A stretch of 64,000 nt of DNA from IMG/VR virus record IMGVR_UViG_3300035698_013060, positions 62,001-126,000 of that record, one strand, 5' to 3'. The translations under genes and the position numbers were made by a program. This document shows positions 1 to 64,000 of this stretch, piece by piece. How positions within the stretch are numbered: the stretch's first letter is position 1; every line of letters starts with the position of its first letter. The notes below the pieces were generated by a model. The model did not search any database. It worked only from the letters and a program-made list of their open reading frames with translations, and had not been told where the DNA came from.

Positions 1-821
1 GGACTTGCTATGGTGATCTTTGGAGAGTTAACAAGGACATGCATGTCGGCATCGTTGCCGTACTGTTCTTGACCAGTCAGTTCACCCAGAGGCTTCTATC
101 GGCAAAGCATCTACTTCAGACCCGTTCTCCTGACTTGGATTGGGGTGAGAAGTTCTTGATGGCATTTTCTGTTGATAGATCCATCGTCACAGTCCTCCCG
201 GACTTCAATGCCACGTTGGTTTTAGATGACGATGACGTCGAAGACGACGAGAGTACTGGAGAGAAGTACATCACCGGCATGACCTTGACTACCTCGTCGA
301 GGGAACTCAGGATTCCACTCCCAGCCCAACTGTATTTCACTGATGACTTTCAGAAAGCCCTACCAGGTTTCAGGACATCAGAGGGAAAGTTCGAAATCAA
401 ACTCAAGGACTTCGTTGATGAGGTCATCTTCTCAGTGTTCATCCAGAACGAGGAGATCACTCAGTCTCTCAATCAGATCAAGGCGTTGATCGAAAACAAG
501 GATCATCTTGGGGCCGAAACGATTGATGAGATGGTAAGCATGATGTTCGGTCTGCTCAGTGGCAACGGTATCTTGTTGGACATGATTCACATCGAGTGCA
601 TCATGCGGAACTTGATACGGGATCCGGAAGACATCTCCGAAAGGCCGGACTTCCATACGGAATCACCGGACTACGTCATCTTAAGGCTGGCTGACTCCAT
701 CCTTCACGGGAAGAGTGTCACCGTCGGTCTTTCGTTCGAAAATCTCAAACAGCAGCTTAACTCAGCCAGGACGTTCCGTAAGGAAGGTTCCTCATTGATA
801 GACTGCTTCTTCGAAAGGTAG
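1..821 (+). CDS. rpoC: Non-virion RNA polymerase beta' subunit, C-terminal part (AR9 gp154-like); 5'-truncated by window edge
   Basis: Frame is open from the window start: TCYGDLW (tail of the CxxCYG Zn motif), trigger-loop-like GIVAVLFLTSQFTQRLLSAKHLL, and IHIECIMRNL (cf. KHIEVIVRQM). Confidence 0.9.
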   Translation, partial: TCYGDLWRVNKDMHVGIVAVLFLTSQFTQRLLSAKHLLQTRSPDLDWGEKFLMAFSVDRSIVTVLPDFNATLVLDDDDVEDDESTGEKYITGMTLTTSSRELRIPLPAQLYFTDDFQKALPGFRTSEGKFEIKLKDFVDEVIFSVFIQNEEITQSLNQIKALIENKDHLGAETIDEMVSMMFGLLSGNGILLDMIHIECIMRNLIRDPEDISERPDFHTESPDYVILRLADSILHGKSVTVGLSFENLKQQLNSARTFRKEGSSLIDCFFER

Positions 822-827
822 GGAAAC

Positions 828-1256
828 ATGGCGACGGAAGCGAAAAGAGAGTGGATGTCCGAAGCTCTGAAATACATGTGGGACAAACTGCTGGGAGTCG
901 TCAGCGGGAATCTTCTCGAAGATGACGTTCTTGCCGTTATGCTTAAGATAGAGGAAACGATCCTCTATAACGGGTACTCTGTTAAGTACGGAAGGGCTAG
1001 AGACAAGGCTCCACACCAGATCATCAAGATCTATGAGACCCCAAAGGGATCCAAACAGTTTGCAGTGTTTACGATGCTGTTGGGTGGCGAATCCTCCAAA
1101 AAGATCATCGACGACAACAACCAGGAACGCCTTATGCTAGGTGAGATCTGGGATGATAGTCGAGGTAAGAAACGGAAGATTGGTCCTGGTAAAAAGGGTC
1201 ATCGGAGAGAGGAGAATGATAAGAATGCAAGTAATGATAAACCTCCTTCAGTCTGA
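828..1256 (+). CDS. Hypothetical protein
   Basis: ORF directly after the rpoC-like gene; its 3' end overlaps the next gene. Confidence 0.6.
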   Translation: MATEAKREWMSEALKYMWDKLLGVVSGNLLEDDVLAVMLKIEETILYNGYSVKYGRARDKAPHQIIKIYETPKGSKQFAVFTMLLGGESSKKIIDDNNQERLMLGEIWDDSRGKKRKIGPGKKGHRREENDKNASNDKPPSV

Positions 1257-2043
1257 AGAGACAGTGCTTAAAGAGACCTGGAATTCAATTCTGGATCTAT
1301 GTTATCATTGTGTGGCTGGAGATGTTAAAAGGGCTCGTGAAAGAACCCTTGAGGGTTTGGAACTCTATATCGCATCTCTAGGCTACTCCGTTGACTTCGT
1401 CTCTGCGGCAAAGGAACAAGGTCCTAACTACCTTGAGTTAGTACACTGGCCTCTAAAAGGGGAATGTCAGTTCATCAACTATAAGTTCTCAATTTGTAGG
1501 GGTCATCCCAACGACCCTCTCAAACTTATCATCGATGCCAACAACAACGCCAGAAAAGATTTGGTGGAACCTCTGAGAAGCGGAGCCAATAATCACCGCA
1601 AGGTGATTAGAGACAAGGCTGGAAGGCCCTTCAAGCCTCATCTCCCAGACCCGAAGCTGGATACTACATCCAAGGTTGAGGCTGATAGAGTCATAGCCAT
1701 GGAGATGTCTGAGGGAGACCCGATCGAATTCTGTGAGATCTGTCCTTCATTGGAAGGGTGTATCGTCAGAGTTGAGAAGTGCGACTTGAAACCTGAGAAA
1801 GTTGGAGTCGTGTATTGGGTGCAAGGTCAGAATGTCCATACCAAGAACAAGGGGACAACCATCGAGTTCAGGGTATGGGGAAAGACTCTCGACAAATCTG
1901 GGACCATCATTCGTATTCCAGACAAGAGCCAAAGTACAAGGAAAGAGAAAGATAAAGTCTCTACCTTTCCGTGCACCAACATCAAAGTGATCGCTGACAG
2001 TTTGATCCGTTATCGCGGACAACTGGAAAAAGGAGGTAAGTAG
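1216..2043 (+). CDS. Hypothetical protein
   Basis: GAGGAG RBS before ATG 1216, in frame with ORF 1141-2043. Confidence 0.7.
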   Translation: MIRMQVMINLLQSEETVLKETWNSILDLCYHCVAGDVKRARERTLEGLELYIASLGYSVDFVSAAKEQGPNYLELVHWPLKGECQFINYKFSICRGHPNDPLKLIIDANNNARKDLVEPLRSGANNHRKVIRDKAGRPFKPHLPDPKLDTTSKVEADRVIAMEMSEGDPIEFCEICPSLEGCIVRVEKCDLKPEKVGVVYWVQGQNVHTKNKGTTIEFRVWGKTLDKSGTIIRIPDKSQSTRKEKDKVSTFPCTNIKVIADSLIRYRGQLEKGGK

Positions 2044-2651
2044 TGAGAGGACAGAGATCAGAAGAAATCAAGCACTTGTTCAACATGGCTGTCGTCGCCA
2101 TGAGGGACCCGAAGAAGTCTGGTGAACAACTCCGTCAGATCGCGTCCGGCCTGGAAAGGCTGGCATATATGGAAGGGTTCATGCCTGATCCAGTTCTCGA
2201 CGACGACGGTAAAGTGATCGCCATTCGAGCGATGGTATCGCTGTTTCATCCGCAGAAGGCGGATCCGGAGTTTATGTTCGATCCGGACAACGCAGAACGG
2301 TTGGAAGAGCTCAAGAAAAAGCGGGTGAAAGATCTTCGCAAGAAGAAGCGTGCGGAGGGAAAAGAACCCAAACCTAAGAAAGAGCAATACCACCGAAGCA
2401 AAGACCCGGACAAGTTGAACGCTCTGAAGGACCAGGCACTGGCGATGGATTCAGAGTTAGCCCTGGAGAACTTCAAGCATTCTTTCAATGCCGGAGTCTG
2501 TGAAGTGATGGATGGTCGTAAGACTCTTCGTATCGTGGTTTCTGGATTGATCCGAGATGCGAGGACTAGAAAGCTCCGAGTTACCGGGGTTTATACGGAC
2601 GGTGGCGTCGGAGGTGCCGCTCGTTACTTGGAGAAGTGTACGTTCGTGTGA
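2043..2651 (+). CDS. Hypothetical basic protein
   Basis: AGGAGG RBS; TAG/GTG overlap with the upstream gene. Confidence 0.75.
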   Translation: MRGQRSEEIKHLFNMAVVAMRDPKKSGEQLRQIASGLERLAYMEGFMPDPVLDDDGKVIAIRAMVSLFHPQKADPEFMFDPDNAERLEELKKKRVKDLRKKKRAEGKEPKPKKEQYHRSKDPDKLNALKDQALAMDSELALENFKHSFNAGVCEVMDGRKTLRIVVSGLIRDARTRKLRVTGVYTDGGVGGAARYLEKCTFV

Positions 2652-2674
2652 TCTTTATCGGTCCGTGAGACAAC

Positions 2675-2710
2675 AGACGGAAGGGGCTTTTAAGCCCCTC
2701 CGTCTTTCTT
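2675..2710 (+). terminator. Intrinsic terminator
   Basis: agacgg-a-aggggct-ttta-agcccct-ccgtct followed by a T-rich tract. Confidence 0.8.
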
Positions 2711-2733
2711 CCTCGTAATTTGTGCTTTCTAGA

Positions 2734-2745
2734 AACATACAATGG
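2734..2745 (+). promoter_or_regulatory. Putative late promoter (AACA-N4-AT-NN) for the actin operon
   Basis: AACATACAATGG lies just after a terminator and before the RBS/ATG at 2773. Confidence 0.5.
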
Positions 2746-2772
2746 ATTAGCATGAACGAAAGAGGAACCGAC

Positions 2773-3231
2773 ATGAACATATACCAACAGTTTCAGACGT
2801 TCCTCGAGGACTTTAACTCGAACTACCCGAGGAATTCGCCGAGATGCAAGTCTACAGGGTGTAACGAGCTAGAATGGAGAGGTACTGGGTATTGTTACAA
2901 GTGCCTAGATTATACCCTCCAGAAACAGATCCTTGAGAAAATGAAGGCCGTTGAAGCCGCCCTTGGAGGCGAGACACTGGACAAACTCAAGGCCGCACAA
3001 GATGCTTTAGCTGACGGTATTACCGTCAGATCTATAGAGGGGGATTTACCTCATAAAGTCCTTCCACGGAAGATATCTGCTGTTGAGGATGATAGTCCTG
3101 GGTTTGTACCTAGCGACATTGGGAATGCAGACGCAGATGTCAGCCTCAAAGGGAGTTCGACAAGCTCCAACAAGAAAAATGTGGCTAATGCCGCTGCTGC
3201 ACTCAAGAAAGCGAGCGACGGCGGCCCATAG
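2773..3231 (+). CDS. Hypothetical protein with Cys cluster (CxxxxC...CxxC), coiled coil and low-complexity tail; candidate actin partner
   Basis: AGAGGA RBS; immediately upstream of the actin-like gene. Confidence 0.7.
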   Translation: MNIYQQFQTFLEDFNSNYPRNSPRCKSTGCNELEWRGTGYCYKCLDYTLQKQILEKMKAVEAALGGETLDKLKAAQDALADGITVRSIEGDLPHKVLPRKISAVEDDSPGFVPSDIGNADADVSLKGSSTSSNKKNVANAAAALKKASDGGP

Positions 3232-3240
3232 GGGACGTCG

Positions 3241-4422
3241 ATGAAACCGTTCCAAACAGCGAGCTTCAGAAGAGACATGACAGTCAACCTGAACCTCGGC
3301 TCTCCGAGGAAAGCGAAAACAGAAAGACCTAAACCGGCATCGCGAAAGCCGATGAATAGAGGACGTAAGTCTATGCCAACTGTAACTAAGACGACACCAA
3401 CCCCGAAAGCAGTTCCCCCTGTGGAGACTACTGCGAAGGTCATGCCTATTGGGCTCGACGTCGGGACTATGAATCTCGTATCCGCCAGAATGATTGGCGA
3501 TGGCGTGGAGACTTCCACCCTTAGGAACGTATTCCTGGAGATCCCGGAGGAATACGCTGGACAAATGGACCTGGAGAAGGTCAGCTATGCCAAGATCGAG
3601 GACAAGCTGTACGTTCTCTCCGAAGAGGCATTCACATTCGCTAACATCTTCAACCAAGAAGCCAAGCGTCCGATGCGAGAGGGTATGATCTCTCCCGAAG
3701 AGTTGGACTCCGCAGACATTCTCGCGGTTATGCTTCGGGAACTGATTGGAAAAGGTGATGGCGAGAAGCCATGTTGCTACTCGATTCCTGCCGACCCGAT
3801 TGATAGCGACGTGAAAGTCGTATATCACCGGGATATCTTCCGCCGCATCATCACGTCACTCGGTTACAAGGCGATTCCTCTCAATGAGGGAGTGGCCATC
3901 GTATACTCTGAATGTGCTGGTGAGGGATTCACGGGTATCGGTATCAGTTTCGGTGGCGGAATGACAAACGTCGGCGTCTCGTTCAAAGGCGTTGAAGTGA
4001 TGTCGTTCTCGTGTGCCCGTGGTGGTGACTGGATCGATAGGAATGCAGCCTCTTCCTTGGGTCAGGTTCCCAACCGTCTTACGATGATCAAAGAACGTGA
4101 AGACTTCGACTTGAATGACTTCTCTCAGGGGAAGCGTAAGGAACGGCGGATGAAAGAAGCCTTGACGTATTACTACAAGGACCTCATCGGCTACACTGTA
4201 CGTCACATCGTCAAAGGTCTGGACGGAATTGACACTGAGTTCCCTGAAGACGTTCCAGTAATCATCTCCGGTGGAACATCCAAGGCGAAGGGCTTTGTCG
4301 AATTGGTAGGCCAAGCTATCGAGGAACATGAGTTCCCCTTCGACATCAAGGGAGTTCGTCACGCTGAGAACCCACTCACAGCCACAGCCGAAGGGTGTTT
4401 GATCAACGCTCTGAAGGAATAG
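3241..4422 (+). CDS. Actin-superfamily ATPase, volactin-like, with a basic/Pro-rich N-terminal extension
   Basis: Phosphate-1 GLDVGTMN, connect-1 PLNEG, phosphate-2 GISFGGGMTN, ARGGDWID, adenosine ISGGTS; FANIFN and PADPIDSD motifs recalled from haloarchaeal volactin. Confidence 0.9.
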   Translation: MKPFQTASFRRDMTVNLNLGSPRKAKTERPKPASRKPMNRGRKSMPTVTKTTPTPKAVPPVETTAKVMPIGLDVGTMNLVSARMIGDGVETSTLRNVFLEIPEEYAGQMDLEKVSYAKIEDKLYVLSEEAFTFANIFNQEAKRPMREGMISPEELDSADILAVMLRELIGKGDGEKPCCYSIPADPIDSDVKVVYHRDIFRRIITSLGYKAIPLNEGVAIVYSECAGEGFTGIGISFGGGMTNVGVSFKGVEVMSFSCARGGDWIDRNAASSLGQVPNRLTMIKEREDFDLNDFSQGKRKERRMKEALTYYYKDLIGYTVRHIVKGLDGIDTEFPEDVPVIISGGTSKAKGFVELVGQAIEEHEFPFDIKGVRHAENPLTATAEGCLINALKE

Positions 4423-4429
4423 AGATATG
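4408..4429 (+). repeat. 22-bp gene-junction direct repeat, copy 1
   Basis: gctctgaaggaatagagatatg; 21/22 identical to 4958-4979. Confidence 0.9.
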
Positions 4430-4972
4430 TTATTCTACGATACCGACATACTACAAGAGGGTTGGTGGAAGGGCTTTTTAACTCAAATCTCTGGAGATGT
4501 GGACGGAGCTTTCACTCATTTTGGAATCATGCTCTCTGTCAATCCTGATAGGGGTCTCAACAAGACCGTGAAGATCGCGAAGGAGATGATTCCTGAGATT
4601 AAGAAGATCTCCAGTTTCAAGCTTACGGATCAACAAGAGAATATCGCTAGAATATCGATCGAGAAAGACAGCAGCGACAAGAATGCGTTTTTCCTCTTGA
4701 TGAAAACCCGTGATGGAGTGATGCCGTGGGCTCAGGGAAAGAAGTGGAGTAATAAGCCCGTTTATGACAGAAGTAAGGAAGTAGCTGACATGATGGCTAC
4801 TGCCAACAACGGAAAAGAGCTAGCCGCTATTCTGGAGAAAGCTGTTGATAAGGCTGAAAGAATGATGGGGGTCTTCACTAATGAAACTGACCGATATTGT
4901 AAAAGAAGTATCGCTGTCGGACTGGTGGAGATCATGACGCAGATAAGACACCGAATTGCTCTGAGGGAATAG
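4427..4972 (+). CDS. Hypothetical protein with MLFYD...LQE N-terminus (putative internal head protein)
   Basis: N-terminal motif shared with the proteins starting at 4977, 14060 and 53605. Confidence 0.75.
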   Translation: MLFYDTDILQEGWWKGFLTQISGDVDGAFTHFGIMLSVNPDRGLNKTVKIAKEMIPEIKKISSFKLTDQQENIARISIEKDSSDKNAFFLLMKTRDGVMPWAQGKKWSNKPVYDRSKEVADMMATANNGKELAAILEKAVDKAERMMGVFTNETDRYCKRSIAVGLVEIMTQIRHRIALRE

Positions 4973-4979
4973 AGATATG
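4958..4979 (+). repeat. 22-bp gene-junction direct repeat, copy 2
   Basis: gctctgagggaatagagatatg. Confidence 0.9.
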
Positions 4980-5673
4980 CCTTTGTTTTATGATAGAGAA
5001 ATACTGAATGAATCCCCCTTCTCCGAAGTCGGATATCAGGGATTTACCCTCGATCTTCAAGGACAAGTCAGGTAACATCGCTATCGTCGAAGATAAGAAG
5101 GGTTACAAACCCCAGGAAGCTCTTAAGCTTTGGAAGAAGATTTCCACTGTGAAGGGGATGAAGTCTTACCTCAAGGGAGCTAGCGCGAGGAGAGTCTACT
5201 TCAAAAATGAGTGGGATGAGCTCTTGAATCCTGATACTTCACCACATAAAGATGAGCTCTTGGATTCAGTAAAAAGGCTTAAGCTACACTTCATCGAAGA
5301 TATAGGTAGCGATGAACTGTACTTCTCCATGGTAGACGGGAAGATCTATGAGCTATGGTCTGGTGAATACACTCTCTCTGTATGGGAAGAGAACTGGGGT
5401 CGATACGTACATGCAAAGACCGGAGGACTTTTTGGTGAAGCTCCTCCAGAAAAGGAAGAAGGAAACTTCTGGAAGAACGTAAGGAACATTGGCAGATTTG
5501 TTGGCATGGTTCCTTTCGTGTTCACCGGAATACCGTATATTCTTTGGGACAAGTATCGGTGGGAGAAGGAAATGGAAAGAAAGCACGGTAAGGGAGCTTC
5601 TAAGAATATGAAGTATACGATCCCTGACTGGGCAATGAATTTTATGACAGTTGAAGAAGATTGCCAAGAATAG
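4977..5673 (+). CDS. Hypothetical membrane-associated protein (MPLFYDREILNES...), apparently frameshifted at the C5 run 5014-5018
   Basis: ATG 4977 has the repeat-borne RBS and the FYD motif, but this frame stops after 32 codons; the long ORF 5008-5673 is in the +1 frame; hydrophobic segment FVGMVPFVFTGIPYILW. Confidence 0.6.
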
Positions 5674-5744
5674 AGACTCTTAAGAATAGGAGTCTGTCTG
5701 AAGTAAAGAGGAAGCCGTCACAAACCGAAAAAGGAAAACGGACA

Positions 5745-6119
5745 ATGACACAGAACCTCTATGACGCGAACTACATAGACAAGATCGAACTCATCAAGGT
5801 CGCACAAAAGTACGACCTCGACGCGAACGCAGTGGCAGAAGCAGACACTCTTGATGCTCTCCTGAAGCAGCAGGAATTGATCCACAAAGCCGCCCGAAAG
5901 AAAGATCCCAACTTCTGCAACTCTGACGCCCTGTTGAAACTGCTGCGTCAGCTGGATGCTGTGAGAGCTGCTGATCTCGAAGTCGCTCTTACTGAATGCG
6001 AGAGCAAAAGAGATTTCAAGCGGTGGAAGCACGATGCTCATGATGAGCTCGAGAAGGCCCAGATCAGGAACAGAGAACTCTATGGGAATGCTGATGGGGA
6101 GACTGATGTCCCACGTTAG
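5745..6119 (+). CDS. Hypothetical helical protein
   Basis: AAGGA RBS before ATG 5745. Confidence 0.7.
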   Translation: MTQNLYDANYIDKIELIKVAQKYDLDANAVAEADTLDALLKQQELIHKAARKKDPNFCNSDALLKLLRQLDAVRAADLEVALTECESKRDFKRWKHDAHDELEKAQIRNRELYGNADGETDVPR

Positions 6120-6151
6120 AGGTGAATGAATTTCTACACGGAGAACCGATA

Positions 6152-6159
6152 CATATTAT
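6152..6159 (+). promoter_or_regulatory. Putative early promoter core CATATTAT
   Basis: Recurrent intergenic NATATTAN motif; followed by a leader hairpin at about 6165-6206 and a run of small accessory genes. Confidence 0.55.
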
Positions 6160-6232
6160 TGAGCAGTCACGGCCTCCTGGATTGTCCAGAAGGAACATCC
6201 GTGATTAGAGAGAGAACGGTAAAGGAAAAGAG

Positions 6233-6637
6233 ATGAGAAATCTTTTCGTCACCGTCCTGATCGCCGTCCTGTTGGTCTTCGCCCTGGCTGCGCTTAGCGG
6301 GTCCGGAGGCGTATCGTCGGAAGAGGGGGTCTTAACAGTCCTTCTCGCTGACGGTCCTCCCCTGGATCCGACGCTGCTGACTGAAGATTATTTACAGGAC
6401 ATTGTAACGAGGGCCGTAGCGCCTGTATACACCGAGTGGGAGTTCCGGTACATCCGGGATACTTCGGTTGTGATCCAAACGGACCAGGATAACAGTCTGT
6501 CGAATTCGCAAAACACTCGGAAAGAAGCTACAACCGCCAACGACGGAAGGCGCCTCATTCTCAAATGTCCGTTCGAAGTGGTTGGCTACACTTCTGAGAT
6601 GAAACAATACCTTTATGGCCCCAAAGCAGGTTGCTGA
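6233..6637 (+). CDS. Secreted/membrane protein with signal-peptide-like N-terminus
   Basis: MRNLFVTVLIAVLLVFALAALS. Confidence 0.7.
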   Translation: MRNLFVTVLIAVLLVFALAALSGSGGVSSEEGVLTVLLADGPPLDPTLLTEDYLQDIVTRAVAPVYTEWEFRYIRDTSVVIQTDQDNSLSNSQNTRKEATTANDGRRLILKCPFEVVGYTSEMKQYLYGPKAGC

Positions 6638-6735
6638 ACTCGTCGAAGCCTAGTATTTACTTATACGTGCTCGACAAGGAATCTTCCTCCCGAGATGATG
6701 TGTGGGACCGAACGGGACCATAATCGAAGGTTGAT

Positions 6736-6772
6736 AAACGGGCTACCCCTCCGGGGGTAGCCCGTTTCTTTT
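6736..6772 (+). terminator. Intrinsic terminator
   Basis: aaacgggctaccc ... gggtagcccgttt followed by cttttc. Confidence 0.85.
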
Positions 6773-6814
6773 CACAGAAGTAACGACAATACCGAGAAAG
6801 ATAAAGAGGAAAAC

Positions 6815-7204
6815 ATGAGTAAGAAAAAAATCTGCGGAGAGGTAGTACTCGCCATCGGTATCGATGCTACCGGAATACGTATTTGTACCCAAGAACACAA
6901 TACGGATCACATTCACGACGATCCAAAATCAGCCGCCATCACTAGGGTTGCGAGACCGAACGAGAGGTTTATCGTCCTCAGTGACGGTGCTATCATTCTG
7001 GATCGAGCTTCAACGTTGAAGATCGAGTATGGGAATTGGGGTGAAGTCCCTGGGTGTCCTGTCGAAGACTGGGCTACCGAAGTCTCTAACGGTGACACAC
7101 GTCAGAGTTATTGGGAATGGGTCGTTGCCAGGGAGGAGGAAAATGAAGATTTCGAGAATGGCTACTTGAGCTTTGGGTCGCACTTTCAAGAAAATACCGA
7201 CTAA
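6815..7204 (+). CDS. Hypothetical protein
   Basis: GAGG RBS; EVSNGDTRQSYWEWV-type phage motif. Confidence 0.7.
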   Translation: MSKKKICGEVVLAIGIDATGIRICTQEHNTDHIHDDPKSAAITRVARPNERFIVLSDGAIILDRASTLKIEYGNWGEVPGCPVEDWATEVSNGDTRQSYWEWVVAREEENEDFENGYLSFGSHFQENTD

Positions 7205-7490
7205 CCCGACTCCATGTGACAAATGTACTTACTACAGAGAAATCTGGGATCCTCAACCAGGAATAGATTGGAACAGGTGTACTCACCCTGACAGAAAGAA
7301 TTCTGATGGAGACTATCCACAGGCTCGTGAGAAATGTGAGTCCTTCAGTCCATTTATTCAGATCAAAATCCCAAAGGTAAATACCGAGGAATTTTATCAT
7401 GGCTTATGTCGAGCCGCACGAATCACCAAACGACTGGTGTCACGTCTGTGGAAAAAGGTCAGATCAACACGCCACGATCACATATCCTGA
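7173..7490 (+). CDS. Hypothetical Cys-rich protein (start uncertain)
   Basis: CDKC...C...C; see finding on the in-frame TGA at 7167. Confidence 0.45.
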   Translation: MGRTFKKIPTNPTPCDKCTYYREIWDPQPGIDWNRCTHPDRKNSDGDYPQAREKCESFSPFIQIKIPKVNTEEFYHGLCRAARITKRLVSRLWKKVRSTRHDHIS

Positions 7491-7638
7491 CGACGCAGAG
7501 CATGCGGATGAAGGAGAGCATTGGCGTGTAAGACCTGGACCTGGAATCAACAAACTGAGGATCTGTGCCCAGTGCGCGAAGGTGGTGGCTAAAGTAGCCT
7601 CCAACCCTGATGGTCCTAAATCACGAAAGAGACTCTAG
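7399..7638 (+). CDS. Small zinc-finger protein
   Basis: CHVC...CAQC; GAGG RBS. Confidence 0.7.
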   Translation: MAYVEPHESPNDWCHVCGKRSDQHATITYPDDAEHADEGEHWRVRPGPGINKLRICAQCAKVVAKVASNPDGPKSRKRL

Positions 7639-7639
7639 T

Positions 7640-8146
7640 ATGCCACGAGTGCATCACGTAAAAGCCGCCAAAGACTATCTCCAAGAGGGGATTAAAAAAG
7701 GCGAAATGTATTTCTGGGCTAAGCCTGGACGTCGGGGTCGGAAGATCCGATACAAAAACCGTCCCAGGCCGTCCCAGTTGACTGGTAGTGCGTTCCTCAC
7801 CGATGCCTATGGGCTCCGGGAGGAGATGGAAGACGCCAGCCCGGGAACCCGCGAGGATCTTCAATCAATGGCCGAGGATTGGAAGACACGAGCAGAAGAG
7901 CTCCGGGACCAATGTCAAGAGTCTCTCGACAATATGCCAGAACACTTGCAAGATACCAGCGAGACCGGTCAGATTCTCACTGAAAGAATCGACAATCTCG
8001 ATAACTTCGCCAACGAAATCGACGGCATCGACTTTGAGACAGTGGATGATGTTGAAGACGATGACGATGAGGGTAAAACTCGGGAAGAGACTGACGAGGA
8101 TGCCGTAAATCGTCTCACAGAAGAGATGCCTGATCTAGAAGTGTAA
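7640..8146 (+). CDS. Hypothetical protein (basic N-terminus, acidic coiled-coil C-terminus)
   Basis: ORF coupled to the upstream stop; SLDNMPEHLQ-type phage motif. Confidence 0.75.
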   Translation: MPRVHHVKAAKDYLQEGIKKGEMYFWAKPGRRGRKIRYKNRPRPSQLTGSAFLTDAYGLREEMEDASPGTREDLQSMAEDWKTRAEELRDQCQESLDNMPEHLQDTSETGQILTERIDNLDNFANEIDGIDFETVDDVEDDDDEGKTREETDEDAVNRLTEEMPDLEV

Positions 8147-8178
8147 GAACAAGGACAGATGTCCTAGAGAAGAAACAG

Positions 8179-8559
8179 GTGGAAGCGGAGTTTCTAATCA
8201 AGAAGAAGGTAGACGAGCAGTTTCTAAGGGACATCGCTATCACCGCCATCGAAGGTGGTACCGGGTACTGGGCTTCTGTCAGTGAGTACAGAGCTGATGT
8301 AGCGGCTAACGAAATCATTGTCGTTATTCATTTTTATGAGGGAGAAGATGACGGCGACGATCAGCAGACCAGAAAGCTCACCCTCATGGATATCGCAGAA
8401 GGAATCAAAAGAGTTCTCAACCCGGAGTTCAGGGTTGGCGACCAGATCAAAGGGTGTTTAATCCAAAGTATCTGCAGTAATGATGCTGGGATGGCTGATG
8501 CTGATGTGGCTGATGTGATCGTACAAGCGGCGCTATTCGGAGAAATCGTCTACGGATAA
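8179..8559 (+). CDS. Hypothetical phage protein
   Basis: EGGTGYWA...DADVADVIVQAALFGEIVYG phage motif. Confidence 0.75.
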   Translation: MEAEFLIKKKVDEQFLRDIAITAIEGGTGYWASVSEYRADVAANEIIVVIHFYEGEDDGDDQQTRKLTLMDIAEGIKRVLNPEFRVGDQIKGCLIQSICSNDAGMADADVADVIVQAALFGEIVYG

Positions 8560-8609
8560 CCCTAAACTACAACGGCCTTATATTCAGGTCTTTAAAAGGT
8601 GAGAACTAA

Positions 8610-9176
8610 ATGACAACAATACAATTAGCGGGCCTCTTAAAGGCCAGAACAGCCATGTCTGAGGCGATGACTCACCTGGACGCAGAACTAGCAATGGTCA
8701 TGGAAAAATCGACGGAACCCAAGACAGGCCCAGTCAAAAAAGAGGCCGACTTCAAAGGGGAGAACATCCCTAAGGAGTTGGCCCAGGTTTGTGTCGAGTT
8801 CGTGAACCTCCATTGGAGTGACCACGCATACTTCTCCTTGAAAAACACGGATGATAACAGACTTACATTCGAGGCCAACAGATTCTACTTCGAGATGGGA
8901 CTCAGTCTTCCAATCTTTCACGGGGACGGAGAATACTTCGTCGTTAATCCTGGAGAAAGGCTCAGTCTGGACGTACCTACCTTACTGAAGATTCAGGAAG
9001 GAGTCGTCAGAGATAATGACGATCCTTCTGATACATGGTCTTCTCTACGAGGTATCTCGGAATTGGACAGACTCTTCTCCGTTATCAATGGGTTTGACTG
9101 GCAATGGTGGCCCAAGCTACTAGAACTAGTGAATGAGAATGATCCCGTGAAGTACACGGAGATAGATTATGGATGA
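8610..9176 (+). CDS. Hypothetical protein
   Basis: 188-aa ORF with RBS. Confidence 0.7.
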   Translation: MTTIQLAGLLKARTAMSEAMTHLDAELAMVMEKSTEPKTGPVKKEADFKGENIPKELAQVCVEFVNLHWSDHAYFSLKNTDDNRLTFEANRFYFEMGLSLPIFHGDGEYFVVNPGERLSLDVPTLLKIQEGVVRDNDDPSDTWSSLRGISELDRLFSVINGFDWQWWPKLLELVNENDPVKYTEIDYG

Positions 9177-9441
9177 GTGTCAAGATCCCAGATGTACCTC
9201 TCTAATGATCAGATGCGGATCTCTTGGTCCTAAGCATGGTCTATGCTGGAATTGTAGACTCCGATACATGACCAGTGACGAGAAGCTTACGGAACTGAAA
9301 GGTCACTTCGCTCATCTGAGAAACAAGGGGAGGTACGGATACGAGATTCGTAAACACCAACTAGCACTAGATGCGGTACGTCGAGAGATTTGCCGAAGAA
9401 GTGATAGTGAAGCTGAGAGGGAATTCGAAGCATGTCGATGA
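9169..9441 (+). CDS. Hypothetical Cys-containing protein
   Basis: Overlap-coupled ORF. Confidence 0.6.
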   Translation: MDECQDPRCTSLMIRCGSLGPKHGLCWNCRLRYMTSDEKLTELKGHFAHLRNKGRYGYEIRKHQLALDAVRREICRRSDSEAEREFEACR

Positions 9442-9638
9442 TAATATTAGGTGAGAAGGACGGGGAACTAGACATGGTCAACGCTGACAACGTTGTGAGC
9501 GTTAAGACTGAGGTCAAGTCAATAACCTTGAACTTGACGGATGGAGACTCGATAAAGATCGAGTTCGACGAGATTGATGAATATAAGAAGGCCGTCAACT
9601 TCATTCGGAATAAGGTCTGGAATTCGATAAAACTGTAG
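9432..9638 (+). CDS. Hypothetical small protein
   Basis: Overlap-coupled ORF. Confidence 0.6.
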   Translation: MSMIILGEKDGELDMVNADNVVSVKTEVKSITLNLTDGDSIKIEFDEIDEYKKAVNFIRNKVWNSIKL

Positions 9639-9650
9639 GAGAAATACCTG

Positions 9651-11084
9651 ATGAGAGAGATAGTCGTGCACAACACGCTCATCACGGTGAGCGAGTATGA
9701 GGAAACACCTCGGATAGAGAGGACTCTTTCTGCCTGGGATGAGTCTCGGCACGAAGTCTCCTTTCAAGCGTTTCGGGTAGTATCCATGCCAGATGGTTCA
9801 ACTACTATGGTCGTCCCTCGGTGTTATCCTACTAAGTGGCTCATGGAAGCCTTTCCAGACCACAGGTTGATCCATGCCAAGAGAGACTTGGCAAGTCCCA
9901 GGCGGGTTGACATGAATTGTCTCTGTGACCCGAGAGATGACGCCCAAAGAGAGGCGCTAGAATGGTTGGATGGTAGAGAAGCTTTCTCTCAACATGTCTT
10001 GGAACTTCGTACGGGTATGGGTAAGACGTACATCGCTTTGAAGTACGCCTGTGACTACGGGTACGCAACCCTAGTTGTAGTCCATAACACAAACGTCTTA
10101 GAGCAGTGGCTCTCGCGCATAACAGAGCTGACGGACGTGGATCGTGAAGAGATCGGAGTAGTTCAGGGGTTTAAGAGCTTGGACAAGTGCGCCAGCGACC
10201 CGAACCTCAAGTTCTACGTGGCAATCCATAAGACTCTAGCTAGTGCTATTGAGCGCGACCCGAAGAGTCTAATGGAGTTCTGTAAGAAGACCGACGTTGG
10301 GATGAAGATCATCGACGAGGCTCACATTGAAATGTACGACACTTGTCGAGTGGATCTTCACTCAGACGTTCCTGTCAATCTGTACCTCACCGCTACGGCG
10401 GAGAGGACTAACTGGCGGGAGAACAAGTTGTACGGCTTTATGCTCCCTGTGTATTACGCATGGGGTGGTGGGTCTGCCAAGGTCAGTGAAGAAGACAAGT
10501 ACCACCAAGTCTACTCAGTAAGGTACGAAACCAAGACACTCCAGTCGACTCAGGTGGGAATGCATAACAAGCATGGCTTCAACTTACCTAAATGGGCTGA
10601 GAATAGCCTTGGTCATCTGGATGTAATATTCCCGATGCTTATCAAGTATATTGGAAAGTTCAATGAGGACGGCAGGATCCACTGCATTGTCTTGAAGACT
10701 CTGTCACAATGCTCTGCATTCAGGGCAGGACTCATAGCCAGCGGAATTGTGGATTGTGACATCGGGATGTTCAGTAGTCTAGGTCCTAAGAAGAAGGAAG
10801 AAAGACGGCAGGAATTGTACAAACGGTTCGTGATAACGACGGAAAAGTCCTTAGGGACAGCCATCGATACGGACATTGACGTAATGTACAACTTCATTCC
10901 AATATCTTCCAGACCGGTGATCCTACAGCTTCTGGGTAGACTCCGGAACAACAGGGCCGCTATCTTCGTGGACTTCACTGATTCTTCCATAGAGGCATGC
11001 GTTGAAATGATGAAGCGCAGACGGCAGTACCTAAGGAAGGTGGCCGTCCGTTACGTCGAATGGAAGCACAAACACCAGTCGTGA
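9651..11084 (+). CDS. Superfamily 2 (DEAH; ResIII/UvsW-like) helicase
   Basis: Walker A LRTGMGKT, IIDEAH, LTAT, QLLGRLR. Confidence 0.9.
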   Translation: MREIVVHNTLITVSEYEETPRIERTLSAWDESRHEVSFQAFRVVSMPDGSTTMVVPRCYPTKWLMEAFPDHRLIHAKRDLASPRRVDMNCLCDPRDDAQREALEWLDGREAFSQHVLELRTGMGKTYIALKYACDYGYATLVVVHNTNVLEQWLSRITELTDVDREEIGVVQGFKSLDKCASDPNLKFYVAIHKTLASAIERDPKSLMEFCKKTDVGMKIIDEAHIEMYDTCRVDLHSDVPVNLYLTATAERTNWRENKLYGFMLPVYYAWGGGSAKVSEEDKYHQVYSVRYETKTLQSTQVGMHNKHGFNLPKWAENSLGHLDVIFPMLIKYIGKFNEDGRIHCIVLKTLSQCSAFRAGLIASGIVDCDIGMFSSLGPKKKEERRQELYKRFVITTEKSLGTAIDTDIDVMYNFIPISSRPVILQLLGRLRNNRAAIFVDFTDSSIEACVEMMKRRRQYLRKVAVRYVEWKHKHQS

Positions 11085-11087
11085 ACT

Positions 11088-11126
11088 AACAAACCATCGG
11101 CAATCTGCCGGTCGTATAGATATTAA
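11088..11126 (+). promoter_or_regulatory. Tandem putative late (AACAAACCATCG) and early (GATATTAA) promoter motifs
   Basis: Both recurrent motifs occur in a 60-bp intergenic gap. Confidence 0.45.
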
Positions 11127-11144
11127 CGAGAAGGAGGGGCGCTG

Positions 11145-11963
11145 ATGCTCGAAGAAGGCAGCGTTCTCCCGCCTGAGATGCGGGAAGTCGAAAAACGCCT
11201 GCTCTATGTCAATAATTCCCTTCGAGTCTCTGCCGTCGTAAAGCTATTCAACAGCGATCGACGTAAGAAGGAGACTCCAGCTCTCAAGGTAAGGCATTGG
11301 GGTAAGAGAGGATCGTACTCGTTGGATGTATCAACTAGGGACTTCTTAGTATTCAAATACATAGCTAAGGAGTTCAAGTACAACCAGGATATCTACTTTG
11401 CCCCGCTGGATATCCCGTATTTGGCTGACATACTGGACAGAGCATGTGAATGGTTCCAGCTTAATTCTGTGGCGTTCCAGAGGCATCATGACCGGATATC
11501 CGTCAATAAGAAGAGTTACCTTAAGAGCATGCAATCTGCCATGGGTAAATCCTTCGTCCTCAAACCGGCCGTCAACGAGACGGATGATGGGGATGTAGCA
11601 GTCGTGAGGTTCTGGTTTGGAGAAGGAGACTATGCTGAGTTGAAGTCCGGAGAGATGTGGTCATTAGCTCAATATGTCAGAAGGATTGACATAGCGGCCA
11701 TAAGTGTCGGACTCTTAGCTTTAGCAACTTCATGTCACGGCCCACAGAGGGCTGGACCTGAAATCGACCCCGATATGAACCTCAGAATAACGGAGACCGA
11801 CGTACTAACCATGTCTCTGGAGGAGCTGATTGAATTCTGTAACGGCTCCGAATCCAGCGTGGACTTTGAGATCGATGACGTCGAGAATTTCGGTGAAGAA
11901 GACAAGGACTACCTCCGAAAGCAGATAATCGAGAGGCTAAGGAAGGAGAGAACGGATGCCTAA
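11145..11963 (+). CDS. Hypothetical jumbo-phage protein
   Basis: AAGGAGG RBS; 272 aa. Confidence 0.75.
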   Translation: MLEEGSVLPPEMREVEKRLLYVNNSLRVSAVVKLFNSDRRKKETPALKVRHWGKRGSYSLDVSTRDFLVFKYIAKEFKYNQDIYFAPLDIPYLADILDRACEWFQLNSVAFQRHHDRISVNKKSYLKSMQSAMGKSFVLKPAVNETDDGDVAVVRFWFGEGDYAELKSGEMWSLAQYVRRIDIAAISVGLLALATSCHGPQRAGPEIDPDMNLRITETDVLTMSLEELIEFCNGSESSVDFEIDDVENFGEEDKDYLRKQIIERLRKERTDA

Positions 11964-12480
11964 AATAGCATACGAGATCGAAGGCGTTGACTATGAGGTC
12001 GGCGAGACCTACGGAGTTGACGGTGGTGATCACATCTTCCGTGGACTCTTGTCGGATACCGATGTACCCTCCCCGGGTCTCTGGTTTGACGAGTCGACAG
12101 AAGAGTTCATTATCATCCCAGAGAGCATTCTGAGTGAGGCGATGCGCGTCTTATCGGAAGTGGGAGATGACCCGGAAAACAGAGGTCGGCATAAGAAAAT
12201 GGAACCAGCCGGTCACAGTGAAGAAGACGATGTAGGTTCCAAGTCTCTTCCAAGTGGAATCCTTCGCTACAGGATCCATGATGAGGATGACGTGATGGTC
12301 AGAAAGTTGAAGAAGGCCATCAACGACAGGAATATCACGCTTCAGGACGTTGGGGATTACAACCTGACTTATGGGCTCAAGAAACGGCACAGTATCAAGC
12401 TGTCGTCGTTGGAACGTTGGGCAAGGGTCATGAGACTGAAGGTGAGATTTGACCTTGTTTCGGTCGATGGAGAAGACTGA
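11956..12480 (+). CDS. Hypothetical protein with possible C-terminal HTH
   Basis: C-terminal YNLTYGLKKRHSIKLSSLERWARVM resembles an XRE-like HTH. Confidence 0.7.
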   Translation: MPKIAYEIEGVDYEVGETYGVDGGDHIFRGLLSDTDVPSPGLWFDESTEEFIIIPESILSEAMRVLSEVGDDPENRGRHKKMEPAGHSEEDDVGSKSLPSGILRYRIHDEDDVMVRKLKKAINDRNITLQDVGDYNLTYGLKKRHSIKLSSLERWARVMRLKVRFDLVSVDGED

Positions 12481-12483
12481 TCT

Positions 12484-12606
12484 ATGGGTAAAATTCAAGT
12501 CGAAGCATCTATTGAGACCGAGAGAATAGAGAAGATCCCACGTATGCGGCGTAGGACCTTCATAAAAAGCAAGCGGTGTAAAAGTCGTAAGAGGTCTAGA
12601 AAGTAA
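12484..12606 (+). CDS. Small very basic protein (40 aa), not in the ORF track
   Basis: MGKIQVEASIETERIEKIPRMRRRTFIKSKRCKSRKRSRK; fills the gap before the terminator. Confidence 0.5.
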   Translation: MGKIQVEASIETERIEKIPRMRRRTFIKSKRCKSRKRSRK

Positions 12607-12623
12607 GTCTCTCGGCAGTATTC

Positions 12624-12651
12624 ATCCCCCTACCCAATTGGGTAGGGGGAT
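12624..12651. terminator. Hairpin between convergent operons
   Basis: atccccctaccc-aatt-gggtagggggat perfect inverted repeat. Confidence 0.8.
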
Positions 12652-12678
12652 TGAACATCGAGATTCTTCTTCAGGATT

Positions 12679-13272
12679 CTACTGGAGAGCAGCTTCGACG
12701 GTCTCGATCATCTCAATTTTCGTGGATCTCATGTCGAGTTCGATGGGAGGTTCCATTTCGGCGGCGTAGGCGACGAGTTCTTTCTTCGTCATGGCTTCGA
12801 TGAGGCTGAGGTCAACTTCCTCTTCATCGACTTCCTCTTCATCGACTTCCTCTTCGTCAACTTCCTCTTCGTCAACTTCCTCTTCGTCAACTTCCTCTTC
12901 GTCAACTTCCTCTTCGTCAACTTCCTCTTCGTCAACTTCCTCTTCGTCAACTTCCTCGAGTTTCGGAGTCTCGAGAATGGCTTCATCTTCCTTGGGCTCC
13001 GGAATGATTTCTTCCGCAGGTTCTATGCCACCAGGGACATCGTCCACGGCCCCGGGATTGGGAGCATCCGGAATCGAAGCTTCCACCTTCTTCGGTGTGG
13101 ATGGTCTTGGGGCCTTCCTGGTCTCTTTGATGATCACCTTGTATCCCATACTCTTCAACTTGTCGGCAACCGACTTCGGTACCGAGATGTTGCTCAGGAT
13201 AGGTCCCCTACGGTTGATGAAGGGGATAACCCCGGAGTGGTTTACCGTGATAAGAACTTTTGGATCTGCCAT
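12679..13272 (-). CDS. Protein with (EEEVD)n acidic tandem repeat and C-terminal Rho-N/HeH-like helical domain
   Basis: Ten EEVD units; LSLIEAMTKKELVAYA...STKIEMI tail. Confidence 0.8.
   Translation of the reverse strand: MADPKVLITVNHSGVIPFINRRGPILSNISVPKSVADKLKSMGYKVIIKETRKAPRPSTPKKVEASIPDAPNPGAVDDVPGGIEPAEEIIPEPKEDEAILETPKLEEVDEEEVDEEEVDEEEVDEEEVDEEEVDEEEVDEEEVDEEEVDEEEVDLSLIEAMTKKELVAYAAEMEPPIELDMRSTKIEMIETVEAALQ
12811..12957. repeat. 15-bp tandem repeat (gtcaacttcctcttc), about 10 copies
   Basis: Visible directly; two copies read atcgacttcctcttc. Confidence 0.97.
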
Positions 13273-13301
13273 TCTTCCATTCTCCTTGGGTTTCTGGGCT
13301 C

Positions 13302-13475
13302 CTACAGGAAGAGGCGCCCTTCTACTTTTTGTCTCTTCACTTCTGTTTCAGTGGCTTCAGCCCTTTCGAGATGCCGGTCTTCGAAGTCCTGTTCATCTAC
13401 CGAGTGGCGAACCATCTCTTTGGTAGCTACAGCATCCTCATCGGCCTCAATTTCCTTCTTGATGTCGTTTATCAC
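13302..13475 (-). CDS. Small acidic protein (57 aa), not in the ORF track
   Basis: AAGGAG RBS, GTG start, MINDIKKEIEADEDAV...GRLFL*; fills a gap in the minus-strand operon. Confidence 0.65.
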   Translation of the reverse strand: MINDIKKEIEADEDAVATKEMVRHSVDEQDFEDRHLERAEATETEVKRQKVEGRLFL

Positions 13476-13493
13476 GTCATCTCTCCTTGTTTT

Positions 13494-14060
13494 TCAGATG
13501 CTGATGAACACCGTCTTACCACGCTCTTTGAGCTTGATCGTGGCACTGCTTCTTGCATCGTACTCTCCACCAATCCTAAGGAAACCGGTTCTCTCAGTTG
13601 GGGTTTTGTAGTAGATGTAAATCGACAGAAGTTCTAGCTTCTTTGGTTGATCCTTTGGGAAACGAATCTTCCCATCCTTACCGACTTTTCCTCTATGGTT
13701 CCAAACGAAAGCCGTCCAAGCCTTTATAGGTCGTCCAACTGAAATGTAAGGATGAAGAGTAAAAGCCACTGTCCCTTTGAAGTCTGGATTCTCTACCCGG
13801 ATTTCAGAGGCTAGTCCTCTAGCAATCTTACCTGCTTCAGAGGAGTGCATCTCACTCTCGCCGACAACATAGCTCCTTGGAGGGATTATCCGCGACCCAG
13901 GTATAATCTTTCCATCTATAGTTGTCAGATTCCTCAGGATGTCCTTTTGGCCTCTGATTTTCACCGACCCATTCTTGAGCTTGGAGACAAAGACTTCACT
14001 TACACTTTTCATTCCAGAAAGGAAGTCTTCATGTAGGAGCCCGTCGTAAAACACTGTCAT
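13494..14060 (-). CDS. Hypothetical protein with MTVFYD...LHE N-terminus (putative internal head protein)
   Basis: Shared N-terminal motif. Confidence 0.7.
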   Translation of the reverse strand: MTVFYDGLLHEDFLSGMKSVSEVFVSKLKNGSVKIRGQKDILRNLTTIDGKIIPGSRIIPPRSYVVGESEMHSSEAGKIARGLASEIRVENPDFKGTVAFTLHPYISVGRPIKAWTAFVWNHRGKVGKDGKIRFPKDQPKKLELLSIYIYYKTPTERTGFLRIGGEYDARSSATIKLKERGKTVFISI

Positions 14061-15310
14061 GGCGACGTTACCCCCAGTATACTCTCCTCAATCGCCTTAA
14101 GGACGATGAGAGCACATGGAATGAGCATAAAGCTCCTAAGGTCCAGCATGATCTCAATGTCAGGTACCATGTCGAGAAGAGCGTTATGGTCGATGACTTC
14201 AGACTCAGTGTCGAGTCTGTCAGCCAAGTAGGTAATGATAAAGTTCTCCAATTCTCTTCCTGTTCCCGGGAACAGAGTGAGAGATTGAGCCTGTGCCAGG
14301 AAACCAGGATCACCCACGGCTATCTGAAACGCATCGGTCGGAACAGTCACACATGGATGCATGGCTTCGTAGTAATCACCTGGAAAAGCGAAGAAGATCG
14401 ACGTTACTTCACTGGACCTATAAGCTACGAGAGCTTCCGACGTGATGCTCATCAACGTCTCGGGGTGCCTGATCGCGTAATAGAATGTTTGCTTTTCTAC
14501 AGCGAGCATAGACACGTACGCCTCTCTCCGTGGAGAGAGTAAGACTGATGTATTATCGTAGAAACTAGTCTGAAACTCCAGAGCTTGCGTGATTTCCATC
14601 GAATGATGGGCCATATAGTTGACGATCTTCCCAGGGAGCGAACCATCGTAGTGTAGAAACGATGAGGTAGATCTATCATAGAAGTAGGTCCCGTACAAGT
14701 CAGACATCTGTTCCCTGAAGCTCCGGCATCTCCTGAGAGATTGGGCTAGGGTACTCTTTAGAATTGGAGTTCTGTTGTTCTCGTAGTCTGTGACACTAAA
14801 TTCAAGCTCATCATCCTTCTGCTCTTCCACCTGCGCTAAAGTCTCCGAAGAGAGCCTTATAGTCAGCTGATTGAAGCGCTTGGAATTCATGATGGACTTG
14901 GAGACTGATGTCACCTGGAACATGGCAACCACGATGGTCCCAGCATCATCGTATTCGATGGCAATGAAATCATCAGGGAACGGCGTTATCGTTCCAGGAA
15001 GAATCAAAGCCGGTGAGGATACTTCAGCCTCTGGGCCGAACGTTCCTGCACTGAGATCCAACGTCAGTTGTTCCAGTCCGTAGATCGGGAAACTGTCGAT
15101 CCTATTAAAGCGAACAGGGCTTTCGTCGCCTGCTACCTGGTATACAACGTCAAGGTGAGCATCCTGACTAGAAGCTGATACCTTCTTATTGTAGTACGCT
15201 AGGTAGCTTGGGGCTGACGACAGCATGTCGCTGTAGTCTTCCAAAGCGTTTGTCAGATTCTCTTGGATCTGATGCTGAATGATCCCTTGATCGTCAAGTA
15301 TTCTGGCCAT
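14057..15310 (-). CDS. Probable virion structural protein
   Basis: 417 aa; PVRFNRIDSFPIYG and ILPGTITPFPDDF motifs recalled from AR9/phiKZ-like structural proteins. Confidence 0.6.
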   Translation of the reverse strand: MARILDDQGIIQHQIQENLTNALEDYSDMLSSAPSYLAYYNKKVSASSQDAHLDVVYQVAGDESPVRFNRIDSFPIYGLEQLTLDLSAGTFGPEAEVSSPALILPGTITPFPDDFIAIEYDDAGTIVVAMFQVTSVSKSIMNSKRFNQLTIRLSSETLAQVEEQKDDELEFSVTDYENNRTPILKSTLAQSLRRCRSFREQMSDLYGTYFYDRSTSSFLHYDGSLPGKIVNYMAHHSMEITQALEFQTSFYDNTSVLLSPRREAYVSMLAVEKQTFYYAIRHPETLMSITSEALVAYRSSEVTSIFFAFPGDYYEAMHPCVTVPTDAFQIAVGDPGFLAQAQSLTLFPGTGRELENFIITYLADRLDTESEVIDHNALLDMVPDIEIMLDLRSFMLIPCALIVLKAIEESILGVTSP

Positions 15311-15581
15311 CTTGCCCTCCGCTCCGTCTCTTGAGCTGACGGATTTGCTTTGCTATTGGGCCCTTGTCGCTGGTGTCCGGGACGAAACTAACCCTGTCTT
15401 TGGGATAGACTACCCGGAAGCCCTCCATGTCGATATTGGTATAATGTATGAACAGGTCAGGGGCACCATTGTCTTGTTTGATATAACCTATACCGTGGTT
15501 GAACCACTTAACAATGCCCGTCAGCCTGTCAGGTCCGTCTTCTGCCGTCTCTAGCGCCGGTGCGCTTGGCTCTGTATCCAT
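15294..15581 (-). CDS. csp: Cold-shock domain protein
   Basis: TGIVKWFN-GIGYI, DLFIHY, KGPIA. Confidence 0.9.
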   Translation of the reverse strand: MDTEPSAPALETAEDGPDRLTGIVKWFNHGIGYIKQDNGAPDLFIHYTNIDMEGFRVVYPKDRVSFVPDTSDKGPIAKQIRQLKRRSGGQDGQNT

Positions 15582-15633
15582 GCTAAAAGCCTCCCAGCTT
15601 GATGTTGTTTGCGGGGAGTCCCATGACTCTTGT

Positions 15634-15645
15634 CAATAGCATGTT
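15634..15645 (-). promoter_or_regulatory. Putative late promoter AACATGCTATTG
   Basis: AACA-N4-AT-TG upstream of the csp/structural operon. Confidence 0.6.
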
Positions 15646-15666
15646 CCGAAGGAGACATAGAGACAG

Positions 15667-15996
15667 TCAACCGACCTCGTCCAGGCTCTCCTCTATCGCC
15701 GCTGGTGAGGCGTACCTACCTATCCTCAGGTTGTGGATTTTCCGGAGCTTGGCCCGGAACTCCTTCTTGACGGTCATAGGCTTTCGCTTGCCTCTAGCTT
15801 GATCGATCTCCTGGAGAGCCTTAATGTAGAGGCCCTCAAGCCTGTAGAACGCCAAGCAATCGCGCAACGCGCCAGCGTATCTTCTCTTGTACTTTTCACC
15901 CTCTTCTTTCTTCCTAGAGATGAAGTAAGACGTAAGGATACCCGTGAGAGCAAACACTCCCGTCAATACGGGTGGGATCCAAACTTTCATTTCCAT
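15667..15996 (-). CDS. Membrane-anchored hypothetical protein
   Basis: N-terminal TM helix; AACAGAAGATTG motif at 16023-16034 upstream. Confidence 0.7.
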   Translation of the reverse strand: MEMKVWIPPVLTGVFALTGILTSYFISRKKEEGEKYKRRYAGALRDCLAFYRLEGLYIKALQEIDQARGKRKPMTVKKEFRAKLRKIHNLRIGRYASPAAIEESLDEVG

Positions 15997-16113
15997 TTTT
16001 CTATGCTCCTCTATTCTAAGATCAATCTTCTGTTATCCTTAGAAAAAAGGACCTCATGGTCCTCTCCTGAATACGCTTCGATCCACAAATTTCGTATTTC
16101 GTGTGTCGTCTCT

Positions 16114-16527
16114 TCAGCGTCGGATATCAAATCCGACAGCTATGATAGCTTTGAAGGCCTCTTCCTCACCGCCAAACTTCCACTCAGCAGCATACCCCAA
16201 ATGCATTCTTGAGAACTCTACAGATCCGTTTGCTAGGACATAGTAACGATGAATGCCGCCGTTACCATAGATCTCAGCAATGATATCCCTGGTTTTCACC
16301 AGTTCCATCAGGTTTTCCTTGCGATACTTTTCGTCCCTTACACAGTCCAATTCCATACGGAGTTTCAACAGGCGTCCTTCAGCCCATTCAAACGAGAGAG
16401 TATCAGGTCTCTCTTCGTTGTATCCAGGTCCATACATCGGATAATCCCGATCATACGACCCTTTTCCTTCAATCGCGTCATACGCAACGCGAACCTTGTC
16501 CACACTATCAACCATCAAGTTTATCAT
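16114..16527 (-). CDS. Hypothetical protein
   Basis: GGAGAGG RBS; CATATTAC motif upstream at 16609-16616. Confidence 0.7.
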   Translation of the reverse strand: MINLMVDSVDKVRVAYDAIEGKGSYDRDYPMYGPGYNEERPDTLSFEWAEGRLLKLRMELDCVRDEKYRKENLMELVKTRDIIAEIYGNGGIHRYYVLANGSVEFSRMHLGYAAEWKFGGEEEAFKAIIAVGFDIRR

Positions 16528-16707
16528 ATCCTCTCCCTCTCAATCTCTCCTTCAACATGATAGGTGTAGAGTAACCTAAGCTCAATGAAAATCATGGAGC
16601 TTACGAATGTAATATGTATCAAAGAAAGAGGTATTTACGGGAAGAAAAGTAAAACTCCCTTACCCGGAAGATCCAGGTAAGGGGTTTCTATCTTTACATG
16701 TACGATG

Positions 16708-16890
16708 CTACATAGTCATATCGCACAAGGGACATCCTTCAAAGTTTGCACAATCAGAGCAAAGTAATGCCCCACACTCTCTACACAACTTCTTGTTGTT
16801 GGACATCACATCAGCCCCACATCCCTCACACTCTCCTATGAATATGAGCCGTTTCTTCTTTATGATTATCTTCTTTCTCTCTTCGTCCAT
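16708..16890 (-). CDS. Small Cys-rich zinc-finger protein
   Basis: Four CxxC pairs; GGAGG RBS before MDEERKK. Confidence 0.7.
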   Translation of the reverse strand: MDEERKKIIIKKKRLIFIGECEGCGADVMSNNKKLCRECGALLCSDCANFEGCPLCDMTM

Positions 16891-16891
16891 C

Positions 16892-17341
16892 TCACATCCT
16901 CCAGTATGAATACTTCTCTCTATCATTGTCGAACCTGACCTCCAGGTCCTTTCTATACTTTTTGAGTACCATCCCAACTAGAGCGGTGTGACATACAAAT
17001 GTTCCATGTTCATCGACCTGTTCTCTAGCCTTTCCGAATCGAGAATTACACCAACAGCATAGAGCAACGTCAACGTCTTTTCGAAGACCTCCGTACCAAT
17101 CTGTCACGACTTCTCTACGTTTCTCAAGACCCTCGAAATAGGTCCTGTAATAACCTTCAGGAGAGTTGAAAGATCTCAGCATGATAGCTTCCCCGTTGGT
17201 GTCGAACGGGGCTAAGAATTTCAACTGAGTCATTTCCATCGTGTCTGGAAGCCTTCTAGCTACGGACATAGGGGTAAACCCCTCCGGAACAGTCCAGAAG
17301 GAACACAAGATGATCACGGCTTCCTCCTCAATGCCACACAC
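16892..17341 (-). CDS. Hypothetical protein, DUF488-like
   Basis: SVAR...LAP...VALCCWC...CH pattern; start uncertain. Confidence 0.55.
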   Translation of the reverse strand: MCGIEEEAVIILCSFWTVPEGFTPMSVARRLPDTMEMTQLKFLAPFDTNGEAIMLRSFNSPEGYYRTYFEGLEKRREVVTDWYGGLRKDVDVALCCWCNSRFGKAREQVDEHGTFVCHTALVGMVLKKYRKDLEVRFDNDREKYSYWRM

Positions 17342-17356
17342 AGACTCTTCTTACGT

Positions 17357-17989
17357 TCACCAGCCCATATAGTCAGTGACTCTGTTGTACTGTTCTTCAG
17401 TCACCATGTCCTGTTCTTTGTAGAACTTCATGACCTCGTCGAGTCGTAGTAGAGCTCTTGCGGCGTATTGCTTGCGACCAAGGGCTTCAAGTCCACCTTG
17501 ACACCTATCGAGGATGACCATCACCCTCTTGACCTTAAGCCCGGCAGCTTCAAGTACCTCAATGGCCTCGAGCTTGGAACTACATGTAGTGATAAGGTCG
17601 TCGACTAGGAAGACAAAATCTCCCTTTCTGTAGGATCCGTCAACGGAAGCCCCAGAACCATGAGTTTTCTTGTCAATCCTTGGCATAATGGCCCCATATC
17701 CAGTATTGATTGAGAGGGCTGTAGCCAACGGTATCCCGGCGATAGGAATTCCAGCGACCCATAGATTTCCTTCATCGGAATTCAACTCGTTAACGAGTTT
17801 TATGAAATCCCACTTCATGATCATAGCGATGTCTTTCAGATCATCCGGGTGGGATTGAAGTACCCTCAGGTCGACGTAGATCGGAGACAAAGGAGCATCC
17901 GGCTCCTTTTCATGGAGCTTCAGTTTGAACTCCCCAAATTTAATACATCCGATTTCAAACAGTGCTCTTGCAATATCTGCGTGTTTCAT
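17357..17989 (-). CDS. pyrE: Orotate phosphoribosyltransferase
   Basis: FGEFKLK...SPIYVDLR, KKTHG loop, PRPP motif FLVDDLITT, ILDRCQGG. Confidence 0.92.
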   Translation of the reverse strand: MKHADIARALFEIGCIKFGEFKLKLHEKEPDAPLSPIYVDLRVLQSHPDDLKDIAMIMKWDFIKLVNELNSDEGNLWVAGIPIAGIPLATALSINTGYGAIMPRIDKKTHGSGASVDGSYRKGDFVFLVDDLITTCSSKLEAIEVLEAAGLKVKRVMVILDRCQGGLEALGRKQYAARALLRLDEVMKFYKEQDMVTEEQYNRVTDYMGW

Positions 17990-18001
17990 GATTTTCCTTC
18001 G

Positions 18002-18265
18002 TTAGAGTCCGGCCCTGCGCAGATCTTCGCTGCATAGGTACGGTTTTTCTTTCTCTATCTGTCCGGCGGCAAAGGCGATCTGCGCCGCCTCCGCCCTTCC
18101 GATGAACTGTCCTTGACTGTCTATAAATCCCTGCTCGCACCTGACTGGAGTCTTGTGTCCACGAGCTGCGAAACGACCGATGATGATCCCGTGATCTCTC
18201 CCAGTAATCACCACCGGCTTTTCACCACATGTACACTGTATGGCTGCTACGCGTACCTCTCTCAT
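18002..18265 (-). CDS. Hypothetical phage protein
   Basis: AAI...GRDH...QGFIDSQGQFIGRAEAAQIAFAAGQI...LCSEDL phage motif. Confidence 0.75.
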   Translation of the reverse strand: MREVRVAAIQCTCGEKPVVITGRDHGIIIGRFAARGHKTPVRCEQGFIDSQGQFIGRAEAAQIAFAAGQIEKEKPYLCSEDLRRAGL

Positions 18266-19284
18266 TTGTTGTCTTTCTTCAGACCTCCGTCATAAAACAG
18301 AGTACCTCCATCTTTGACATAAGGTATGTCTTCGACTTTAGTTGGAAACCCTTTTTCAGCTTCAGCTGCTTCACGGTCAGCTTTACACTTAGCAGAATGA
18401 CAGCTTGAATGCCAGAGTCCCTTCTTGGAGTTCCACCAGTGCTTTCCCTTGTACGGGGCGTTCCAACCACCAATCGCTGAAACAGAGCCAGAAAGCCGTT
18501 TACCACAACCTTCACATTTGTCGAACATCCACCGACGAAGGAGTTGGAGCATAGGGATTTGGATTTTCCAATGCCTCAAATGCCACCGAGGATGTTTGTA
18601 CCATGGGCGGTGTTCTGTTCGATAGACCCACCATAGACATTTAGCACCCGAAACGAATTTCTTCTTCAATTCCAAGACCTGTTTGGGAGTTGGAACTACG
18701 GACTCCTCAGCAACGATAGTCTCGAAACGTTTCCTGGCCTTATTGATATCTCCTAATGGAGGAGTACCATCAGCTGGGAAGATTGCTGGATTGCTACCAT
18801 CACCGAATTCGTTACCACCATAGGCTCTATGCAAGTACCTATCTTCAGCTCCTCCGTCAAAGCTGCTCTTGCAACTATCGATCGGATTTGAGGCAAAGTG
18901 CATGATCCATAGAAGATCTTTCGGTGTGAGTTCCTTCTTTCCGATACCCTCGTTGAAGCCAATTTGCCAAGCCATTCTGGTCATCAGCTGAAGGGCGACA
19001 CTCTCTGGGGGAAATCTCATTACACCCGTGTACTCGTCCCACACCTCGTTCCATGCGAACTCAGCAATCTTCTCTACCTCACTATACTCTTCTTCAGAGG
19101 GTCTGACAAAACTCCAGCCGCAGCTGTCATCACCACCTGGACCCTTCTGGGGGTCTTCGTGCCAAATGACCCATATCGTTGGACCGGCTTTCCACCGAGG
19201 GTTGTATATGCTACCGCCAGGGAACCGACTAGCCCTGAACCAGGGTAGCCTGAACTCGAACGCTAGTGTACTCGGATCGTGCAT
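18262..19284 (-). CDS. Hypothetical protein
   Basis: GAGGAGG RBS; Trp/His-rich; CEGC. Confidence 0.75.
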   Translation of the reverse strand: MHDPSTLAFEFRLPWFRASRFPGGSIYNPRWKAGPTIWVIWHEDPQKGPGGDDSCGWSFVRPSEEEYSEVEKIAEFAWNEVWDEYTGVMRFPPESVALQLMTRMAWQIGFNEGIGKKELTPKDLLWIMHFASNPIDSCKSSFDGGAEDRYLHRAYGGNEFGDGSNPAIFPADGTPPLGDINKARKRFETIVAEESVVPTPKQVLELKKKFVSGAKCLWWVYRTEHRPWYKHPRWHLRHWKIQIPMLQLLRRWMFDKCEGCGKRLSGSVSAIGGWNAPYKGKHWWNSKKGLWHSSCHSAKCKADREAAEAEKGFPTKVEDIPYVKDGGTLFYDGGLKKDNK

Positions 19285-19400
19285 GTCTCCTCCTCATATT
19301 GGCTATTTACAAGTACGCCAACAAACACCTCGTACCCCTATGAGTCAGCATTTCATTACTGATCTACATGTGATAGGAGTACGAGGTATTGTGACGGAAC

Positions 19401-19721
19401 CTATTTCGAACTGTCCTGAGTGTCGGCTTCAGGAACATCGACCTCATGAGCATCGAAATCATCAGGACCGATGGCCTCAGAATCATTGTCTTCTTTTTCG
19501 ACGTTTCCGAGGGATCCGACTTCCATGTACTCGTCGTACTGGACCTCAGAGATTTCATGGTAGGAGATCAACGTGATCTCTTCCTGAGGCCGGGACTTGC
19601 GACACTGAATGGCCCAGAGAATCGGATCGCCAGTGACGAAGCCATTCTCAATGTGGGGACCGCGAGCTTTGCCGTCAACCTGAACGCGGAAGTAACTGAC
19701 GAAGTAACGTTTCTCGGGCAT
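19401..19721 (-). CDS. Hypothetical protein
   Basis: AGGAG RBS; AACATCGAATCA motif at 19787-19798. Confidence 0.7.
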   Translation of the reverse strand: MPEKRYFVSYFRVQVDGKARGPHIENGFVTGDPILWAIQCRKSRPQEEITLISYHEISEVQYDEYMEVGSLGNVEKEDNDSEAIGPDDFDAHEVDVPEADTQDSSK

Positions 19722-19807
19722 GTCTCATTCTCCTATTTGGTGCTGGATCTTTTTGTGTATACTCACGTTTTCTGGACTCTGGTTCCTGATTCGATGTTTC
19801 CGAACCT

Positions 19808-19850
19808 AAAAAAGGTAGGTAGGCCCGTCCCCCTTTAAGGGGGGACGGGC
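19808..19850 (-). terminator. Intrinsic terminator
   Basis: gcccgtccccct-tta-aggggggacgggc hairpin with a minus-strand U-tract. Confidence 0.75.
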
Positions 19851-19873
19851 TCTACCCGGGGCGGAATCTCACG

Positions 19874-20776
19874 TCAGAGGTCGATTTCGATCCAATGGAT
19901 CTTCATACCTTCACGACGATCGTTTACAACGACACAGATCAGCTTGTTGTCCTTACGTTTCTCGGAAGGGTACTTCAGATACTTGGGATTGTATCCTTTG
20001 CCCCTCAAACCTTTCAGCGGGTTGTTAATCTCACTTGGTTTGCCCCTGGACCTGTCGCGCTTGTACCAGGGCTTTCCAGAGAATCCCTCGTAGAGATGCT
20101 GTAAGACTTTACAGACACTCTCGAGTTCCGGGAACCTGTCAGGGTAGAAGTTTCCACCGACGTGTGCTACCAGTCCAAACGAGAAGGCCGTAGCCCTCAT
20201 TGTCAGTTCGCAGTCGTTGATCCCAGATAGGAAACTCCGTACCTGCTCACTGTCCAGACCTGAGACTGGTTCGCTTGGGGGAACTGGGATATCGCAGAGA
20301 GTGAGGATAGCGTGAAACGCCTGGGTCTTATCGAGTACCCTTTCCGTCATCTCTATCGGTCTCTCCCTAGCCCTCATCTTTCGGTAGCCTGCCTGTGTGC
20401 CGGAGTAGCCTGAGGCGACAACCCTTTCGTTAGGGTCCTCTAATACCTCAATTTCCCCGATAGCAGTCGGGAACTTAGGCCATGAACGCCAGGGTCCGTC
20501 AAAAGCGACGTCCCCAAGGGTGACAGTTGCTCCATCACCCCTGCTCTTGTCCTTACTACTGACTTTCTTCACCCTTCCCCGGAGAGTTACACTCCGGGTG
20601 CTGATCTCAACGAGCGAGCCCTTTCGGAGGAACGGAGAGTCACACATCACAGTTCCCTTGTCGGGTACTGCTATGTACTCCTCGTCGTCCACCCTCAGTT
20701 GCGTCGTGGCTAAGTAGTCGATCTGCCACCCAGCCCTCGGGACCCAGAAGCGGGCCGCTTTGCTTGTCGTCTTCAT
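19874..20776 (-). CDS. Hypothetical protein
   Basis: 300-aa ORF. Confidence 0.7.
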   Translation of the reverse strand: MKTTSKAARFWVPRAGWQIDYLATTQLRVDDEEYIAVPDKGTVMCDSPFLRKGSLVEISTRSVTLRGRVKKVSSKDKSRGDGATVTLGDVAFDGPWRSWPKFPTAIGEIEVLEDPNERVVASGYSGTQAGYRKMRARERPIEMTERVLDKTQAFHAILTLCDIPVPPSEPVSGLDSEQVRSFLSGINDCELTMRATAFSFGLVAHVGGNFYPDRFPELESVCKVLQHLYEGFSGKPWYKRDRSRGKPSEINNPLKGLRGKGYNPKYLKYPSEKRKDNKLICVVVNDRREGMKIHWIEIDL

Positions 20777-20807
20777 TCTTCCGCCCTTTGTCCTTATCGA
20801 TTCTTCC

Positions 20808-21251
20808 TCACTTGTCCTTGAGTTTCTCTACTTGGTTCTTGGCTTTGGTCAACTGACCTTTGAGAGAGCTGATCTTCTTCTTGGCGACCTTGAGCTCTTC
20901 CTCAAAGCTTCCGGCATGCGTTTCAGCCTGACTTTTGGCGAGGCTGGCAAGCGACAGTTCTTCCTGAAGCTTGATGTTCGTGTCGTTGATGGCTTCGACC
21001 TTCTTCTCGAGCTTCTTCAGGCTAGCCCGGATCTTGTCGGCCGCTTCCTGAGTCAACATTCCCTCGAGAAATCCACACAAGGACAGGACAATGCTCCTGG
21101 CCCTGGACAGAAACACATTCGTGGCTTGATCAGCGGGACGGCGACCAGTACGCTTGCGCGTTGCGAACTTGCCTCCATCGTTGCTGCACGTGAGACCGTT
21201 GAAGGATTCTTCGGCCAACTTCTGAAATTCTCCGATCTGCGACTTGTCCAT
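20808..21251 (-). CDS. Coiled-coil hypothetical protein
   Basis: AGGAGG RBS; TATATTAG motif at 21298-21305 upstream. Confidence 0.75.
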   Translation of the reverse strand: MDKSQIGEFQKLAEESFNGLTCSNDGGKFATRKRTGRRPADQATNVFLSRARSIVLSLCGFLEGMLTQEAADKIRASLKKLEKKVEAINDTNIKLQEELSLASLAKSQAETHAGSFEEELKVAKKKISSLKGQLTKAKNQVEKLKDK

Positions 21252-21377
21252 TCTTCTCCTCCTGGGTTATATAGGGGATCCTTTCCCCGACTCTGCTCTA
21301 ATATATGATGGAAAATTGGGTTAGAGGACCCCATCGGCCTAAGCCGATGAGGCACCTCAGGTAGCAGAGCTGTTTTG

Positions 21378-22385
21378 TTAGACAGTGGTGCCAGTGGCAT
21401 CTACCCAGTTGGTTCCATCGAACCAAATCGGCTGACCGAGAGTGGTATCGAAGTAGTATTCGTAGTCAGCAGGACTTCCAGGTCTTGAACCTGTGACGCC
21501 GCCTTGGATCAACTGCTTACCATCAATGGCAGTCTGAAGGCCGGTGACATTGGCGATGGTATGAACGTGAGAAGTCGCAGCCTTACCATCAATGGCAGTC
21601 TGAAGGCCGGTGACATTGGCGATGGTATGAACATGGCTTGTAGCCGCTTTACCATCGATCGCTGTCTGAAGACCGGTGACATCTGCGATAGCATGTGCAT
21701 CTGCAGCTTGATGAGCGCTGATAGCACTGGCTGGAGCATCACCTTGAGCGACACTACCTGCACCTGTACCGACGTCTCTTACAGCTGAATCACCGAGACC
21801 TGTGATAGCTGCAGCTGCGTGAATATGACCAGTCGCGGCCTTGCCATCAAGAGCTGTCTGAAGACCGGTGACATCTGCGATAGCATGGGCGTCAGCAGCT
21901 TGATGAGCGCTAATAGCACTCGCTGCCGTGCCAGTCGGATCATAGACTCCTGAATGATCATGAACGATCGGAGCCTTACCATCGATTTGTGCTTGAAGTC
22001 CGGTAACATCCGAAACGATATGAGCGTGAACAGTCTGAGCCTTCCCGTCCAGCGACGTCTGAAGACCTGTCACATCAGAGATGATATGTGCATGGATCAA
22101 CGGAGATTTGGCGTCCAGAAGTCCTTGCAACCCTGATACGCCACCGACGGTGTGTCCATGTCCGGTATCGGTTTTCCCGTCGAGAATTCCTTGCAAACCG
22201 TCGACATTCCCCACGGTATGCGTGTGAACTGTCGGGGCCTTCTCATCAAGGGCGACTTGCAAAGACGATACGTCGTTGATGACATGTCCGTGAGCACCGA
22301 GTCCGGCCTGTTGCTTGTCGTTAACCCTCAGATTTAAGAGGGCCAGATGACTGATTGGTACTACTTGTTCTGTTGGAGAGGCCAT
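21378..22385 (-). CDS. Tail-fibre-like protein with HxH-x-I-x-DVTGLQ-x2-LDGK repeats
   Basis: About 22-aa His-rich phage tail repeats; C-terminal GSRP...YFDTTLGQPIWF module; late motif AACAGATTATTA at 22428-22439. Confidence 0.8.
   Translation of the reverse strand: MASPTEQVVPISHLALLNLRVNDKQQAGLGAHGHVINDVSSLQVALDEKAPTVHTHTVGNVDGLQGILDGKTDTGHGHTVGGVSGLQGLLDAKSPLIHAHIISDVTGLQTSLDGKAQTVHAHIVSDVTGLQAQIDGKAPIVHDHSGVYDPTGTAASAISAHQAADAHAIADVTGLQTALDGKAATGHIHAAAAITGLGDSAVRDVGTGAGSVAQGDAPASAISAHQAADAHAIADVTGLQTAIDGKAATSHVHTIANVTGLQTAIDGKAATSHVHTIANVTGLQTAIDGKQLIQGGVTGSRPGSPADYEYYFDTTLGQPIWFDGTNWVDATGTTV
21517..21632. repeat. Internal direct repeat (50-bp exact block, 66-bp period)
   Basis: ttaccatcaatggcagtctgaaggccggtgacattggcgatggtatgaac at 21517 and 21583. 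Confidence 0.9.
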
Positions 22386-22465
22386 TTTTAGATCTCCTGA
22401 TTTAATTTTGAGTTCCTGAGTCTCAATTAATAATCTGTTTAAAACCCTAGAATCTCCATTCGTTC

Positions 22466-24124
22466 TTAACTCTCCTTTTCAAAAACAAGGCATCCGCAAT
22501 CATAGATCCTGTAAAATCCATTAGCCTTCATATTTTCACCTTCTGAAATAGATGAATCAAAGCTTTCAAGCGTATTTGATAAAAGATGCTTTTGATATTT
22601 AAGTCTAGATTCTCTTCTCTTCATTATTCCAACATATGAGTACGAAGGTGTTGACTTTCTCAGTAGCTTGAATCCTAAAGCCTCGTACATTCTACCATTC
22701 CCCCAACGAAGATCACAGTAGCTCACGATCCTTTTAGGAGATTTCCATCTCTCGAAAGAGGCTAGCAGCTTTCCAGCTCCACCCATTACTCTGTGTCCTG
22801 GAAGGGTAGCATATCTTAGCATCTCAGACCCACCGCCGCCGAATCTAGCTTTCCCGAAGGACATGACTGCTACTAGTTCATCTTCCAGAAAAAGTCCAAG
22901 ATTATTAGAAGAGGCTACATCTCCTTGAGTGTGGTTTGCCGTCATGAAGTCTCTTCTTTCTTTGGCGCTAATTTGGAAGACTTCACAGTCTCTAGCTGCT
23001 ACCTTCCAATCGTCATTTCCAAGCAGACTTCGTATCCTGGAACAACAGGCGTTTCTTCTATCTCTCCATTCATCCTCAAAAATATGGATTAGTCTAACCC
23101 CAGTGGCTTGACAAGCTTCGGTCTTTTCTAAGAGATGTCCAGAATCTCTAAACTCATCACTATGCCACCTGAGTCCGTCGAATTCGAAACCTATGGACAA
23201 TGAAGGAACAAAGACATCTATCTCTTTCCCTGAAAGGACTGAGCGGTCACCTTGGACTGGAGGAGATGTATCAATATTTTTGCAACACTCTGACACAAAA
23301 GTCAAAAGTTCGTCTTCGCCTCTAGATATCTGGACTCCACACCTAGGACAACCCTTACCTTGGAGATGATTGACAGGAGTCTGTTCAAATGAACCATGCT
23401 TCGTGCATACTATAGTTACGTTCGAATGACACCCTGAGTAATGACATTTCGAATAATCATACTTAGTTCCATGGACTTCAACTGAACGGTGTATGAACGA
23501 AGTGGCCGCTGCAATCGACTTACTTTTTCCTCTTTTCATCTTTGCACAAACAGGACATCCAGTTCCTTGGTTCATGTGAAGATTAGGGGTTTGATCAAAA
23601 GGACCATGGTTAGGACATACTATAACGACCTTCTTATTGGTACTTACTATTTCTGAGTTTGAGTAGTCATATTTCTTACCATGTTTTATCTTAGACTTCC
23701 TAACGAATTCTTTCTTAGTGAGTCTAGCTCTCCCTACACATGTAGAGCAACCTTTCCCAGCTATATGGTCTGCTGGACGTTGTTCAAAATCTCCATGCTT
23801 TGGACATACTATGACAACAGGTGTACAGTTATTAATGTACAAAACTTTTGAGTAGTCATACTTATTTCCATGCTTTTTTCTAGCTTTATGAGAAAACTCT
23901 TCCACACTGAACTTTTTTCGATTGGAACAAATCGGACAGCCGTGACCTCTTTCATAGTGCCGATACGGATGCTGTTCGAAATCTCCGTGCTTTGGACATG
24001 TTATAATAACCTTATTTTTCTGCCCAGTATACTTTGTCTTATCATAGTTGTACTTATTTCCATGCATTTTTCTTGATCTATGAACGAATTCCTCAGTAGT
24101 AAGTCTAGTGTATCTCATTTTCAA
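22466..24124 (-). mobile_element. Free-standing homing endonuclease (four DUF723-like Zn repeats, Vsr/PD-(D/E)XK-like nuclease, Hef-like C-terminus)
   Basis: Four HGxKYxYxK...CxxHGxFxQxPxxH...GCxxC repeats; EIDVFVP...GFEFDGLRWHS; visibly more AT-rich than neighbours. Confidence 0.8.
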
Positions 24125-24214
24125 CTCCTTTTAGTGAATTCTTATTTTGATTAATTGTTAATTCTCGTTATTAACAGGTCATCCCGAAGAATGACCTGCT
24201 AAGTTAACTTTGAC

Positions 24215-27200
24215 TTAAGAATTCCAGAGTTCCTTGACTTCTCTTTTCAGCTCAACGAGAACCTTATTACAGTACAAGTTAGCGAAGAGATCTACCGTCA
24301 TTCGGCTAATGATTGAAAGCGGAGAGACTACCATATCGATTGGTTCGTCCCCCTGTTCAGACATCGGAGAAACGGAGTCATCAATCACCTCAGAAATGAC
24401 TCCCTTCAAAGCAACCTGAGCCGAAACCTTATCACCGGTGGTACACTCATCCAAATGAGAGATGAAGAAGATGACCATTACACCATCAAAGTCTTTACCA
24501 AAGAGCTTCGGATACATGGTCTGCGTCGTCTTACCAACCTGAATAATGTCCTCAGTCTTGGTCTTCTCTACGATTCCGGCACGACGTTCATTGGCGACAA
24601 CGTATTCATCGATCATCTTCTTTACGGATGGGCCGAACTCTTCCAGAGGTCTATTGTAGAATACTCTGACATCGACAACTTTACCCGTGTACTTGGCCTG
24701 AATAACATTCCGCCCTAACTCCAAAATCTCCTGTCCAAACTCCGAACCCAGACGCTTGAGAACCTCATTGATCTCTGCTTCATCAAAGCTGGACTCGAAG
24801 ATCAAGAGGGGATCAGAGGCCTTGACCTCATCACCTATCTTGGAGAGCTTGGAGATGTTAGAGTTCGGCCCAAGAGCCACAGCCCTCTCAGTCACGACAT
24901 TGAATCCAAGAGCCTTCGACAGATCCCGGGTTGCTACGATGCTATCCTCGAAAGTGTTAGCATCACACATGACTGCTACCTTCGTCAAATAACCATTAGC
25001 ATACTCTGTGGACTTAGCTCCTCCAGAGAAGGGAGATCCAGGTTTGAAGAATGTCTCATCATACGCAAGTATCTTACCTGCTTTGAACTTTGTTCCTACC
25101 TTGAGACCTTGTGGAGTCAAATGAGACTCGATGAAGAACCCAGACTTGACATTCTTAACCAACCTAGGCTTGATATCAATGACACCTTTAGTACCGTCTT
25201 TGTACTTCAGGATGATAACCATATTCTTCAGATCGATCTTGTCTACTTGACCCTCCTGTTTGGCCTTGAAGGCAAAGTCGTCACCGATAACATGGGCCAC
25301 TGCCTTGTGAACCCCGGAACCGATCAGCGGCTTGGAGGTCCTGACTGACGGAGTAACGTGCTTCTGCTGAGTGACGGTCATACCGATTCTTTGGAAGTCA
25401 GCATGAGATACTGTGAACGGATTGAGCAACTCAATCAAACTCAACAGCTCTGAGGGACTCTTGTCATCACTCGAAGGCTCGATGAAACCCCTAACGTCTT
25501 CGACGTCAGCGTTGTATGACAACGATCTCACGACCCCAGCCTTGGAGTCAATCGGTGTAAAGATCCCGAAGGTCCCCTTCATCGTCTCACTGTAAGTACG
25601 GTACTCATCAGTGAAAGCTTCCTCAACGTTGATTCCACCCATGCCTTTAAAGGTCACCTTATCCAGAGCCTCGGACTCTACCAGCGGTGAAAGAAGGGAG
25701 ATGGTCTCTACGTTCTGACTCGCCATGATCTTCTTGACGGGACCATCACGTTTGACTTGCATCTTCCTCGGAGCTCCTGAAGCAGATCGTTCGATCTTAA
25801 GGCTTCTGAAGGCTTCCGCCAAGGTCTGATAGAGAGCTTGGTTGATCATCTCCAAGGACCTGATCCGATAGTTCCTGACATCACTGGCTGGAATGAACTG
25901 GTTGTCAGCAAGGAGAGTATTGCAGTGCAAGAGGAGACCGGTGAAATCGTCAGCCAATCCCATACGACGAAGGACATCAGCCGTGATCGGGTCAATCAGT
26001 CTCTGCCAGAAGTTCTGGAAGTTCTTAGAGACACCCCGGTTGTTGTATTCCTCGTCGAAGTAGTCAATATACGGGAGACCTTCAGCAGCCATCGCGTCTA
26101 GACGATATTCTTCCGTTGGCATGTTAGCCACACCGTTCATGATGAGATCGTCTTTGAAATGACGGCGTTCGTAGTAGAGCCATCCATCCTTGAATCGGAT
26201 GACACCCTTACGGAACTTCTCTTCAGTACTCAGATTAGTTCGCTTGGGATGGAACTCATACTTGATCCCATAGCGATCCATCATCTCCTCAAGGCCTTCC
26301 TTGAACGATAGCATCACGCCAACCGGAATAGTCTTGCCTACCATCCTAACGACAGTATACATGTACTTAGTTCCGGAGGTGGTCGAGGATAATTCAGAAG
26401 CGTTTTCTTCTCCTGTCTCATCTACCTTACTGGCAAGAAGCTCTGTCACGTCCAAGAATCCTGGATCGACAGTTTTGCCACTTGAAAGATCATGGAGCAT
26501 CAGAGAATCCTTCTCCTTAAAGAAGAACGCTCCTTTACCCTGGCGGGCAACAACTGTAGCTTCAGGCTTCTCACTAAGGAACGTACCGTACGCTTTACCG
26601 AACTCAGAGCTCAACTCTTCTTCCAACCTCTGAAGAGAGAAATTGATAGTACAGTCTGCTACCTTAATAGTAGAGAAATTCTTGGACAGCTCATCAAAGG
26701 CGAATGAGGTCTGGTAATCTCCATTGGCTTTACTCATGTTACCAGTGGAAATCTCGATACCTTGTCTCTTACGCCCCAAGAAGAACTTACGGAGACTCTC
26801 AACCTGCGTAGAGGCTTTCTGACCTTTACGGTTGACGAATGCCTTGTTGTACAGCGTAGTGATCTGAACTTCGTCGAAACGCTTCTTGACAACAGGTAGG
26901 GCTATGAATTGCTTTGCGATAAACTTCTTGGAGCCATTGAGGAACATGTATCCCTCATCAGTCACCTTTGGAACATCGACGCGGATGGTATGGGTCTTCC
27001 CACCTTTACGTCCTTCACGATAGACAACCCGGATGGTAGTCTTTCGATTGAAGGTATCAGAGCTGTCTTCCATCTGCATGTCTTCGACGAAGAGAGGAAG
27101 ATCTGGGTCATCGTTGAAAGCCCTGATGACCTCCACAGTATCCCTGAGCATTGCTTTCTTCTTGTACGAACTGGAAAGCGTCCGCGCCTTACACGTGCGT

Positions 27201-28372
27201 ATTTCAGGAAAGCCGATAGATGGGTCGGCTATCTCAAACGGATCCAACGAGGTATCGGAACTTGACAACACGTCACTCATCTTCACCGCCCCGGCCTCAG
27301 TCTGGATCTCGATAGTCTCCTGCTTGACAGCCATGTCAGCCACTCGTTTAGCAGCGGCTCTCTTCTCTCTGATTTCCTTCTTAGCAGTAGAAAGTTCGGC
27401 TGAGAATTGTTCATCCTTTAGGAGAATGTCGAGCGCGGCAGACACAGCGGTTTCCAGGTCAACAGCTGGGACAGCTTTCAGAACCGCGACTTCGATACGC
27501 TCCGACATCTGGGATGTCAGATGTCTACTGTTATCGTCCGGGACGTACCCGACGGCAGACATGATTTTTCGGGTTACCTCTGCTCTAACATCTTCCTCAG
27601 GTACCTCTTCGTTAGTACCAGAAGGACCAGTTCCTTCTTCCTCGGCAGCTCCATCTGTAACCATTGAGGATTCTTCGTCAGTCAACTCTTCCTTGCGCTG
27701 AAGTTTCTCAATGACTGCTAGAATCTTACCCAATCTATGTCTTTGCTTTGGATCGAATGACAGAACGACAGCGTAATTAGATTCAGCACTGAAGACCATC
27801 GGGACAAACCCATGTCCATCAGACAATTTCTTCAGAATGATAGCCTTGTCGATCAGCTTGAGGATATCAACTGTTGATCCTTCATCTCCGTTCAGAAGAA
27901 GTAGTTTGGTCGTATAGCTCTCAGCTTCTCCTGCCTTATCGTCGATGAAAGACAAAAGAGCATCAATCTTCCGGTTTGGATGAAGCTTAGCACCGAGAAT
28001 CCTAGACAGTTCTCCATGGACAGCATGTATCATGCTCTCCTTGTTGTACCTATCCATCTGTGTTCGAGTAACTCGAACCTTGCCCATGGGAAGCCTTTTA
28101 GCTTCCTTGTAATAGGCTTGCTGGTTCTGGAGTCTCTTGGACCCATCTCGGCCAGGAAGTGGAAGCTTAGAGCTTCTCGACATGTATGCAGCTCTGACAT
28201 TGGTTGACACATATCTTAACGGCTTAGCAGCATAGAAAGAGGCCGCTGCTGAATCGCTCGGCGACAACAGAAGGCAATATACGCTCCGGAATCTGTCTTT
28301 CCCGGAGGTGAGTCTAGCCACTTGGGCCCCTCTATAGACCACCAAGGGTCTCATTTTCTCCAGCTTTATCAT
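24215..28372 (-). CDS. rpoB: RNA polymerase beta-like subunit (virion-RNAP type, lacks the beta C-terminal clamp part)
   Basis: VPKVTDEGYMFLNG, TFKGMGG, NPFTVSHADFQRIGM..QQKH, FEDSI, GDKVSAQVALKGVIS, PIDMVVSPLSIISRM; start moved to ATG 28372 (GAGGA RBS) because a promoter motif overlaps 28426. Confidence 0.9.
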   Translation of the reverse strand: MIKLEKMRPLVVYRGAQVARLTSGKDRFRSVYCLLLSPSDSAAASFYAAKPLRYVSTNVRAAYMSRSSKLPLPGRDGSKRLQNQQAYYKEAKRLPMGKVRVTRTQMDRYNKESMIHAVHGELSRILGAKLHPNRKIDALLSFIDDKAGEAESYTTKLLLLNGDEGSTVDILKLIDKAIILKKLSDGHGFVPMVFSAESNYAVVLSFDPKQRHRLGKILAVIEKLQRKEELTDEESSMVTDGAAEEEGTGPSGTNEEVPEEDVRAEVTRKIMSAVGYVPDDNSRHLTSQMSERIEVAVLKAVPAVDLETAVSAALDILLKDEQFSAELSTAKKEIREKRAAAKRVADMAVKQETIEIQTEAGAVKMSDVLSSSDTSLDPFEIADPSIGFPEIRTCKARTLSSSYKKKAMLRDTVEVIRAFNDDPDLPLFVEDMQMEDSSDTFNRKTTIRVVYREGRKGGKTHTIRVDVPKVTDEGYMFLNGSKKFIAKQFIALPVVKKRFDEVQITTLYNKAFVNRKGQKASTQVESLRKFFLGRKRQGIEISTGNMSKANGDYQTSFAFDELSKNFSTIKVADCTINFSLQRLEEELSSEFGKAYGTFLSEKPEATVVARQGKGAFFFKEKDSLMLHDLSSGKTVDPGFLDVTELLASKVDETGEENASELSSTTSGTKYMYTVVRMVGKTIPVGVMLSFKEGLEEMMDRYGIKYEFHPKRTNLSTEEKFRKGVIRFKDGWLYYERRHFKDDLIMNGVANMPTEEYRLDAMAAEGLPYIDYFDEEYNNRGVSKNFQNFWQRLIDPITADVLRRMGLADDFTGLLLHCNTLLADNQFIPASDVRNYRIRSLEMINQALYQTLAEAFRSLKIERSASGAPRKMQVKRDGPVKKIMASQNVETISLLSPLVESEALDKVTFKGMGGINVEEAFTDEYRTYSETMKGTFGIFTPIDSKAGVVRSLSYNADVEDVRGFIEPSSDDKSPSELLSLIELLNPFTVSHADFQRIGMTVTQQKHVTPSVRTSKPLIGSGVHKAVAHVIGDDFAFKAKQEGQVDKIDLKNMVIILKYKDGTKGVIDIKPRLVKNVKSGFFIESHLTPQGLKVGTKFKAGKILAYDETFFKPGSPFSGGAKSTEYANGYLTKVAVMCDANTFEDSIVATRDLSKALGFNVVTERAVALGPNSNISKLSKIGDEVKASDPLLIFESSFDEAEINEVLKRLGSEFGQEILELGRNVIQAKYTGKVVDVRVFYNRPLEEFGPSVKKMIDEYVVANERRAGIVEKTKTEDIIQVGKTTQTMYPKLFGKDFDGVMVIFFISHLDECTTGDKVSAQVALKGVISEVIDDSVSPMSEQGDEPIDMVVSPLSIISRMTVDLFANLYCNKVLVELKREVKELWNS

Positions 28373-28423
28373 CTGTGCTGTCCTCTCGCGATTACGTTTC
28401 GTATGTATTGATTTTTTTGAAGT

Positions 28424-28435
28424 CAATTCTCTGTT
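28424..28435 (-). promoter_or_regulatory. Putative late promoter AACAGAGAATTG
   Basis: AACA-N4-AT-TG upstream of the virion-type beta gene. Confidence 0.6.
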
Positions 28436-28706
28436 CTGCGCAGCCCATAGGGGCCACTTCCCCCCGTAATCGTCTGCCTAAGCCGAAGCGTAGGTGGCCT
28501 TGTTGAGCCCATTGGAACCTTGCTTGGAGGGAACGATTGAGTGCCACCGAACATCTCATTTGAAATTCTACGGCACAGATATCGCGCTAAACAGGTACCT
28601 GGAATGTTTCCGGGGCGGCGCGGAAGTATCCGCGTTAGTCCAAGCTCGGAATGGCAAGTAACCGCTCCGGTAAAACAACCCCGATCACCGAAGAGGAGTT
28701 AAGAAA

Positions 28707-29480
28707 ATGGATTCGAAATTCGTAACAAGAAGAATTGGTGGAACTGAACAGGATCTCGACCTCAGATACGCGACAGCCGTTGGCGTAGAAGGTGCAGACG
28801 AAGTTGATGTCATAGCTCCGGCCGCTGAAGCCGCTGAAGCCAGTGCCGCAAAAGCTGGTAGTGCTCTCGCCACGACGGTAACACAAGCAGCAGCAGGTAA
28901 CACTCATGCCGACATCTTATCCGGTAATCCCCACGTCGTTACTAAAACTAACGTCGGTCTGGGCAGTGTCACAGACGTTGATCACGCTGGCGCTCTGAGT
29001 ACTCATGCTGGTTTGACCAATCCTCATGGTGCTGAACCAGTGGGAGCCGCTGCTGCAGCAGTCACAGCGCATGAGAGTGATGCTACCAACAGCCATCTTA
29101 GCGCAGCGGAGAAAACCGGTCTCGTTGAAGGAAATGAGACTACCCTTCATAGTCATGCAGCTGGTGCTTCTGGAGCTGTTGAGGTCTTTGAAGTTGTGGT
29201 ATCATCGCTTGCAGGCGACAGCTGGACTCTTCCTGCTGGATGGTCAGCAGCTAAGCTTGGTGCTTCTGTCCTGGATATTACCCACAATCGCGCGAAACAA
29301 GCTGTGCTCATGCAGGTCGTCGACGATCTCGTGTCCAGTGGCTATAAGAAGACATGGCCTGGTGGCGACCCGAGTGGTCCTATTATGTACGTTGCTGATG
29401 TCAATGACACAGATGTCAGAATTGCGGGTCTCGCTGTACTAGCGGATTCTTTCAAGATCCAATTCGTATTCCCACTCTAG
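28707..29480 (+). CDS. Probable tail-fibre/virion protein
   Basis: NPHVVTKTNVGLGSV and TTLHSH fibre motifs; GAGGAG RBS. Confidence 0.7.
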   Translation: MDSKFVTRRIGGTEQDLDLRYATAVGVEGADEVDVIAPAAEAAEASAAKAGSALATTVTQAAAGNTHADILSGNPHVVTKTNVGLGSVTDVDHAGALSTHAGLTNPHGAEPVGAAAAAVTAHESDATNSHLSAAEKTGLVEGNETTLHSHAAGASGAVEVFEVVVSSLAGDSWTLPAGWSAAKLGASVLDITHNRAKQAVLMQVVDDLVSSGYKKTWPGGDPSGPIMYVADVNDTDVRIAGLAVLADSFKIQFVFPL

Positions 29481-29534
29481 TCTTGGTCTAGTTTCAAGGA
29501 GTTTCAAGACACAAACCCACAGAGGGACTGAAAA

Positions 29535-30155
29535 ATGATTAAAGCTGGAATTAACGTTAAGACAAGTTTCGCTGAAGCTTTCGTTGACCCGAACTTCACG
29601 AATATCTTGCTCGAGGTAAGATATCCTTCGACACAAAATGCTACTGCCAATCCTCCTGAAGCTGGGGATCTATTCTGTGATCCCGGAGCTATCTACGATC
29701 GAATTTACGCGATCGTTGGAACACCTGTCAGGGATGGAGTGACAAACGATTTCCTGTGCAGTTGTACTCTCGTCAATGAGACTCCAACGTCTCTAGGCCA
29801 GAAACCTGTGATCTCCAGTGGAGGAGCTATCACAACCCCGAACAGAAACGGTTTCGCTACCCATTTTGATGATAATGTCGTCTCTGTGACGGCTGCACTG
29901 AAGGCTTCAGGGTACAATACGGACTATAAGGGTGCTGAGGATCCGTCCATGCCGGTCGGAGCTGACCTGTCTTCCGTAGCTGGAGAGTTGGAGACCGCCA
30001 GAGGCACTCATGCCAATCTCAACGATGCCGTCGTTGATAAAGTCAGTAAGACGGTTATCACTGAACAACAGATTCTCAGCGACCTCAGGTGTATGAAGGA
30101 CGGGGGTAAAGTCACGGCACCGTCTGTCGATACTCGTCCTCATGACGACGTCTAG
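29535..30155 (+). CDS. Probable virion protein
   Basis: ORF in tail module; ELETARGTHANLN motif. Confidence 0.65.
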   Translation: MIKAGINVKTSFAEAFVDPNFTNILLEVRYPSTQNATANPPEAGDLFCDPGAIYDRIYAIVGTPVRDGVTNDFLCSCTLVNETPTSLGQKPVISSGGAITTPNRNGFATHFDDNVVSVTAALKASGYNTDYKGAEDPSMPVGADLSSVAGELETARGTHANLNDAVVDKVSKTVITEQQILSDLRCMKDGGKVTAPSVDTRPHDDV

Positions 30156-30236
30156 TCTGTAGAGCCTTCACACGAAACTAAAGTTACTGGCAGTCTTTCT
30201 ATCTGTCGGGATTGAGCGAATCAGGAGACACACGAT

Positions 30237-32789
30237 ATGGCTACCAAGTATCTCGTCCAGGGCGTGGACCTGGCTACCTTTCTCCCGGGAGATAGCGACT
30301 TCACCGATGTCCTCATCGAAGACGGTGGCACCAGTGCCACTAAAGTCTGGTCTGCAAGCAAAGCAAACACGGAGTTCTCGACCGTCAATGGTCAGATCGT
30401 CGACCTAGTATCCAGCGTAACGGCGCTGGAGAGTGGATACCAGCGTTTCCGTAAGGTCATCAACATTGTCAATCGGGATGTTGTTCCTCCGACCGAGGTC
30501 GAGGGTGACAGATACATCTTGGATGACAACTCATCTACACCGCATGCCAACTGGGATGGTGGTAACAGTTGGGACGTTATGGAATTTCTGGGTGGAAAAT
30601 GGAACGTCATGCTCGTTGACGCCAACGACCCAGTTATCAACGAACAGGATTCAGCGGTCGATCCCGAGACTTATGACGGTGGCGGCGGAGCAGGAGAGCT
30701 TGAGCTCGTTGATCGGGCTCGGTACAAGCTGACCGGAACTCCCCATGCCAACTGGGATGGTGCAACCGAGGGTGACATCGTTATGTGGGACCTTACTGGT
30801 ACCACATGGGAAGTCTTGACCCCGGCTATCGAAGGTATGATCTGCTACGTTGATGATCAAGACAAAGACGCCGTCTACATTGACGACCCGTCTGTCACCT
30901 GGGAAATCCGCACCGCTGGTGCAGGAGCTACAGCGTGGGGTGACATCAGTGGTACTCTCTCAGCTCAAACTGATCTGAATACTGCTCTTGGTCTCAAGGC
31001 CAATGCTGCCGATCTCGGTGGAGCCGCTCTGCTGGACGTCGGAACTGGTGCTGGCAGTGTGGCTGCTGGCGACGACGCTCGCCTCTCCGATGCCAGAACT
31101 CCTATCACTCATGCAATGTCGGCTCATACAGATGAGGGTGATGCTGCTACCAAGAATGTTGGCACCGGTGCTGGTGATGTGGCTGCTGGTACTGCTCCCG
31201 CTGCAGCAGTCACAGCGCATAAGGCCGCTGATGCTCATCCGACATCCGAAATCACTGGGTTGGTTACAGCTCTTGGTCTTAAGGCCGCCACTGTTGATGT
31301 CCTGGCTAAGACGAATACGACTTCGTTCACGCCGACTGGGGACTACCAGCCTGCGACGATGAAATATGTGGACGACATTGCAGCAGCAACGATCGAACCT
31401 GATTCTTACGTTGTAGAAGGACTCTCCACATCATACGACTGTGTAGCTGTAGCATCTTTCAAAGAGAACCCGTGTTTTCTGTTAACTATAAATCCATGGA
31501 GTGGAGACGTTTCAGACATTGTCGGTATCTACTACACGAACGGACAATGGATATTCGGTCCAACCACTTCACCAAATTTCTTTGCGTTAGGATCTGCACC
31601 AAGCCCTTTCAGTATGGTGGAGTACGGAGACAGTCTTTACGTATGCAACGATTTCGAGATTGTCAGAGTGAATCGTGATGGAACCAGGACAAACCTGTGG
31701 CAAACTACGAATACAACAGATGACTTCATTGCAGATAACGGTCTTTTCGTTCACAGGGGCATGTTGATGTGTCCTAGAACCATAAATGGTAGCTCTTCAG
31801 CACATGTCAATATCTACGAGGTAGATTCCGAGACTGGTGACATGACTTTCTACTTCGGAACTCCGAGTGATGTCAGTACTCCAGGAAGTCCGTTCTACGT
31901 TACAAATGCGACTGAATGGAAAGGCAGAGAAGTCTTTACTGGATATGTCGATGTTACTGGGGAAAGTGACGGATTCGTGATGAGAGATCAAGGTGGGAAT
32001 GTTTCCTACGTTCCTCTTGATGATCCCGATCCGTTTTATCCTGGAGCTTTCAGGCATGCCCTTGATGCTGTTGTGGTAAACGGAGAGATCTACTTTCTGA
32101 TTAACACTCGTTTCGCCACTACTCCACTTCTTGCCGTTGTGAAGTACAACGAAGAAACCAACGAAACCGAACAAGTCTGTCACGGCGGAGACATACTGAA
32201 GTCTGATAACCTCGGTACAGGAGATAGTGTTTTCTTTGCTACTGATGATGCCATTTATGTTGGCTCAAGCAAAGAAGCTAAGATTCGTGGTCTTGCTTCT
32301 AGCGAAGAAACCGCATGGACCATAAACGGTGTATCGCAGACTGCAAATCTCTTCAAGATTGACATGTTGTCGAGGAAAATCACTCCTGTCGACCGGATCG
32401 TGAATGATGTCTACGCTGACGTTATTTCCATCTTCGGTAGGAACGCTATCGCATTCTGCGAGAACATTCCAGCTAGTAACGAGATGGGAATCATCTCAAT
32501 CGGAATATCAAAGCTCCTTGACAATCTTCCAAGGACTGAAGGACACTTGGTTACGTTGGCTGAAGTTGCTGCTGGATTCTTCAATTTGGCTTGTATTCCG
32601 GAGAATTTTGCCAATGTCCGGGTGAATGTCATCGGCGGGTCGGAGCAGAAGAACGCAGCTTGGGGTCTCTCTAACCCTGACTTCGACGTTATAGGAAGGA
32701 CGATCCACATCAACGGCGCTGGTGGAGCTACTGGACTCAGCGAGGACATCATTACCGGCGACGAGTTGATCATCAGCTACGAAGCGTAA
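30237..32789 (+). CDS. Tail fibre / receptor-binding protein
   Basis: DUF2793-like EGDRYI...W modules, WGDISGTLSAQTDL, GDDARLSDAR, PATMKYVDD, beta-rich C-terminal domain. Confidence 0.75.
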   Translation: MATKYLVQGVDLATFLPGDSDFTDVLIEDGGTSATKVWSASKANTEFSTVNGQIVDLVSSVTALESGYQRFRKVINIVNRDVVPPTEVEGDRYILDDNSSTPHANWDGGNSWDVMEFLGGKWNVMLVDANDPVINEQDSAVDPETYDGGGGAGELELVDRARYKLTGTPHANWDGATEGDIVMWDLTGTTWEVLTPAIEGMICYVDDQDKDAVYIDDPSVTWEIRTAGAGATAWGDISGTLSAQTDLNTALGLKANAADLGGAALLDVGTGAGSVAAGDDARLSDARTPITHAMSAHTDEGDAATKNVGTGAGDVAAGTAPAAAVTAHKAADAHPTSEITGLVTALGLKAATVDVLAKTNTTSFTPTGDYQPATMKYVDDIAAATIEPDSYVVEGLSTSYDCVAVASFKENPCFLLTINPWSGDVSDIVGIYYTNGQWIFGPTTSPNFFALGSAPSPFSMVEYGDSLYVCNDFEIVRVNRDGTRTNLWQTTNTTDDFIADNGLFVHRGMLMCPRTINGSSSAHVNIYEVDSETGDMTFYFGTPSDVSTPGSPFYVTNATEWKGREVFTGYVDVTGESDGFVMRDQGGNVSYVPLDDPDPFYPGAFRHALDAVVVNGEIYFLINTRFATTPLLAVVKYNEETNETEQVCHGGDILKSDNLGTGDSVFFATDDAIYVGSSKEAKIRGLASSEETAWTINGVSQTANLFKIDMLSRKITPVDRIVNDVYADVISIFGRNAIAFCENIPASNEMGIISIGISKLLDNLPRTEGHLVTLAEVAAGFFNLACIPENFANVRVNVIGGSEQKNAAWGLSNPDFDVIGRTIHINGAGGATGLSEDIITGDELIISYEA

Positions 32790-32878
32790 ACCAAAAGAAG
32801 AATGAACCTGGACGGGGCAACCGGAACCCCCGGTTGTCCCGTTCCAATTTTTTTGAAGATAAATCAGGAGGAAAGACC

Positions 32879-34057
32879 ATGAGTCTTATTAACCCTAAGA
32901 ATATTAATTCTGGAGAAAGAGGTATCAATTCTCAAGAAATCAGAATAGATACAGAAGGTCAAGGATTCTTCAAATATGATATTCTTGAGAAAATGCTCGC
33001 TGCTGCATATTTTTGTAGCTCGATGATCGATAGTGCTGGAAAAACGTGGGCTTGGGGAAGGCATGATAGTGGAGAAGTTGGTAATGGTTCCACTGCCTAC
33101 ACTTCCATACACTCACCTGTTGAAGTGTTCGGCAACCACAGATTCAAAGGAGTTTTTGGAGATGGAACCTCCAGACATCGATATGCCATCGATGAGAACG
33201 ATAGACTTTGGGCATGGGGTGATGGTGCCAATTATGCTTTAGGACAAGTTGGCGATTTCAGTGACAAATGGTATCCTCACTCAGTAAGAGGAAACTATCA
33301 GTGGGCTAACGTTAACTCCTGTCAGGGGTATATCTCTGGGATCCTTCTAAATGGTGCCGCCTATGGGTGGGGTGGAAAAATGGCACTTGGAATAGGGGAG
33401 GCTACTGGAGTACAAGAAGAGCCTATCATCATTGGCCCTGCAGCTACTTTCATCAAATCAGCTACCGTATACGCCGCTACGATTCTTCTTGGAGATGATG
33501 GAACTCTTTATGCTACAGGTAACAACGAAAACGGGAAGTTGGGGATCGGTTCTGCAGCAGACAATAATACTGGATGGACTCAAGTATCAGGGGGTCATAC
33601 ATGGGTTGACATACGACCTGGCTACTACCATTTCATAGGACTTGATGACCAAGGACAGGCTTGGGGATGGGGATTGGGAAGTTCTGGACAACTCGGATCG
33701 GGAAATCTGAATAACTCTTCAGTTCCGGTTTCCGTGACAGGAAATCACTCATTTGTTCAAATCGCATGTGGTACCGATCATGCTGTAGGTCTAAAAGAGA
33801 ACGGTGAGTGCTGGGCTTGGGGTGATTCTTATCGTGGGAAACTTGGTGATGGAGTTTCAACCACAGACAAACCTGATCCCGTACTAGTACATGGAGATCA
33901 CAAGTTTGCGGTTGTCTCATGTGGTGGTAACCACACTCTCGCTTTTGACAGGAATGGTAGACTCTGGGGTTGGGGTGAGAATGCCGTTTATGGAGCTTTA
34001 GGTGACGGGACAACCGTGGATAGATCAATTCCGACCCTAATTCGAGGCTATGCATAA
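32879..34057 (+). CDS. RCC1-repeat (beta-propeller) protein 1
   Basis: Repeated WAWG...GxLGxG...PVxVxGxHxF units; AGGAGG RBS. Confidence 0.88.
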   Translation: MSLINPKNINSGERGINSQEIRIDTEGQGFFKYDILEKMLAAAYFCSSMIDSAGKTWAWGRHDSGEVGNGSTAYTSIHSPVEVFGNHRFKGVFGDGTSRHRYAIDENDRLWAWGDGANYALGQVGDFSDKWYPHSVRGNYQWANVNSCQGYISGILLNGAAYGWGGKMALGIGEATGVQEEPIIIGPAATFIKSATVYAATILLGDDGTLYATGNNENGKLGIGSAADNNTGWTQVSGGHTWVDIRPGYYHFIGLDDQGQAWGWGLGSSGQLGSGNLNNSSVPVSVTGNHSFVQIACGTDHAVGLKENGECWAWGDSYRGKLGDGVSTTDKPDPVLVHGDHKFAVVSCGGNHTLAFDRNGRLWGWGENAVYGALGDGTTVDRSIPTLIRGYA

Positions 34058-34109
34058 TCCTTGATATGAACAACCAATCGCCACTAACCCCACACATAGG
34101 AGTTAAGTC

Positions 34110-35765
34110 ATGAAAAAGGCGATAGTCACGGCATGTTACGGTAAGGATTACGAGGCAATGGGTGCGGTCACGTTACCTCTAATCAGGAGATACGCGAAGT
34201 CTGTAGGTGCAGAGTTCATCCAGATCTCAGAGAGGAAATTCCCTGAAAACCCAGCGTTTTTTGAGAAGTTCCAGTTGTTTGACATTCTGACCAAGTTCGA
34301 CCGAGTCATATGGATGGACTCGGACATCCTTGTCAGGGATGATTGCCCCGACCTGTTCGGCCTAGTGCCGAGAGAGCAGGTCGGGGCCTTCGACGAAGGG
34401 GCCTTCATACCGGATAGAGTCATGGTGATGAGACAGGCTTTTCAGTTCTACGGGTTCAAGCCTCCAAAAGACTGGAAAGGAAGCTACTACAATACTGGAA
34501 TACTCGTTGCTTCCAGGATGCATAGATTCCTCTTCGATCCGAGAGATGTCAAACTTGGGTTCGAATGTGACCAGGGTGAACAGACTCTCATCAACTGTCG
34601 GGCCTTGGAACGTAAGTTCAAGTTCACGGGACTAGACTACAGGTTGAACCGGATGTCTTGTATGGACAAGTTCGTCGGTCTTCCAAGACACGACGCGCAC
34701 ATCATTCATTACGCAGGAGCTCCGAATAAGGAGACTGCTACTGGCTTGATGCTGGGAGACCTTAAGAAATGGAATGAAGACAGCCCTGATTACTCGTACG
34801 ACAGACACGTATTTCTCCAGGTTCCTGGAGGTCTTGGGGATCAGATTTCCGTAGAACCAGTGGTCAGAGAACTGATTCGACAGTACAGCGTAGATTCGCA
34901 AATCGACGTCACTACTCACTGGCCGGAGATTTTCAGGCATGTTGTCTCTGAGAAGGTTAGGGTCCATAGAGCTGGAGAGTTCAGGGGAGAGCCTGATACC
35001 CCGTACTATCAGATGAAGACCTTGACGAGTCCAGATGAGGGAGATGGTTCATGGCAGTTTATGTCCCATACTCTGACTCATCCGATAGACTTTGCTTCTC
35101 TCATGACAATGCATGGGACTATCAAAGATGAGGACAAACAGATCAAGCTTCAGGTGGACAACGAGGATATACTCAGGCTTGAAGAAACAGCCTTTGAGGA
35201 TATTCACAACAGGGTCCTCGTACATCCAGGTAAAGGATGGACTACAAAGACCTTCAGTACAGACTGGTGGTCGTCAGTCGTAGACGAGCTTCTCAACAAC
35301 GGATCAGAAGTCGCTCTCATCGGCAACTATCTCAACGACAAACAGGGATTGGTTCTCGATGCTGACTATGAAGTCCCGGACGGAGTCCTTGATCTGAGAA
35401 ACATGCTTGACCTCAGAACGCTCTTCGCTGCGTGTTCATTGGCAGCCGGTCTCTTGTCTAATGATTCAGCTCCGATTCATATCGCAGGAGCTTTCAAAGG
35501 TTGGATCTTCCTGGTAGCAACATGCAAAGCACCTCACCTGTTACTTCCATTCAGGTATGGATCTCAAGAATACAGAACGACCGTCTTCCACGGTGAACGG
35601 AAGATGTGGGAAGACTTCGATACTAGGCCGTGCGTTGCCTCCAAGAAGACCATAGACGTCTTCCCTGAAGGATATACAATGGACGACTATATCCCGTCTC
35701 CGGAGGATGTCGCCATAGGCGTCTCCGGAACTATCGAAGACATGTTGGACGCATTATCGGAGTGA
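34110..35765 (+). CDS. Glycosyltransferase fusion (GT8-like plus GT9-like)
   Basis: N-terminal WMDSD DxD, YNTG, EQTLIN, IIHYAG; C-terminal GGLGD, HPG, NDSAPIHIAGA; late motif at 34069-34080. Confidence 0.85.
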   Translation: MKKAIVTACYGKDYEAMGAVTLPLIRRYAKSVGAEFIQISERKFPENPAFFEKFQLFDILTKFDRVIWMDSDILVRDDCPDLFGLVPREQVGAFDEGAFIPDRVMVMRQAFQFYGFKPPKDWKGSYYNTGILVASRMHRFLFDPRDVKLGFECDQGEQTLINCRALERKFKFTGLDYRLNRMSCMDKFVGLPRHDAHIIHYAGAPNKETATGLMLGDLKKWNEDSPDYSYDRHVFLQVPGGLGDQISVEPVVRELIRQYSVDSQIDVTTHWPEIFRHVVSEKVRVHRAGEFRGEPDTPYYQMKTLTSPDEGDGSWQFMSHTLTHPIDFASLMTMHGTIKDEDKQIKLQVDNEDILRLEETAFEDIHNRVLVHPGKGWTTKTFSTDWWSSVVDELLNNGSEVALIGNYLNDKQGLVLDADYEVPDGVLDLRNMLDLRTLFAACSLAAGLLSNDSAPIHIAGAFKGWIFLVATCKAPHLLLPFRYGSQEYRTTVFHGERKMWEDFDTRPCVASKKTIDVFPEGYTMDDYIPSPEDVAIGVSGTIEDMLDALSE

Positions 35766-35767
35766 AC

Positions 35768-35779
35768 AACATTCCATTA
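35768..35779 (+). promoter_or_regulatory. Putative late promoter AACATTCCATTA
   Basis: Exact AACA-N6-TA match upstream of a fibre gene. Confidence 0.65.
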
Positions 35780-35846
35780 AGAATAAAGAGGCAGGTCGGT
35801 ATCGGACTGGACCGGCCGTGACAGTAACCACGTTAGGAGCCCAGCC

Positions 35847-37871
35847 ATGTTCCTCGGAAATTGGATAACCTCGTCAGGGACGACTGCCGAGAGGCCGGAT
35901 CCTCCCCCGTTCATAGGGTACTTTTTCTTCGACGTTGATGTCGGAGGCCCCGTGTGGTGGAATGGAATAGCCTGGACGTCAGATATACCCGGTATCAGCT
36001 CCGGTGACGTCTATGGACCAACGGCTGAAAGGCCAACAACTCCATTCGACGGGCAGTACTACTTCGACACTGATCTGAATGCACCGATCTGGTGGAACAG
36101 TACCGATTGGGTCCAAGCCCCTACGCTCTCTGGTTTGGTGTTTGGACCGACTGCCAACAGGCCGATAACTCCAACTGACGGGCAGTACTACTTCGATACC
36201 AGCCTCATGCGGCCGATCTGGTACAACGGTTCGAGTTGGAGTCTTGGTGATTGGATCGATCCATCTCTCTTGAGAGGAACAACTGCTGAACGCCCAGTCG
36301 ATGCTTTCCCGGGTCAGTACTTCTTTGATATCGTCATTGGACGGCCTGTCTGGTGGAGTGGTTCGGCTTGGGAAGAAGAGGTACACACTCACGCGATCAC
36401 GGATGTGACCAACCTTCAGAGCGTTCTAAACGCCAAAGCTGCGCTGGTCCATACTCATGATATCTCTGACACAACGAGTCTCCAAGGGGAACTGGACGGT
36501 AAGAGTGATACAGGGCATGATCATATCGGGACGTATGCTGATGTATCTCACTCGCACCTGATCTCCGATGTCACTAACCTTCAGACCATCCTGAATGGGA
36601 AGACGAATACCGGTCATGGCCATGTTATCTCAGATACCACGGGCCTACAGACCGCTCTGAACGGAAAATCTGATACAGGACATACTCACGCCGTTGCAGA
36701 CGTGACTGGTCTTCAGACAGAACTCGACGGCAAGGCCCTATCAGGCCACGACCATGATACCACATACAGTCAGATCGGTCATGGACACACCATCTCTGAT
36801 GTCACCAACCTCCAAACCTCTCTCGACGGTAAGTCAGATACAGGCCACGACCATTCCGGGACGTACTCCCCGGTTGGTCACGGCCATACCATCTCCGACA
36901 TTACAAGCCTTCAGAGTTCCTTGGATGATAAGAGCGACGATGGCCACGGTCACGTCATCTCTGATACCACAGGGCTACAGACAGCACTGGACGGCAAGAC
37001 AGACACCGGTCATGATCACGGCATCGGAGACGTCACGGGCCTACAGACCGCCCTCGACGGTAAGAGCAACGACGGACATGACCATGCCGGGGATTACAGC
37101 CCCCTAGCCCATGATCATGATTCAGACTACGCAGCACTGATTCATTCTCACGACGGAGCATATGCCCCTGTCGGGCACGGCCATGCTATCGTAGATGTGA
37201 CTGGTCTTCAGACATCTCTTGACGGGAAGTCTGATACGGATCATACCCATGCTGGAACGTATGCACCGATAGTACATACCCATGTCATCTCAGATACAAC
37301 GGGCCTCCAGACGGCTCTTGATGGGAAAGCGGCAACGACTCATAGTCACGCTATCAGTGACGTGACAAGCCTTCAAACGACACTGGACGGGAAAGCTCTT
37401 AAGACGAACGTCCTGGAGCTTAACAATACGACTCCGTTCACTCCGGATACTGACTACGAACCGGCCACTAAGAAGTATGTGGATGACAACGGTGGCTGCA
37501 GTAGTACGCCGAAAAATAGACCACTACATCTCGTCATGAGGACGTCGCTTCTCTCCACAACAGACCTCTTCAAACAAGCCAATGGATTCACCTACATCTA
37601 TCACGGAGACGACTTCGTCCTATCGGCGGTTTACCTGGTTCAGATCGTTGTTGATACTGGTCCGACTGAAGCCAACGTGATGATGAAGGTAAATGGGGTA
37701 GATGCTTTTGCTTCCGCAGTCGTGATAGACGATCTGCCTGATACTGAGACAGCGACGGTCCTATCCGGTACTCCGACACTTACAGAAGGGGACTCTGTGA
37801 CGTTCGTCGTCACTCAGGGGACCAATGCTGACGCCTCCGGGCTGGTAGCTGTCCTAGTCGGGAGCCTCTAA
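35847..37871 (+). CDS. Tail-fibre-like protein: four GxTAxRP...FDxxxxxPxW modules plus many His-rich repeats
   Basis: Repeats visible in translation; PATKKYVDD. Confidence 0.8.
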   Translation: MFLGNWITSSGTTAERPDPPPFIGYFFFDVDVGGPVWWNGIAWTSDIPGISSGDVYGPTAERPTTPFDGQYYFDTDLNAPIWWNSTDWVQAPTLSGLVFGPTANRPITPTDGQYYFDTSLMRPIWYNGSSWSLGDWIDPSLLRGTTAERPVDAFPGQYFFDIVIGRPVWWSGSAWEEEVHTHAITDVTNLQSVLNAKAALVHTHDISDTTSLQGELDGKSDTGHDHIGTYADVSHSHLISDVTNLQTILNGKTNTGHGHVISDTTGLQTALNGKSDTGHTHAVADVTGLQTELDGKALSGHDHDTTYSQIGHGHTISDVTNLQTSLDGKSDTGHDHSGTYSPVGHGHTISDITSLQSSLDDKSDDGHGHVISDTTGLQTALDGKTDTGHDHGIGDVTGLQTALDGKSNDGHDHAGDYSPLAHDHDSDYAALIHSHDGAYAPVGHGHAIVDVTGLQTSLDGKSDTDHTHAGTYAPIVHTHVISDTTGLQTALDGKAATTHSHAISDVTSLQTTLDGKALKTNVLELNNTTPFTPDTDYEPATKKYVDDNGGCSSTPKNRPLHLVMRTSLLSTTDLFKQANGFTYIYHGDDFVLSAVYLVQIVVDTGPTEANVMMKVNGVDAFASAVVIDDLPDTETATVLSGTPTLTEGDSVTFVVTQGTNADASGLVAVLVGSL

Positions 37872-37873
37872 TC

Positions 37874-38632
37874 ATGATGCCACAAGTAGTTCCATCTGGT
37901 TCCGGAGGTCCGGACGGTATACCGGACCCTGAGAGCCCTCCTCCGGATGTCGGAGATTAGATATGGCTTGATATCTCTAAACCTGGATCCATTAGTCCGT
38001 ATCCTGCCGTGAATAACCTGTATGACCTCAGTGGTCACGGGTACGACATGAGAAGGATCGGGAATTTCTTTACAGCTCCCGCTGCTTCTAATGGTGGATT
38101 CGGTGGTAGAGAGACCATTAAGTTTGACGGGTCCAAAGATGGTCTCAGAAACAGCGGATCTACTCCGAATGCTCCAGGACCTTGGTCGATGGTAATCGTA
38201 TACCAGAGCGTAGGGACTCCTACAGCTGGTGATTGCCTTTTCGCATCTGATAACACTGGTGGTAACGACACATTCAATCTTTTTCATACGGCGGCCGGTG
38301 GTCCTCTCGAGATCCACTACAAGAGCTCTAACGGAACACTTGGCACCATTCAAGCTGAGTCCGCAGGTGGGAATACATCCCCTTCGATAATCACCCTCAA
38401 TTCCGACGGTGTGGATTATATGGAGACTTTCCACAATGGGGTCTTCGTAGCATCGGCCAACGTCGCCTCTGGTTTCATAGGATGGATAAAGGCCTACAGA
38501 CTTGGGATCGATGATGCTGGAGATGGACCGAAGAACATGTATTTCGCAGAGCTGAGACTGTACAACGCGGTATTGACTAATGCTCAAAGGTCATACTACG
38601 AGAACTACCTCATGTGGAAGTGGGGCATATAG
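37874..38632 (+). CDS. LamG/concanavalin-like virion protein interrupted by an in-frame TAG at 37958-37960
   Basis: MMPQ...DVGD*IWLDIS...LYDLSGHG is one frame; WLD...DLSG and ELRLYN...ENYLMWKWG are family motifs. Confidence 0.7.
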
Positions 38633-38647
38633 CCCGAGGAGATTGAT

Positions 38648-39265
38648 ATGCCAGGACTCAGAAAGATAATTGTTAACGCCGAGGGCGACTATAGGCTCCA
38701 ATGCTTATGTGACATTGGTCCTTCCAGATTCGTCGGAGCAGGTCGGACATTTCTAGCCCAGGAGAATCTCCAAGGGCTGGTGAATGCTCACATCATCATG
38801 TATATCCCTCAAGCGGAGATTGTACCATTCGTCCCTGAGGTGATGTCCAAAGAGGAAGCAGCTCTCGAAAGGATAAGACAGGTAGACAGCAAGACTTCCC
38901 ATCTGATAACTGACAATGGGTTTGTCTTCACTTGTCACGGTCAGGATCCGCAAAACTTCTCTCTCACGATCCCTGATCAGTCCACCTGGAATGGAATGTC
39001 CATCGCTTCAATAGCTGGGATCATTCCATACCCGATTACGGTTTCGACGATTGATGACTTCCCCTTCCTTCTCTACGATCAGACTGATGTATTGACATTC
39101 TACGGAACCGGAGCTACGACGATAAACACCAGGCTTGTCTCTGGTAGAGGGATTAAGAATGAAGTCCATCGTCTAGAGAGTGATCCTGCCAGTACGTGGG
39201 AAGACATCAGAGACGTTCCTGATAACAGAACTATTGACAACCTGTTTCCTGACTTTACCCCTTAA
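38648..39265 (+). CDS. Tail-fibre-associated protein (DUF4376-like)
   Basis: GFVF...FSL...Q..W pattern; GAGGAG RBS. Confidence 0.6.
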   Translation: MPGLRKIIVNAEGDYRLQCLCDIGPSRFVGAGRTFLAQENLQGLVNAHIIMYIPQAEIVPFVPEVMSKEEAALERIRQVDSKTSHLITDNGFVFTCHGQDPQNFSLTIPDQSTWNGMSIASIAGIIPYPITVSTIDDFPFLLYDQTDVLTFYGTGATTINTRLVSGRGIKNEVHRLESDPASTWEDIRDVPDNRTIDNLFPDFTP

Positions 39266-39325
39266 AGAGGGGAGAGTGGAAACTACTGTGCCCTTAACAA
39301 CTCACTAACATCGGAGAGAACTCAG

Positions 39326-39793
39326 ATGAACATTCAGTATGCAAAGCTTTGCTCGCTTGTCCTCCAAGACATCAACCATGGCATCCCGATCATGCCCTTC
39401 GACATCAGTGTCGGTGGGACCGGTCGGACAAACATGATGTATCACTTTACTCCTGATGTGGAGTTGGTGACTTTCGGAGACAATTTCGGTGTGGTAGTGC
39501 AGGACAGCCAAGACCAAGACAGTCGGAAGATCTGTGCATTCGTCTGTTCGGACGAAGTTATCACTGCCAGCCCTGAGATCCTCGATGATGTCGTCGAGAT
39601 GGGCCTAGCTGCTTGGGGTGGAAAACTCCTGGCTCCCCACGAAGCACGGACCCTGGCCCTGAAGCTTCAACCGGCAAGACAGATCGAATTGCCTGATCCT
39701 GAGAATCCCGAAAACATCCTGACGTACGATCTCGGCGAGATTACTCTCGACGGTGATGACGTCTTGACCCGGACGAGAACCCTCGTCGAGTAA
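39326..39793 (+). CDS. Hypothetical protein
   Basis: ORF with RBS. Confidence 0.7.
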   Translation: MNIQYAKLCSLVLQDINHGIPIMPFDISVGGTGRTNMMYHFTPDVELVTFGDNFGVVVQDSQDQDSRKICAFVCSDEVITASPEILDDVVEMGLAAWGGKLLAPHEARTLALKLQPARQIELPDPENPENILTYDLGEITLDGDDVLTRTRTLVE

Positions 39794-39838
39794 TGAGAAG
39801 GTTGAAATAGGTAGGACCTTTTCATAGGAGACTTACGA

Positions 39839-41209
39839 ATGAGCAAACTAGACGTATCTAAGATTGATGCTGAAGGCTTTCCGAACAAAACTGGTATCAG
39901 ACTGAGACCCGATGGTCTCGGAGGTCACCATTGGGATCATTGGTTTCCAATCGGGGGGATCTTTGCTCCAATCAAACTCTCTTATGAAGGTATATTTGCC
40001 TTTGACGTGAGAGATAAGTCTTTGTGGGCTTGGGGAAACAATACAGACGGGAAATGTGGAATCGGGTCAGCTACACTGGCTATACTCTCTCCTACCAGAG
40101 TAGCGGGAGAACACAGGTTCAGGATGATCGGCTGTACCGAGCAGAATAATGAAAATCATGCTGTGGCTCTTCGAGAAGATGGTACTGCATGGTCTTGGGG
40201 TAGTGGTGTTGCTGGTAGACTGGGAGTAGGAAGTATTGTTTCGTACAACTCTCCAGTTTCTGTACACGGAAATCATACTTTCGTGAAAGTCGTAGCTAGA
40301 GACGGGGGATGTACTGGTCTTCGAAAAGATGGTACTGTCTGGTCTTGGGGTAGTGGTGCTGATGGAGTGCTAGGTGATGATACGATTATCGATAAACTAA
40401 CGCCAGTATCTGTCGTTGGAGGACATTCATTCGTCGATATTGAAGTCCACGCTCGACGCATTCTTGCCATTAAAGAAGATGGCACTGTATGGTCTTGGGG
40501 AAACAATGATAATGGGACGCTTGGACTCGGTGATATAGTACACCGATCATCTCCTGTGATGATTGTAGGTCATGTCTTCACCAGAATCGGAACTAGCAAT
40601 GCCTGGGGTGATTTCGTTGACTCTTCTTATGGTTTCAAGGAGGATGATTCTCTTTGGATGTGGGGAAACGGGACATATGGAGTATTAGGAAATGGATCTA
40701 TAAGCGATAAGTTTGTGCCCACTTCCGTTAGTGGCGGACACAATTTTGTCGATATCCAGGTCTATGACCATGTTATAGCTCTTCGAGAAGATGGTACTGC
40801 ATGGTCTTGGGGTCACAACCTAAATGGAGAAATTGGTAACAATACTTCTCCTACAGATCTCAATGTACCAACCTCTGTCAACGGAGGGCATATTTTCGTT
40901 AAAGTCGCCAGGCTTCACAGTTCCTCGTACGGCATAGACGAGAATGGACAAGTGTGGTCGTGGGGATTTAACACATTCGGAGAACTTGGAGACGGAACTA
41001 CAATAGGTAAATTGGTGCCGGTGTCTGTAACAGGAAATCATTCCTTTGTAGACATCATTGGAGCAAACGAGGCCACGATAGCAGCCAGAAAGGACGATGG
41101 TTCTCTCTGGATGTGGGGATCTCATGGCGATGGGCAATGTGGCGATGGTACAGCTATCACTGACGCTAAACCCGATCCTGTCATGGTACTCCATAATTTC
41201 GGTTGGTAA
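39839..41209 (+). CDS. RCC1-repeat protein 2
   Basis: DGTxWSWG...GxLG repeats. Confidence 0.9.
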   Translation: MSKLDVSKIDAEGFPNKTGIRLRPDGLGGHHWDHWFPIGGIFAPIKLSYEGIFAFDVRDKSLWAWGNNTDGKCGIGSATLAILSPTRVAGEHRFRMIGCTEQNNENHAVALREDGTAWSWGSGVAGRLGVGSIVSYNSPVSVHGNHTFVKVVARDGGCTGLRKDGTVWSWGSGADGVLGDDTIIDKLTPVSVVGGHSFVDIEVHARRILAIKEDGTVWSWGNNDNGTLGLGDIVHRSSPVMIVGHVFTRIGTSNAWGDFVDSSYGFKEDDSLWMWGNGTYGVLGNGSISDKFVPTSVSGGHNFVDIQVYDHVIALREDGTAWSWGHNLNGEIGNNTSPTDLNVPTSVNGGHIFVKVARLHSSSYGIDENGQVWSWGFNTFGELGDGTTIGKLVPVSVTGNHSFVDIIGANEATIAARKDDGSLWMWGSHGDGQCGDGTAITDAKPDPVMVLHNFGW

Positions 41210-41228
41210 TCGACCTCTCAGCAGTACG

Positions 41229-41270
41229 ACCCCTGCCCTACAAGGGCAGGGGCTCTTCTGCTGTTTTCTT
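41229..41270 (+). terminator. Intrinsic terminator
   Basis: cccctgccct-aca-agggcagggg hairpin followed by T-rich sequence. Confidence 0.7.
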
Positions 41271-41314
41271 CGTAAAACGTGTATCCGTCAGTCCTTGCGT
41301 CCGAGGACCGATAT

Positions 41315-41338
41315 AACAATAAATTGGACCTATATTAG
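41315..41338 (+). promoter_or_regulatory. Tandem putative late (AACAATAAATTG) and early (TATATTAG) promoters for RNR
   Basis: Both recurrent motifs are present. Confidence 0.55.
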
Positions 41339-41419
41339 CAATGCAGTGACTTCCCATTCAATGAATGGGATTTTCACTACAGAGCCTAGACAGACGGGAA
41401 CGCATCGAGGAGAGAACGC

Positions 41420-43672
41420 ATGGCGACAGACAACCAGCTTCTGGCCGACTTCGTGGTGGCCTCTAAGTATTCGAACTACATTGCGGAGAAGAAAAGGAGA
41501 GAAATCTACGAAGAGTCGACGCTGAGAGTAACTGAGATGCACAGAGCTCGATTCGATGGCGTAGGCGTCGATGAACACATTGATACGGCTGAGAAGATGA
41601 TGCTTGACAGGGAGATCCTGGGTTCCCAACGCGCACTCCAATTTGGTGGGGACGCGATCCTGAAGAAGAATGCCCGTATGTACAACTGTACAGGGAGTTA
41701 TTGTGATCGGGCCAAGTTCTTCCAAGAAGTAACTTGGGTTCTCCTATGTGGATGTGGAGCCGGATTCTCAGTCCAAAGACACCACATCGCTAAGCTCCCA
41801 GCCATCGCACGTCCCAAAGGTGAAGAGGTGACGTATGTCATCCCCGATACCATTGAAGGCTGGGCTGACTCTGTTGGTATCCTGATGTCTAGCTACTTTG
41901 TCACAGATCACCCCTTTCCAGAGTTCGCAGGGAAATGGGTCAACTTCGACTTCAGTCTTATCAGGCCTCTCGGAGCTCCGTTGTCTTACGGTGGTAAAGC
42001 TCCTGGACCTGATCCGTTGAAGAAGTCTTTGGAGAAGATGCGGAATCTCCTCCAACGTATTACCTGTGAAGAAGGGGAGACCAGACTTAATCCAATCGAC
42101 GCCTACGACCTTACCATGTACGCATCGGATGCAGTGGTTGCGGGTGGGGTCAGACGCAGTGCCTGTCTGTGTGCCTTCAGCGCGGATGATGAAGCAATGG
42201 CCCGAGCCAAGACTGGGCGTTGGAACCAAGAGAATCCGCAGAGAGGCCGTTCCAACAACTCAGCAGTCCTTTTGAGGGATGGTACAGACTATTCTAACTT
42301 CTTTACTCTCATAGAGCACATCAAAGAGTGGGGTGAGCCTGGGTTCTTATGGGTGGACGATCTGGATCAATTGTTCAATCCGTGTGTAGAGATAGGTCTC
42401 TGGCCGAAACATCCTGTGACAGGAGAGACTGGCTGGGCTTTCTGTAACCTGACTGAGATCAATGTAGCGACCTGTAGTACTCCTCAAGAGTTCTACGACA
42501 GGTGCCACGGTGCCACCATCCTCGGGACGCTCCAGGCAGCCTATACGGATTTCGGTTATCTTGGACAAGTTACTAAGGACATCGTTGAATTTGAATCTCT
42601 TATCGGGGTTTCGATGACAGGAATGATGCAGAACCCGGACATCGCACTGGACCCAGAGGTACAGCGGAATGGGGCTAAGATTGTCCTTGATACGAACGAG
42701 AAACTGGCTGCCAAGATTGGTATCAAGCCGTGTGCTCGTGGTACATGTATCAAGCCAGCCGGTTCAACAAGCTGTGTGTTCAGAGTTATCAGCCCTGGTA
42801 TTCACTACAACCATGCTCACAGGTACTTCCGGACAGTCCAGACCAACAAGACTGAGCCTACTGGAACCTACTTCAAGGAGCTCAACCCTCTCGCCGTGGA
42901 AGAAAGCGTCTGGAACGTCAACAAGACGGACTGGGCCATGACTTTCCGTATCGAGACAGGTGGTAAGGGCATCGTGAAGAGAGACATGAATGCCATGAAA
43001 CTCTTGGATGCTGTGAAACTGACTCAAGAGAACTGGGTTGGTGCAGGGAAGGTAGAAGAAAGATGTGCCATGCCATTCCTAACTCACAACGTCTCCAATA
43101 CGGTTGACGTTGCGGATGGAGAGTGGGAAGAAGTGGTTAAGTTTATCTACGTGAATCGTCACCGTTTCACCGGAGTTACTCTACTATCTGACGGTGGGGA
43201 CTTGGACTTTCCACAAGCTCCGTTCTGTGAAGTCCTTACGTCTGATGAAGTCGTCGAGCACTACGGCGTCGGAGCCATCATGTCCAGCGGTCTAATCGTT
43301 GATGGGATGCACGCGTTCGACGATGACTTGTGGGCAGCTTGCGGCTGCGCTCTTGGGAAGGGAGAAGACCTGGAGAAGAAGCTTGATATCGGTCTTCCGA
43401 GGCGAGTGGCAGAGGCTTGGGAAGCAGTCAGAGAATCTAGAAGAGACTGGGTCCGAAGAGCTATACAGTTCGCCGATAGGTACTTCGACGGAAATACCAT
43501 CAAGATGACCCGGTGTCTCAAGCGCGTTCATAACTGTAAGCGATGGGAAGATCTCGGTAGAGAGATGGTTCCAGTTGATTACACTCAGATGAGAGAAGAA
43601 GAGGACAATACTACTAAGTCCGAGACTATCGCCTGTGGTGGTAAGGACGGATCGTGTCGCATTGCTATTTAA
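41420..43672 (+). CDS. nrdJ: Ribonucleotide reductase, class II (adenosylcobalamin-dependent, monomeric type)
   Basis: YNC, GCGAGFS, VVAGGVRRSA, NPCVEI, CNLTEIN, TCIKPAGSTS, C-terminal CxxxxxxC; no small subunit nearby. Confidence 0.88.
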   Translation: MATDNQLLADFVVASKYSNYIAEKKRREIYEESTLRVTEMHRARFDGVGVDEHIDTAEKMMLDREILGSQRALQFGGDAILKKNARMYNCTGSYCDRAKFFQEVTWVLLCGCGAGFSVQRHHIAKLPAIARPKGEEVTYVIPDTIEGWADSVGILMSSYFVTDHPFPEFAGKWVNFDFSLIRPLGAPLSYGGKAPGPDPLKKSLEKMRNLLQRITCEEGETRLNPIDAYDLTMYASDAVVAGGVRRSACLCAFSADDEAMARAKTGRWNQENPQRGRSNNSAVLLRDGTDYSNFFTLIEHIKEWGEPGFLWVDDLDQLFNPCVEIGLWPKHPVTGETGWAFCNLTEINVATCSTPQEFYDRCHGATILGTLQAAYTDFGYLGQVTKDIVEFESLIGVSMTGMMQNPDIALDPEVQRNGAKIVLDTNEKLAAKIGIKPCARGTCIKPAGSTSCVFRVISPGIHYNHAHRYFRTVQTNKTEPTGTYFKELNPLAVEESVWNVNKTDWAMTFRIETGGKGIVKRDMNAMKLLDAVKLTQENWVGAGKVEERCAMPFLTHNVSNTVDVADGEWEEVVKFIYVNRHRFTGVTLLSDGGDLDFPQAPFCEVLTSDEVVEHYGVGAIMSSGLIVDGMHAFDDDLWAACGCALGKGEDLEKKLDIGLPRRVAEAWEAVRESRRDWVRRAIQFADRYFDGNTIKMTRCLKRVHNCKRWEDLGREMVPVDYTQMREEEDNTTKSETIACGGKDGSCRIAI

Positions 43673-43678
43673 AGGAGA

Positions 43679-43876
43679 ATGACCGTGGAAGACAATGACG
43701 GTAAGTGTTGTGGCGAGGACATGGAACCTATCGGTATGACGTTCGGTAACGGCTTCAAATGCCGGGTATGTGGACGTGAAGAGCCGGAGGTGGCTAGTTG
43801 GAAGATGGCAGGGAACTATGAAGAGCTGCTGACTACGGAGTTCAATCCCGGAGACAAGTCCAAGCGTAAACGATAG
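43679..43876 (+). CDS. Small zinc-ribbon protein
   Basis: CCG...CRVC; AAGGAG RBS. Confidence 0.65.
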   Translation: MTVEDNDGKCCGEDMEPIGMTFGNGFKCRVCGREEPEVASWKMAGNYEELLTTEFNPGDKSKRKR

Positions 43877-43890
43877 GCCTTGGTAAGTGA

Positions 43891-43940
43891 TAAAAAACCC
43901 CCTACCTTTACAGGTAGGGGGCTCTAATTTCATTTTCTTT
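43891..43940. terminator. Bidirectional terminator
   Basis: aaaaaa-cccctacct-ttac-aggtagggg between convergent genes. Confidence 0.8.
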
Positions 43941-43944
43941 CTTC

Positions 43945-45180
43945 TTAGACCTTTACAGGAAAGGTCTTCACTACTTGTACTGGTACGTTGGAATTCAGAT
44001 CAAACCCGTTTCCAAGTCCACCTGCTGTTCCCATACCCCAGCTCCAGACTTCTCCATTGGTTTTGGCTGCACAACAAGTTACAGCTCCAGCCTTGATTTG
44101 CACAAAACTGTGATTTCCAAGAACGGAAACTGGAGAATTAGTGCTACCCGTGCCAATGGTTACACCATTACCAAGCTGTCCATACAAGTTTGATCCCCAA
44201 CACCAGGTGGATCCATCATCTTTCAATCCAATCCCGAAATTGTATCCTAAATCAGCTTGGACAAAAAGGTGAATGTCAACATGATTCATCAGTGTTGGAA
44301 CCGTTCGGGACAGGTTGTCACCAAGTCCGAGAACACCGTTAATGTTGTATCCCCATCCCCAAAACTCACCATTCTCTTTAATGGCTACAACCGCATCATT
44401 ACCATTTCCGCCATTAATCGTTACAAAAGAGTGTCCTCCTGAAACGATCATAGGAGTCATAACTTTGGCATCAGTTATTCCTAATCCGAGGTTTTGATTT
44501 TCATTTGATCCCCAGGCCCAACAAGATCCATCTTCCTTCAGCCCATATGATGTACAGGTACCAATAGCTATATCTACAAAAATATGGCCACCTATGACGG
44601 AAGTAGGAGTGTACTTATCGTTCTCTTCGAATACGCTATAGTTGTTTTGACCGAGCTGTCCATATCCATTACGGCCCCAGCACCAACAATGCCCGTTTGT
44701 ATCCAACGCCATGGCATTAGTTAACCCAGCAACGGCTTTCGCAAAGATATGTCCTCCATGAACAGAAATTGGCGTCATCTCTTGGCTTTTTCCTGGGTAC
44801 GAGTTATCGCCAAGTATTCCTGAACCGTTATAACCCCAAATCCATAGTTCTCCATTCTCTTTGATTCCCATATTTTTGTAGTGTCCTCCATACACTCCTG
44901 CGAATGTGTGATTACCAAAGACAGATACAGGAGAATTGTAATTCGTTCCCATGTTATTCTGTCCAAGCTGTCCATACAAGTTTGATCCCCAACACCAAGC
45001 TTTTCCATCACCATCCAATACTACGTTGCTGTATCCACAAGATCCTTTTCCAATAGGACCCCACTGGTCCCTCCGATGCGTAGCATCCATCAAAGAGGTA
45101 AGTTTCCCCCCTCCAGGAATCAGAACTCTAGAAACATCTGCAAGTTCTGTTTTGAAATTGTCAATCTGTAGCTTGCTCAT
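43945..45180 (-). CDS. RCC1-repeat protein 3
   Basis: WCWGSNxYGQLG repeats; AGGAG RBS before MSKLQID at 45180. Confidence 0.9.
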   Translation of the reverse strand: MSKLQIDNFKTELADVSRVLIPGGGKLTSLMDATHRRDQWGPIGKGSCGYSNVVLDGDGKAWCWGSNLYGQLGQNNMGTNYNSPVSVFGNHTFAGVYGGHYKNMGIKENGELWIWGYNGSGILGDNSYPGKSQEMTPISVHGGHIFAKAVAGLTNAMALDTNGHCWCWGRNGYGQLGQNNYSVFEENDKYTPTSVIGGHIFVDIAIGTCTSYGLKEDGSCWAWGSNENQNLGLGITDAKVMTPMIVSGGHSFVTINGGNGNDAVVAIKENGEFWGWGYNINGVLGLGDNLSRTVPTLMNHVDIHLFVQADLGYNFGIGLKDDGSTWCWGSNLYGQLGNGVTIGTGSTNSPVSVLGNHSFVQIKAGAVTCCAAKTNGEVWSWGMGTAGGLGNGFDLNSNVPVQVVKTFPVKV

Positions 45181-46952
45181 ACTTCTACTCCTCTTACGTT
45201 CTTGAATTGCTTCAGGTCGGCATACAGAGCCACATAGTGTGTTGTGTTGAAAAATGGATTCTGGACTGTAAGAATCTTCTCTTCCCAATCCATCGACAAC
45301 TTGGATTGATCTAGGTAATCAGCACCCTTCTGTATGACTCTGATCCCGAAGAAGACATCGTTGTCAGTTCCAGCTGCAATATTGGAATCGATGACATTCT
45401 CTACGAGTCCAAGATGGCCCCTGAGATGGACTAGGTCCTCGGTCAAGGTCGTCAAGACGGTGCCGAACCTCGGAACTACTGAGACTTCTGCCAACCACAA
45501 CTTACAGGCCTGTTGGACCGTCGGTTTAATGGTGATGGAACAGATGTCGTTCGGGATAGGAATTCCCAGCTCAAAGGTCTGATACTTACTGGGCCAGGTG
45601 AATCTGAATCTTGAGAGGAACTGTTCCGCCTCATAGTTCCCGAAGATCACGTCGAACTCCATCCTCTCGATGTCACATGCCGCCCGGATCACGACCTTGT
45701 GACGTCTACGTCTGCGATCGAAGTTGATGTCGTTAGATTGAAATTCGAAGACTCCATCAGTAGATTCTATCAACTGAACGCTCTCACCTTCTACGTCGAC
45801 AAAGGTAGTTTCCTCTGCGAATACCGTATTCAGAGCTCCTATCCCACCATTCCATCCATCAACTAGAACCAGTCCGGGACCGTTGTCTATGAAAGTACTA
45901 CCCTTGATAGGCCAAGGATTCTTCTCATCTCCATAGACTGGGACGGACTGATCGGTGGAAGCTGGAGCTTCAGTCACGAAACCCTTGAAGAAGACCAACT
46001 GTTTCCCATCCTCAAGCTCCGATTTCGGAGAGATGGCCAATCTCGTGACAGCAACCGAAGGTGTGAGAGACTCTCTCAGGACGTCTTCTATGACTTCTCC
46101 ATAGCTCGGATCGAAGTCTCTGGTCTCAACAGCAAAGTTGGTCGGAGTATGGAACTGGACTTGACCTGAGAAGGTAATCTCTCCCCGGCTCTTGGACTGG
46201 TCCTGTTCTTGTAGTTCTCCGGAAGGAAGTGAATCGAACTTGAGCAGCAGGTTGGAAGTATAGTTGAAGATGTAGAATGGTCTTGCCTTAGAAGGATCCA
46301 CGATCTCGTTTATGGCCTGGCGAGAACTACCCCGTAAGACTTCCAAGAAGGAGGCCCTATCGGTCTCATCTTCCAGATCCATGTCATATTCACCTGCCAG
46401 CGCGTAGACGATAATGTTCGGTATGACAGCTGACATGGGGTGACGGTTCATATAGAAGAACTCGTTGAAAATTACTCCATGCTTCAACCATGACATCGCA
46501 TCCCACATCGACATTTCACCATCTGTTCGAATGGCGACCTCAAAGTTCAACCTATGGAACTTCGGAAGAGTGAAGGCATACCTGTCGTACTTCTCATCAA
46601 AGAAGATATGAGGATAACTCCCAGCCATCTCGTTAAGATGACCGTGATTCATCGCTATGTGCTTCCACTTGTTCTCAGTGGGGTTCTCAGAAATAGTCTC
46701 TTCCATCGTGTAGATGGGCTTGATGGACAAAGCCGGAGTCTTCCTGATGAATTCATCAGAGACCTTATCGGTAGTCTGCCTTTCCTCCAAGTGCCTCTGT
46801 TCTCTGACAGAGATACTTTCCGACCCGATCACTACGTCCTTGAAGTACCCGTGAGGAAATTTCCGGATGAAGAAGTCAGACAACACCCTCGCGGTCTGCG
46901 AGAGAACGTAGCTGATGTTGCCTGTGGCAGTGAATATCTTAGTTGAATTCAT
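45177..46952 (-). CDS. Probable virion structural protein
   Basis: Long ORF with AACATACAATAC motif upstream (46987-46998); KFPHGYFKDV pattern recalled from AR9-like structural proteins. Confidence 0.6.
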   Translation of the reverse strand: MNSTKIFTATGNISYVLSQTARVLSDFFIRKFPHGYFKDVVIGSESISVREQRHLEERQTTDKVSDEFIRKTPALSIKPIYTMEETISENPTENKWKHIAMNHGHLNEMAGSYPHIFFDEKYDRYAFTLPKFHRLNFEVAIRTDGEMSMWDAMSWLKHGVIFNEFFYMNRHPMSAVIPNIIVYALAGEYDMDLEDETDRASFLEVLRGSSRQAINEIVDPSKARPFYIFNYTSNLLLKFDSLPSGELQEQDQSKSRGEITFSGQVQFHTPTNFAVETRDFDPSYGEVIEDVLRESLTPSVAVTRLAISPKSELEDGKQLVFFKGFVTEAPASTDQSVPVYGDEKNPWPIKGSTFIDNGPGLVLVDGWNGGIGALNTVFAEETTFVDVEGESVQLIESTDGVFEFQSNDINFDRRRRRHKVVIRAACDIERMEFDVIFGNYEAEQFLSRFRFTWPSKYQTFELGIPIPNDICSITIKPTVQQACKLWLAEVSVVPRFGTVLTTLTEDLVHLRGHLGLVENVIDSNIAAGTDNDVFFGIRVIQKGADYLDQSKLSMDWEEKILTVQNPFFNTTHYVALYADLKQFKNVRGVEV

Positions 46953-47006
46953 TCCAGTTTCCCTGACTTTGGTTATGGGGTCCTCAGTATTGTATGTTCC
47001 CAGAAG

Positions 47007-47045
47007 AAAAAATAGAAGGGAGGGCTTCACGCCCTCCCCCTATTT
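47007..47045 (-). terminator. Intrinsic terminator
   Basis: gggagggc-ttcac-gccctccc hairpin with a minus-strand U-tract. Confidence 0.75.
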
Positions 47046-47065
47046 CATTCCTACAGGAAGTAGTG

Positions 47066-47509
47066 TCAGCCTTCCTCACTATTCTTGGATCCATCCGGAT
47101 TGAACCATTCGAACCTGGCTACGTCGTAGTCTGGTTCACCTTCTTTACAGGTTCCGAAGTCAATGTTTCCAGCCAGTGTTAGAGCCTTTTCTCTGGCATC
47201 TTCTATGTCTTTGCATCCCTTGATGCTCAACACGGTCTCTCTCGCTGAAGTCCTTCGGACGGTCACATCGATATCCTTGAGAATTTCGTCACATGATTTT
47301 GGGAATCTGTCTTGGGCCATCTCAGTTGCCACCGCAGAATCGATAGCACTCTTATCCTCGAAACCCACGAGAGAAGCCGTCATCTTCTGTTCTGCGATGA
47401 TCTTTGTCTGTTCAGTATGACCATCAATAGCCTTCGACAAATTGTCCATCGACTGAGTCAGTCGATATAACCGGCCTCTGTCGTCGTCGCTCAGTCTTAA
47501 CAACTCCAT
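47066..47509 (-). CDS. Hypothetical protein
   Basis: AGGA RBS; 147 aa. Confidence 0.7.
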   Translation of the reverse strand: MELLRLSDDDRGRLYRLTQSMDNLSKAIDGHTEQTKIIAEQKMTASLVGFEDKSAIDSAVATEMAQDRFPKSCDEILKDIDVTVRRTSARETVLSIKGCKDIEDAREKALTLAGNIDFGTCKEGEPDYDVARFEWFNPDGSKNSEEG

Positions 47510-47532
47510 CAGTTCTTCCTTTTACTTGTAGT

Positions 47533-47630
47533 TGGTCTCGGGGGCGGGACTCGAACCCGCAACGGCCTCCTCATTTCCGGACTTTATAACCTACCGGCAG
47601 GAACACGTCTACCAATTTTGTTACCCCGAG
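47533..47630 (-). tRNA. tRNA-like RNA with Leu-type D-loop and non-canonical 27-nt anticodon loop (identity unassignable)
   Basis: Acceptor CTCGGGG/CCCCGAG plus ACCA; T-arm GCGGG-TTCGAGT-CCCGC; D-loop AATTGGTAGA. Confidence 0.75.
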
Positions 47631-47637
47631 TTGGTAC

Positions 47638-48993
47638 TTACTTTAGGAACGAATCAAGGCCCATGAAGTAGTCCTTACCGAGTGCCAGCTTCCGGTTGAA
47701 CTTCCCAGTGTCCTGAGACACTACGAGATTCCTCGGTTCCAGCGGAGCAAAGTGATCCTTCAGAGCCATGTCTTTCAACGAAACCGTCGTGATGACGTCA
47801 CCGTCGAAGTCTCCAGCGATGAGTGCTAGGATATGATTCGAGATACTCAATGTCAGGTCGTTGTAGTCCCGCTTGATCCCAGCAATCTTGACCTTCAAGA
47901 TACTACCGAGTTCGATGGTCGGATTCCGGTTCAGAAGGATTGAGAGTCCTCCCTCAGTACGCTCGACCAACTCTTCCAGGATGTCGTACACCCTTTGAGA
48001 GAAACAGGTAGTAGCGTAGAACCAGATTCTTGACGCCTCTTGGTACGATCCTGTTGTCCTGGAGAGAACGTTAATGATCTCGTACTTGAACATCTCCACA
48101 GCTGCCAGATACGGATACAGAACCTCACCCATCTCATACCCTATGGGCAATGGGATGATGACGGTCCTCACTGAGAAGTTGACCCTAGAGCCCAGCAACG
48201 TGGATCGAAGAAACCCGGTCTTACCTGCCAGGACAGAGTTTACCTTCTCATACAGACGGTTCGAAGCGAACTGAATCTCAGCCAGAAGAGGCAGGGTAGA
48301 CAACTCAGTCTTTTCCAAACCCTCCTTAGCTTTGATGGTATTGATGTTGTTGATCATCAGATTGAAGAAGTTATTCTCCTCGGCGAAGGTGAACTGCTTC
48401 TGAATGACGATCGCCGGACGCAGCAGGCAGCTGTAGACAGGATAACGGTCTACCCACACGAGATCCTCATGCTCACAGATGAACTCGTAAGCTTCCCGAC
48501 ATGAGGCTCTCTTCTTGTTCTGCATATGGAAGTGGTCCAGGACTTCACGAAAACGTTCCCGAAGCCTGATCATTCCAAGGTTAGCATAGGTCCCACCAGG
48601 GTTCTGTACGTTACCGTCCAGGTCCAGCTTAGGATCATACCGGACAATCCCTTCGAGTTCCTTACCAACTACCCGTTCGAACTGCTTGTAGAAGAACGGA
48701 TTGATAATGAAGTAAGGTTCCAGTAGAATCCACCCCTGCCTGGAGATCTCACTGGACCGATGCTTGACTTGTTCCCCACAATCAGGGCATGTCTCTCCTG
48801 AGTGGAACCGGCCACTTACGCGTCCACACAGGCAGGAGAAACTCATTCCTCCACTAATCCCCTTCCCGAAAATCTCCTCGGAGAATATACCGTCCGGAGT
48901 GAACTGATTCGTCTTAGAATCCACCGCCACATGGTTGGTAATCACTGCTTCCGCGTCGAAACCCTTGGTAAGGTCTGTTACTCGTAATCTCAT
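47638..48993 (-). CDS. rpoC: Non-virion RNA polymerase beta' subunit, N-terminal/catalytic part (AR9 gp270-like)
   Basis: DGIFSEEIFG, CLCG...CPDC Zn site, LRPA, GSRVNFSVRTVI, LLNRNPTI, catalytic GDFDGD. Confidence 0.93.
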   Translation of the reverse strand: MRLRVTDLTKGFDAEAVITNHVAVDSKTNQFTPDGIFSEEIFGKGISGGMSFSCLCGRVSGRFHSGETCPDCGEQVKHRSSEISRQGWILLEPYFIINPFFYKQFERVVGKELEGIVRYDPKLDLDGNVQNPGGTYANLGMIRLRERFREVLDHFHMQNKKRASCREAYEFICEHEDLVWVDRYPVYSCLLRPAIVIQKQFTFAEENNFFNLMINNINTIKAKEGLEKTELSTLPLLAEIQFASNRLYEKVNSVLAGKTGFLRSTLLGSRVNFSVRTVIIPLPIGYEMGEVLYPYLAAVEMFKYEIINVLSRTTGSYQEASRIWFYATTCFSQRVYDILEELVERTEGGLSILLNRNPTIELGSILKVKIAGIKRDYNDLTLSISNHILALIAGDFDGDVITTVSLKDMALKDHFAPLEPRNLVVSQDTGKFNRKLALGKDYFMGLDSFLK

Positions 48994-49041
48994 TCCGCCT
49001 CCTCTCTGCTTTTGTTCTTCAGATACAGTTTCTATAGTTGA

Positions 49042-49530
49042 TCATCCTATCGCTCTGTTTTTCAAGTATTCGTCCAGGAGAACCTTGAAAGCCATGGCTA
49101 CCGTCATACTCCGACAATCAGCCACGCAATCAAGTCCACTTCTTTTGTCTTCCCGACGGTAGTGACCGTATATAGACCATTTAGTAGCCTTATTCGGTTC
49201 ACAGACCTCTTCGTAAATCTCTACTTGACCTTCCTTGACGAAATGCCCCATGAACATGGGATGTATTTCGAAGGAGTCGAAACAGCTGAAGCGTCCCAAA
49301 CTGGAACCTGACGAACACATTTCTTCATGAAGTTCGACACCTCCACACTCAGGGCAACAGCGACCAGTAGGATTGTACCGCCGACATTCGATTTTGACTT
49401 CTCGAGGACATACGTTCCCATTAAGGACACACTTCTTACTTATCACTTCATCCTTCTCAATTCCCTCAGGATCAAGAGGACACACAACCTCTGGCCTAGC
49501 TCTATGCTCACAGTCCTTGTACCTATTCAT
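49042..49530 (-). CDS. Cys-rich hypothetical protein
   Basis: GAGGAGG RBS. Confidence 0.7.
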   Translation of the reverse strand: MNRYKDCEHRARPEVVCPLDPEGIEKDEVISKKCVLNGNVCPREVKIECRRYNPTGRCCPECGGVELHEEMCSSGSSLGRFSCFDSFEIHPMFMGHFVKEGQVEIYEEVCEPNKATKWSIYGHYRREDKRSGLDCVADCRSMTVAMAFKVLLDEYLKNRAIG

Positions 49531-49571
49531 TCTCTGTCCTCCTCGAAGTTCGCTGATTACAAACTCGAAGC

Positions 49572-49928
49572 TTATCTATTCAAGAGATAAGCGTACCTAT
49601 CTCTCGGTGCAGTGTCCATATCTGCAAAGATAATTCCAGCTTCCATGAGAAGTCCAGCTCTGAGACATTCCAATGCCGCCATTGCCATAGCGAAGTCCTT
49701 GATATTCACAACAAAGGAATCTTCTCTGATGTCATCCAGTGACTTTCCAATCTCAGCAAGTTCTTCCCGGAAGATTTTAGCATAAGAGCCAGGTCTCTTC
49801 TTGTTAATCTTCACCGATGTCTCGGATAACCATTCTTTGCTGGTGAAAAGGAATGCGTCTGGGACATTCCCATTGTCAAAAATAGATGGTACGTTTCTTC
49901 CTTCTGGCTTATCCGCAAAAATTCCCAT
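49572..49928 (-). CDS. Hypothetical protein
   Basis: AGGAG RBS before MGIFADK. Confidence 0.65.
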   Translation of the reverse strand: MGIFADKPEGRNVPSIFDNGNVPDAFLFTSKEWLSETSVKINKKRPGSYAKIFREELAEIGKSLDDIREDSFVVNIKDFAMAMAALECLRAGLLMEAGIIFADMDTAPRDRYAYLLNR

Positions 49929-49962
49929 CGTATCTCTCCTCTTTTCTGGTTGGTCGTTCTCA

Positions 49963-50676
49963 CTAGAAGGGGATATTGTCACTGTGCTCGGGACTAATAT
50001 CTGTTTCATCACCCATTGGGAGGAGACCACTTATCTCGGAGACGAATTCCTCTAAGGTCCTAGAGGGGTTGTATCGTATATCCAATTTGAGGATCTTATT
50101 GATCTCCATTATGTCTTCTTTCCGACGAAGGAGAGCGCATTCAAGCTTCTTTAGCGTATCTCTGTTCATATCCCTGTGGTATTGCTTCACAAACTCCCGG
50201 ACGTTCCCATGAACGGCCGAGATCGGGATGAGAACCTTACCAGAATGAACGAGGTCATGGACAGTCTTGGAGAGCGGTACGACTCCTACCATATCTTTAT
50301 AGTGGAGTCTTATTACTTCATTCGCTATAGTGAATGAGCTAAAGGGTTTTTCGTTTTTCCTGATGAATTGATTAGCGACTGCATCAGTTATCTCATACAA
50401 TGTCAAGGGACTATGATGAATCTCAATCCTGACATCCTGAGATGTAACTTTAGATAAGAAAATATCCTCATCCAGGTCGACTTCATCTCTCAGGTAGGTA
50501 ACATAATCCTTGTATTCCAAACACCGACGAATGATGGACTCCACAGCTTTGACAAAGCGGTCCCACCGTTTCTTGTCTATAGCGTACGAAGGATAAAATT
50601 CAACTAAGCCGTAGCTGTCGCCATCGACCCCGTCAACTTCTCTTTCTATCTCTCTATCGTTTTTGCTCTTGGGCAT
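49963..50676 (-). CDS. HNH/His-Me-finger-like protein, paralog B
   Basis: IEIHHSPLTL...VGVVPLSKTVHDLVHSGK; paralogous to 52147-52866. Confidence 0.7.
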   Translation of the reverse strand: MPKSKNDREIEREVDGVDGDSYGLVEFYPSYAIDKKRWDRFVKAVESIIRRCLEYKDYVTYLRDEVDLDEDIFLSKVTSQDVRIEIHHSPLTLYEITDAVANQFIRKNEKPFSSFTIANEVIRLHYKDMVGVVPLSKTVHDLVHSGKVLIPISAVHGNVREFVKQYHRDMNRDTLKKLECALLRRKEDIMEINKILKLDIRYNPSRTLEEFVSEISGLLPMGDETDISPEHSDNIPF

Positions 50677-50699
50677 AGTTCTCTCCGGAATTGTGATTA

Positions 50700-51318
50700 T
50701 GAAGAAGAAATGAAAGTCCTGTGAAGGACTATCATTCTCGCGTTGTTCTGTACTACATCGATACACGTACAGAACGGTGGCTACGCAGCTGGAGGCCTAT
50801 TGAGGGCTTAATGACTGCGCGGTTTCCTAGCCATGGCGTGGTGAAGGTTTTATGGTCTCTCACCAAACCTGATAGGACTCCCCTTCCGCCAAATCAGAAC
50901 GGTATCTGTAGGGAGACTCAACTGGGTCCATTCGGGCCCGGAGGAGCATGGCTTTTTGACGGGCCACATCGCGATGATAGATATATTCACCCGTCGCGCG
51001 TTCGAGTGCCCTTCTATCCTCAGGGAGGACTTTGCGAAGCAGGTCCCATGACCTTTTTCCTTGTAGAGGTGGATTCGTATCCACTTGCTGCTTCGACGGC
51101 CTGTCAGGTGGCAATCGGCGGATGCACTTTCCCTCCGCAGGAGCTCCTCTTACCTCGGAGCATGGTTGGGAAGGGGTTGAACTGGAGGCTGTGGACTAGT
51201 CTCACCGATGATTCCAAGCATCTTCGAGGAGGGGTTGAGGTCAGTGTCCAACCGACCTATCCTCCTGAATCGAATAGGGACCAAGGAGTCTCATAGCGAG
51301 ACTCAGATTCTCCAGTTC
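50700..51318 (-). ncRNA. Large (about 610 nt) highly structured non-coding RNA, unclassified
   Basis: CATATTAC motif at 51325-51332, nested long-range stems, more than 10 hairpins, terminator-like 3' end at 50700-50738. Confidence 0.7.
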
Positions 51319-51324
51319 GTCTTA

Positions 51325-51332
51325 GTAATATG
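51325..51332 (-). promoter_or_regulatory. Putative early promoter core CATATTAC
   Basis: Recurrent motif directly before the RNA's first stem. Confidence 0.6.
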
Positions 51333-51413
51333 ATATAGAAAAGGCATTAGTTACGTCTGGTATCTCAAGACTCCATAGTAAGCCATACACGCATGCTCAC
51401 TCCATTTCAAATA

Positions 51414-51860
51414 CTACTTCTCGCGGGCAACGCCCTTCATCTTCTCGAAGGTACGCAGACCACCCATACCAAGCATCGCTAGGACCAGCTGCATGAGTTG
51501 TCCCACCTGGATCTTTGGTAGCTCAGCGAGGGCCAGATTCTCAGGCTTGAAGAATACTACCATCCACTCAGCCATAGGTGCTCCGAGGAAAGACCAGAAG
51601 ATTCCCATGCCACAAACCCAACCGATAAATGGTCTCCAACCTGCAACGAAGATCGACTTGTGAGCGGCTTCAACCTTGTTGACATCGAGCTGGGCTTTAC
51701 TGATGTCCATCAAGGCCATACCGAAATCGTTCTCGAAGTCAGCTTGCTTCTCCTCAAGGAGTTGCTGAGCTTTCTCTCGTGCGTGTTTATCCGGGATAAG
51801 TCTGTCGAGTGTACTCTCCAGGATTCTCATTGCTGGTGCTGCTAAAACACTCCAGATCAT
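51414..51860 (-). CDS. Holin, 3TM (GTA-type) family
   Basis: FVAGWRPFIGWVCG...MLGMGGLRTFEKMKGV. Confidence 0.85.
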   Translation of the reverse strand: MIWSVLAAPAMRILESTLDRLIPDKHAREKAQQLLEEKQADFENDFGMALMDISKAQLDVNKVEAAHKSIFVAGWRPFIGWVCGMGIFWSFLGAPMAEWMVVFFKPENLALAELPKIQVGQLMQLVLAMLGMGGLRTFEKMKGVAREK

Positions 51861-51899
51861 GATCGTTCTCCTCGGTTTTTGTTTCTATCTCGGATCGTA

Positions 51900-52115
51900 G
51901 AAAAAGTTGGGGCTAGGAGGACGTTAGTCCCCTTCGCCCCATGTGCGCCTCCGACACTCGCAGAAGCCCGGTGGAAGCCAATCCGGGCTTCCTTCTGGTC
52001 ATCACTTGTCAGACATGTCCACTTTCGTGGTATGGTCCTCCTTGTGTTGCCCGGTCGAGTGTTACAACCCCTAGCATGGGGCCGTGTTTGCCAACCGGAA
52101 TCATGAAAATCAATT
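51900..52115 (-). ncRNA. Structured leader / small RNA (about 210 nt) with mutually exclusive P1 and terminator, upstream of the holin
   Basis: gccccatg/catggggc, acactcg/cgagtgt, ccac-GAAA-gtgg, gaagcccgg/ccgggcttc, terminator plus U-tract; CATATTAT motif at 52125-52132. Confidence 0.65.
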
Positions 52116-52146
52116 ATGTACCTTATAATATGGGCACGAACAGCGT

Positions 52147-52866
52147 TTATCCGCGTCCGGTGTCCTTACTCTCCCTAGAAATGGCTTCCGTTAGAGCTGC
52201 TATCACATCGTCCAACGTCAATGGCTCTCCGTCTACTCTAACCTCAGGGGTTGAAAACTCAAGAGTTCCTTCAGGAACCAATTCTCCTCGTTTAGAAAGC
52301 TCTATTGCTAATAGAATCTTGGAGAGGGTCTCTTCATCGATTCCTCCAACGTACGCCCTAAGAAAACCCCCTACGTTTCCGTAGATCTGAGACATACTGA
52401 CAGTTACTTTCCCAGAATGTACTAGATCGTGGATGGTTTCTGACAGTGGTAGAATTCCAACTAGTCCCATAAAGTGAGCAGCCAGGACTTCATGAGCTAC
52501 TGTCATTGTCGTTATGGTATCCCCTTGGGACAGCATATGGTCAGCAACGATCTCGATAATATCGTGAAGTGTCAAAGGACAATGATGGATTTCGATATCT
52601 ACTTTATCTTCTCCTATGATGTTTCCTAGAAAGGAACAGTTGTTTAGGTCTAGATCAATCTTACAACCGGAAATAAAGAGCTTGTATTCGATGCTAGATC
52701 GAATCATGCCTTTGACACTGTTCACAAATCTAAGCCAGTCTTTTCCGCTCAGTTCCTTGCTGAAGAAGGATTGGACGTAGAATCCACCCTCAGAGTGAAG
52801 CTCTGGACCATCTGCTGTCTCAACTGACGTTATGTTATGTAAACCATCGTGATCACTACTGTCCAT
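52147..52866 (-). CDS. HNH/His-Me-finger-like protein, paralog A
   Basis: IEIHHCPLTL...VGILPLSETIHDLVHSGK; AGGAGG RBS. Confidence 0.75.
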   Translation of the reverse strand: MDSSDHDGLHNITSVETADGPELHSEGGFYVQSFFSKELSGKDWLRFVNSVKGMIRSSIEYKLFISGCKIDLDLNNCSFLGNIIGEDKVDIEIHHCPLTLHDIIEIVADHMLSQGDTITTMTVAHEVLAAHFMGLVGILPLSETIHDLVHSGKVTVSMSQIYGNVGGFLRAYVGGIDEETLSKILLAIELSKRGELVPEGTLEFSTPEVRVDGEPLTLDDVIAALTEAISRESKDTGRG

Positions 52867-52927
52867 TAAATCCTCCTGAATCTAATTCTAGCTTCCGCAA
52901 TATTCATGTTCCAGTAGCGAAGTAGGG

Positions 52928-52953
52928 GACCGTTCCCTAGAAAGGGAACGGTC
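52928..52953 (-). terminator. Hairpin after the 53605 gene
   Basis: gaccgttccct-agaa-agggaacggtc. Confidence 0.6.
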
Positions 52954-52984
52954 ACCATGAAGTTCTCGAAAAACAGTGATGAAA

Positions 52985-53605
52985 CTAGAGAGTATTGATG
53001 AATGTACCACGGGCGTACGCTGTCTGCTGACGCTGAAGATTGATAGACTCCTGTTCTCTAGCAGCGAAGTTGTCTTCAAAGACCGCAATCAACTTATCGA
53101 GCTCAGCTCTCACCACAGGATTTTTGGCCTTCGTTCTGAGCCGCTGAAGTTCCGGAATGAGTGTCCTACCCTTGACGATCAGACTCGTAGTGATGTTGTC
53201 GGCTTTATCATTGAGGATTCCAGCCTGAACAGCGTAAATCAGACCGACGATCACTCCAACGATGAAGATGACGAAACCTACTGAGGCTCCAGTTCCTGCT
53301 GTCAAAAGAAGTCCAATGAGCCCGATTCCTGTTCCCAGAAGGGAGATGAGAGTTTTTTCACCAGCTTCATCTTTCAAGCGACGACGCTTGGAGATAAGTC
53401 TGCTAACTTCTGCTGACCATTCACCGATACTCTTTGTGATGGAGTCCTCTTTGCCTTCTGTCAGGAAACTCTCGTCTCCTCTGAGTCCAGCCTTGGCCAT
53501 CTCGAAAGCTTCTTCTCCGAGCAGAGAGACCAAGTCTTCTCGGCTCTCTTCCAGTACTAAGAGCAACGATTCATCCAAACCATCTTGATCTTGGTAAAAA
53601 AGCAT
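52985..53605 (-). CDS. Membrane protein with MLFYQD...LDE N-terminus (putative ejected head protein)
   Basis: Acidic leader with several xxE sites, then a Gly-rich hydrophobic hairpin. Confidence 0.75.
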   Translation of the reverse strand: MLFYQDQDGLDESLLLVLEESREDLVSLLGEEAFEMAKAGLRGDESFLTEGKEDSITKSIGEWSAEVSRLISKRRRLKDEAGEKTLISLLGTGIGLIGLLLTAGTGASVGFVIFIVGVIVGLIYAVQAGILNDKADNITTSLIVKGRTLIPELQRLRTKAKNPVVRAELDKLIAVFEDNFAAREQESINLQRQQTAYARGTFINTL

Positions 53606-53647
53606 TACAGTGTCCTCGGTTGTATTATACTGTCACCGTGAAATCGC

Positions 53648-53683
53648 TAATTTGTTGTTCCCACGGGCTGGAACAAGGCATTG
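53648..53683. promoter_or_regulatory. Back-to-back divergent late promoters (AACAACAAATTA on -, AACAAGGCATTG on +)
   Basis: Both fit AACA-N4-AT-TR and face the flanking genes. Confidence 0.7.
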
Positions 53684-53722
53684 TAGACTTGAGCTTAAAT
53701 CACGAAAAGCTGGAATGGACGC

Positions 53723-56581
53723 ATGATACAGAACTTTCCAGACCTCCCGAAAAGTTCGGCTGATGAGATATCAGCGCTCCTGGAGTTTTGTCGGAGCCTG
53801 GTATTTAAAGACTCGGCTAAAGCCGAGACGGCCGAGACTTTGTTGTCCTCTAAGGCAGCATATAATCTCATTAGTGCTGAGTTAGGATTTACCCCGTTCG
53901 ATGAGTCTAGTGACCCCACTGGAGAAATGGCGCAGAATGAGATCGATGATTACGTAGAGACTAACGAGTACTACGTTACCTACTTGGAAAACCTTGGTCT
54001 AAGAGAGTCTGGTACTCTAGAAACATCAGACCAGTATAAGATGGTGGTAGCTGTAGTTAAGGCTAGAACTGCTGACGACCATGAGATAATCTTCTATCCC
54101 GAGAGCTTCGACCGGAAGCTCCGGGGTTTGTTTCTCGATTTCTTCAACACTAGTCTACACTATTACAATTCTGTTCTTCATAATGAGGGACTGGGTAAGT
54201 ACGAGCGGTACTGGAATTACGTCAACTTTGTCGTCAGTATCATGACTCTCGAGCGAATGATCACGGCCCGCATGGACTTAGCGTTTGATATCGACGCATT
54301 CGACGAACGGTCCATACGAAACATGTTTGCATCCTATGGTCTAGATTTCTTCGAGATCGTCCCGGACAAGTACCGGCGGCGCATCTTAAAGAACATCAAC
54401 TATCTTCTGGAACACAAGGGTACGACACAGGCACTTGTCAATGTCATGCAGATTTTCGGGTTTGACGACATCAAGCTTTTCAAGTACTACTTGGTCAAGG
54501 ATTTTGCCCGAGAGGGTGATGGTTCGATCAGTATGCCTCCAAACTCGTACCTCCAATTTGCTCAGGTAGAACATGATGAGGAGAACCTTGAAGCTGCTTT
54601 CTTGAGTTCGACGACTAAATGGGAAACGTTTGATTCAGTGACCGGCTCTGATCCTTACTGGCATGCTACTGAGGAAGAGATTGCAGTCCATGACTTCACA
54701 TACCTCAATACCAAGTACCTCGGAATCGACGTCAGTATTGATATGTTGAAGAGTACTCTGAACCACTCTTATTTCTACAACTACTTGTACCAGTTCAAGA
54801 AGGCTGGCGACTTGGCCATTCCTGGGAACTACAAGATGACGGTCCAGAGTTCCAAGATCAGTGGAGAACCTATTCACATCTTGGATATGATGATAGCACT
54901 CCACGCCCTTACCATGGAGATCATGGGGTGGGAAGATGTAATCGTCAAGGACTACTACCAAGTGGCGTACACATTTGCAAACGCCCATAGGAACAAGCCT
55001 ACCTTTCAAGAAGATGATCAAGCAGCTTGGGACGTTGATCTCCCAGCTTCTTCTGAAGGAGAAAAAGCTGCAGCCTTTATGGGCAATATCGAGAATCTCC
55101 TCGGGGTCGATTGGGATGATGTTGACATAGCTACCCTCAGAGATGACGTTAGGACATATCTCGAGTCCCTACCGGACAGAGGAGATCTGACTCCAGGAGA
55201 AAATTCCAACTACGACTCAGCTGACCTGGATGGTAAAGAGACGACTCCATACGACTTCGTCAGGACATACCAGGACAACCTGAAGTATGCCGCCAAGCTC
55301 AGGCAGTTGATGATAGACGAGACTAATAAGTCTCGCTATGAAGTCCTGAAGGACATCTACAACTACAAGTTCATTGCTCAATTCAATACTGAGCTCTTCA
55401 GTGGCTACGATACCTATGCTGAGTACTTGGCAGCTGAGAGCCCAGGACTCTATGCATTCATCAGTGGTAAGGATTCGAACGACGCCTTGTATGACATCAT
55501 CACCTTGATCGACAACTTCATTGACGACGCTGACGTCATCGTGGAAACATTTGCTGGAGACACTGGACTGATCGACGGAGAGATGAGTGTTACCAACAAC
55601 ATGGAGTTGTTTAACCTGACTCGGACTTTCATCAAGATGATGGTGGATACTTTCAAGGCATATACCACTCAGTTGAGAGAGTTCTCTGTCTACTACGTTC
55701 ACAGGGATCCATTTGATGATAGGATTCATCTTTTTGATGAGCTCACCCTCGGTCTCCATGGAGGCTTCTACGGGACAGATACTGCAAGGATCTCGGACGA
55801 TGGTATCGGTACAGCAGGAGGACAAGTACATCCGAGGTTCTTGGTATCGGTAGAGTATTCTGATGAGATAGGGATGTACGATAACTACCTTGTGGAACAA
55901 GGTATCAGCGAACCTCCTATTGACTACATGATCCTGGATGATAACGACGACGATCTAGAGGTTTCAGTCAGGACCAGTTACGCTCTTCCGCTTGATATGA
56001 GTGATGAGAGCGATTTCGTCATTCAGTTAGGAGACCTAAGACTAGATCCTTCCACAGGTCAACCTGTTATAGGTTCAACGTGGTATGGATCCATCAGAGC
56101 CTTAGACTCCATGGCCCTTATTTCCATTTTGAAGGTCAAGGACTACACTATCAGAGACGAGCTTCTTGACTGGGCTGAATTCGGTAATATGCCAGGAGAG
56201 GGAGATGCCGTCGGTCTAGGAGATTCATTGTATCCTTCCATCAGGCTCGTCGTCGCTCCCGGAAATCACATAGACGAACAACCCATTAGCGTCGTAGACG
56301 ATGAGCCGGGGTTTGAGCCTTTCCTTCTCAGTAGGCTATCCCCTGGAGACGGCTTCAAGTGGATGGACGGAGACCCACAGACGGACACGCTCGATCTGAC
56401 TTTCTGGGACTCTGTCCTTACGATGATCGAACAGACACCTGGACATGCGTGGTCCGGAGACCCAAATGACTACTTGACCAATCTTTCATTTCACGAGGCC
56501 AGTGACTTTCATTCCAGGTTAGTCAGGACTACTGAGGTGGCCAGGACGAGAGATGCAATAGAAATGACAGTTGTGTCGTAA
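53723..56581 (+). CDS. Large virion structural protein (baseplate-wedge-like)
   Basis: RRILKNINYLLEHKGT...IFGF...KYYLVK motif; late promoter motif. Confidence 0.65.
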   Translation: MIQNFPDLPKSSADEISALLEFCRSLVFKDSAKAETAETLLSSKAAYNLISAELGFTPFDESSDPTGEMAQNEIDDYVETNEYYVTYLENLGLRESGTLETSDQYKMVVAVVKARTADDHEIIFYPESFDRKLRGLFLDFFNTSLHYYNSVLHNEGLGKYERYWNYVNFVVSIMTLERMITARMDLAFDIDAFDERSIRNMFASYGLDFFEIVPDKYRRRILKNINYLLEHKGTTQALVNVMQIFGFDDIKLFKYYLVKDFAREGDGSISMPPNSYLQFAQVEHDEENLEAAFLSSTTKWETFDSVTGSDPYWHATEEEIAVHDFTYLNTKYLGIDVSIDMLKSTLNHSYFYNYLYQFKKAGDLAIPGNYKMTVQSSKISGEPIHILDMMIALHALTMEIMGWEDVIVKDYYQVAYTFANAHRNKPTFQEDDQAAWDVDLPASSEGEKAAAFMGNIENLLGVDWDDVDIATLRDDVRTYLESLPDRGDLTPGENSNYDSADLDGKETTPYDFVRTYQDNLKYAAKLRQLMIDETNKSRYEVLKDIYNYKFIAQFNTELFSGYDTYAEYLAAESPGLYAFISGKDSNDALYDIITLIDNFIDDADVIVETFAGDTGLIDGEMSVTNNMELFNLTRTFIKMMVDTFKAYTTQLREFSVYYVHRDPFDDRIHLFDELTLGLHGGFYGTDTARISDDGIGTAGGQVHPRFLVSVEYSDEIGMYDNYLVEQGISEPPIDYMILDDNDDDLEVSVRTSYALPLDMSDESDFVIQLGDLRLDPSTGQPVIGSTWYGSIRALDSMALISILKVKDYTIRDELLDWAEFGNMPGEGDAVGLGDSLYPSIRLVVAPGNHIDEQPISVVDDEPGFEPFLLSRLSPGDGFKWMDGDPQTDTLDLTFWDSVLTMIEQTPGHAWSGDPNDYLTNLSFHEASDFHSRLVRTTEVARTRDAIEMTVVS

Positions 56582-56617
56582 CCCGGACACGAGAACAACT
56601 TGAGGAAGAAAGAACCC

Positions 56618-57388
56618 ATGGATACCGAAAGCAAAACTCTCAGATTCGACGAGCGTTCCATCCAGAACATGGTCCGGGACGAGATAGATGCCGCTGCCAA
56701 GCAACCTCTACTGAGAGGTATGGCCGTCTTTAAAGACGGACGTGGCAATGTGTTGATGATCAAGAAGAACCTCATTGTCCATCGAGGAAGGACATACGTT
56801 CTTGAGAGTCTCTTCAAAGAAAACAGTATTTCTGGCCTTGGTCTCACGGGTGAGAGTACTACACCATTTGTTGCTGACGAGATTGACCGCTCTATCTTCT
56901 TGTTCGGTATTGGTACGGGAGGGGTTACTGGTCCGGACCCGTTCGCACCAGACCCACCGCAACCTGAGAACGATGAGCTTGCTACTATCGTTCCTTTCAG
57001 AACGGTTCCTACAGGAACAGGTTTGAGTTCACTGGAAGATACTCATTACTACGGGATGAACTTGTTCAACACCGCTCCGGGCACTCCTGAAGGCGGCGAA
57101 GACAAATACTGGCTCAAGCGGCTCAATCTTGCGACTTCATTCATTCCGGAGTGGGACATCACTCTCGGTTCGCACATGATCTCGATGAAGATGACACTCG
57201 ATATCAACCAGAATGACGCCCGTAGTCAGGGTGTTAATGAGCTGGCTTTGTACATGGCGAACAAGGTAGCTGGCGGCACTCCTGATCCGGACTTTGCCGA
57301 AGTCGAGATGTTCTCACGCATCACGTTCGCCACGGAGATGCTGTCAGGGACCAAAGAGATTACCATCGAATACTACATCTTCGCCTAA
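56618..57388 (+). CDS. Baseplate/tail-collar-like structural protein
   Basis: NLIVHRGR, FGIGTGG, NELALY, FSRITF. Confidence 0.65.
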   Translation: MDTESKTLRFDERSIQNMVRDEIDAAAKQPLLRGMAVFKDGRGNVLMIKKNLIVHRGRTYVLESLFKENSISGLGLTGESTTPFVADEIDRSIFLFGIGTGGVTGPDPFAPDPPQPENDELATIVPFRTVPTGTGLSSLEDTHYYGMNLFNTAPGTPEGGEDKYWLKRLNLATSFIPEWDITLGSHMISMKMTLDINQNDARSQGVNELALYMANKVAGGTPDPDFAEVEMFSRITFATEMLSGTKEITIEYYIFA

Positions 57389-57422
57389 AGGCGTCGAATC
57401 GGCCGTAGATATGACGGTTCCA

Positions 57423-57460
57423 GGCCGGTCGGGGTCCGCCCCGACTGGCCGACCTTTTCC
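57423..57460 (+). terminator. Intrinsic terminator
   Basis: ggccggtcgggg-tccg-ccccgactggcc followed by a T-run. Confidence 0.75.
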
Positions 57461-57478
57461 CTAAAACAGGAGGGTCAC

Positions 57479-58693
57479 ATGCTTGATAAGAATAAGAAAA
57501 TCAAAAGGGAAATGCCGAAGGAAGCTGTTGACGCCCTCATGGCGATGTCTCCTTCAGACATTACTCTTACTTACATACGGAGAACTTTCGCCAGGACGAA
57601 TGACGGTCCTCCGTTGGCATCGTTTCAAGACCGGATAACCGTTCCCAAGGGGAAAATCGGAAACGATAGTCCAATCAGGACTAACGCTGGTAGGTATGTC
57701 TTCAATCTGATGGTATTCGAGAAACTAAGAGACCTGGTTCCGTTTGCCAACGAACCATTGAATAGCAAAGTTATCAAAAGGATAGTCGGAAGGGTCACTG
57801 ACCTTCTCCTAGAGGAAAAGATCGACGAGGATATTTACGTCGATTTCATTAACAGAATCAGTTGGTTGGGATACTCTACGGTTACATTCACGGCTCCTGG
57901 TTTTAATATGGAAGACCTCAAGATCCCACCAAAGACCAAGAAGCTCAAGGCGGAGCTGTTAGAGAAGCACAAGGACGCTATTGACCGCGCCGACGTTGAG
58001 GTTGTCTCTATGATAGAGAAAAGACTCATTGCTTCCGCCAGAGAAGAGATGGCGGGATCTTCCATCATGGACTTCTTCGAATCTGGAGCGAGAGGTAGTT
58101 TTGACAACAACTACAAGAACATGGTTCTCATGAGAGGATTGGCTCCCAAGCCTGAAGATCCGAGCAAGTTCGATGTCAGTCTCGGTAATCTGGTTGATGG
58201 ATCTCCACCAGAAGACCAGCACATCGGAGCCAATATCCTGATCAAGGGTGCGGGTGGAAGGGCTATTGAGACCCGTATCAGTGGGTACATTTCCAAGCAG
58301 TTGACCGCCGCATTTCAGGGTGTGTCCCTTGGACCAGACGGTAGCGACTGCCGGACACCAAGAACTCTGTCGGTCAAGCTGACAAAAGAGAACATCAGCA
58401 TGTTCCGGTTCCGGTACGTAATTGATCGGGGAAAACTCGTACTAATAACGAGCGAGAATTCTGAAAAGTATTTAGGGCAGGTCGTTAGGATGCGCTCTCC
58501 TCTGTACTGCGCGGCTCCTGAGATCTGTGAGAAGTGCTTCGGTCGACTCCCTTATATCATCGGTATCAAGAACATAGGGCTAACGTTCAACGGAGTTGGT
58601 GAGAAGTTGAAGGTCCTCTCAATGAAGGCTTTCCATGATACGACAGTACAAGTCGGGAAGATCGACCTAGAAGCGGCTATCTCAAAGGCATAA
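57479..58693 (+). CDS. rpoC: RNA polymerase beta' C-terminal part (virion-RNAP type)
   Basis: SGARGS, bridge helix AIETRISGYISKQL, DCRT, RSPLYC...CEKCFG, trigger loop GEKLKVLSMKAFH. Confidence 0.9.
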   Translation: MLDKNKKIKREMPKEAVDALMAMSPSDITLTYIRRTFARTNDGPPLASFQDRITVPKGKIGNDSPIRTNAGRYVFNLMVFEKLRDLVPFANEPLNSKVIKRIVGRVTDLLLEEKIDEDIYVDFINRISWLGYSTVTFTAPGFNMEDLKIPPKTKKLKAELLEKHKDAIDRADVEVVSMIEKRLIASAREEMAGSSIMDFFESGARGSFDNNYKNMVLMRGLAPKPEDPSKFDVSLGNLVDGSPPEDQHIGANILIKGAGGRAIETRISGYISKQLTAAFQGVSLGPDGSDCRTPRTLSVKLTKENISMFRFRYVIDRGKLVLITSENSEKYLGQVVRMRSPLYCAAPEICEKCFGRLPYIIGIKNIGLTFNGVGEKLKVLSMKAFHDTTVQVGKIDLEAAISKA

Positions 58694-58751
58694 CATTCAA
58701 TCAGGGAAAACGAGCAGACCAAGCACCAATGAAAAACAGGAGCATAGAAAA

Positions 58752-59069
58752 ATGGCTGCACGAAACATGAAGTTGAAGCTGTACACTGACGTCAACGGGA
58801 TGTGGCGCATACGGATCAAAGCCGGTAACGGTAAGGTTCTTGCGCGGACGCCGAGAGGTTACGACAAGAGGGAAAAGCTGGTCGAGAACATGAATTTTGT
58901 TCTTTCCAAGCAGTTCGACGTAGAACCCTACCTTGACGCTGCTGGAGAGTATCGCTGGCGCTTTAAGAATGCCGAAGGTGAGATCATCCTTATATCCTCT
59001 GAAGGCTATACCGACAAAGGACACTGCCAACGGATGTCTGACCAGGTTCTAGACGCTGAAAGAGCCTAA
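58752..59069 (+). CDS. YegP/DUF1508 tandem-domain protein
   Basis: WRIRIKAGNGKVLA; YRWRFKNAEGEII..SEGY. Confidence 0.85.
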   Translation: MAARNMKLKLYTDVNGMWRIRIKAGNGKVLARTPRGYDKREKLVENMNFVLSKQFDVEPYLDAAGEYRWRFKNAEGEIILISSEGYTDKGHCQRMSDQVLDAERA

Positions 59070-59093
59070 TCTCTACGAAAAGAGGGATTTTGA

Positions 59094-59119
59094 AGCCCCT
59101 ACCCAATGGGTAGGGGCCT
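59094..59119. terminator. Hairpin between convergent genes
   Basis: gcccctaccc-aat-gggtaggggc. Confidence 0.75.
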
Positions 59120-59185
59120 CATCTACCGTGAATAATGAAAACGAACTTTCATATTACGGTTGTAACAATCGTGCAATCCCCCTTT

Positions 59186-59689
59186 TTAATTCTCCTCTTT
59201 GACCTTGGCTCTGTTAGCTCTAGCGATCTGTTTGAACCTAGCCTGTCTGTCCATGTCAGCGAACTTGACATCGTTCAATCCAAGGACCTTGACCATGACG
59301 GCAGTATATACTACGTTGGAGGCGAACACAATTATTCCCTCTCTTCCACGGAAATACCTGGAGAGAGTTGCGATGTATATATTCGACATCTCTTCCATAA
59401 GTTCTTGAACGATCTCAATGGACATCTTCTCGATAACGTCATCCCTGAGGAATCCTGTTTTCTTCTGGTCCAACTTGCTCTTTGCCGTATATTGGACCTT
59501 CGTACTAATCTTGACGTCTATCAAGAACATCAGGGTTTCCATGTCTTTACTGAAGTCCAACTTGGGAGGAGGTATCCTAACCTTTGGTACACCCTTACGT
59601 TGAAGGAAGGTCTGAAGAAGTAGAATTCCAGTGATAACGCACCCCCAGAATTCGATCGAACCTGAAAACTGTCTAAGAATCTCAGTCAT
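59186..59689 (-). CDS. Membrane-anchored hypothetical protein
   Basis: N-terminal TM helix; GGAG RBS; AACATCGAATTT upstream. Confidence 0.7.
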   Translation of the reverse strand: MTEILRQFSGSIEFWGCVITGILLLQTFLQRKGVPKVRIPPPKLDFSKDMETLMFLIDVKISTKVQYTAKSKLDQKKTGFLRDDVIEKMSIEIVQELMEEMSNIYIATLSRYFRGREGIIVFASNVVYTAVMVKVLGLNDVKFADMDRQARFKQIARANRAKVKEEN

Positions 59690-59777
59690 ACTTTCTCTCC
59701 CTGTGTGGGTTCTAACTTTCAATTAGAGACTATCAAATTCGATGTTCGGATGAACTGAAAAACCCGGAGACTCTGAA

Positions 59778-59954
59778 ATGAGCAAAGAAGCGTACGACAT
59801 CCCACCGGAAGCTCTGAACGAGCAGGCCGTGAAGGACGGAGGACTTCAAATCCTCCATGAAGATGGGGCTCCTGTCAAACCCCATATCAACAAACCGAGC
59901 GGTTCACGAAGGTTCAGTCGAGACGAACCTGTGAGGAAGAAAAAACAGACTTGA
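59778..59954 (+). CDS. Small hypothetical protein (58 aa), not in the ORF track
   Basis: GGAG RBS; MSKEAYDIPPEALNE...KKKQT*. Confidence 0.55.
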   Translation: MSKEAYDIPPEALNEQAVKDGGLQILHEDGAPVKPHINKPSGSRRFSRDEPVRKKKQT

Positions 59955-60020
59955 CCACAGCCGGCAAAGTGGTCTGGGACGGCGCATACCCTCCACCGGG
60001 GTATGCGCCCTTCTATCACG

Positions 60021-61325
60021 CTACTCGACTACGACGCCTTCGTCGAAGCTCTCAGCAGTGTACCTCCGCACCATGTAGACGTACGGATTGCATTGAGCCA
60101 GGATTCCGTAGGCTGCCGCCATGGCATTACTCGGCTTGAGAACAGTCATGTTTGGCACAGCACTCGGCATCCGAAGGGAACTCCAGATGTCTTGGTGATG
60201 TCCGTCATCCGGAGGACAACTGATCAATGGCCACTCAGTATGAGCAGCTAAGATCGGCCCAAGTCCGTTGCTCATTCCTGCCACAGCGATTATCACGCCG
60301 TTGCGGTAGTCGAACTTCAAACTCTCCAGCTGTCTGAGACAACTGATTGTAGACTTGTGTCCGGAATCAGAGATTCCAAGGGTCTCGATCCAATCGTTGT
60401 TAGCGACTGGGAAGCCTTCGGTATCATCCTTCTCTGAGCCAGTCCAGATGACCACAACGTCCTTCGTAATGCTGAAGTTCTGAAGGACCTCATTCACCAA
60501 CTGGTATTTGTGAGTGACATCTGAGGCTGTCTCCCCTTGGCGGAAGCACTCCTTCGACATCTCATCCCAGTTCGGAGACCGAAGTCTCCAGCTATCACCG
60601 TCAATGACGTCGCCGATCATCAGTGAAGATCCACCTGTTTGCGGATTGGTCCACCAACCAAACTCGATCTTGAAGTCCACCAGTCGCCACCCAAGAGTAG
60701 CCCACACCCCTTCCAATAGGAGGAACGTGCGGCGAGCGGTTTCTTCGATCAACTTCAGGTGCTTTGGATCGACTGCTGCCTTGACAGATCCTACGTGGGA
60801 TTCCTGACTGACAGGCATCTTCGGATCATGAAGTTTCCATGTCTTGTCGCTCTTGATCTGGATCATCGGATCATCACACGGGAGACTCGCAACTTGCGTG
60901 TTGTCGAAGTCACATTCTCCATCAGTAGTCTTCAAGAACAGCTCATACTCGAGCTTCGAGAAGCGGCGAGGGACCTCTCCAGTCGGGGACAGACGAGGGT
61001 TGCGCTTCAAGTAGCTCCCCACTGCATATCGACGAACCACCACCTCCAAGGGAATCATGTCAAGCTTGTAGGCTCTGAATGACCTCGCATCCACACGCTG
61101 GTCGAAGGCGACCGGAATACCAGCTTTCTTCAGGATATCGAACACCTTGCACGTGATGCTCGTAGCGACTTCTCCTTTACCAGACGCTTTTTCCGTCTGA
61201 CTTGGATCGTCATGCTTCGTCATGTCATCCTTGTTTCTGAGGGTGACGAATCCCCTCCCACCGATGTCGATGACCTGCTTCGTCTTTCCCTCCGAAATGA
61301 TTCCAGATTGTTTTTTCTTTGTCAT
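60021..61325 (-). CDS. purC: Bifunctional SAICAR synthetase / AIR carboxylase (PurC-PurE, PAICS-like)
   Basis: EGKTK, IPLEVVVR, GSYLKRNP, LVDFKIEFG, DVIDGDSWRL; PurE part GSEKD, SGHK, AGMSNGLGP, PLISCPP, DIWSSLRMPS. Confidence 0.92.
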   Translation of the reverse strand: MTKKKQSGIISEGKTKQVIDIGGRGFVTLRNKDDMTKHDDPSQTEKASGKGEVATSITCKVFDILKKAGIPVAFDQRVDARSFRAYKLDMIPLEVVVRRYAVGSYLKRNPRLSPTGEVPRRFSKLEYELFLKTTDGECDFDNTQVASLPCDDPMIQIKSDKTWKLHDPKMPVSQESHVGSVKAAVDPKHLKLIEETARRTFLLLEGVWATLGWRLVDFKIEFGWWTNPQTGGSSLMIGDVIDGDSWRLRSPNWDEMSKECFRQGETASDVTHKYQLVNEVLQNFSITKDVVVIWTGSEKDDTEGFPVANNDWIETLGISDSGHKSTISCLRQLESLKFDYRNGVIIAVAGMSNGLGPILAAHTEWPLISCPPDDGHHQDIWSSLRMPSAVPNMTVLKPSNAMAAAYGILAQCNPYVYMVRRYTAESFDEGVVVE

Positions 61326-61362
61326 GTTTTCTTTCTCTCTTCCTTCCATTGTTTGTGGAATA

Positions 61363-61806
61363 TCATGTGCTGAATTGCAAGCCCTGGATAGCATTCTGCA
61401 GCGTATTTCCTAGCATCCTCTGGATGATCTCCGGAGCACATTCTATCATGAGCTCCTTCATCCTTTCAGATGCAACGTAACTACATTCACTGCCAGATAA
61501 GGATACTAGACCCCATTGGCCTTGCCACTCAGGACTCATGAAGTACGCCTGCATCTTCTCCGTGATCTCATCAACCAAGAGCTGATGTACTATCGTGTCA
61601 AAGGGAGATTTGACGATCTCACAGTTGTACGGGTGATGATTCTGCTTTCTTTCGTGAGACTTGAAGAAGCTGTCGACAGCTGAATGAACCATCTCCCGCC
61701 ACTTATCCTCTGGAACCATCTCAGCGAACTCCAAGCGGATCTTGTCTTTGATCTGCTCCATGAAGTCATCAGGTGCTTCTTTTGCTATCGCCGTTATCTT
61801 AGCCAC
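61363..61806 (-). CDS. Hypothetical protein
   Basis: AAGGA RBS, GTG start. Confidence 0.7.
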   Translation of the reverse strand: MAKITAIAKEAPDDFMEQIKDKIRLEFAEMVPEDKWREMVHSAVDSFFKSHERKQNHHPYNCEIVKSPFDTIVHQLLVDEITEKMQAYFMSPEWQGQWGLVSLSGSECSYVASERMKELMIECAPEIIQRMLGNTLQNAIQGLQFST

Positions 61807-61825
61807 TGTACTTCCTTTCAGTCTC

Positions 61826-62032
61826 CTACTCCTCAGATCTACTTCTTATCAAGCACTCTTTCGGAAAAGGACACTTCCTTTGTTCGTTATTGTTTCTACA
61901 AGTTTTTGCTGCAGCCTTCCAACACTTTTGAGAACATGCGAATCCAGTGTGTTTACATCTTCTAAGCGAGAGGATGTATCCTCCACCAACTATTTTCTTT
62001 CCACATTCGAGACACACATTTTTCATTTTCAT
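61826..62032 (-). CDS. Small Cys-rich protein
   Basis: CLEC...CSQKC. Confidence 0.55.
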   Translation of the reverse strand: MKMKNVCLECGKKIVGGGYILSLRRCKHTGFACSQKCWKAAAKTCRNNNEQRKCPFPKECLIRSRSEE

Positions 62033-62069
62033 CTACTAAAAAGGGTTTAGCTCCTTTCTAGGAGCTGAG

Positions 62070-62381
62070 TCAATGATCCCATCCGTGATACTTTGCGACA
62101 TCGAGTACCACTTTATGCGGAGCTTTCTGCATTGCATCAAAGGCCTTCTTCGCCTTTCTTCTCAACACATTGGCTTTGGATTTCCATCCTCTCGTTGAGG
62201 AGAAAAGCTGCCAGTGTTCCGGTTTAACTACCGGAAAATCTTTCCCTTCTACAGCCTTCCGCATAAGAGCTTCAAAGAAGTGGTCAGGTTCAGTATCACA
62301 AGCACCCCAGTCTGAGTACTTGGTCTGAGCTTCCTCAAACTCATCAATGATTTGTCTCAGTTTCAATTCTGCACTAGCCAC
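62070..62381 (-). CDS. Hypothetical protein
   Basis: GGAGG RBS, GTG start. Confidence 0.7.
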   Translation of the reverse strand: MASAELKLRQIIDEFEEAQTKYSDWGACDTEPDHFFEALMRKAVEGKDFPVVKPEHWQLFSSTRGWKSKANVLRRKAKKAFDAMQKAPHKVVLDVAKYHGWDH

Positions 62382-63003
62382 GCTTTTCCTCCTTGGTTAT
62401 CTCATCAAATGGTACTTCTTTCTCAGTAGTCCAGGTCAAGGAGCATATTTCGTTGTCATCGATCCCGATGAATCTGAACCGAACTTGGTTCAGCTCTCCA
62501 TTGGGACCGACTCTCATCCTGACCAAATCCCATGGGCCGAAGATCGTGTCCCATCTCTCTTTCATCTCATCGTACAGGGGACCACAAGGACTGCTGTTCT
62601 GCATTCCTCCGATCATTCCCTTGACAGCCATGAAGTAGGCTCTTCGGATTCCAGTAGCCAGGAAGAACCGGGCATGCCTGAGAGCCGTCTCATCGTCAGG
62701 AAACTTCCCACACAAATCACACTTCTGGATCTCCAAGCCACGAATGTCGCTGTCGAAGATTCCCCATCCAAGACCCTGACATTCTTCACAGTCGTCAGGA
62801 TCTAAGAGCTTAAGTTCAAGAAGCTCCATCCTGTTGTGGATGGAGTTGATCACTTTCTCTCTGTGGGCTGCCGAGTATGTGAATATCTCATGACCACCAG
62901 AAATCCTGAGTGATCCCATGGTGGTAGCGAGGAGAATCTGTAATTCTGCATATGAAACGTGCATGTAGTACCTCTTTCTAGATCCGTCCAGTTTCCCAGG
63001 CAT
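62374..63003 (-). CDS. Hypothetical protein with zinc ribbon
   Basis: CEEC...IQKCDLC. Confidence 0.7.
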   Translation of the reverse strand: MPGKLDGSRKRYYMHVSYAELQILLATTMGSLRISGGHEIFTYSAAHREKVINSIHNRMELLELKLLDPDDCEECQGLGWGIFDSDIRGLEIQKCDLCGKFPDDETALRHARFFLATGIRRAYFMAVKGMIGGMQNSSPCGPLYDEMKERWDTIFGPWDLVRMRVGPNGELNQVRFRFIGIDDNEICSLTWTTEKEVPFDEITKEEKRG

Positions 63004-63385
63004 GGATTATGCATTCTTTATGTCTTTCGTCCATGGTGTCAACGTCAGAAAAAGGGACCTCCGTTCCATGGTGAACAGCGTCGGCGTTACATACCAGCTT
63101 CTTAGCTAGTGTTTTATCATCCTCTCTTCTTCTTTTAATCTGGAAGTCATTGACCATCTTAGCCACTTTGTTCTTACCAAACTTGGGAAGTTTAGACCAT
63201 TCATTACCAAGAGTACAACGAGCAATCGCAATCTCGATACTGTTTCCAGCACCGAGTTCTTCGTTGTCTTTGTTTCGTCTGACGCGCCACCAGCCACTAA
63301 TGACGGTAGCCCGACAAGTATCAGGATTCCTTCCAACAGCAATAGCTGCTGCTCTAACCATCAATGTGGCTGTGTCTACATTCAT
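62978..63385 (-). CDS. Hypothetical protein
   Basis: AGGAG RBS. Confidence 0.7.
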   Translation of the reverse strand: MNVDTATLMVRAAAIAVGRNPDTCRATVISGWWRVRRNKDNEELGAGNSIEIAIARCTLGNEWSKLPKFGKNKVAKMVNDFQIKRRREDDKTLAKKLVCNADAVHHGTEVPFSDVDTMDERHKECIIHAWETGRI

Positions 63386-63419
63386 ACTACTCTCCTAGTC
63401 GAACTCGTCCTTTTGGTTG

Positions 63420-64000
63420 TTACCTCTTACTCAAGTCCACATCCTGTTTGGTCTTCTTACACCAAACACATCTGTTGCCTCGAAGCCACCGATGTTTACC
63501 AGAAGGGTGTTCCTTACATTCTTCAGTTCGGCGTACTGGAGTCGATCTTGGTTCCTTTGGCTTTTTCATACTACAATGAAGTATGATAGATGGAACTTTC
63601 ATTCCATCTAGAGAGACGACGACCACTAGATCTTCACCCTCGATGGAAACAGTCATCTTGTGCAAGATAACCCCTACGCGACTCAAGAAGGTAGAAAGCC
63701 TATTCCTAACCCATTGGGTATACTTGAGATCATGGATCTCTGCAAAGCTTTCCTTCCAGATCTCCTTCATCTTATTTTCCAAGGCTTGTCTGACCTTGGG
63801 AAACTTTGTCCTAAGTTTCAATTTATCCAAGTTGTCAGTGAATTGTGGAGAATCATCAGGAATATCGTCCACCGGATCCAGAAAACTCTGAGCATCTTCG
63901 ATCTTTTCTTTGTCCACTTCTAGAATGGGTGCATGCGTATTACACAAATTCCTTCGGTGCTTGATTCCAACAGCGTCTAGCTGTCTTTCCAGCCATAACA
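63420..64000 (-). CDS. Hypothetical protein, 5'-truncated by window edge
   Basis: The frame of ORF 63420-63947 stays open to the window end. Confidence 0.65.
   Translation of the reverse strand, partial: LWLERQLDAVGIKHRRNLCNTHAPILEVDKEKIEDAQSFLDPVDDIPDDSPQFTDNLDKLKLRTKFPKVRQALENKMKEIWKESFAEIHDLKYTQWVRNRLSTFLSRVGVILHKMTVSIEGEDLVVVVSLDGMKVPSIILHCSMKKPKEPRSTPVRRTEECKEHPSGKHRWLRGNRCVWCKKTKQDVDLSKR

Follow-up and report, generated by a model that had tools for sequence, protein, structure and literature searches.

A volactin-family actin gene and its candidate adaptor gene in an AR9-like giant phage from salt lakes

The stretch analyzed here (the window) comprises 64,000 nucleotides, positions 62,001 to 126,000 of the 241-kb IMG/VR record IMGVR_UViG_3300035698_013060, and harbors two adjacent genes on the + strand, a small partner gene (2773-3231) and a volactin-family actin gene (3241-4422). 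Both lie in an accessory island of 15 ORFs at a position where AR9 has a single gene. On its left edge, the island is bordered by the 3′ part (3-821, + strand) of the gene for the non-virion RNA polymerase (nvRNAP) β′ C-terminal subunit, a conserved backbone gene that encodes 614 residues and starts upstream of the window. It matches phrog_3015 (RNA polymerase beta subunit, E 7e-70) and is 36.6% identical over 580 residues to AR9 127982-129688 (BI022_gp153). The right edge is an SF2 helicase gene (9651-11084, + strand; phrog_16), which is 28% identical over 488 residues to AR9 130433-131845 (BI022_gp155) and 40% identical to the helicase that directly follows the same gene pair in L192, another AR9-type phage. 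The three ORFs upstream of the pair (828-2651) were suspected to be paralogs, but BLAST shows no similarity among them. Four salt-lake metagenome runs hold the identical DNA with no variants.

The pair is separated from the preceding genes by a G+C-rich hairpin followed by a T-rich run (2672-2706, + strand), the probable terminator of the upstream transcription unit, which a terminator scan also found. Its predicted RNA fold has an energy of −25.2 kcal/mol (z −3.6), and none of 200 shuffled sequences folds as well; the GGGGC/GCCCC stem is conserved in L003, the AR9-type phage that carries the closest relative of the actin (76% identity). Downstream, four co-directional small ORFs of unknown function (4427-4972, 5008-5673, 5661-6119, and 6233-6637, + strand) may be co-transcribed with the pair, as there is no + strand terminator-like site between 4422 and 6736. 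None of them matches a Pfam or PHROG family above threshold, and the last has a hydrophobic N-terminus indicative of a signal or transmembrane segment. They are not conserved next to other copies of the pair, and their membership in the module is not established. A perfect 14-bp inverted repeat with a 4-nt loop (AAACGGGCTACCCC / GGGGTAGCCCGTTT; 6736-6767, + strand) is the probable end of the transcription unit.

A promoter-like motif, AACATACAATGG, occurs at 2734-2745 (+ strand), 39 nt upstream of the start codon of the partner gene. It resembles the AR9 late (non-virion RNA polymerase) consensus, AACA-N6-T[A/G] (PMC5312081). In this genome, AACA-N4-AT-N-[GA] occurs 34 times in upstream regions against 4.5 expected, and the stricter AACA-N4-AT-[TC]-[GA] occurs 29 times against 3.5 expected, an 8-fold enrichment. 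The site itself is a near match, having G where the consensus has T. However, the ten bases AACATACAAT are conserved in L003 within an otherwise diverged intergenic region. A k-mer scan first pointed to ATATTA as the key promoter word, but this marks a different motif class (AC-N2-3-ATATTA, 25 sites against 5.1 expected) that is not found upstream of the pair, and a sigma-70 promoter scan found no more sites than in shuffled sequence. No RNA data holding the gene were found, such that late timing rests on the motif alone.

The partner gene encodes 152 residues. It starts at ATG 2773, preceded by a Shine-Dalgarno sequence (aagagga, 2760-2766), and not at GTG 2722; the L003 homolog begins at the same MN(I/V)YQ, and the sequence upstream of that point has diverged. 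The AlphaFold 2 (AF2) model has a helix at residues 3-17 and a long helix at 42-82 (nt 2896-3018). A zinc knuckle, C25-X4-C30-X10-C41-X2-C44 (nt 2845-2904), precedes and overlaps the latter. A disordered linker spans residues 83-133 and includes an F111-V112-P113 motif (nt 3103-3111), and it is followed by a C-terminal helix at 134-148 (nt 3172-3216) that contains NVANAAAALKKA. Residues C25, C30, G39, C41, F111, P113, and L144 are invariant in six zinc-type homologs. The zinc knuckle only resembles the Zf_WRKY19/DUF5763 repeats, whose function is unknown. About 45 full-length relatives were found among 1.84 billion cluster representatives, while a word-based search with the protein recovered only itself, and a feature-based search with its head gave scores at or below 0.83, which is chance level. 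PHROGs has no family for either this protein or the actin.

The actin gene encodes 393 residues, of which the first 67 (nt 3241-3441) form an extension with 16 K/R, 3 D/E, and 10 P that precedes MPIGLDVG. The extension is coding. In L003 the frame is kept with in-frame indels, the other two frames are closed, and third-position changes (29) outnumber first- and second-position changes (15 and 19). It is modeled as disordered, with pLDDT below 50 for residues 1-64, and extensions vary in length and charge across the family. The actin-fold core (residues 68-393; nt 3442-4422, including the stop codon) contains GLDVGTMN (71-78), FANIFN (133-138), PADPIDSD (183-190), and ARGGDWID (259-266). The phosphate-1 (G75/T76), phosphate-2 (G238/G240), and adenosine (G344/G345/T346) motifs are invariant across 28 homologs, in which D73 and the catalytic E216 are also invariant or nearly invariant. 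The initial annotation had described a complete actin ATPase motif set, a Lys/Arg/Pro-rich extension of roughly 65 residues, and an upstream Cys-cluster protein with a C-terminal helix, both genes lying behind a late-type promoter motif, and every one of these features is present in the sequence.

Residues 68-390 match positions 1-321 of the 321-position Pfam Volactin model (PF25216) at 286 bits (E 6.4e-85) against a gathering cut-off of 35, and a six-frame search of the phage genome gives 286.4 bits. This model exceeds its cut-off in only 1 of 14 control genomes, and H. volcanii is among the four that match at all. In contrast, MreB_Mbl scores 12.6 bits (cut-off 27), FtsA scores 18.4 bits (below its cut-off), and NCBIfam MamK scores 11.9 (cut-off 400); there is no ParM-type hit in Pfam, NCBIfam, or PHROGs. 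The AF2 core has pLDDT above 90 and an actin fold with four subdomains, with Foldseek probability 1.00 to MreB, MamK, BeeR, and actin, although a sequence search of the PDB returned nothing relevant. In total, 1813 homologs were found. Identity is 39-44% to haloarchaeal members, 45-51% to Magnetococcales members, and 55% to a Desulfosarcina protein that could not be located on a contig; the list of cellular relatives is incomplete. The initial annotation had placed the protein closer to haloarchaeal volactin than to MreB, FtsA, or ParM. The family assignment holds, yet on the tree the protein does not group with the haloarchaeal volactins. The 35 haloarchaeal sequences form their own clade (support 100), while the window protein lies in a separate clade of 19 sequences with 13 Magnetococcales sequences and a few phage-like contigs (SH-aLRT 99). 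A viral clade of 51 sequences is monophyletic and deep (support 100). The tree is a quick, unrooted one without MreB or ParM outgroups.

The genome is complete and is that of an AR9-type jumbo phage, the type that the initial annotation had proposed. Its capsid protein has its best hits in AR9/PBS1 (40% identity over 98% of its length), and 57 of 259 ORFs hit AR9 in collinear blocks. Several phiKZ/AR9-type beta and beta′ RNA polymerase pieces are present, as well as a homolog of the fifth nvRNAP subunit of AR9 (26% identity over 454 residues, E 2.6e-38). Homologs of the AR9 dCMP deaminase and 5′(3′)-deoxyribonucleotidase are found with no Ugi hit; whether uracil replaces thymine in the DNA cannot be read from an assembly. 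A megablast search with 25 kb of the window found no match among cultured phages. The initial annotation had asked whether the rest of the genome encodes PhuZ or chimallin, and neither was detected: PF00091 gives 11.9 bits against a cut-off of 33, and phrog_4733 and PF22334 (PhuZ), as well as phrog_4795 and PF25677 (chimallin), give no match in the complete genome. Both chimallin models are centered on phiKZ-like members, and a very distant homolog could be missed. PBS1-type phages are reported to lack chimallin. Five other volactin-bearing huge phage records also lack PhuZ.

Absence of the upstream gene next to homologs had been named in advance as grounds for rejecting the initial interpretation, and the outcome is the opposite. 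A co-oriented ORF ending at the actin start is present in 159 of 165 homologous loci, and the six exceptions have the actin at a contig end. An HMM of the tail (F/Y-I/L-P, spacer, D-D/E-A-x-x-A-L-K/R-x-L-K/R-K) hits 117 of 4427 ORFs, of which 100 are the immediately upstream ORF and 13 more lie one gene further upstream; 113 loci carry the motif. In the window phage, it hits the partner ORF (E 2e-11) and no other ORF in the genome. Profile-profile similarity of the tails is 73-86% probability among the three viral groups and 53% between Magnetococcales and the zinc-type group, but only 24% or less (hhalign) to the haloarchaeal and Planctomycetota partners. The heads differ, and actin clades match head types. 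Partners have 1-2 transmembrane helices in Magnetococcales and 2-4 in haloarchaea (DUF7139), while the phage partners scanned have none and carry soluble heads, apart from one possible N-terminal hydrophobic segment in the phage-like contig L005, whose partner also keeps the zinc knuckle. A soluble head is not an absolute mark of phages, since one cellular-looking MAG contig (L191) also has a zinc-type, non-membrane partner. The pair sits at the same backbone position in three AR9-type phages (the window phage, L003, and L192), with actin identity of 52-76%.

Modeling of the actin with the C-terminal helix of its partner had likewise been proposed beforehand as a check. The predicted complex has an ipSAE of 0.41 (0.41, 0.48, and 0.01 in three runs, one of which thus failed) against a best control of 0.00. 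This is in the range classed as weak support, a mark reached by 58 of 80 solved complexes and 2 of 110 mismatched pairs, and whether the partner binds the filament is left undecided by it. The predicted interface involves partner residues 112 and 121-148 and actin residues 82-94, 163, 167, 195, 222-230, 249-251, and 384-392, corresponding to subdomain IA, the hinge, and IIA, and it includes the invariant G385 and L387.

On the basis of these data, the pair is proposed to be a two-gene filament-plus-adaptor module of a jumbo phage that forms no phage nucleus, a reading to which a probability of about 0.5 is assigned. In this view, the module is transcribed from a late-type promoter, and the actin binds ATP through its intact motifs and polymerizes into dynamic filaments. 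The partner probably dimerizes through its long helix, carries a small zinc-knuckle head and a flexible linker of about 50 residues, and docks its C-terminal F-V-P-plus-helix peptide, the likely actin-binding element, in the cleft between subdomains IA and IIA. In Magnetococcales and haloarchaea, the membrane partners would tie filaments to the membrane, whereas the soluble heads of the phage partners examined would tie them to a phage-chosen cargo or site and so organize infection in space. The analysis itself demonstrates the family membership, the intact motifs, the conservation and synteny of the pair, and the difference in partner heads. Polymerization is instead inferred from H. volcanii volactin, a protein about 40% identical that sits in another clade and forms dynamic filaments whose tips touch the membrane (PMC10869688). 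Filament assembly was not assayed here; it has been shown only for H. volcanii volactin-msfGFP, and no experiment exists on any phage member. The docking mode likewise rests on weak model support plus conservation, late timing on the motif, and the existence and identity of a cargo are also inferred, as no cargo was identified. The initial annotation is thus confirmed as an observation. Its interpretation, an actin-based analogue of the PhuZ spindle or a host-shape modulator with the upstream protein as adaptor, is partly supported: the family, the phage type, and the syntenic partner hold, but with no detectable chimallin or PhuZ there is no phage nucleus for such a spindle to center, and an effect on host shape is inference only.

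Among the alternatives, a takeover of the host cytoskeleton is possible but unlikely. The phage actin could co-polymerize with or replace a volactin-like system of the host, with the soluble adaptor competing with a membrane-anchored partner, and the result would be altered host shape, size, or division rather than movement of phage cargo. The nearest cellular relatives are bacterial, the clade with Magnetococcales is compatible with capture from a host that has the system, the phage tail motif is closest to that of Magnetococcales, making competition for the same site plausible, and volactin affects cell shape in H. volcanii (PMC10869688). However, a dominant-negative strategy needs one gene, yet phages keep both together with matching actin clades and head types, and the deep viral clade suggests a long independent viral history; the host is unknown, and so is whether it has a volactin system. 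A ParMRC-like machine that segregates the phage genome as an extrachromosomal element in a carrier or pseudolysogenic state, with the adaptor bound to a phage DNA site, is less likely still. The layout of an actin gene next to a small adaptor gene, which is that of ParM/ParR and of AlpC/AlpA, where AlpA binds phage DNA and AlpC, the zinc knuckle that could bind DNA, and the pseudolysogeny of PBS1-type phages, which was not examined here, are in its favor. In contrast, no iteron or centromere-like repeat array was found in window positions 1-9000 beyond short matches at chance level, the only promoter-like element is of the late lytic type, the protein is not in the ParM or Alp families by Pfam, and the same tail is attached to membrane anchors, not to DNA binders, in Magnetococcales and haloarchaea.

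Two further readings are considered improbable. A non-polymerizing actin-fold ATPase, for example a chaperone-like or EutJ-like enzyme with the upstream protein as its substrate or regulator, is suggested by EutJ among the fold matches (TM 0.64-0.66 normalized by target), but the whole Volactin profile is matched, the best fold matches are filament formers, and the founding member of the family polymerizes in vivo. A passenger pair with no role in infection, recently acquired in a variable island, would fit the location in the accessory island and the absence of the pair from cultured phages in the collection searched. Against it, the backbone position is kept in three diverged phages, the reading frames are intact, the promoter block is conserved, and 453 IMG/VR contigs carry a relative.

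A broader hypothesis, tentative and judged less likely than not, is that the pair is the viral form of an old, widespread cassette of bacteria, archaea, and large phages in which a volactin-type actin is joined by a partner with a universal C-terminal docking peptide. Cells would attach this peptide to a membrane anchor, making the DUF7139 protein the missing membrane tether of haloarchaeal volactin, and at least three lineages of large phages would have swapped the anchor for soluble cargo-binding heads. This would give them an actin-based transport or positioning machine that stands in for the PhuZ spindle in jumbo phages lacking PhuZ and a nucleus.

PhuZ tubulin is the well-studied paradigm for how giant phages organize the infected cell and goes with the phage nucleus; the present result points to a second, actin-based system. 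No paper in the library searched links volactin to phages. The 453 IMG/VR contigs with relatives include complete genomes of 277 kb and 436 kb and a 497-kb record estimated to be 94% complete. The same pair occurs in hundreds of other large phage contigs and in many bacterial and archaeal genomes, so it is probably an undescribed phage cytoskeleton. The comparison also names a candidate binding partner and docking peptide for the whole volactin family, whose binding factors were listed as unknown when volactin was described (PMC10869688).

Among the closest known systems is volactin (VolA, HVO_2015) of Haloferax volcanii, which shares the Pfam family over the full model length, the actin ATPase motifs, and, in haloarchaeal genes, a conserved co-oriented upstream partner gene. 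The phage protein differs in its clade, its 67-residue basic extension, its soluble zinc-knuckle partner in place of a DUF7139 membrane protein, and its origin in a virus of unknown, presumably bacterial, host; a role in cell shape is not implied. The closest functional precedent is AlpC/AlpA of Corynebacterium prophage CGP3, a phage-encoded actin-like protein with a co-transcribed adaptor that links the filament to something else and is needed for efficient phage replication. However, the actin subfamily and the adaptor are unrelated, the CGP3 pair is an early operon, and AlpA binds DNA in the operon's own promoter region. In the window phage, the adaptor gene precedes the actin gene, the promoter is of the late type, and no repeat or binding site is evident. 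The plasmid partition system ParM/ParR/parC also pairs an actin with a small adaptor, and ParR binds ParM in the IA/IIA cleft where the phage tail is predicted to dock, but parC-like repeats were not found and the adaptor gene is upstream rather than downstream. The PhuZ spindle of Chimalliviridae is likewise a phage-encoded cytomotive filament in jumbo phages with multisubunit RNA polymerases, yet it is built of a tubulin and not an actin. Finally, MreB, MamK, and BeeR, bacterial actins with solved filaments, are together with actin the best structural matches (TM 0.60-0.70 normalized by target) at only 15-20% identity.

The sequence analyzed here covers bases 62001-126000 of a 241,176-bp virus record with 127-bp exact terminal repeats, which CheckV rates as 100% complete. 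It originates from salt-lake metagenomes; sixteen runs contain at least part of the DNA, and the four compared with it directly carry it with no variants. The ORF at 3241-4422 (+) encodes a protein of 393 aa harboring each of the motifs listed in the initial annotation (GLDVGTMN, FANIFN, PADPIDSD, and ARGGDW.D), and the observation reported there is thus confirmed. Residues 68-390 match the complete Pfam Volactin model (PF25216, E 6.4e-85, 286 bits against a cut-off of 35). In contrast, FtsA (18.4 bits) and MreB (12.6 bits) fall below their cut-offs, and NCBIfam MamK scores 11.9 against 400. When the same Pfam model is run over 14 control genomes, it exceeds its cut-off in only one, and H. volcanii is among the four that give any signal at all. 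An AlphaFold model built on 28 homologs has pLDDT above 90 over the core and matches MreB, BeeR, MamK, and eukaryotic actin at TM 0.60-0.70 normalized by target, with 13-20% identity; no close structure has been solved. Residues 1-67 form a basic, proline-rich extension (16 K/R, 3 D/E, and 10 P) that is predicted to be disordered. The extension is translated, as the 76%-identical relative L003 keeps the frame through in-frame indels, the other frames are closed, and third-position differences dominate.

The upstream gene starts at ATG 2773 and encodes a partner of 152 aa. It consists of a short helix, a C25-X4-C30-X10-C41-X2-C44 zinc knuckle, a 40-residue helix, a disordered linker of about 50 residues, an F111-V112-P113 motif, and a C-terminal helix at 134-148. 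A profile of six such proteins finds about 45 full-length relatives among 1.84 billion cluster representatives. The remaining hits are proteins built of repeats of a similar small zinc finger (Pfam Zf_WRKY19/DUF5763), whose function is unknown.

The genome encodes a capsid protein, terminase, tail sheath, a split family-B DNA polymerase, and several split beta and beta' RNA polymerase subunits of the phiKZ/AR9 type. The assignment as AR9-type, made in the initial annotation, is correct. The best matches of the capsid protein are AR9 and PBS1 (40% over 98% of its length), followed by BpSp, the Staphylococcus S6 group, Listeria LPJP1, and Yersinia phiR1-37. Fifty-seven of 259 ORFs match AR9 by tblastn in collinear blocks, including a homolog of the fifth, promoter-recognizing subunit of the non-virion polymerase (nvRNAP; genome 130767-132509). 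The presence of PhuZ and chimallin had been singled out beforehand as a point to examine, and neither is detectable in the complete genome, although the chimallin models are centered on phiKZ-like phages such that a very distant homolog could be missed. This agrees with the published statement that PBS1 has the multisubunit polymerases but no chimallin. Only two tRNA genes are carried, tRNA-Arg(TCT) and tRNA-Lys(CTT), at genome positions 39118-39194 and 41383-41458 (9118-9194 and 11383-11458 in locus L013), both outside the window.

The AR9 late promoter consensus, AACA-N6-T[A/G], appears in this genome as AACA-N4-AT-[TC]-[GA], which occurs 29 times within 120 nt upstream of genes against 3.5 expected. 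These sites include positions upstream of the sheath gene, the virion RNAP gene, and the 2889-aa giant gene; examples in the window are 15374 (-), 28435 (-), 34069 (+), and 35768 (+). A second upstream motif, (A/G)AC-N2-3-ATATTA, occurs 25 times against 5.1 expected, for example at genome 60925 (upstream of the nvRNAP beta'-C gene) and at window 6153 and 41332. It recalls the AT-rich AR9 early promoter AAATATATATTAT and may mark early genes, but it is not present upstream of the actin module.

The module lies in an accessory island of 15 ORFs (window 828-9600), none with a confident family match, between the backbone genes for nvRNAP beta'-C and an SF2 helicase, which in AR9 are separated by a single gene. 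A strong hairpin terminator at 2672-2706 closes the preceding unit and is followed by AACATACAATGG at 2734-2745, one base off the late-promoter class. The block AACATACAAT is invariant in L003 within an otherwise diverged spacer. A perfect 14-bp hairpin at 6736-6767 probably ends the unit, which would then also hold four small ORFs of unknown function. Elsewhere in the window, a 552-aa HNH/homing endonuclease (22466-24124 (-); phrog_559, E 5e-126) lies directly beside the 1403-aa virion-type RNA polymerase beta gene (24215-28426 (-)). The polymerase genes of AR9 are likewise invaded by introns and homing endonucleases, whereas here the polymerase ORF looks uninterrupted. A 15-nt tandem repeat of 9.8 copies (GTCAACTTCCTCTTC, 96% matches) at 12811-12957 would encode an acidic EEEVD-type repeat if read on the minus strand, its strand and gene not having been assigned. 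An RCC1-like repeat protein (PHROG 'regulator of chromosome condensation', E 6e-26) is encoded at 32834-34057 (+), and a 674-aa protein with many short tail-fibre or collagen-like repeat matches is encoded at 35847-37871 (+).

The pair is conserved far beyond this phage. The actin has 1813 homologs in the large protein collection searched, with relatives on 453 IMG/VR contigs (12 of the 80 retrieved are over 200 kb), in at least 560 species genomes, a count in which cellular relatives are under-sampled, and in two published huge phages of 485 and 595 kb. One 297-kb viral contig (IMGVR_UViG_3300025141_000016; loci L070 and L075) carries two volactin-family genes about 155 kb apart, each with its own upstream partner gene with the tail motif. 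Absence of the upstream gene from homologous loci had been named as evidence that would count against the proposed module; instead, in 159 of 165 retrieved loci a co-oriented ORF ends at the actin start, and the six exceptions have the actin at a contig end. An HMM built from the C-terminal 54 positions of these partners, with the consensus ...EPTFIPS...VDDAAEALKALRKG, hits 117 of 4427 ORFs in those loci, of which 100 are the immediately upstream ORF and 13 more lie one gene further upstream. Within the phage's own genome it hits only the partner gene. Profile-profile comparison supports tail homology among the three viral groups (73-86% probability) and between Magnetococcales and the zinc-type group (53%), while the link to haloarchaeal and Planctomycetota partners is weak, at 24% or less.

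The partner heads differ between the cellular and phage genomes examined. Magnetococcales partners have 1-2 transmembrane helices, whereas haloarchaeal partners have 2-4 and match DUF7139. In the haloarchaeal loci (L127:2882-3838, L149:2978-3904, and about 30 others among L127-L184), the volactin gene is preceded by a co-oriented gene of about 300 aa whose product also has a cytoplasmic tail with VD(D/A)Q..(G/K)LK.LK-type repeats. It is a candidate membrane tether for volactin filaments that the volactin paper does not mention, although similarity of its tail to the phage motif is weak (hhalign 24%). The phage partners scanned show no hydrophobic helix, with the possible exception of that at locus L005, which has an N-terminal hydrophobic segment in addition to its zinc knuckle. 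They carry three types of soluble head, namely the zinc knuckle, an 'IKxPGLFLxIPG..PFRTPA' domain, and an 'IxC..IxDLGL.M.RG...S.DL' domain, and these follow the three viral clades on the actin tree.

On that tree, which is quick and unrooted, the window protein and L003 sit in a well-supported clade (SH-aLRT 99) with 13 Magnetococcales proteins and four other contigs that carry zinc-type partners, while the haloarchaeal volactins form a separate clade (support 100). A third AR9-type relative, L192, has the zinc-type pair directly upstream of the same helicase gene, and the module is therefore an inherited feature of this phage lineage. The zinc-type head is not exclusive to phages, however. 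A MAG contig with ordinary cellular neighbors (L191:5144-6618, GCA_975970845.1; guanylate cyclase, polysaccharide deacetylase, alanine dehydrogenase, and RecD2) carries a zinc-knuckle partner plus an actin 57% identical to that of the phage, which may hint at the host lineage, the host of this phage being unknown, or at a cellular origin of the zinc-type pair. Two archaeal MAG contigs, L118 (Thermoplasmatales) and L119 (uncultured archaeon), group inside a viral actin clade. The L118 partner lacks transmembrane helices and has the viral 'PGxxPFRTPA' head, while the region upstream of the L119 actin is not on its contig and its partner was not examined. They may be viral contigs binned into MAGs, or proviruses.

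H. volcanii volactin forms dynamic filaments that touch the membrane only with their tips, and its binding factors were unknown. A membrane protein with a cytoplasmic docking peptide, encoded next to the actin gene, would explain that geometry, and a phage version with a soluble head would tie the same filaments to something else. A complex prediction for the phage pair, an approach the initial annotation had put forward for the partner's C-terminal helix, gave ipSAE 0.41 (three runs: 0.41, 0.48, and 0.01) against 0.00 for all three controls. This is rated as weak support, the corresponding mark having been reached by 58 of 80 solved complexes and 2 of 110 mismatched pairs. The confident contacts involve adaptor residues 112 and 121-148 and, on the actin, subdomain IA (82-94, 163, 167, 195, and the C-terminal helix 384-392, which holds the invariant G385 and L387), the hinge helix (222-230), and IIA (249-251). 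This cleft is where ParR binds ParM and where WH2-type helices bind actin, a correspondence that was not tested here.

It is therefore hypothesized, with a probability of about 0.5, that the pair is a late-expressed filament-plus-adaptor module that positions a phage cargo or site. The family assignment, the conservation of the pair, and the difference in partner heads come directly from the sequence comparisons, whereas polymerization is inferred and the cargo is unknown; there are no experimental or RNA data. The interpretation in the initial annotation, in which an actin-based analogue of the PhuZ spindle or a host-shape modulator acts with the upstream protein as adaptor, is partly supported. 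Hijack of a host volactin system to alter cell shape or division is a tentative alternative. ParMRC-like partition of a carrier-state episome is unlikely, as no centromere-like repeats were found near the module, and a non-polymerizing ATPase or a passenger gene pair with no function in infection is considered more doubtful still.

Phage-encoded actins with adaptors are already known, as in AlpC/AlpA of prophage CGP3, and so are phage-encoded cytomotive filaments in jumbo phages (PhuZ); the general kind of system is therefore not new. What appears to be new is the family, since no paper in the library searched links a volactin-type actin to phages, together with the adaptor class with its shared docking tail and the breadth of the system across large phages that lack PhuZ.

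What the first reader, a model, noticed from the sequence alone, without database searches (positions are those of the whole stretch)
50700..51332. About 610-nt ornate non-coding RNA with its own promoter motif and terminator
Seen: a gene-sized gap in an otherwise packed minus-strand region, with the CATATTAC motif at 51325-51332. Domain 1 is closed by a perfect 9-bp stem (51318-51310 GAACTGGAG with 51187-51179) and contains gagtctc/gagactc and aggag..aggtc/gacct..ctcct hairpins. Domain 2 is closed by CCCCTTCC/GGAAGGGG (51176-51169 with 50887-50880), about 290 nt apart. It contains gctcc/ggagc, gcgga/tccgc, gtggat/atccac, ggac/gtcc, ccct/aggg and gacggg/cccgtc stems. Then come aggttt/aaacct, tggcta/tagcca with nested cgcag/ctgcg, gttctgtac/gtacagaac, and a terminator-like hairpin with a U-rich tail at 50700-50738. 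Known: phages carry large ncRNAs such as GOLLD and ROOL; I cannot match this one to them, or to tmRNA, RNase P, SRP or an intron. Inference: a new large phage ncRNA class transcribed early.
Basis: partly seen in the sequence, partly recalled or inferred. Interest (0 to 1): 0.88.

Follow-up and report, generated by a model that had tools for sequence, protein, structure and literature searches.

The report
Orphan non-coding gap beside phage holin
A 737-base stretch of an uncultivated jumbo phage has no normal gene signal and looks like a phage-specific untranslated transcript with its own promoter and a weak terminator, but it exists only in this one phage, so the claim of a new class of large structured RNA cannot be tested and is not supported as stated.

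Summary
The gap (50677-51413) is real. It is the largest stretch of the window without codon-typical coding signal. However, perfect stems are no more frequent than in shuffles. Only the 5' 140 nt (z -3.6) and the 3' 180 nt (z -5.2) fold better than chance. The 297-nt 'domain 2' does not (z -1.2). No Rfam family matches.

CATATTAC is a credible virion-RNAP early-promoter core: 5 of 6 CATATTAY sites are intergenic, and it has AR9-like 6N-G spacing. A weak terminator closes the unit.

The sequence is a singleton. It occurs in three identical assemblies of one phage. DNA, protein, pattern and covariance-model searches found no homolog. The closest relative carries a 438-aa beta-helix gene in this slot. 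Covariation is therefore untestable and 'class' is unsupported.

The + strand ORF is longer than chance allows (P 0.001-0.005) and has an RBS. Yet its codon usage is unlike every real gene tested, and it has no homolog.

Best reading (about 0.5): a lineage-specific untranslated minus-strand transcription unit. Main rival (about 0.3): an orphan + strand protein.

The parts
50677..51413 (.). Gap without codon-typical coding signal, between the holin and the phrog_12252a gene. The insert is specific to this phage.
   Evidence: ORF list and own codon-model gene calls. Six-frame codon LLR is negative throughout. 3-base periodicity is weak: chi2 11.9 against 19-48 per equal length in genes. The relative L005 has a 438-aa gene here.
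51325..51342 (-). Early-promoter-like element: a T-rich run (51342-51337) followed by CATATTAC (51332-51325).
   Evidence: 4 sites against 0.85 expected; 5 of 6 CATATTAY sites are intergenic, P 7e-5. The site at 16616-16609 has the same T-rich upstream context. It resembles the AR9 early consensus AAATATATATTAT-(6N)-G (PMC5312081) and the phiKZ early motif with a T-rich upstream part (PMC8244752).
51318..51318 (-). Inferred transcription start: a G located 6 nt after the motif.
   Evidence: Sequence read directly, using the AR9 rule consensus-(6N)-G+1. This is an inference; no start site has been mapped.
51179..51318 (-). 5' domain: a long irregular hairpin closed by a perfect 9-bp helix.
   Evidence: z -3.63 on minus and -2.68 on plus. 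Closing helix pair probability 0.996, low entropy 0.41. A covariance model of it finds only itself in 603 kb of related loci.
50880..51176 (-). Central region ('domain 2'). An 8-bp closing helix is predicted, but the interior is ill-defined.
   Evidence: z -1.23 on minus (36 of 300 shuffles fold as well) and -2.53 on plus. Closing helix pair probability 0.87, entropy 1.03.
50739..50879 (-). 3' hairpin cluster, including the perfect 9-bp hairpin 50775-50745.
   Evidence: Together with the terminator, z -5.2 on minus and -3.5 on plus, in the top 1% of 180-nt windows. Hairpin pair probability 0.99 and dG -12.4.
50736..50747 (-). AACA-(6N)-GA, similar to the AR9 late-promoter consensus AACA-(6N)-TA/G.
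   Evidence: AACA-(6N)-T[AG]-like strings lie upstream of many genes of the window. AR9 consensus from PMC5312081. The match is imperfect (G instead of T).
50700..50730 (-). Weak intrinsic-terminator-like hairpin (6 bp, 3 G-C) with a U-rich tail. It ends 24 nt before the phrog_12252a start codon.
   Evidence: dG -10.3; pair probability 0.96.
50721..51296 (+). Antisense ORF. The open run covers 50703-51293 (197 codons). Possible starts are GTG 50721, or ATG 50811 preceded by GAGG. This is the rival reading.
   Evidence: Length P 0.0013 and 0.005. RBS. Called as 161 aa or 82 aa by public pipelines; the protein cluster has only these two members. Codon LLR -0.008. No homolog. No Pfam or PHROG match.
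51414..51860 (-). Upstream neighbour: a 3-TM holin.
   Evidence: Pfam PF11351 2.3e-19. PHROG holin 1.6e-30.
49963..50676 (-). Downstream neighbour: a phrog_12252 protein, paralog of 52147-52866.
   Evidence: PHROG 1.4e-51. Orthologs in AR9, PBS1, phiR1-37 and Staphylococcus jumbo phages.

Best explanation
The gap is a lineage-specific, untranslated transcription unit on the minus strand of an AR9/PBS1/phiR1-37-like jumbo phage that encodes its own multisubunit RNA polymerases.

Proposed mechanism (inferred, not shown):
- A virion-RNAP-type early promoter (T-rich run plus CATATTAC, start at G51318) fires just downstream of the holin gene.
- It produces an RNA of about 615 nt.
- The first 140 nt form a long stable hairpin.
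- The last 180 nt form a row of stable hairpins ending in a weak intrinsic terminator, 24 nt before the next gene.
- A late-promoter-like AACA motif sits among the 3' hairpins.

The unit most likely works as transcriptional punctuation. It makes an early untranslated RNA or long leader, and it separates the holin from the downstream late operon. In the closest relative these are one tightly packed operon. Whether the RNA has a trans-acting role is unknown. Nothing shows that the middle 300 nt is structured.
For: The phage belongs to the AR9/phiR1-37 group.

No coding signal:
- Codon LLR of the best frame is -0.008. All 70 called genes score 0.12 or more.
- None of 250 windows of 161 codons inside real genes scores 0 or less.
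- None of 101 long ORFs with GC 0.2-0.56 from 80 other jumbo phages scores 0.02 or less.
- 3-base periodicity is weak.
- No Pfam or PHROG hit for any frame piece.

Promoter:
- 5 of 6 CATATTAY sites are intergenic, P 7e-5.
- Two sites share the T-rich upstream context.
- Four of the five intergenic sites have a same-strand gene next downstream (74-649 nt); the fifth first runs antisense across a convergent gene.
- G lies 6 nt downstream, as in the AR9 early consensus.

Structure and polarity:
- z is more negative on the minus than the plus strand for the whole unit (-4.29 against -2.94).
- The same holds for the 5' domain (-3.63 against -2.68) and the 3' region (-5.2 against -3.5).
- The U-tail follows the terminator hairpin on the minus strand.
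- There is no hairpin between the + ORF stop and the holin stop (z +0.4). The three convergent gene junctions of the window all carry very stable hairpins. This fits a co-directional arrangement, not a convergent one.

Precedent: AR9 has 5' UTRs up to 491 nt. It also has a late start at 207979 that heads a structured leader of about 490 nt (z -6.44) next to its phrog_12252 homolog.
Against: - No transcript data exist.
- No homolog exists, so there is neither conservation nor covariation.
- The nearest relative lacks the unit and has a protein gene instead. A conserved function is therefore not indicated.
- The promoter matches only 7 of 13 positions of the AR9 consensus, and AR9's virion RNAP is reported to be intolerant of deviations.
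- The terminator is weak (dG -10.3).
- The central 297 nt is thermodynamically unremarkable.
- The 197-codon open frame on the other strand is unexpected for non-coding DNA (P 0.0013 and 0.005), and its first ATG has an RBS.
Confidence: 0.5

Rival explanations
1. The + strand ORF (161 aa from ATG 50811, or 191 aa from GTG 50721) is a real orphan protein gene. It would be compositionally atypical, either recently acquired or very young. It lies antisense within a minus-strand block. The CATATTAC promoter would then drive the downstream minus genes, or an antisense RNA across this gene.
For: - The 197-codon open run has P 0.0013 against dinucleotide shuffles and 0.005 against a second-order Markov null, over all six frames.
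- Stops on the + strand are distributed 5/10/16 by phase, and all 5 in-phase stops lie outside the ORF.
- GAGG lies 5 nt before ATG 50811. 61% of called genes have such a site, against 13% of all ATGs.
- Two public pipelines call it.
- A parallel exists: CATATTAC at 59150-59157 (+) points antisense into a real minus-strand gene (phrog_26727, 59186-59689). The distance from motif to gene end is 29 nt, the same as here.
Against: - Codon LLR is about 0 in all four quarters. This is outside the range of every native gene window and of 101 foreign jumbo-phage genes of similar GC.
- Position-specific base composition lacks the purine-rich first position and low-GC second position of real genes.
- The product would be rich in P and G and poor in K, I and E.
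- No homolog among 5.8 billion clusters or 1.84 billion representatives except itself.
- No phage tblastn hit.
- No recognisable promoter on the + strand upstream (read).
- No terminator between it and the convergent holin.
- AlphaFold is uninformative: pLDDT 31, but a codon-typical neighbour gene also gives 35.
Confidence: 0.3
2. The gap is inert leftover DNA: the decayed remains of a moron, a homing-endonuclease gene or another gene that once occupied this variable slot. The promoter-like and terminator-like strings would be relics or chance, and the predicted folds would have no function.
For: - The slot is variable. L005 has a beta-helix/NosD-like gene here, and phiR1-37 has g279 directly adjacent with no gap.
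- The sequence is a singleton.
- Central GC (0.54-0.57) is above that of the flanks.
- Three of six frames are unusually open in the core, as in formerly coding DNA.
- Stem counts are at chance level.
Against: - No residual similarity to the L005 gene, to neighbours, or to any Pfam or PHROG family in any frame.
- The promoter motif is strongly tied to intergenic sites.
- The 5' and 3' parts are clearly more stable than shuffles.
- The 100% identity across three assemblies says nothing either way.
Confidence: 0.12
3. One reading: the whole unit of about 610 nt is a new kind of large, intricately folded ('ornate') phage ncRNA with a tertiary-structure-dependent function, comparable to GOLLD or ROOL.
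For: - Domain architecture is reproduced by the folding ensemble.
- Whole-unit z is -4.29.
- It has its own promoter-like and terminator-like signals.
- It has no Rfam match and no coding statistics.
Against: - The largest domain is not more stable than random and is poorly defined.
- The genome-wide background z is already -1.5, and 1 of 50 ordinary windows scores lower.
- There is no second member anywhere and it is absent from the closest relative, so nothing indicates selection on structure.
- Known large ncRNAs were defined by conservation and covariation, which cannot be shown here.
Confidence: 0.08

Closest known systems
Long 5' untranslated leaders of phage AR9 transcripts (up to 491 nt). 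One example is the leader of about 490 nt that starts at 207979, next to g242 and upstream of g243 and tRNA-Asn (PMC5312081, main text and Table S3).
   Same: Same phage group. A long structured untranslated stretch lies next to a phrog_12252 gene; the AR9 gap has z -6.44. It is driven by a phage-RNAP promoter. The AR9 authors suggest such leaders may control translation of downstream genes.
   Different: There is no sequence or covariance-model similarity. The AR9 leader lies downstream of the phrog_12252 gene and has a late AACA promoter. Here the unit lies upstream, has an early-type motif, and ends in a terminator-like hairpin.
GOLLD (RF01998) and ROOL (RF03087), large ncRNAs found in phages and prophages.
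   Same: Size class of several hundred nucleotides, phage-borne, non-coding, multi-hairpin prediction.
   Different: No match to either model, even at E up to 10. Those families are defined by many homologs with covariation, whereas this is a single sequence. The central domain is not thermodynamically supported.
Early promoters of the virion RNA polymerase of jumbo phages: AR9 AAATATATATTAT-(6N)-G, phiR1-37 ATATATTAT-type, and the phiKZ extended -10 with a T-rich upstream part.
   Same: ATATTA(C/T) core, T-rich upstream run, G 6 nt downstream, strong intergenic bias.
   Different: Only 7 of 13 positions match the AR9 consensus. A C precedes ATATTA. No start site is mapped for this phage.
Phage morons: inserts flanked by their own promoter and terminator, absent from relatives.
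   Same: Insert between two genes that are adjacent or differently separated in relatives. It has its own promoter-like and terminator-like signals.
   Different: Morons encode a protein on the transcribed strand. Here the transcribed (minus) strand has no usable ORF.
Antisense transcripts of AR9 (reported for g242 and others) and the window's own CATATTAC site at 59150.
   Same: A phage promoter pointing into the antisense of an ORF of 160-190 codons, 29 nt from its end.
   Different: At 59150 the opposite gene is demonstrably real (PHROG hit, typical codons). Here the opposite ORF has no coding statistics.

Membership tests
Known Rfam families (GOLLD, ROOL, group I and II introns, RNase P, tmRNA, SRP, HEARO, OLE, raiA and 4,200 others) | Match to the family covariance model at its gathering score | tested here: not met
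   No match in the whole window at gathering thresholds. At E up to 10 on 50500-51500, the only hit is a 14-bit snoRNA chance match outside the unit. ARAGORN finds no tRNA or tmRNA.
Structured ncRNA family (generic, defined Rfam-style) | Homologs in at least two independent lineages | tested here: not met
   Only 100% identical copies of the same phage were found. Nothing was found in the phage records, in genome contigs, or in 79 related jumbo-phage loci by blastn, nhmmer or CM.
Structured ncRNA family (generic, defined Rfam-style) | Compensatory base changes supporting the helices | not testable with these tools
   No diverged sequence is available.
Structured ncRNA family (generic, defined Rfam-style) | Fold stability beyond both shuffles and the genomic background | tested here: inconclusive
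   Whole unit z -4.29 against a genome mean of -1.49, sd 1.28. The 5' part (-3.63) and the 3' part (-5.2) pass; the central 297 nt (-1.23) does not.
Jumbo-phage virion-RNAP early promoter (AR9 type) | Extended AT-rich consensus, with the start 6 nt downstream at G | tested here: inconclusive
   CATATTAC-(6N)-G51318 with a T-rich run upstream. 7 of 13 positions match the AR9 consensus.
Jumbo-phage virion-RNAP early promoter (AR9 type) | Over-represented motif confined to intergenic regions and oriented toward genes | tested here: met
   5 of 6 CATATTAY sites lie in the 10.5% of the window that is intergenic, P 7e-5.
Jumbo-phage virion-RNAP early promoter (AR9 type) | Mapped primary 5' end early in infection | not testable with these tools
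   Uncultivated phage; no transcript data.
Intrinsic terminator | G+C-rich stem-loop followed directly by a U run | tested here: met
   50730-50715: 6 bp, 3 G-C, followed by a U-rich tail. dG -10.3, pair probability 0.96. It is weak compared with the -22.4 hairpin at about 51938-51907.
Protein-coding gene (+ ORF 50721/50811-51296) | Open frame longer than chance, with a ribosome-binding site | tested here: met
   P 0.0013 and 0.005. GAGG lies 5 nt before ATG 50811.
Protein-coding gene (+ ORF 50721/50811-51296) | Codon usage, position-specific composition and 3-base periodicity of real genes | tested here: not met
   LLR -0.008 against a minimum of 0.047 in 250 native windows and 0.049 in 101 foreign genes with GC 0.2-0.56. 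GC2 is 0.51 against 0.30-0.41 in real genes, and chi2 is 11.9. First-position purines are 0.52 against 0.66.
Protein-coding gene (+ ORF 50721/50811-51296) | Homologs or family membership | tested here: not met
   Searches found only itself.
Pseudogene of the syntenic gene or of a known family | Residual protein similarity in some frame | tested here: not met
   tblastn of the L005 438-aa protein against the window hits nothing in the gap. All frame pieces of 38 aa or more were searched against Pfam, PHROGs, phage records and local loci with no result.

The most novel reading that the evidence does not exclude
The unit of about 615 nt is a genuine early-expressed, trans-acting structured RNA of a jumbo phage that carries its own RNA polymerases. 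It would be the first member of a family not yet sampled elsewhere. A second, smaller unit of the same design (51895-52132) lies on the other side of the holin.
Probability: 0.1. Interest if true: 0.6.

Novelty: new member of a known kind. Interest (0 to 1): 0.3.

Why it matters
If the minus-strand transcript is real, it adds a case of a very long untranslated early RNA or leader in the AR9-like jumbo phages. Such leaders have been seen there but not explained. It would also show promoter-plus-terminator 'punctuation' inserted around a holin gene, which could time lysis. If the + ORF is real instead, it is a protein with no coding statistics, of interest for gene birth. As things stand it is a single unconserved sequence, so it cannot found an RNA class and is of modest general interest.

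Tried and rejected
- **Known RNA families:** Rfam at gathering thresholds and at E up to 10; tRNA and tmRNA scans. None matched.
- **Pseudogene of the syntenic beta-helix gene, of neighbours or of any family:** no similarity.
- **Stop-codon recoding of a minus-strand gene downstream of the holin:** rejected. The in-frame stops are a mix of UAA, UGA and UAG, and every minus frame has 8 or more stops (reading; stop counts by frame).
- **Intron:** rejected. Both flanking genes are complete and their orthologs are collinear.
- **Repeat, MITE, iterons or origin:** no significant direct, tandem or dispersed repeats.
- **Paralogous copies in the window or genome:** none.
- **Homolog hunting:**
  - Distant blastn against phage records.
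  - Protein-anchored scans from both neighbour genes.
  - Six-pattern scans with the + ORF in viral, metagenome and genome collections, and with the minus 111-aa frame piece in viral and genome collections.
  - nhmmer, blastn and a covariance model of the 5' domain against 79 related jumbo-phage loci.
  - A hairpin pattern scan, which gave chance-level hits only.
- **Association of long ORF-free stretches with phrog_12252 genes:** seen in only 8 of 78 related loci.
- **AlphaFold on the + ORF:** uninformative, because a bona fide neighbour gene scores equally low.
- **Amino-acid-composition-only score:** too weak to discriminate.
- **GC-regressed MFE ranking:** not used as evidence, because it is confounded by G/C strand asymmetry.

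Full report
**Context**

The window is part of IMG/VR contig UViG_3300035698_013060 (241 kb). Its proteins include split multisubunit RNA polymerase subunits and phrog_12252 proteins. The annotated relatives of these proteins are in AR9, PBS1, phiR1-37 and Staphylococcus jumbo phages. Gene order around the finding matches phiR1-37 g279-g274. On the minus strand the order is:
- phrog_12252b (52866-52147)
- a 286-nt gap
- a 3-TM holin (51860-51414)
- the 737-nt gap under study
- phrog_12252a (50676-49963)
- two small genes
- an RNAP beta' fragment (48993-47638)

The gap is real. It is the longest stretch without a codon-typical gene in the window.

The MFE and the centroid contain both closing helices. 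Their ensemble pair probabilities are 0.996 and 0.87. The 9-bp hairpin scores 0.99 and the terminator hairpin 0.96. The local gagtctc/gagactc hairpin is not formed at all.

A list of stems is not evidence by itself. Perfect inverted repeats of 7, 8 or 9 nt or more are as common in dinucleotide shuffles and in other windows of this genome.

Fold energies give a mixed picture:
- The whole unit has z -4.29 on the minus strand and -2.94 on the plus strand (150 shuffles). Ordinary 633-nt windows of this genome average -1.49 (sd 1.28), and one of 50 is lower.
- The signal sits in the 5' 140 nt (z -3.63) and the 3' 180 nt (z -5.2).
- The 297-nt 'domain 2', the ornate part, is at background (z -1.23), and its interior is poorly defined.
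- A z of -5.2 lies in the top 1% of 180-nt windows. The other extreme windows are mostly intergenic terminator regions.

**Is it a known RNA?**

No. No Rfam family matches at gathering thresholds in the whole window. Nothing credible appears at E up to 10 in 50500-51500. There is no tRNA or tmRNA.

**Is it coding?**

Against coding:
- A codon log-likelihood model trained on the window's genes gives -0.008 per codon for the + ORF, flat across its four quarters.
- All 70 called genes score 0.12 or more. None of 250 windows of 161 codons inside real genes scores below 0.047.
- The same model gives at least 0.049 to all 101 long ORFs with GC 0.2-0.56 from 80 other jumbo phages. The statistic therefore also works on foreign genes.
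- Three-base periodicity is weak. There is no low-GC second codon position and no purine-rich first position.
- No frame piece hits Pfam, PHROGs or any phage record.
- The + ORF has no relative among 5.8 billion clusters or 1.84 billion representatives. Its cluster holds only the two start variants called in this same phage.

For coding:
- The 197-codon open run is much longer than chance: P 0.0013 with dinucleotide shuffles and 0.005 with a second-order Markov null, taken over six frames.
- Its first ATG (50811) has GAGG at the usual distance. 61% of called genes have such a site, against 13% of all ATGs.

These two lines of evidence pull in opposite directions, and I could not reconcile them. 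AlphaFold does not help. The ORF gives pLDDT 31, but a codon-typical neighbour gene gives 35 in the same single-sequence mode.

**Relatives**

The same phage was assembled three times with 100% identity: IMG/VR, JGI Ga0222626_1002618 and ENA ERZ27315925. There is therefore no variation to read.

The closest other phage is ENA contig L005 (neighbour protein 66% identical, GC 66%). It keeps the order phrog_12252b - holin - X - phrog_12252a - ... - RNAP with spacers of 6 to 41 nt. X is a 438-aa beta-helix/NosD-like gene with no similarity to the gap. phiR1-37 also has no gap.

The following searches all returned only the source phage or chance hits:
- Pattern scans of IMG/VR, JGI metagenomes and GTDB genomes with the + ORF, and of IMG/VR and GTDB genomes with the minus frame piece.
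- Distant blastn against phage records.
- blastn, nhmmer and a covariance model of the 5' domain against 79 related loci.
- A hairpin pattern scan.

Covariation therefore cannot be tested, and no class can be claimed.

**Transcription signals**

*Early-type promoter.* CATATTAY occurs six times in the window, and five of these sites lie in the 10.5% that is intergenic (P 7e-5).
- The sites at 51332 and 16616 share a T-rich run just upstream.
- The AR9 early consensus is AAATATATATTAT-(6N)-G+1. phiKZ early promoters have an extended -10 with a T-rich upstream part (PMC5312081, PMC8244752).
- Here CATATTAC is followed after 6 nt by G51318, the first base of the 9-bp helix.

This supports an early-type promoter by analogy only.

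*Late-type motif.* The AR9 late motif AACA-(6N)-T[AG] recurs upstream of many genes of the window. An imperfect copy lies at 50747-50736, among the 3' hairpins.

*Terminator and polarity.*
- The terminator-like hairpin has its U-tail on the minus strand.
- Between the + ORF stop and the holin stop there is no structure (z +0.4).
- The three convergent junctions of the window carry some of its most stable hairpins.

The layout is therefore that of a co-directional minus-strand unit, not of a convergent gene pair.

**Synthesis**

I weighed four points:
- the coding statistics, which argue strongly against a gene;
- the signal layout, which argues moderately for a minus-strand unit;
- the ORF length and RBS, which argue strongly for a gene;
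- the roughly equal rarity of atypical genes and long non-coding gaps in this genome.

On that basis I put about 0.5 on an untranslated minus-strand transcription unit: an early RNA or long leader that also separates the holin from the downstream operon.

AR9 offers a precedent for long structured leaders. Its 5' UTRs reach 491 nt. A late start at 207979 heads a highly structured stretch of about 490 nt next to its phrog_12252 homolog. That stretch is not homologous to this one.

A possible hybrid reading is an early antisense RNA across a + strand gene. The site at 59150 suggests it: there CATATTAC points into a real convergent gene with the same 29-nt spacing.

**Verdict**

This is a real, unusual gap with credible transcription punctuation and two stable terminal hairpin domains. 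It is a singleton, it is absent from the nearest relative, its 'ornate' core is unsupported, and a protein alternative remains unresolved. It is not a demonstrated new ncRNA class.

Noticed in passing
window 51861-52146 (minus strand): A second non-coding gap lies directly upstream of the holin and has the same design as the main gap. CATATTAT is at 52132-52125. About 230 nt of stable hairpins follow (z -4.4 to -4.5). Then comes a strong terminator-like hairpin (dG -22.4) with a U5 run at about 51938-51895, followed by AACA-(6N)-GA and the holin RBS. The relative L005 has only 6 nt here. There is no Rfam match. This could be a small early RNA or an attenuating leader for the holin.
   Followed up: partly
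window 59150-59157 (+) and gene 59186-59689 (-): A CATATTAC site sits 29 nt beyond the stop of a convergent, codon-typical gene (phrog_26727, membrane-protein moron) and points antisense into it. The next same-strand gene is 621 nt downstream. The spacing and geometry match those of the motif and the + ORF in the finding.
   Followed up: partly
window, upstream regions of many genes (e.g. 52985-53605, 53723-56581, 15294-15581, 21378-22385): AACA-(6N)-T[AG] recurs 20-80 nt upstream of start codons. It matches the experimentally defined late-promoter consensus of AR9's non-virion RNAP. This suggests the phage shares AR9's late transcription logic, and perhaps its uracil-containing DNA.
   Followed up: partly
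L005 4808-6124: The closest relative carries a 438-aa beta-helix/NosD-like protein (a possible depolymerase or fibre) between the holin and phrog_12252a. This is exactly where the window has the gap, so the slot is a replacement hot spot.
   Followed up: partly
L003 (AR9) 5592-6151: A 560-nt ORF-free stretch follows AR9 g242, the phrog_12252 homolog. It is very stably folded (z -6.44). According to AR9 Table S3, a late primary start lies at 207979, which would make it a leader of about 490 nt for g243 and tRNA-Asn. It is not similar in sequence to the window's gap.
   Followed up: partly
window 49963-50676 and 52147-52866; alignment A1: Two phrog_12252 paralogs flank the holin. Across eight homologs the invariant residues include E85, H87, H88, P90, H125, H140 and H144, which looks like a metal-binding or nuclease-like signature. 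The family has no assigned function.
   Followed up: no
window 51414-51860: The holin is of the gene-transfer-agent 3-TM type. Its nearest phage relatives are small phages of Roseobacter, Vibrio, Methylophilales and Paracoccus (36-47% identity). This hints at an aquatic proteobacterial host.
   Followed up: partly
window 16528-16891: A 364-nt intergenic gap contains the best twin of the promoter-like element (T-rich run plus CATATTAC at 16616-16609), 82 nt upstream of gene 16527-16114.
   Followed up: no
L066 3616-4230 (IMGVR_UViG_3300047567_000058): A related jumbo phage of similar GC (0.47) has a 614-nt stretch without any ORF of 60 aa or more, directly downstream of its phrog_12252 gene. 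It has no sequence similarity to the window's gap.
   Followed up: no

What the first reader, a model, noticed from the sequence alone, without database searches (positions are those of the whole stretch)
51861..52132. Riboswitch-like leader with a terminator/antiterminator switch in front of the holin
Seen on the minus strand after CATATTAT (52125-52132): P1 gccccatg (about 52082-52075) pairs with catggggc (about 51944-51937). It encloses acactcg/cgagtgt, a ccac-GAAA-gtgg tetraloop hairpin and a 9-bp gaagcccgg/ccgggcttc hairpin. The same tggggc strand is also the 5' arm of the terminator tggggc-gaaggggac-taac-gtcctcct-a-gcccca-ac-TTTTT, so P1 and the full terminator exclude each other. I see no AACA-N4-AT late motif between the terminator and the holin start. 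Inference: holin expression, and so lysis timing, is gated by a ligand- or protein-responsive RNA switch. Alternatively this is a stand-alone rod-shaped (6S-like) small RNA.
Basis: partly seen in the sequence, partly recalled or inferred. Interest (0 to 1): 0.78.

Follow-up and report, generated by a model that had tools for sequence, protein, structure and literature searches.

The report
Orphan terminator-ended leader RNA before holin
An uncultivated giant phage carries a 286-base insert just before its cell-bursting (holin) gene that looks like promoter, tightly folded RNA and transcription stop signal, so it probably dampens or insulates holin transcription, but nothing supports the idea that it is a ligand-sensing riboswitch.

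Summary
The region is strongly folded (z about -4.2 to -4.6, 13th of 638 windows). It ends in a convincing hairpin plus U-run terminator 40 nt before a real 3TM holin gene (PF11351).

The switch reading has no support:
- No Rfam family matches, even at E<10.
- No homologue was found in phage, viral, metagenome or genome collections.
- The only close relative (L002) has the two flanking genes 6 nt apart, with no leader.
- The P1/terminator competition is what shuffled upstream sequences also give (p about 0.07 to 0.3).
- Covariation cannot be tested, because only identical copies exist.

The element starts with CATATTAT. That motif recurs in non-coding DNA of this phage in promoter position.

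My best reading is a lineage-specific promoter, about 215-nt structured RNA and terminator module. It yields a short RNA and lets only read-through reach the holin. This resembles the 5'UTR terminators mapped in phiKZ and lambda's PR'-6S RNA-tR' unit before holin S. Interest is modest. A second, 737-nt non-coding stretch with the same layout follows the holin.

The parts
52125..52132 (-). CATATTAT, promoter-like motif at the 5' end of the element. A TSS near 52118 is inferred.
   Evidence: CATATTAY gives 6 hits against 2.0 expected, and 5 lie in non-coding DNA. At 16616-16609 (-) the motif sits between a terminator and a gene start 80 nt downstream. At 6152 (+) it is 74 nt upstream of a start codon. 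By analogy, RNAP-encoding jumbo phages have AT-rich early promoter motifs of about 10 nt centred near -10 (PMC7598289).
52050..52099 (-). Hairpin H1, two-tiered: an outer helix CCGGUUGG/UCGACCGG and an inner helix ACGGCCCC/GGGGUUGU with a 6-nt loop.
   Evidence: MFE and centroid structures. The inner hairpin alone folds at -12.9 kcal/mol.
52000..52049 (-). Hairpin H2, a long imperfect stem capped by CCAC-GAAA-GUGG (52030-52019).
   Evidence: MFE and centroid structures. It is kept in every alternative fold.
51962..51992 (-). Hairpin H3, a perfect 10-bp stem GGAAGCCCGG/CCGGGCUUCU with an 11-nt loop.
   Evidence: MFE and centroid structures. It is kept in every alternative fold.
51936..51960 (-).
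   Evidence: The pairings were verified base by base. Forcing P2 costs only 1.1 kcal/mol. Forcing P1 costs 6.7-9.5 kcal/mol at full length and 0-1.3 kcal/mol in the nascent RNA made from the motif's own start near 52118; nascent read-through RNA from 52146 pays 0.4-5.5.
51901..51941 (-). Intrinsic terminator: a 13-bp interrupted stem (51941-51908), then AC, then UUUUU (51905-51901).
   Evidence: -22.4 kcal/mol when folded alone. Probability 0.96 in the full-length ensemble. The reverse complement has no T-run, so it acts in one direction only.
51861..51900 (-). 40-nt spacer carrying the Shine-Dalgarno GAGGAG (51873-51868), 7 nt before the holin ATG. No promoter-like motif is present.
   Evidence: Sequence. 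No CATATTAY or AACA-N4-AT match here.
51414..51860 (-). Holin gene, 148 aa, 3TM type.
   Evidence: PF11351 at E 2.3e-19. phrog_3427 holin at E 1.6e-30. 60% identical to the L002 holin.
52147..52866 (-). Upstream gene, 239 aa, phrog_12252, function unknown, with weak HNH-like leads. Its stop codon is 245 nt before the terminator's last U.
   Evidence: phrog_12252 at E 1.6e-43. No Pfam or NCBIfam hit. No PDB fold match. Weak HNH leads. Invariant E/H motif.
50677..51413 (-). Second non-coding stretch (nc2, 737 nt) after the holin, with the same layout. It has CATATTAC at 51332-51325, a GC-rich body, and a terminator-like hairpin at 50730-50715 with a T-rich tail to about 50705. This is about 30 nt before the ATG (50676) of the second phrog_12252 paralogue.
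   Evidence: No protein family hit for its open frames. No Rfam hit. Only its 3' 200 nt is significantly structured (z -4.1).

Best explanation
nc1 (window 52132-51901, minus strand) is a lineage-specific module of promoter, structured RNA and terminator. It was gained between two genes that are adjacent and co-transcribed in the nearest relative; the alternative is that the relative lost it.

Proposed mechanism:
1. Phage RNA polymerase starts a few bases after CATATTAT.
2. It makes an RNA of about 215 nt that folds into three stable local hairpins.
3. It mostly stops at the hairpin plus U5 terminator, 40 nt before the holin start.
4. The same terminator also ends the upstream 206-aa and 239-aa gene transcript.
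5. No promoter motif lies between terminator and holin, so the holin is made only from polymerases that read through.

The module therefore acts in cis as a constitutive attenuator or insulator that lowers or delays the holin dose. An abundant short RNA is a by-product.

Shown: the sequence features, the fold significance, holin identity, absence from the relative, and orphan status.

Inferred: promoter activity of CATATTAT, actual termination by the phage polymerases, the read-through fraction, and any effect on lysis timing.
For: - The terminator is strong (-22.4 kcal/mol), one-directional and has probability 0.96 at full length.
- The fold has z -4.6 and -4.2, in the top 2% of windows, with the minus strand more structured than the plus strand.
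- GC is 0.58 against about 0.45-0.50 in the flanks.
- CATATTAY is enriched: 6 hits against 2.0 expected, 5 of the 6 in non-coding DNA. At two other sites it lies 74-80 nt before a start codon. One of those two also directly follows a terminator.
- No promoter motif lies between terminator and holin.
- In L002 (68% and 60% identical flanking proteins) the stop and start codons are 6 nt apart. Co-transcription of the holin with the upstream gene is therefore probably ancestral, and any terminator placed there must reduce holin transcription.
- In 73 other PF11351 holin loci the median distance to the upstream ORF is -4 nt. The gaps I inspected (6 of the 11 of 150 nt or more) hold small membrane-protein ORFs rather than leaders.
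- nc2 repeats the same layout.
- Precedent in a jumbo phage with its own RNAPs: phiKZ and five other phages have 42 terminators inside 5'UTRs, and 34 of them give a predominant short RNA under 250 nt plus a minor read-through transcript (PMC10914365).
- The phage in this window encodes phiKZ-like split RNAP beta subunits.
Against: - There are no transcript data for this uncultivated phage.
- CATATTAY rests on 6 sites in 64 kb. 1 of 100 shuffles reaches that count.
- It is unknown whether this phage's polymerases obey this terminator. Its stem is interrupted, its U-run is only 5 long and is offset by 2 nt, and it differs from the perfect-stem terminators elsewhere in the window.
- A plain attenuator needs only the terminator. 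It does not explain about 150 nt of extra, strongly folded RNA.
- A deletion in L002, rather than an insertion here, cannot be excluded with a single relative.
Confidence: 0.45

Rival explanations
1. Trans-acting small RNA gene (an 'RNA moron'). nc1 would be an autonomous inserted unit with its own promoter and terminator, and its product would be a roughly 215-nt RNA that acts on host or phage targets. The effect on the holin would be incidental.
For: - A promoter-like motif and a terminator bracket a GC-rich body of different composition.
- It is inserted between genes that are adjacent in the relative, which is the classical moron layout (described in PMC10914365).
- Short RNAs ended at promoter-proximal terminators can gain trans functions, for example StxS from PR'-tR' (PMC7547250).
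Against: - No target, seed or chaperone site is identifiable.
- There are no homologues, so nothing shows selection on the RNA body.
- The position 40 nt before a gene with no promoter of its own makes a cis effect unavoidable.
Confidence: 0.2
2. This is a ligand- or protein-responsive switch in which P1 (52082-52075 with 51943-51936) closes an aptamer and withholds the terminator's 5' arm, turning holin transcription on.
For: - The pairings exist.
- In a nascent transcript from about 52118 that lacks the terminator's 3' arm, the P1+P2 fold ties with the MFE, with P(P1) 0.37-0.50.
- The unpaired AACAC in H1 could serve as a toehold for the P2 3' strand (inference).
Against: - No Rfam family matches at the gathering threshold, or at E<10 in a 1.7-kb search.
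- No homologue and no covariation.
- The closest relative lacks it.
- The complementarity is not beyond chance: p 0.07, and 30% of shuffles behave the same way.
- The P1 5' strand is captured first by a local 8-bp hairpin.
- At full length P1 costs 6.7-9.5 kcal/mol.
Confidence: 0.07
3. Factor-dependent processive antitermination, like lambda Q at PR'-tR'. The promoter would be constitutively active and terminated at 51901 until a phage factor makes the polymerase terminator-resistant and releases the holin late.
For: The layout matches lambda: a promoter, an RNA of about 200 nt, a terminator, and then the holin as first gene. In lambdoid phages PR' is always on and is terminated at tR', giving 6S RNA or StxS until Q acts (PMC7547250).
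Against: - The upstream 239-aa protein has no Q-like or other antiterminator signature.
- The same protein directly abuts the holin in L002 with no terminator to overcome.
- Q acts on sigma70 holoenzyme, whereas this phage has its own RNAPs.
Confidence: 0.1
4. Non-functional filler. nc1 would be the remnant of an insertion or a decayed sequence whose hairpins and terminator are tolerated rather than selected.
For: - It is an orphan with no homologue.
- It is absent from the only relative.
- The neighbouring slot (nc2) is also remodelled: L002 has a 438-aa beta-helix gene there.
Against: - Phage genomes are compact.
- The fold is significant and strand-specific.
- A promoter-like motif and a clean hairpin plus U-run sit at the two ends.
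- There is no detectable protein remnant. tblastn with the L002 proteins gives nothing in nc1.
Confidence: 0.15

Closest known systems
Premature (5'UTR-resident) terminators and 5'UTR-derived short ncRNA candidates of phiKZ and other virulent Pseudomonas phages (Putzeys et al. 2024, PMC10914365)
   Same: A promoter is followed within 250 nt by a hairpin terminator upstream of a gene. This gives a predominant short structured RNA plus a minor read-through mRNA. It occurs in a jumbo phage that transcribes with its own split multisubunit RNAPs. Function is unknown there too.
   Different: There is no sequence relationship (blastn against 50,697 phage records). phiKZ terminators share a CCYCCCC...GGGRRGG + TTAT motif that is absent here. 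No transcript data exist for this phage. None of the phiKZ cases was reported before a holin.
Lambda PR' - 6S RNA - tR' - S (holin) late leader, and StxS of Stx phages (PMC7547250)
   Same: The layout is the same: a promoter, an RNA of about 200 nt, and an intrinsic terminator immediately before the lysis genes. The short RNA is a by-product that can acquire a function of its own.
   Different: Lambda depends on the Q protein and host sigma70 RNAP. No Q-like protein is detectable here. This phage is lytic-type and encodes its own RNAP. There is no sequence similarity.
Transcription-terminating riboswitches (Rfam classes such as ykkC, c-di-GMP, ZTP, preQ1)
   Same: A structured 5' region is followed by a terminator whose 5' arm can pair with an upstream strand.
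   Different: No covariance-model match at any threshold. There is no conservation, no ligand-related downstream gene, and the alternative pairing is not beyond chance.
6S RNA (RF00013 and relatives)
   Same: Size of about 200 nt and high structure.
   Different: No Rfam hit. The predicted fold is three separate hairpins, not a rod with a central bubble.

Membership tests
Known riboswitch classes (Rfam 15) | Match to a class covariance model (conserved aptamer sequence and structure) | tested here: not met
   No hit at the gathering threshold in the whole window. In a 1.7-kb E<10 scan there were only three chance-level snoRNA/sRNA hits.
Riboswitch or RNA switch in general | Conserved aptamer with covariation in P1 and in the expression platform across homologues | not testable with these tools
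   Only identical copies exist (L001, L010-L012, L107). No diverged homologue was found.
Riboswitch or RNA switch in general | Mutually exclusive antiterminator/terminator pairing beyond chance | tested here: not met
   The pairing is present, but 7.4% of shuffles give an equal or better duplex, and 30% of shuffles reproduce the sequester-then-terminate behaviour.
Riboswitch or RNA switch in general | Ligand- or factor-dependent change in termination | not testable with these tools
   This needs in vitro transcription or in-line probing.
6S RNA | Rod-like fold with a large central bubble that mimics an open promoter, plus a match to RF00013 | tested here: not met
   No Rfam hit. The MFE and centroid are three local hairpins plus the terminator.
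Intrinsic (factor-independent) terminator | GC-rich hairpin directly followed by a U-run on the transcribed strand | tested here: met
   A 13-bp interrupted stem at -22.4 kcal/mol, with U5 starting 2 nt after the stem. The simple scan missed it, probably because of the interrupted stem. Function with the phage RNAPs was not tested.
phiKZ-type 5'UTR premature-termination units | A TSS and a TTS under 250 nt apart, upstream of a gene, with both short and read-through transcripts | not testable with these tools
   The sequence layout fits: promoter-like motif at 52132-52125, terminator ending at 51901, ATG at 51860. Transcript ends are unknown.
Lambda Q / PR'-tR' antitermination module | A Q-family antiterminator gene next to the promoter | tested here: not met
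   The 239-aa neighbour has no Pfam, NCBIfam or PDB match to Q proteins. There are only weak HNH-like leads.
3TM holin (PF11351, GTA_holin_3TM) | Profile match above the curated cut-off | tested here: met
   70.6 bits against a cut-off of 24.8. phrog_3427 holin at E 1.6e-30.

The most novel reading that the evidence does not exclude
nc1 is the founding, so far single-genome, member of a new RNA switch that gates holin transcription, and so lysis timing, in a jumbo phage. It would toggle between the H1 hairpin state (terminator on) and the P1+P2 closed state (terminator off) in response to a metabolite or a phage or host factor. nc2 could then be a second regulatory RNA of the same lysis region.
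Probability: 0.07. Interest if true: 0.8.

Novelty: new member of a known kind. Interest (0 to 1): 0.33.

Why it matters
If the module works as proposed, it shows how a giant phage can retune the dose or timing of its holin by dropping a terminator-ended RNA unit into a previously coupled gene pair. It would also add a lysis gene to the list of jumbo-phage genes preceded by premature terminators.

In practice it marks two unusually long non-coding stretches (286 and 737 nt) flanking a holin. These are good targets for transcript mapping if this phage or a relative is ever cultured.

As it stands, the element is an orphan in one metagenomic phage with no comparative support. It does not open a general question.

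Tried and rejected
- Rfam, at gathering threshold over the whole window and at E<10 over 50600-52300: nothing relevant.
- blastn in 'distant' mode of 50700-52900 against 50,697 phage records: only the holin coding part matches.
- Exact or gapped DNA patterns from four parts of nc1 returned only the phage itself or chance hits. These covered viral contigs, metagenome contigs (the 17 hits were checked by blastn and by CM) and genome contigs. These pattern scans find only near-identical sequence, so distant homologues could have been missed.
- A single-sequence covariance model (R1, 153 nt) was run over 84 loci, including 80 loci with PF11351 holins and the closest relative. A second run covered 17 pattern-derived loci. 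There was no hit below E 0.3.
- Protein searches for closer relatives of the flanking genes in 5.8 billion proteins found only L002 (68% and 60% identity), so no synteny-based homologue can be fetched.
- nc1 against nc2: no similarity beyond the CATATTAY-TAAG motif.
- nc1 as a repeat or mobile element: no other copy in the window or in any locus. I saw no target-site duplication on comparing the junctions by eye.
- nc1 or nc2 as a decayed gene: tblastn with all L002 proteins gave nothing, the three-frame translations are full of stops, and there is no PHROG hit.
- Leader-peptide attenuation: a 26-codon ORF ends in the terminator loop but has no Shine-Dalgarno sequence, so I rejected it (and sequence).
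- Is the 239-aa neighbour an antiterminator or RNA-binding protein? AF2 model (pLDDT 74), Foldseek against PDB and AFDB, and the Atlas gave only weak HNH-like leads.
- The first z-score scan timed out. It was repeated at a coarser step.

Full report
**What the window is.** The window comes from a 241-kb IMG/VR contig. It is an uncultivated jumbo phage that encodes phiKZ-like split RNA-polymerase beta subunits: a 1403-aa protein (phrog_14872) and a 451-aa protein (phrog_2987). Identical copies occur in other assemblies (L010-L012 and L107).

**Gene order around the finding (minus strand).**
- 206-aa membrane protein (53605-52985)
- 239-aa phrog_12252 protein (52866-52147)
- 286 nt non-coding, called nc1 here (52146-51861)
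- 148-aa holin (51860-51414)
- 737 nt non-coding, called nc2 here (51413-50677)
- second phrog_12252 paralogue (50676-49963)

The holin call is solid: PF11351 at 70.6 bits against a cut-off of 24.8, and phrog_3427 at E 1.6e-30.

**Checking the observation.** Only the 3' strand of P1 is shifted by one base (51943-51936).
- The region folds far better than shuffles: z -4.6 for 231 nt.
- In a scan of the whole window on both strands (200-nt windows, dinucleotide shuffles), 51901-52100 (-) ranks 13th of 638 with z -4.2. The plus strand gives -2.7.
- GC rises to 0.58 against about 0.45-0.50 in the flanks.
- The predicted fold is not a rod. It is three local hairpins followed by the terminator:
  - H1 (52099-52050), two-tiered
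  - H2 (52049-52000), GAAA-capped
  - H3 (51992-51962), a perfect 10-bp stem
  - the terminator stem (51941-51908), then AC and U5
- The terminator hairpin alone folds at -22.4 kcal/mol and works in one direction only. The simple scan did not list it, probably because its stem is interrupted.

- In the full-length RNA, P1 costs 9.5 kcal/mol (transcript from 52146) or 6.7 kcal/mol (from about 52118). Its ensemble probability is about zero, because its 5' strand is held in the inner hairpin of H1.
- In a nascent transcript started near 52118 and ending before the terminator's 3' arm, the P1+P2 fold ties with the MFE, with P(P1) 0.37-0.50. The model is therefore physically possible.
- The property is not special. 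The best duplex between the upstream region and the terminator's 5' arm is matched by 7.4% of shuffled upstream sequences.
- 30% of shuffled upstream regions sequester that arm in the nascent RNA at least as well as the native one, and still let the terminator form at full length.

The mutually exclusive pairing is therefore no evidence for regulation.

**Comparative evidence.**
- Rfam 15 gives nothing at the gathering threshold and nothing relevant at E<10.
- blastn against 50,697 phage records matches only the holin coding sequence.
- Pattern scans of viral, metagenome and genome collections return only the phage itself or chance hits.
- A covariance model of the 153-nt core finds nothing in 84 loci, including 80 loci with PF11351 holins, nor in 17 pattern-derived loci.
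- Among 5.8 billion proteins, each flanking gene has one close relative (68% and 60% identity), on the same contig, L002.
- In L002 the two genes are 6 nt apart. There is no leader and no terminator.
- L002 is otherwise collinear with the window. In place of nc2 it carries a 438-aa beta-helix gene that leaves no trace in the window.
- Among 73 other holin loci, the median distance to the upstream ORF is -4 nt. The gaps I inspected (6 of the 11 of 150 nt or more) hold small membrane-protein ORFs, not leaders.

nc1 is therefore a lineage-specific orphan. Covariation, and linkage of homologues to holins, cannot be tested.

**Signals at the ends of nc1.**
- CATATTAY occurs 6 times in the window against 2.0 expected; 1 of 100 shuffles reaches 6.
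- Five of the six hits lie in non-coding DNA.
- At 16616-16609 (-) the motif sits just after a clean terminator and 80 nt before a start codon. At 6152 (+) it is 74 nt before a start codon.
- It also opens nc2 (51332-51325).
- RNAP-encoding jumbo phages have phage-specific, AT-rich early promoter motifs of about 10 nt centred near -10 (PMC7598289). I therefore infer that CATATTAT (52132-52125) is a promoter with a start near 52118.
- The nearest upstream AACA-N4-AT on this strand is at 53659-53650, before the 206-aa gene.
- The holin has a good Shine-Dalgarno sequence (GAGGAG, 7 nt before the ATG).

**Most likely mechanism.** nc1 is a promoter, structured RNA and terminator unit. It was placed in a formerly coupled gene pair, or lost from L002.
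- Transcripts from its own promoter, and from the upstream operon, mostly end at 51905-51901.
- Only read-through reaches the holin.
- The unit therefore attenuates or insulates holin transcription and releases a stable RNA of about 215 nt.

This matches what long-read transcript mapping found in phiKZ and five other phages. There, 42 terminators lie inside 5'UTRs, and 34 of them give a predominant short RNA under 250 nt plus a minor long transcript. phiKZ alone has 17 candidate ncRNAs of this kind, and their function is unknown (PMC10914365).

The layout also mirrors lambda's PR' - 6S RNA - tR' unit directly before holin S, whose short RNA can become a regulator (StxS; PMC7547250).

nc1 is not a member of that system. 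The neighbouring 239-aa protein shows no Q-like or RNA-binding signature, and has only weak HNH-like leads:
- Invariant E92, H94, H95, H131, H146 and H150.
- AF2 model with pLDDT 74.
- No PDB match.
- Weak AFDB and Atlas HNH hits.

**Rivals and confidence.**

| Explanation | Confidence |
|---|---|
| Constitutive attenuator with short RNA by-product | about 0.45 |
| Trans-acting small RNA gene | 0.2 |
| Tolerated filler | 0.15 |
| Factor-dependent processive antitermination | 0.1 |

The attenuator reading does not explain why about 150 nt of strongly folded RNA precedes the terminator. That unexplained part is what keeps the small-RNA and switch readings alive.

**Verdict.** The riboswitch interpretation is unsupported and at present untestable by comparison. 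The 6S-like reading is not supported. I file it as a new, orphan member of a known kind: promoter-proximal terminator units that yield short RNAs in phages. Its placement before a holin is of interest. Overall interest is modest.

Noticed in passing
window 50677-51413 (-): A 737-nt non-coding stretch (nc2, GC about 0.55) lies between the holin and the second phrog_12252 paralogue. It opens with CATATTAC (51332-51325) and ends with a terminator-like hairpin (50730-50715) about 30 nt before the ATG at 50676. It has no Rfam, PHROG or tblastn match. Only its last 200 nt are significantly structured (z -4.1). L002 has a 438-aa beta-helix (NosD-like) gene in this slot.
   Followed up: partly
window 47536-47630 (-): A tRNA-like gene lies between the 451-aa RNAP-beta-like gene and a 147-aa gene. 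It scores 32.1 bits on Rfam tRNA (gathering score 29; E 3e-5 in a local scan). It has a perfect acceptor stem, an encoded CCA and a canonical T arm. It also has about 23 nt where the anticodon stem-loop should be, and a long variable region. ARAGORN and the whole-window Rfam scan both missed it.
   Followed up: partly
window 6152-6159 (+), 16609-16616 (-), 51325-51332 (-), 52125-52132 (-), 59150-59157 (+), 56184-56191 (-): CATATTAY gives 6 hits against 2.0 expected, and 5 lie in non-coding DNA. At two sites it lies 74-80 nt before a start codon, and one of those also directly follows a terminator. It is a candidate phage promoter class, possibly early, for the virion RNAP.
   Followed up: partly
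window 53650-53659 (-), 53672-53681 (+), 11088, 22430, 24150, 34069, 35768, 41315, 59737: AACA-N4-AT is not enriched overall (38 hits against 32 expected). About ten hits do lie in intergenic DNA, 30-100 nt before start codons and on the gene's strand. This includes both sides of the divergent region at 53606-53722.
   Followed up: no
window 52147-52866 (-) and 49963-50676 (-); L002 3609-4319 and 6138-6830; L006 3952-6724: phrog_12252 proteins occur as paralogue pairs or arrays in phages. They share an invariant IEIHHxP...PLSxTIHxLVH motif (E92, H94, H95, H131, H146, H150). There are weak HNH or T5-nicking-endonuclease leads and no solved-structure match. Their function is unknown.
   Followed up: partly
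window 15101-15300 (+), 19301-19500 (-), 16501-16700 (-), 21301-21500 (both), 12501-12700 (both): These 200-nt windows fold even more significantly than nc1 (z -5.4 to -6.7). Several overlap intergenic terminators. 19285-19445 holds a long 15-bp hairpin in the 5'UTR of the 340-aa gene.
   Followed up: no
window 52985-53605 (-): A 206-aa predicted membrane protein (weak DUF2207_C hit) lies just upstream of the 239-aa gene and has no counterpart in L002. It may belong to the lysis region.
   Followed up: no
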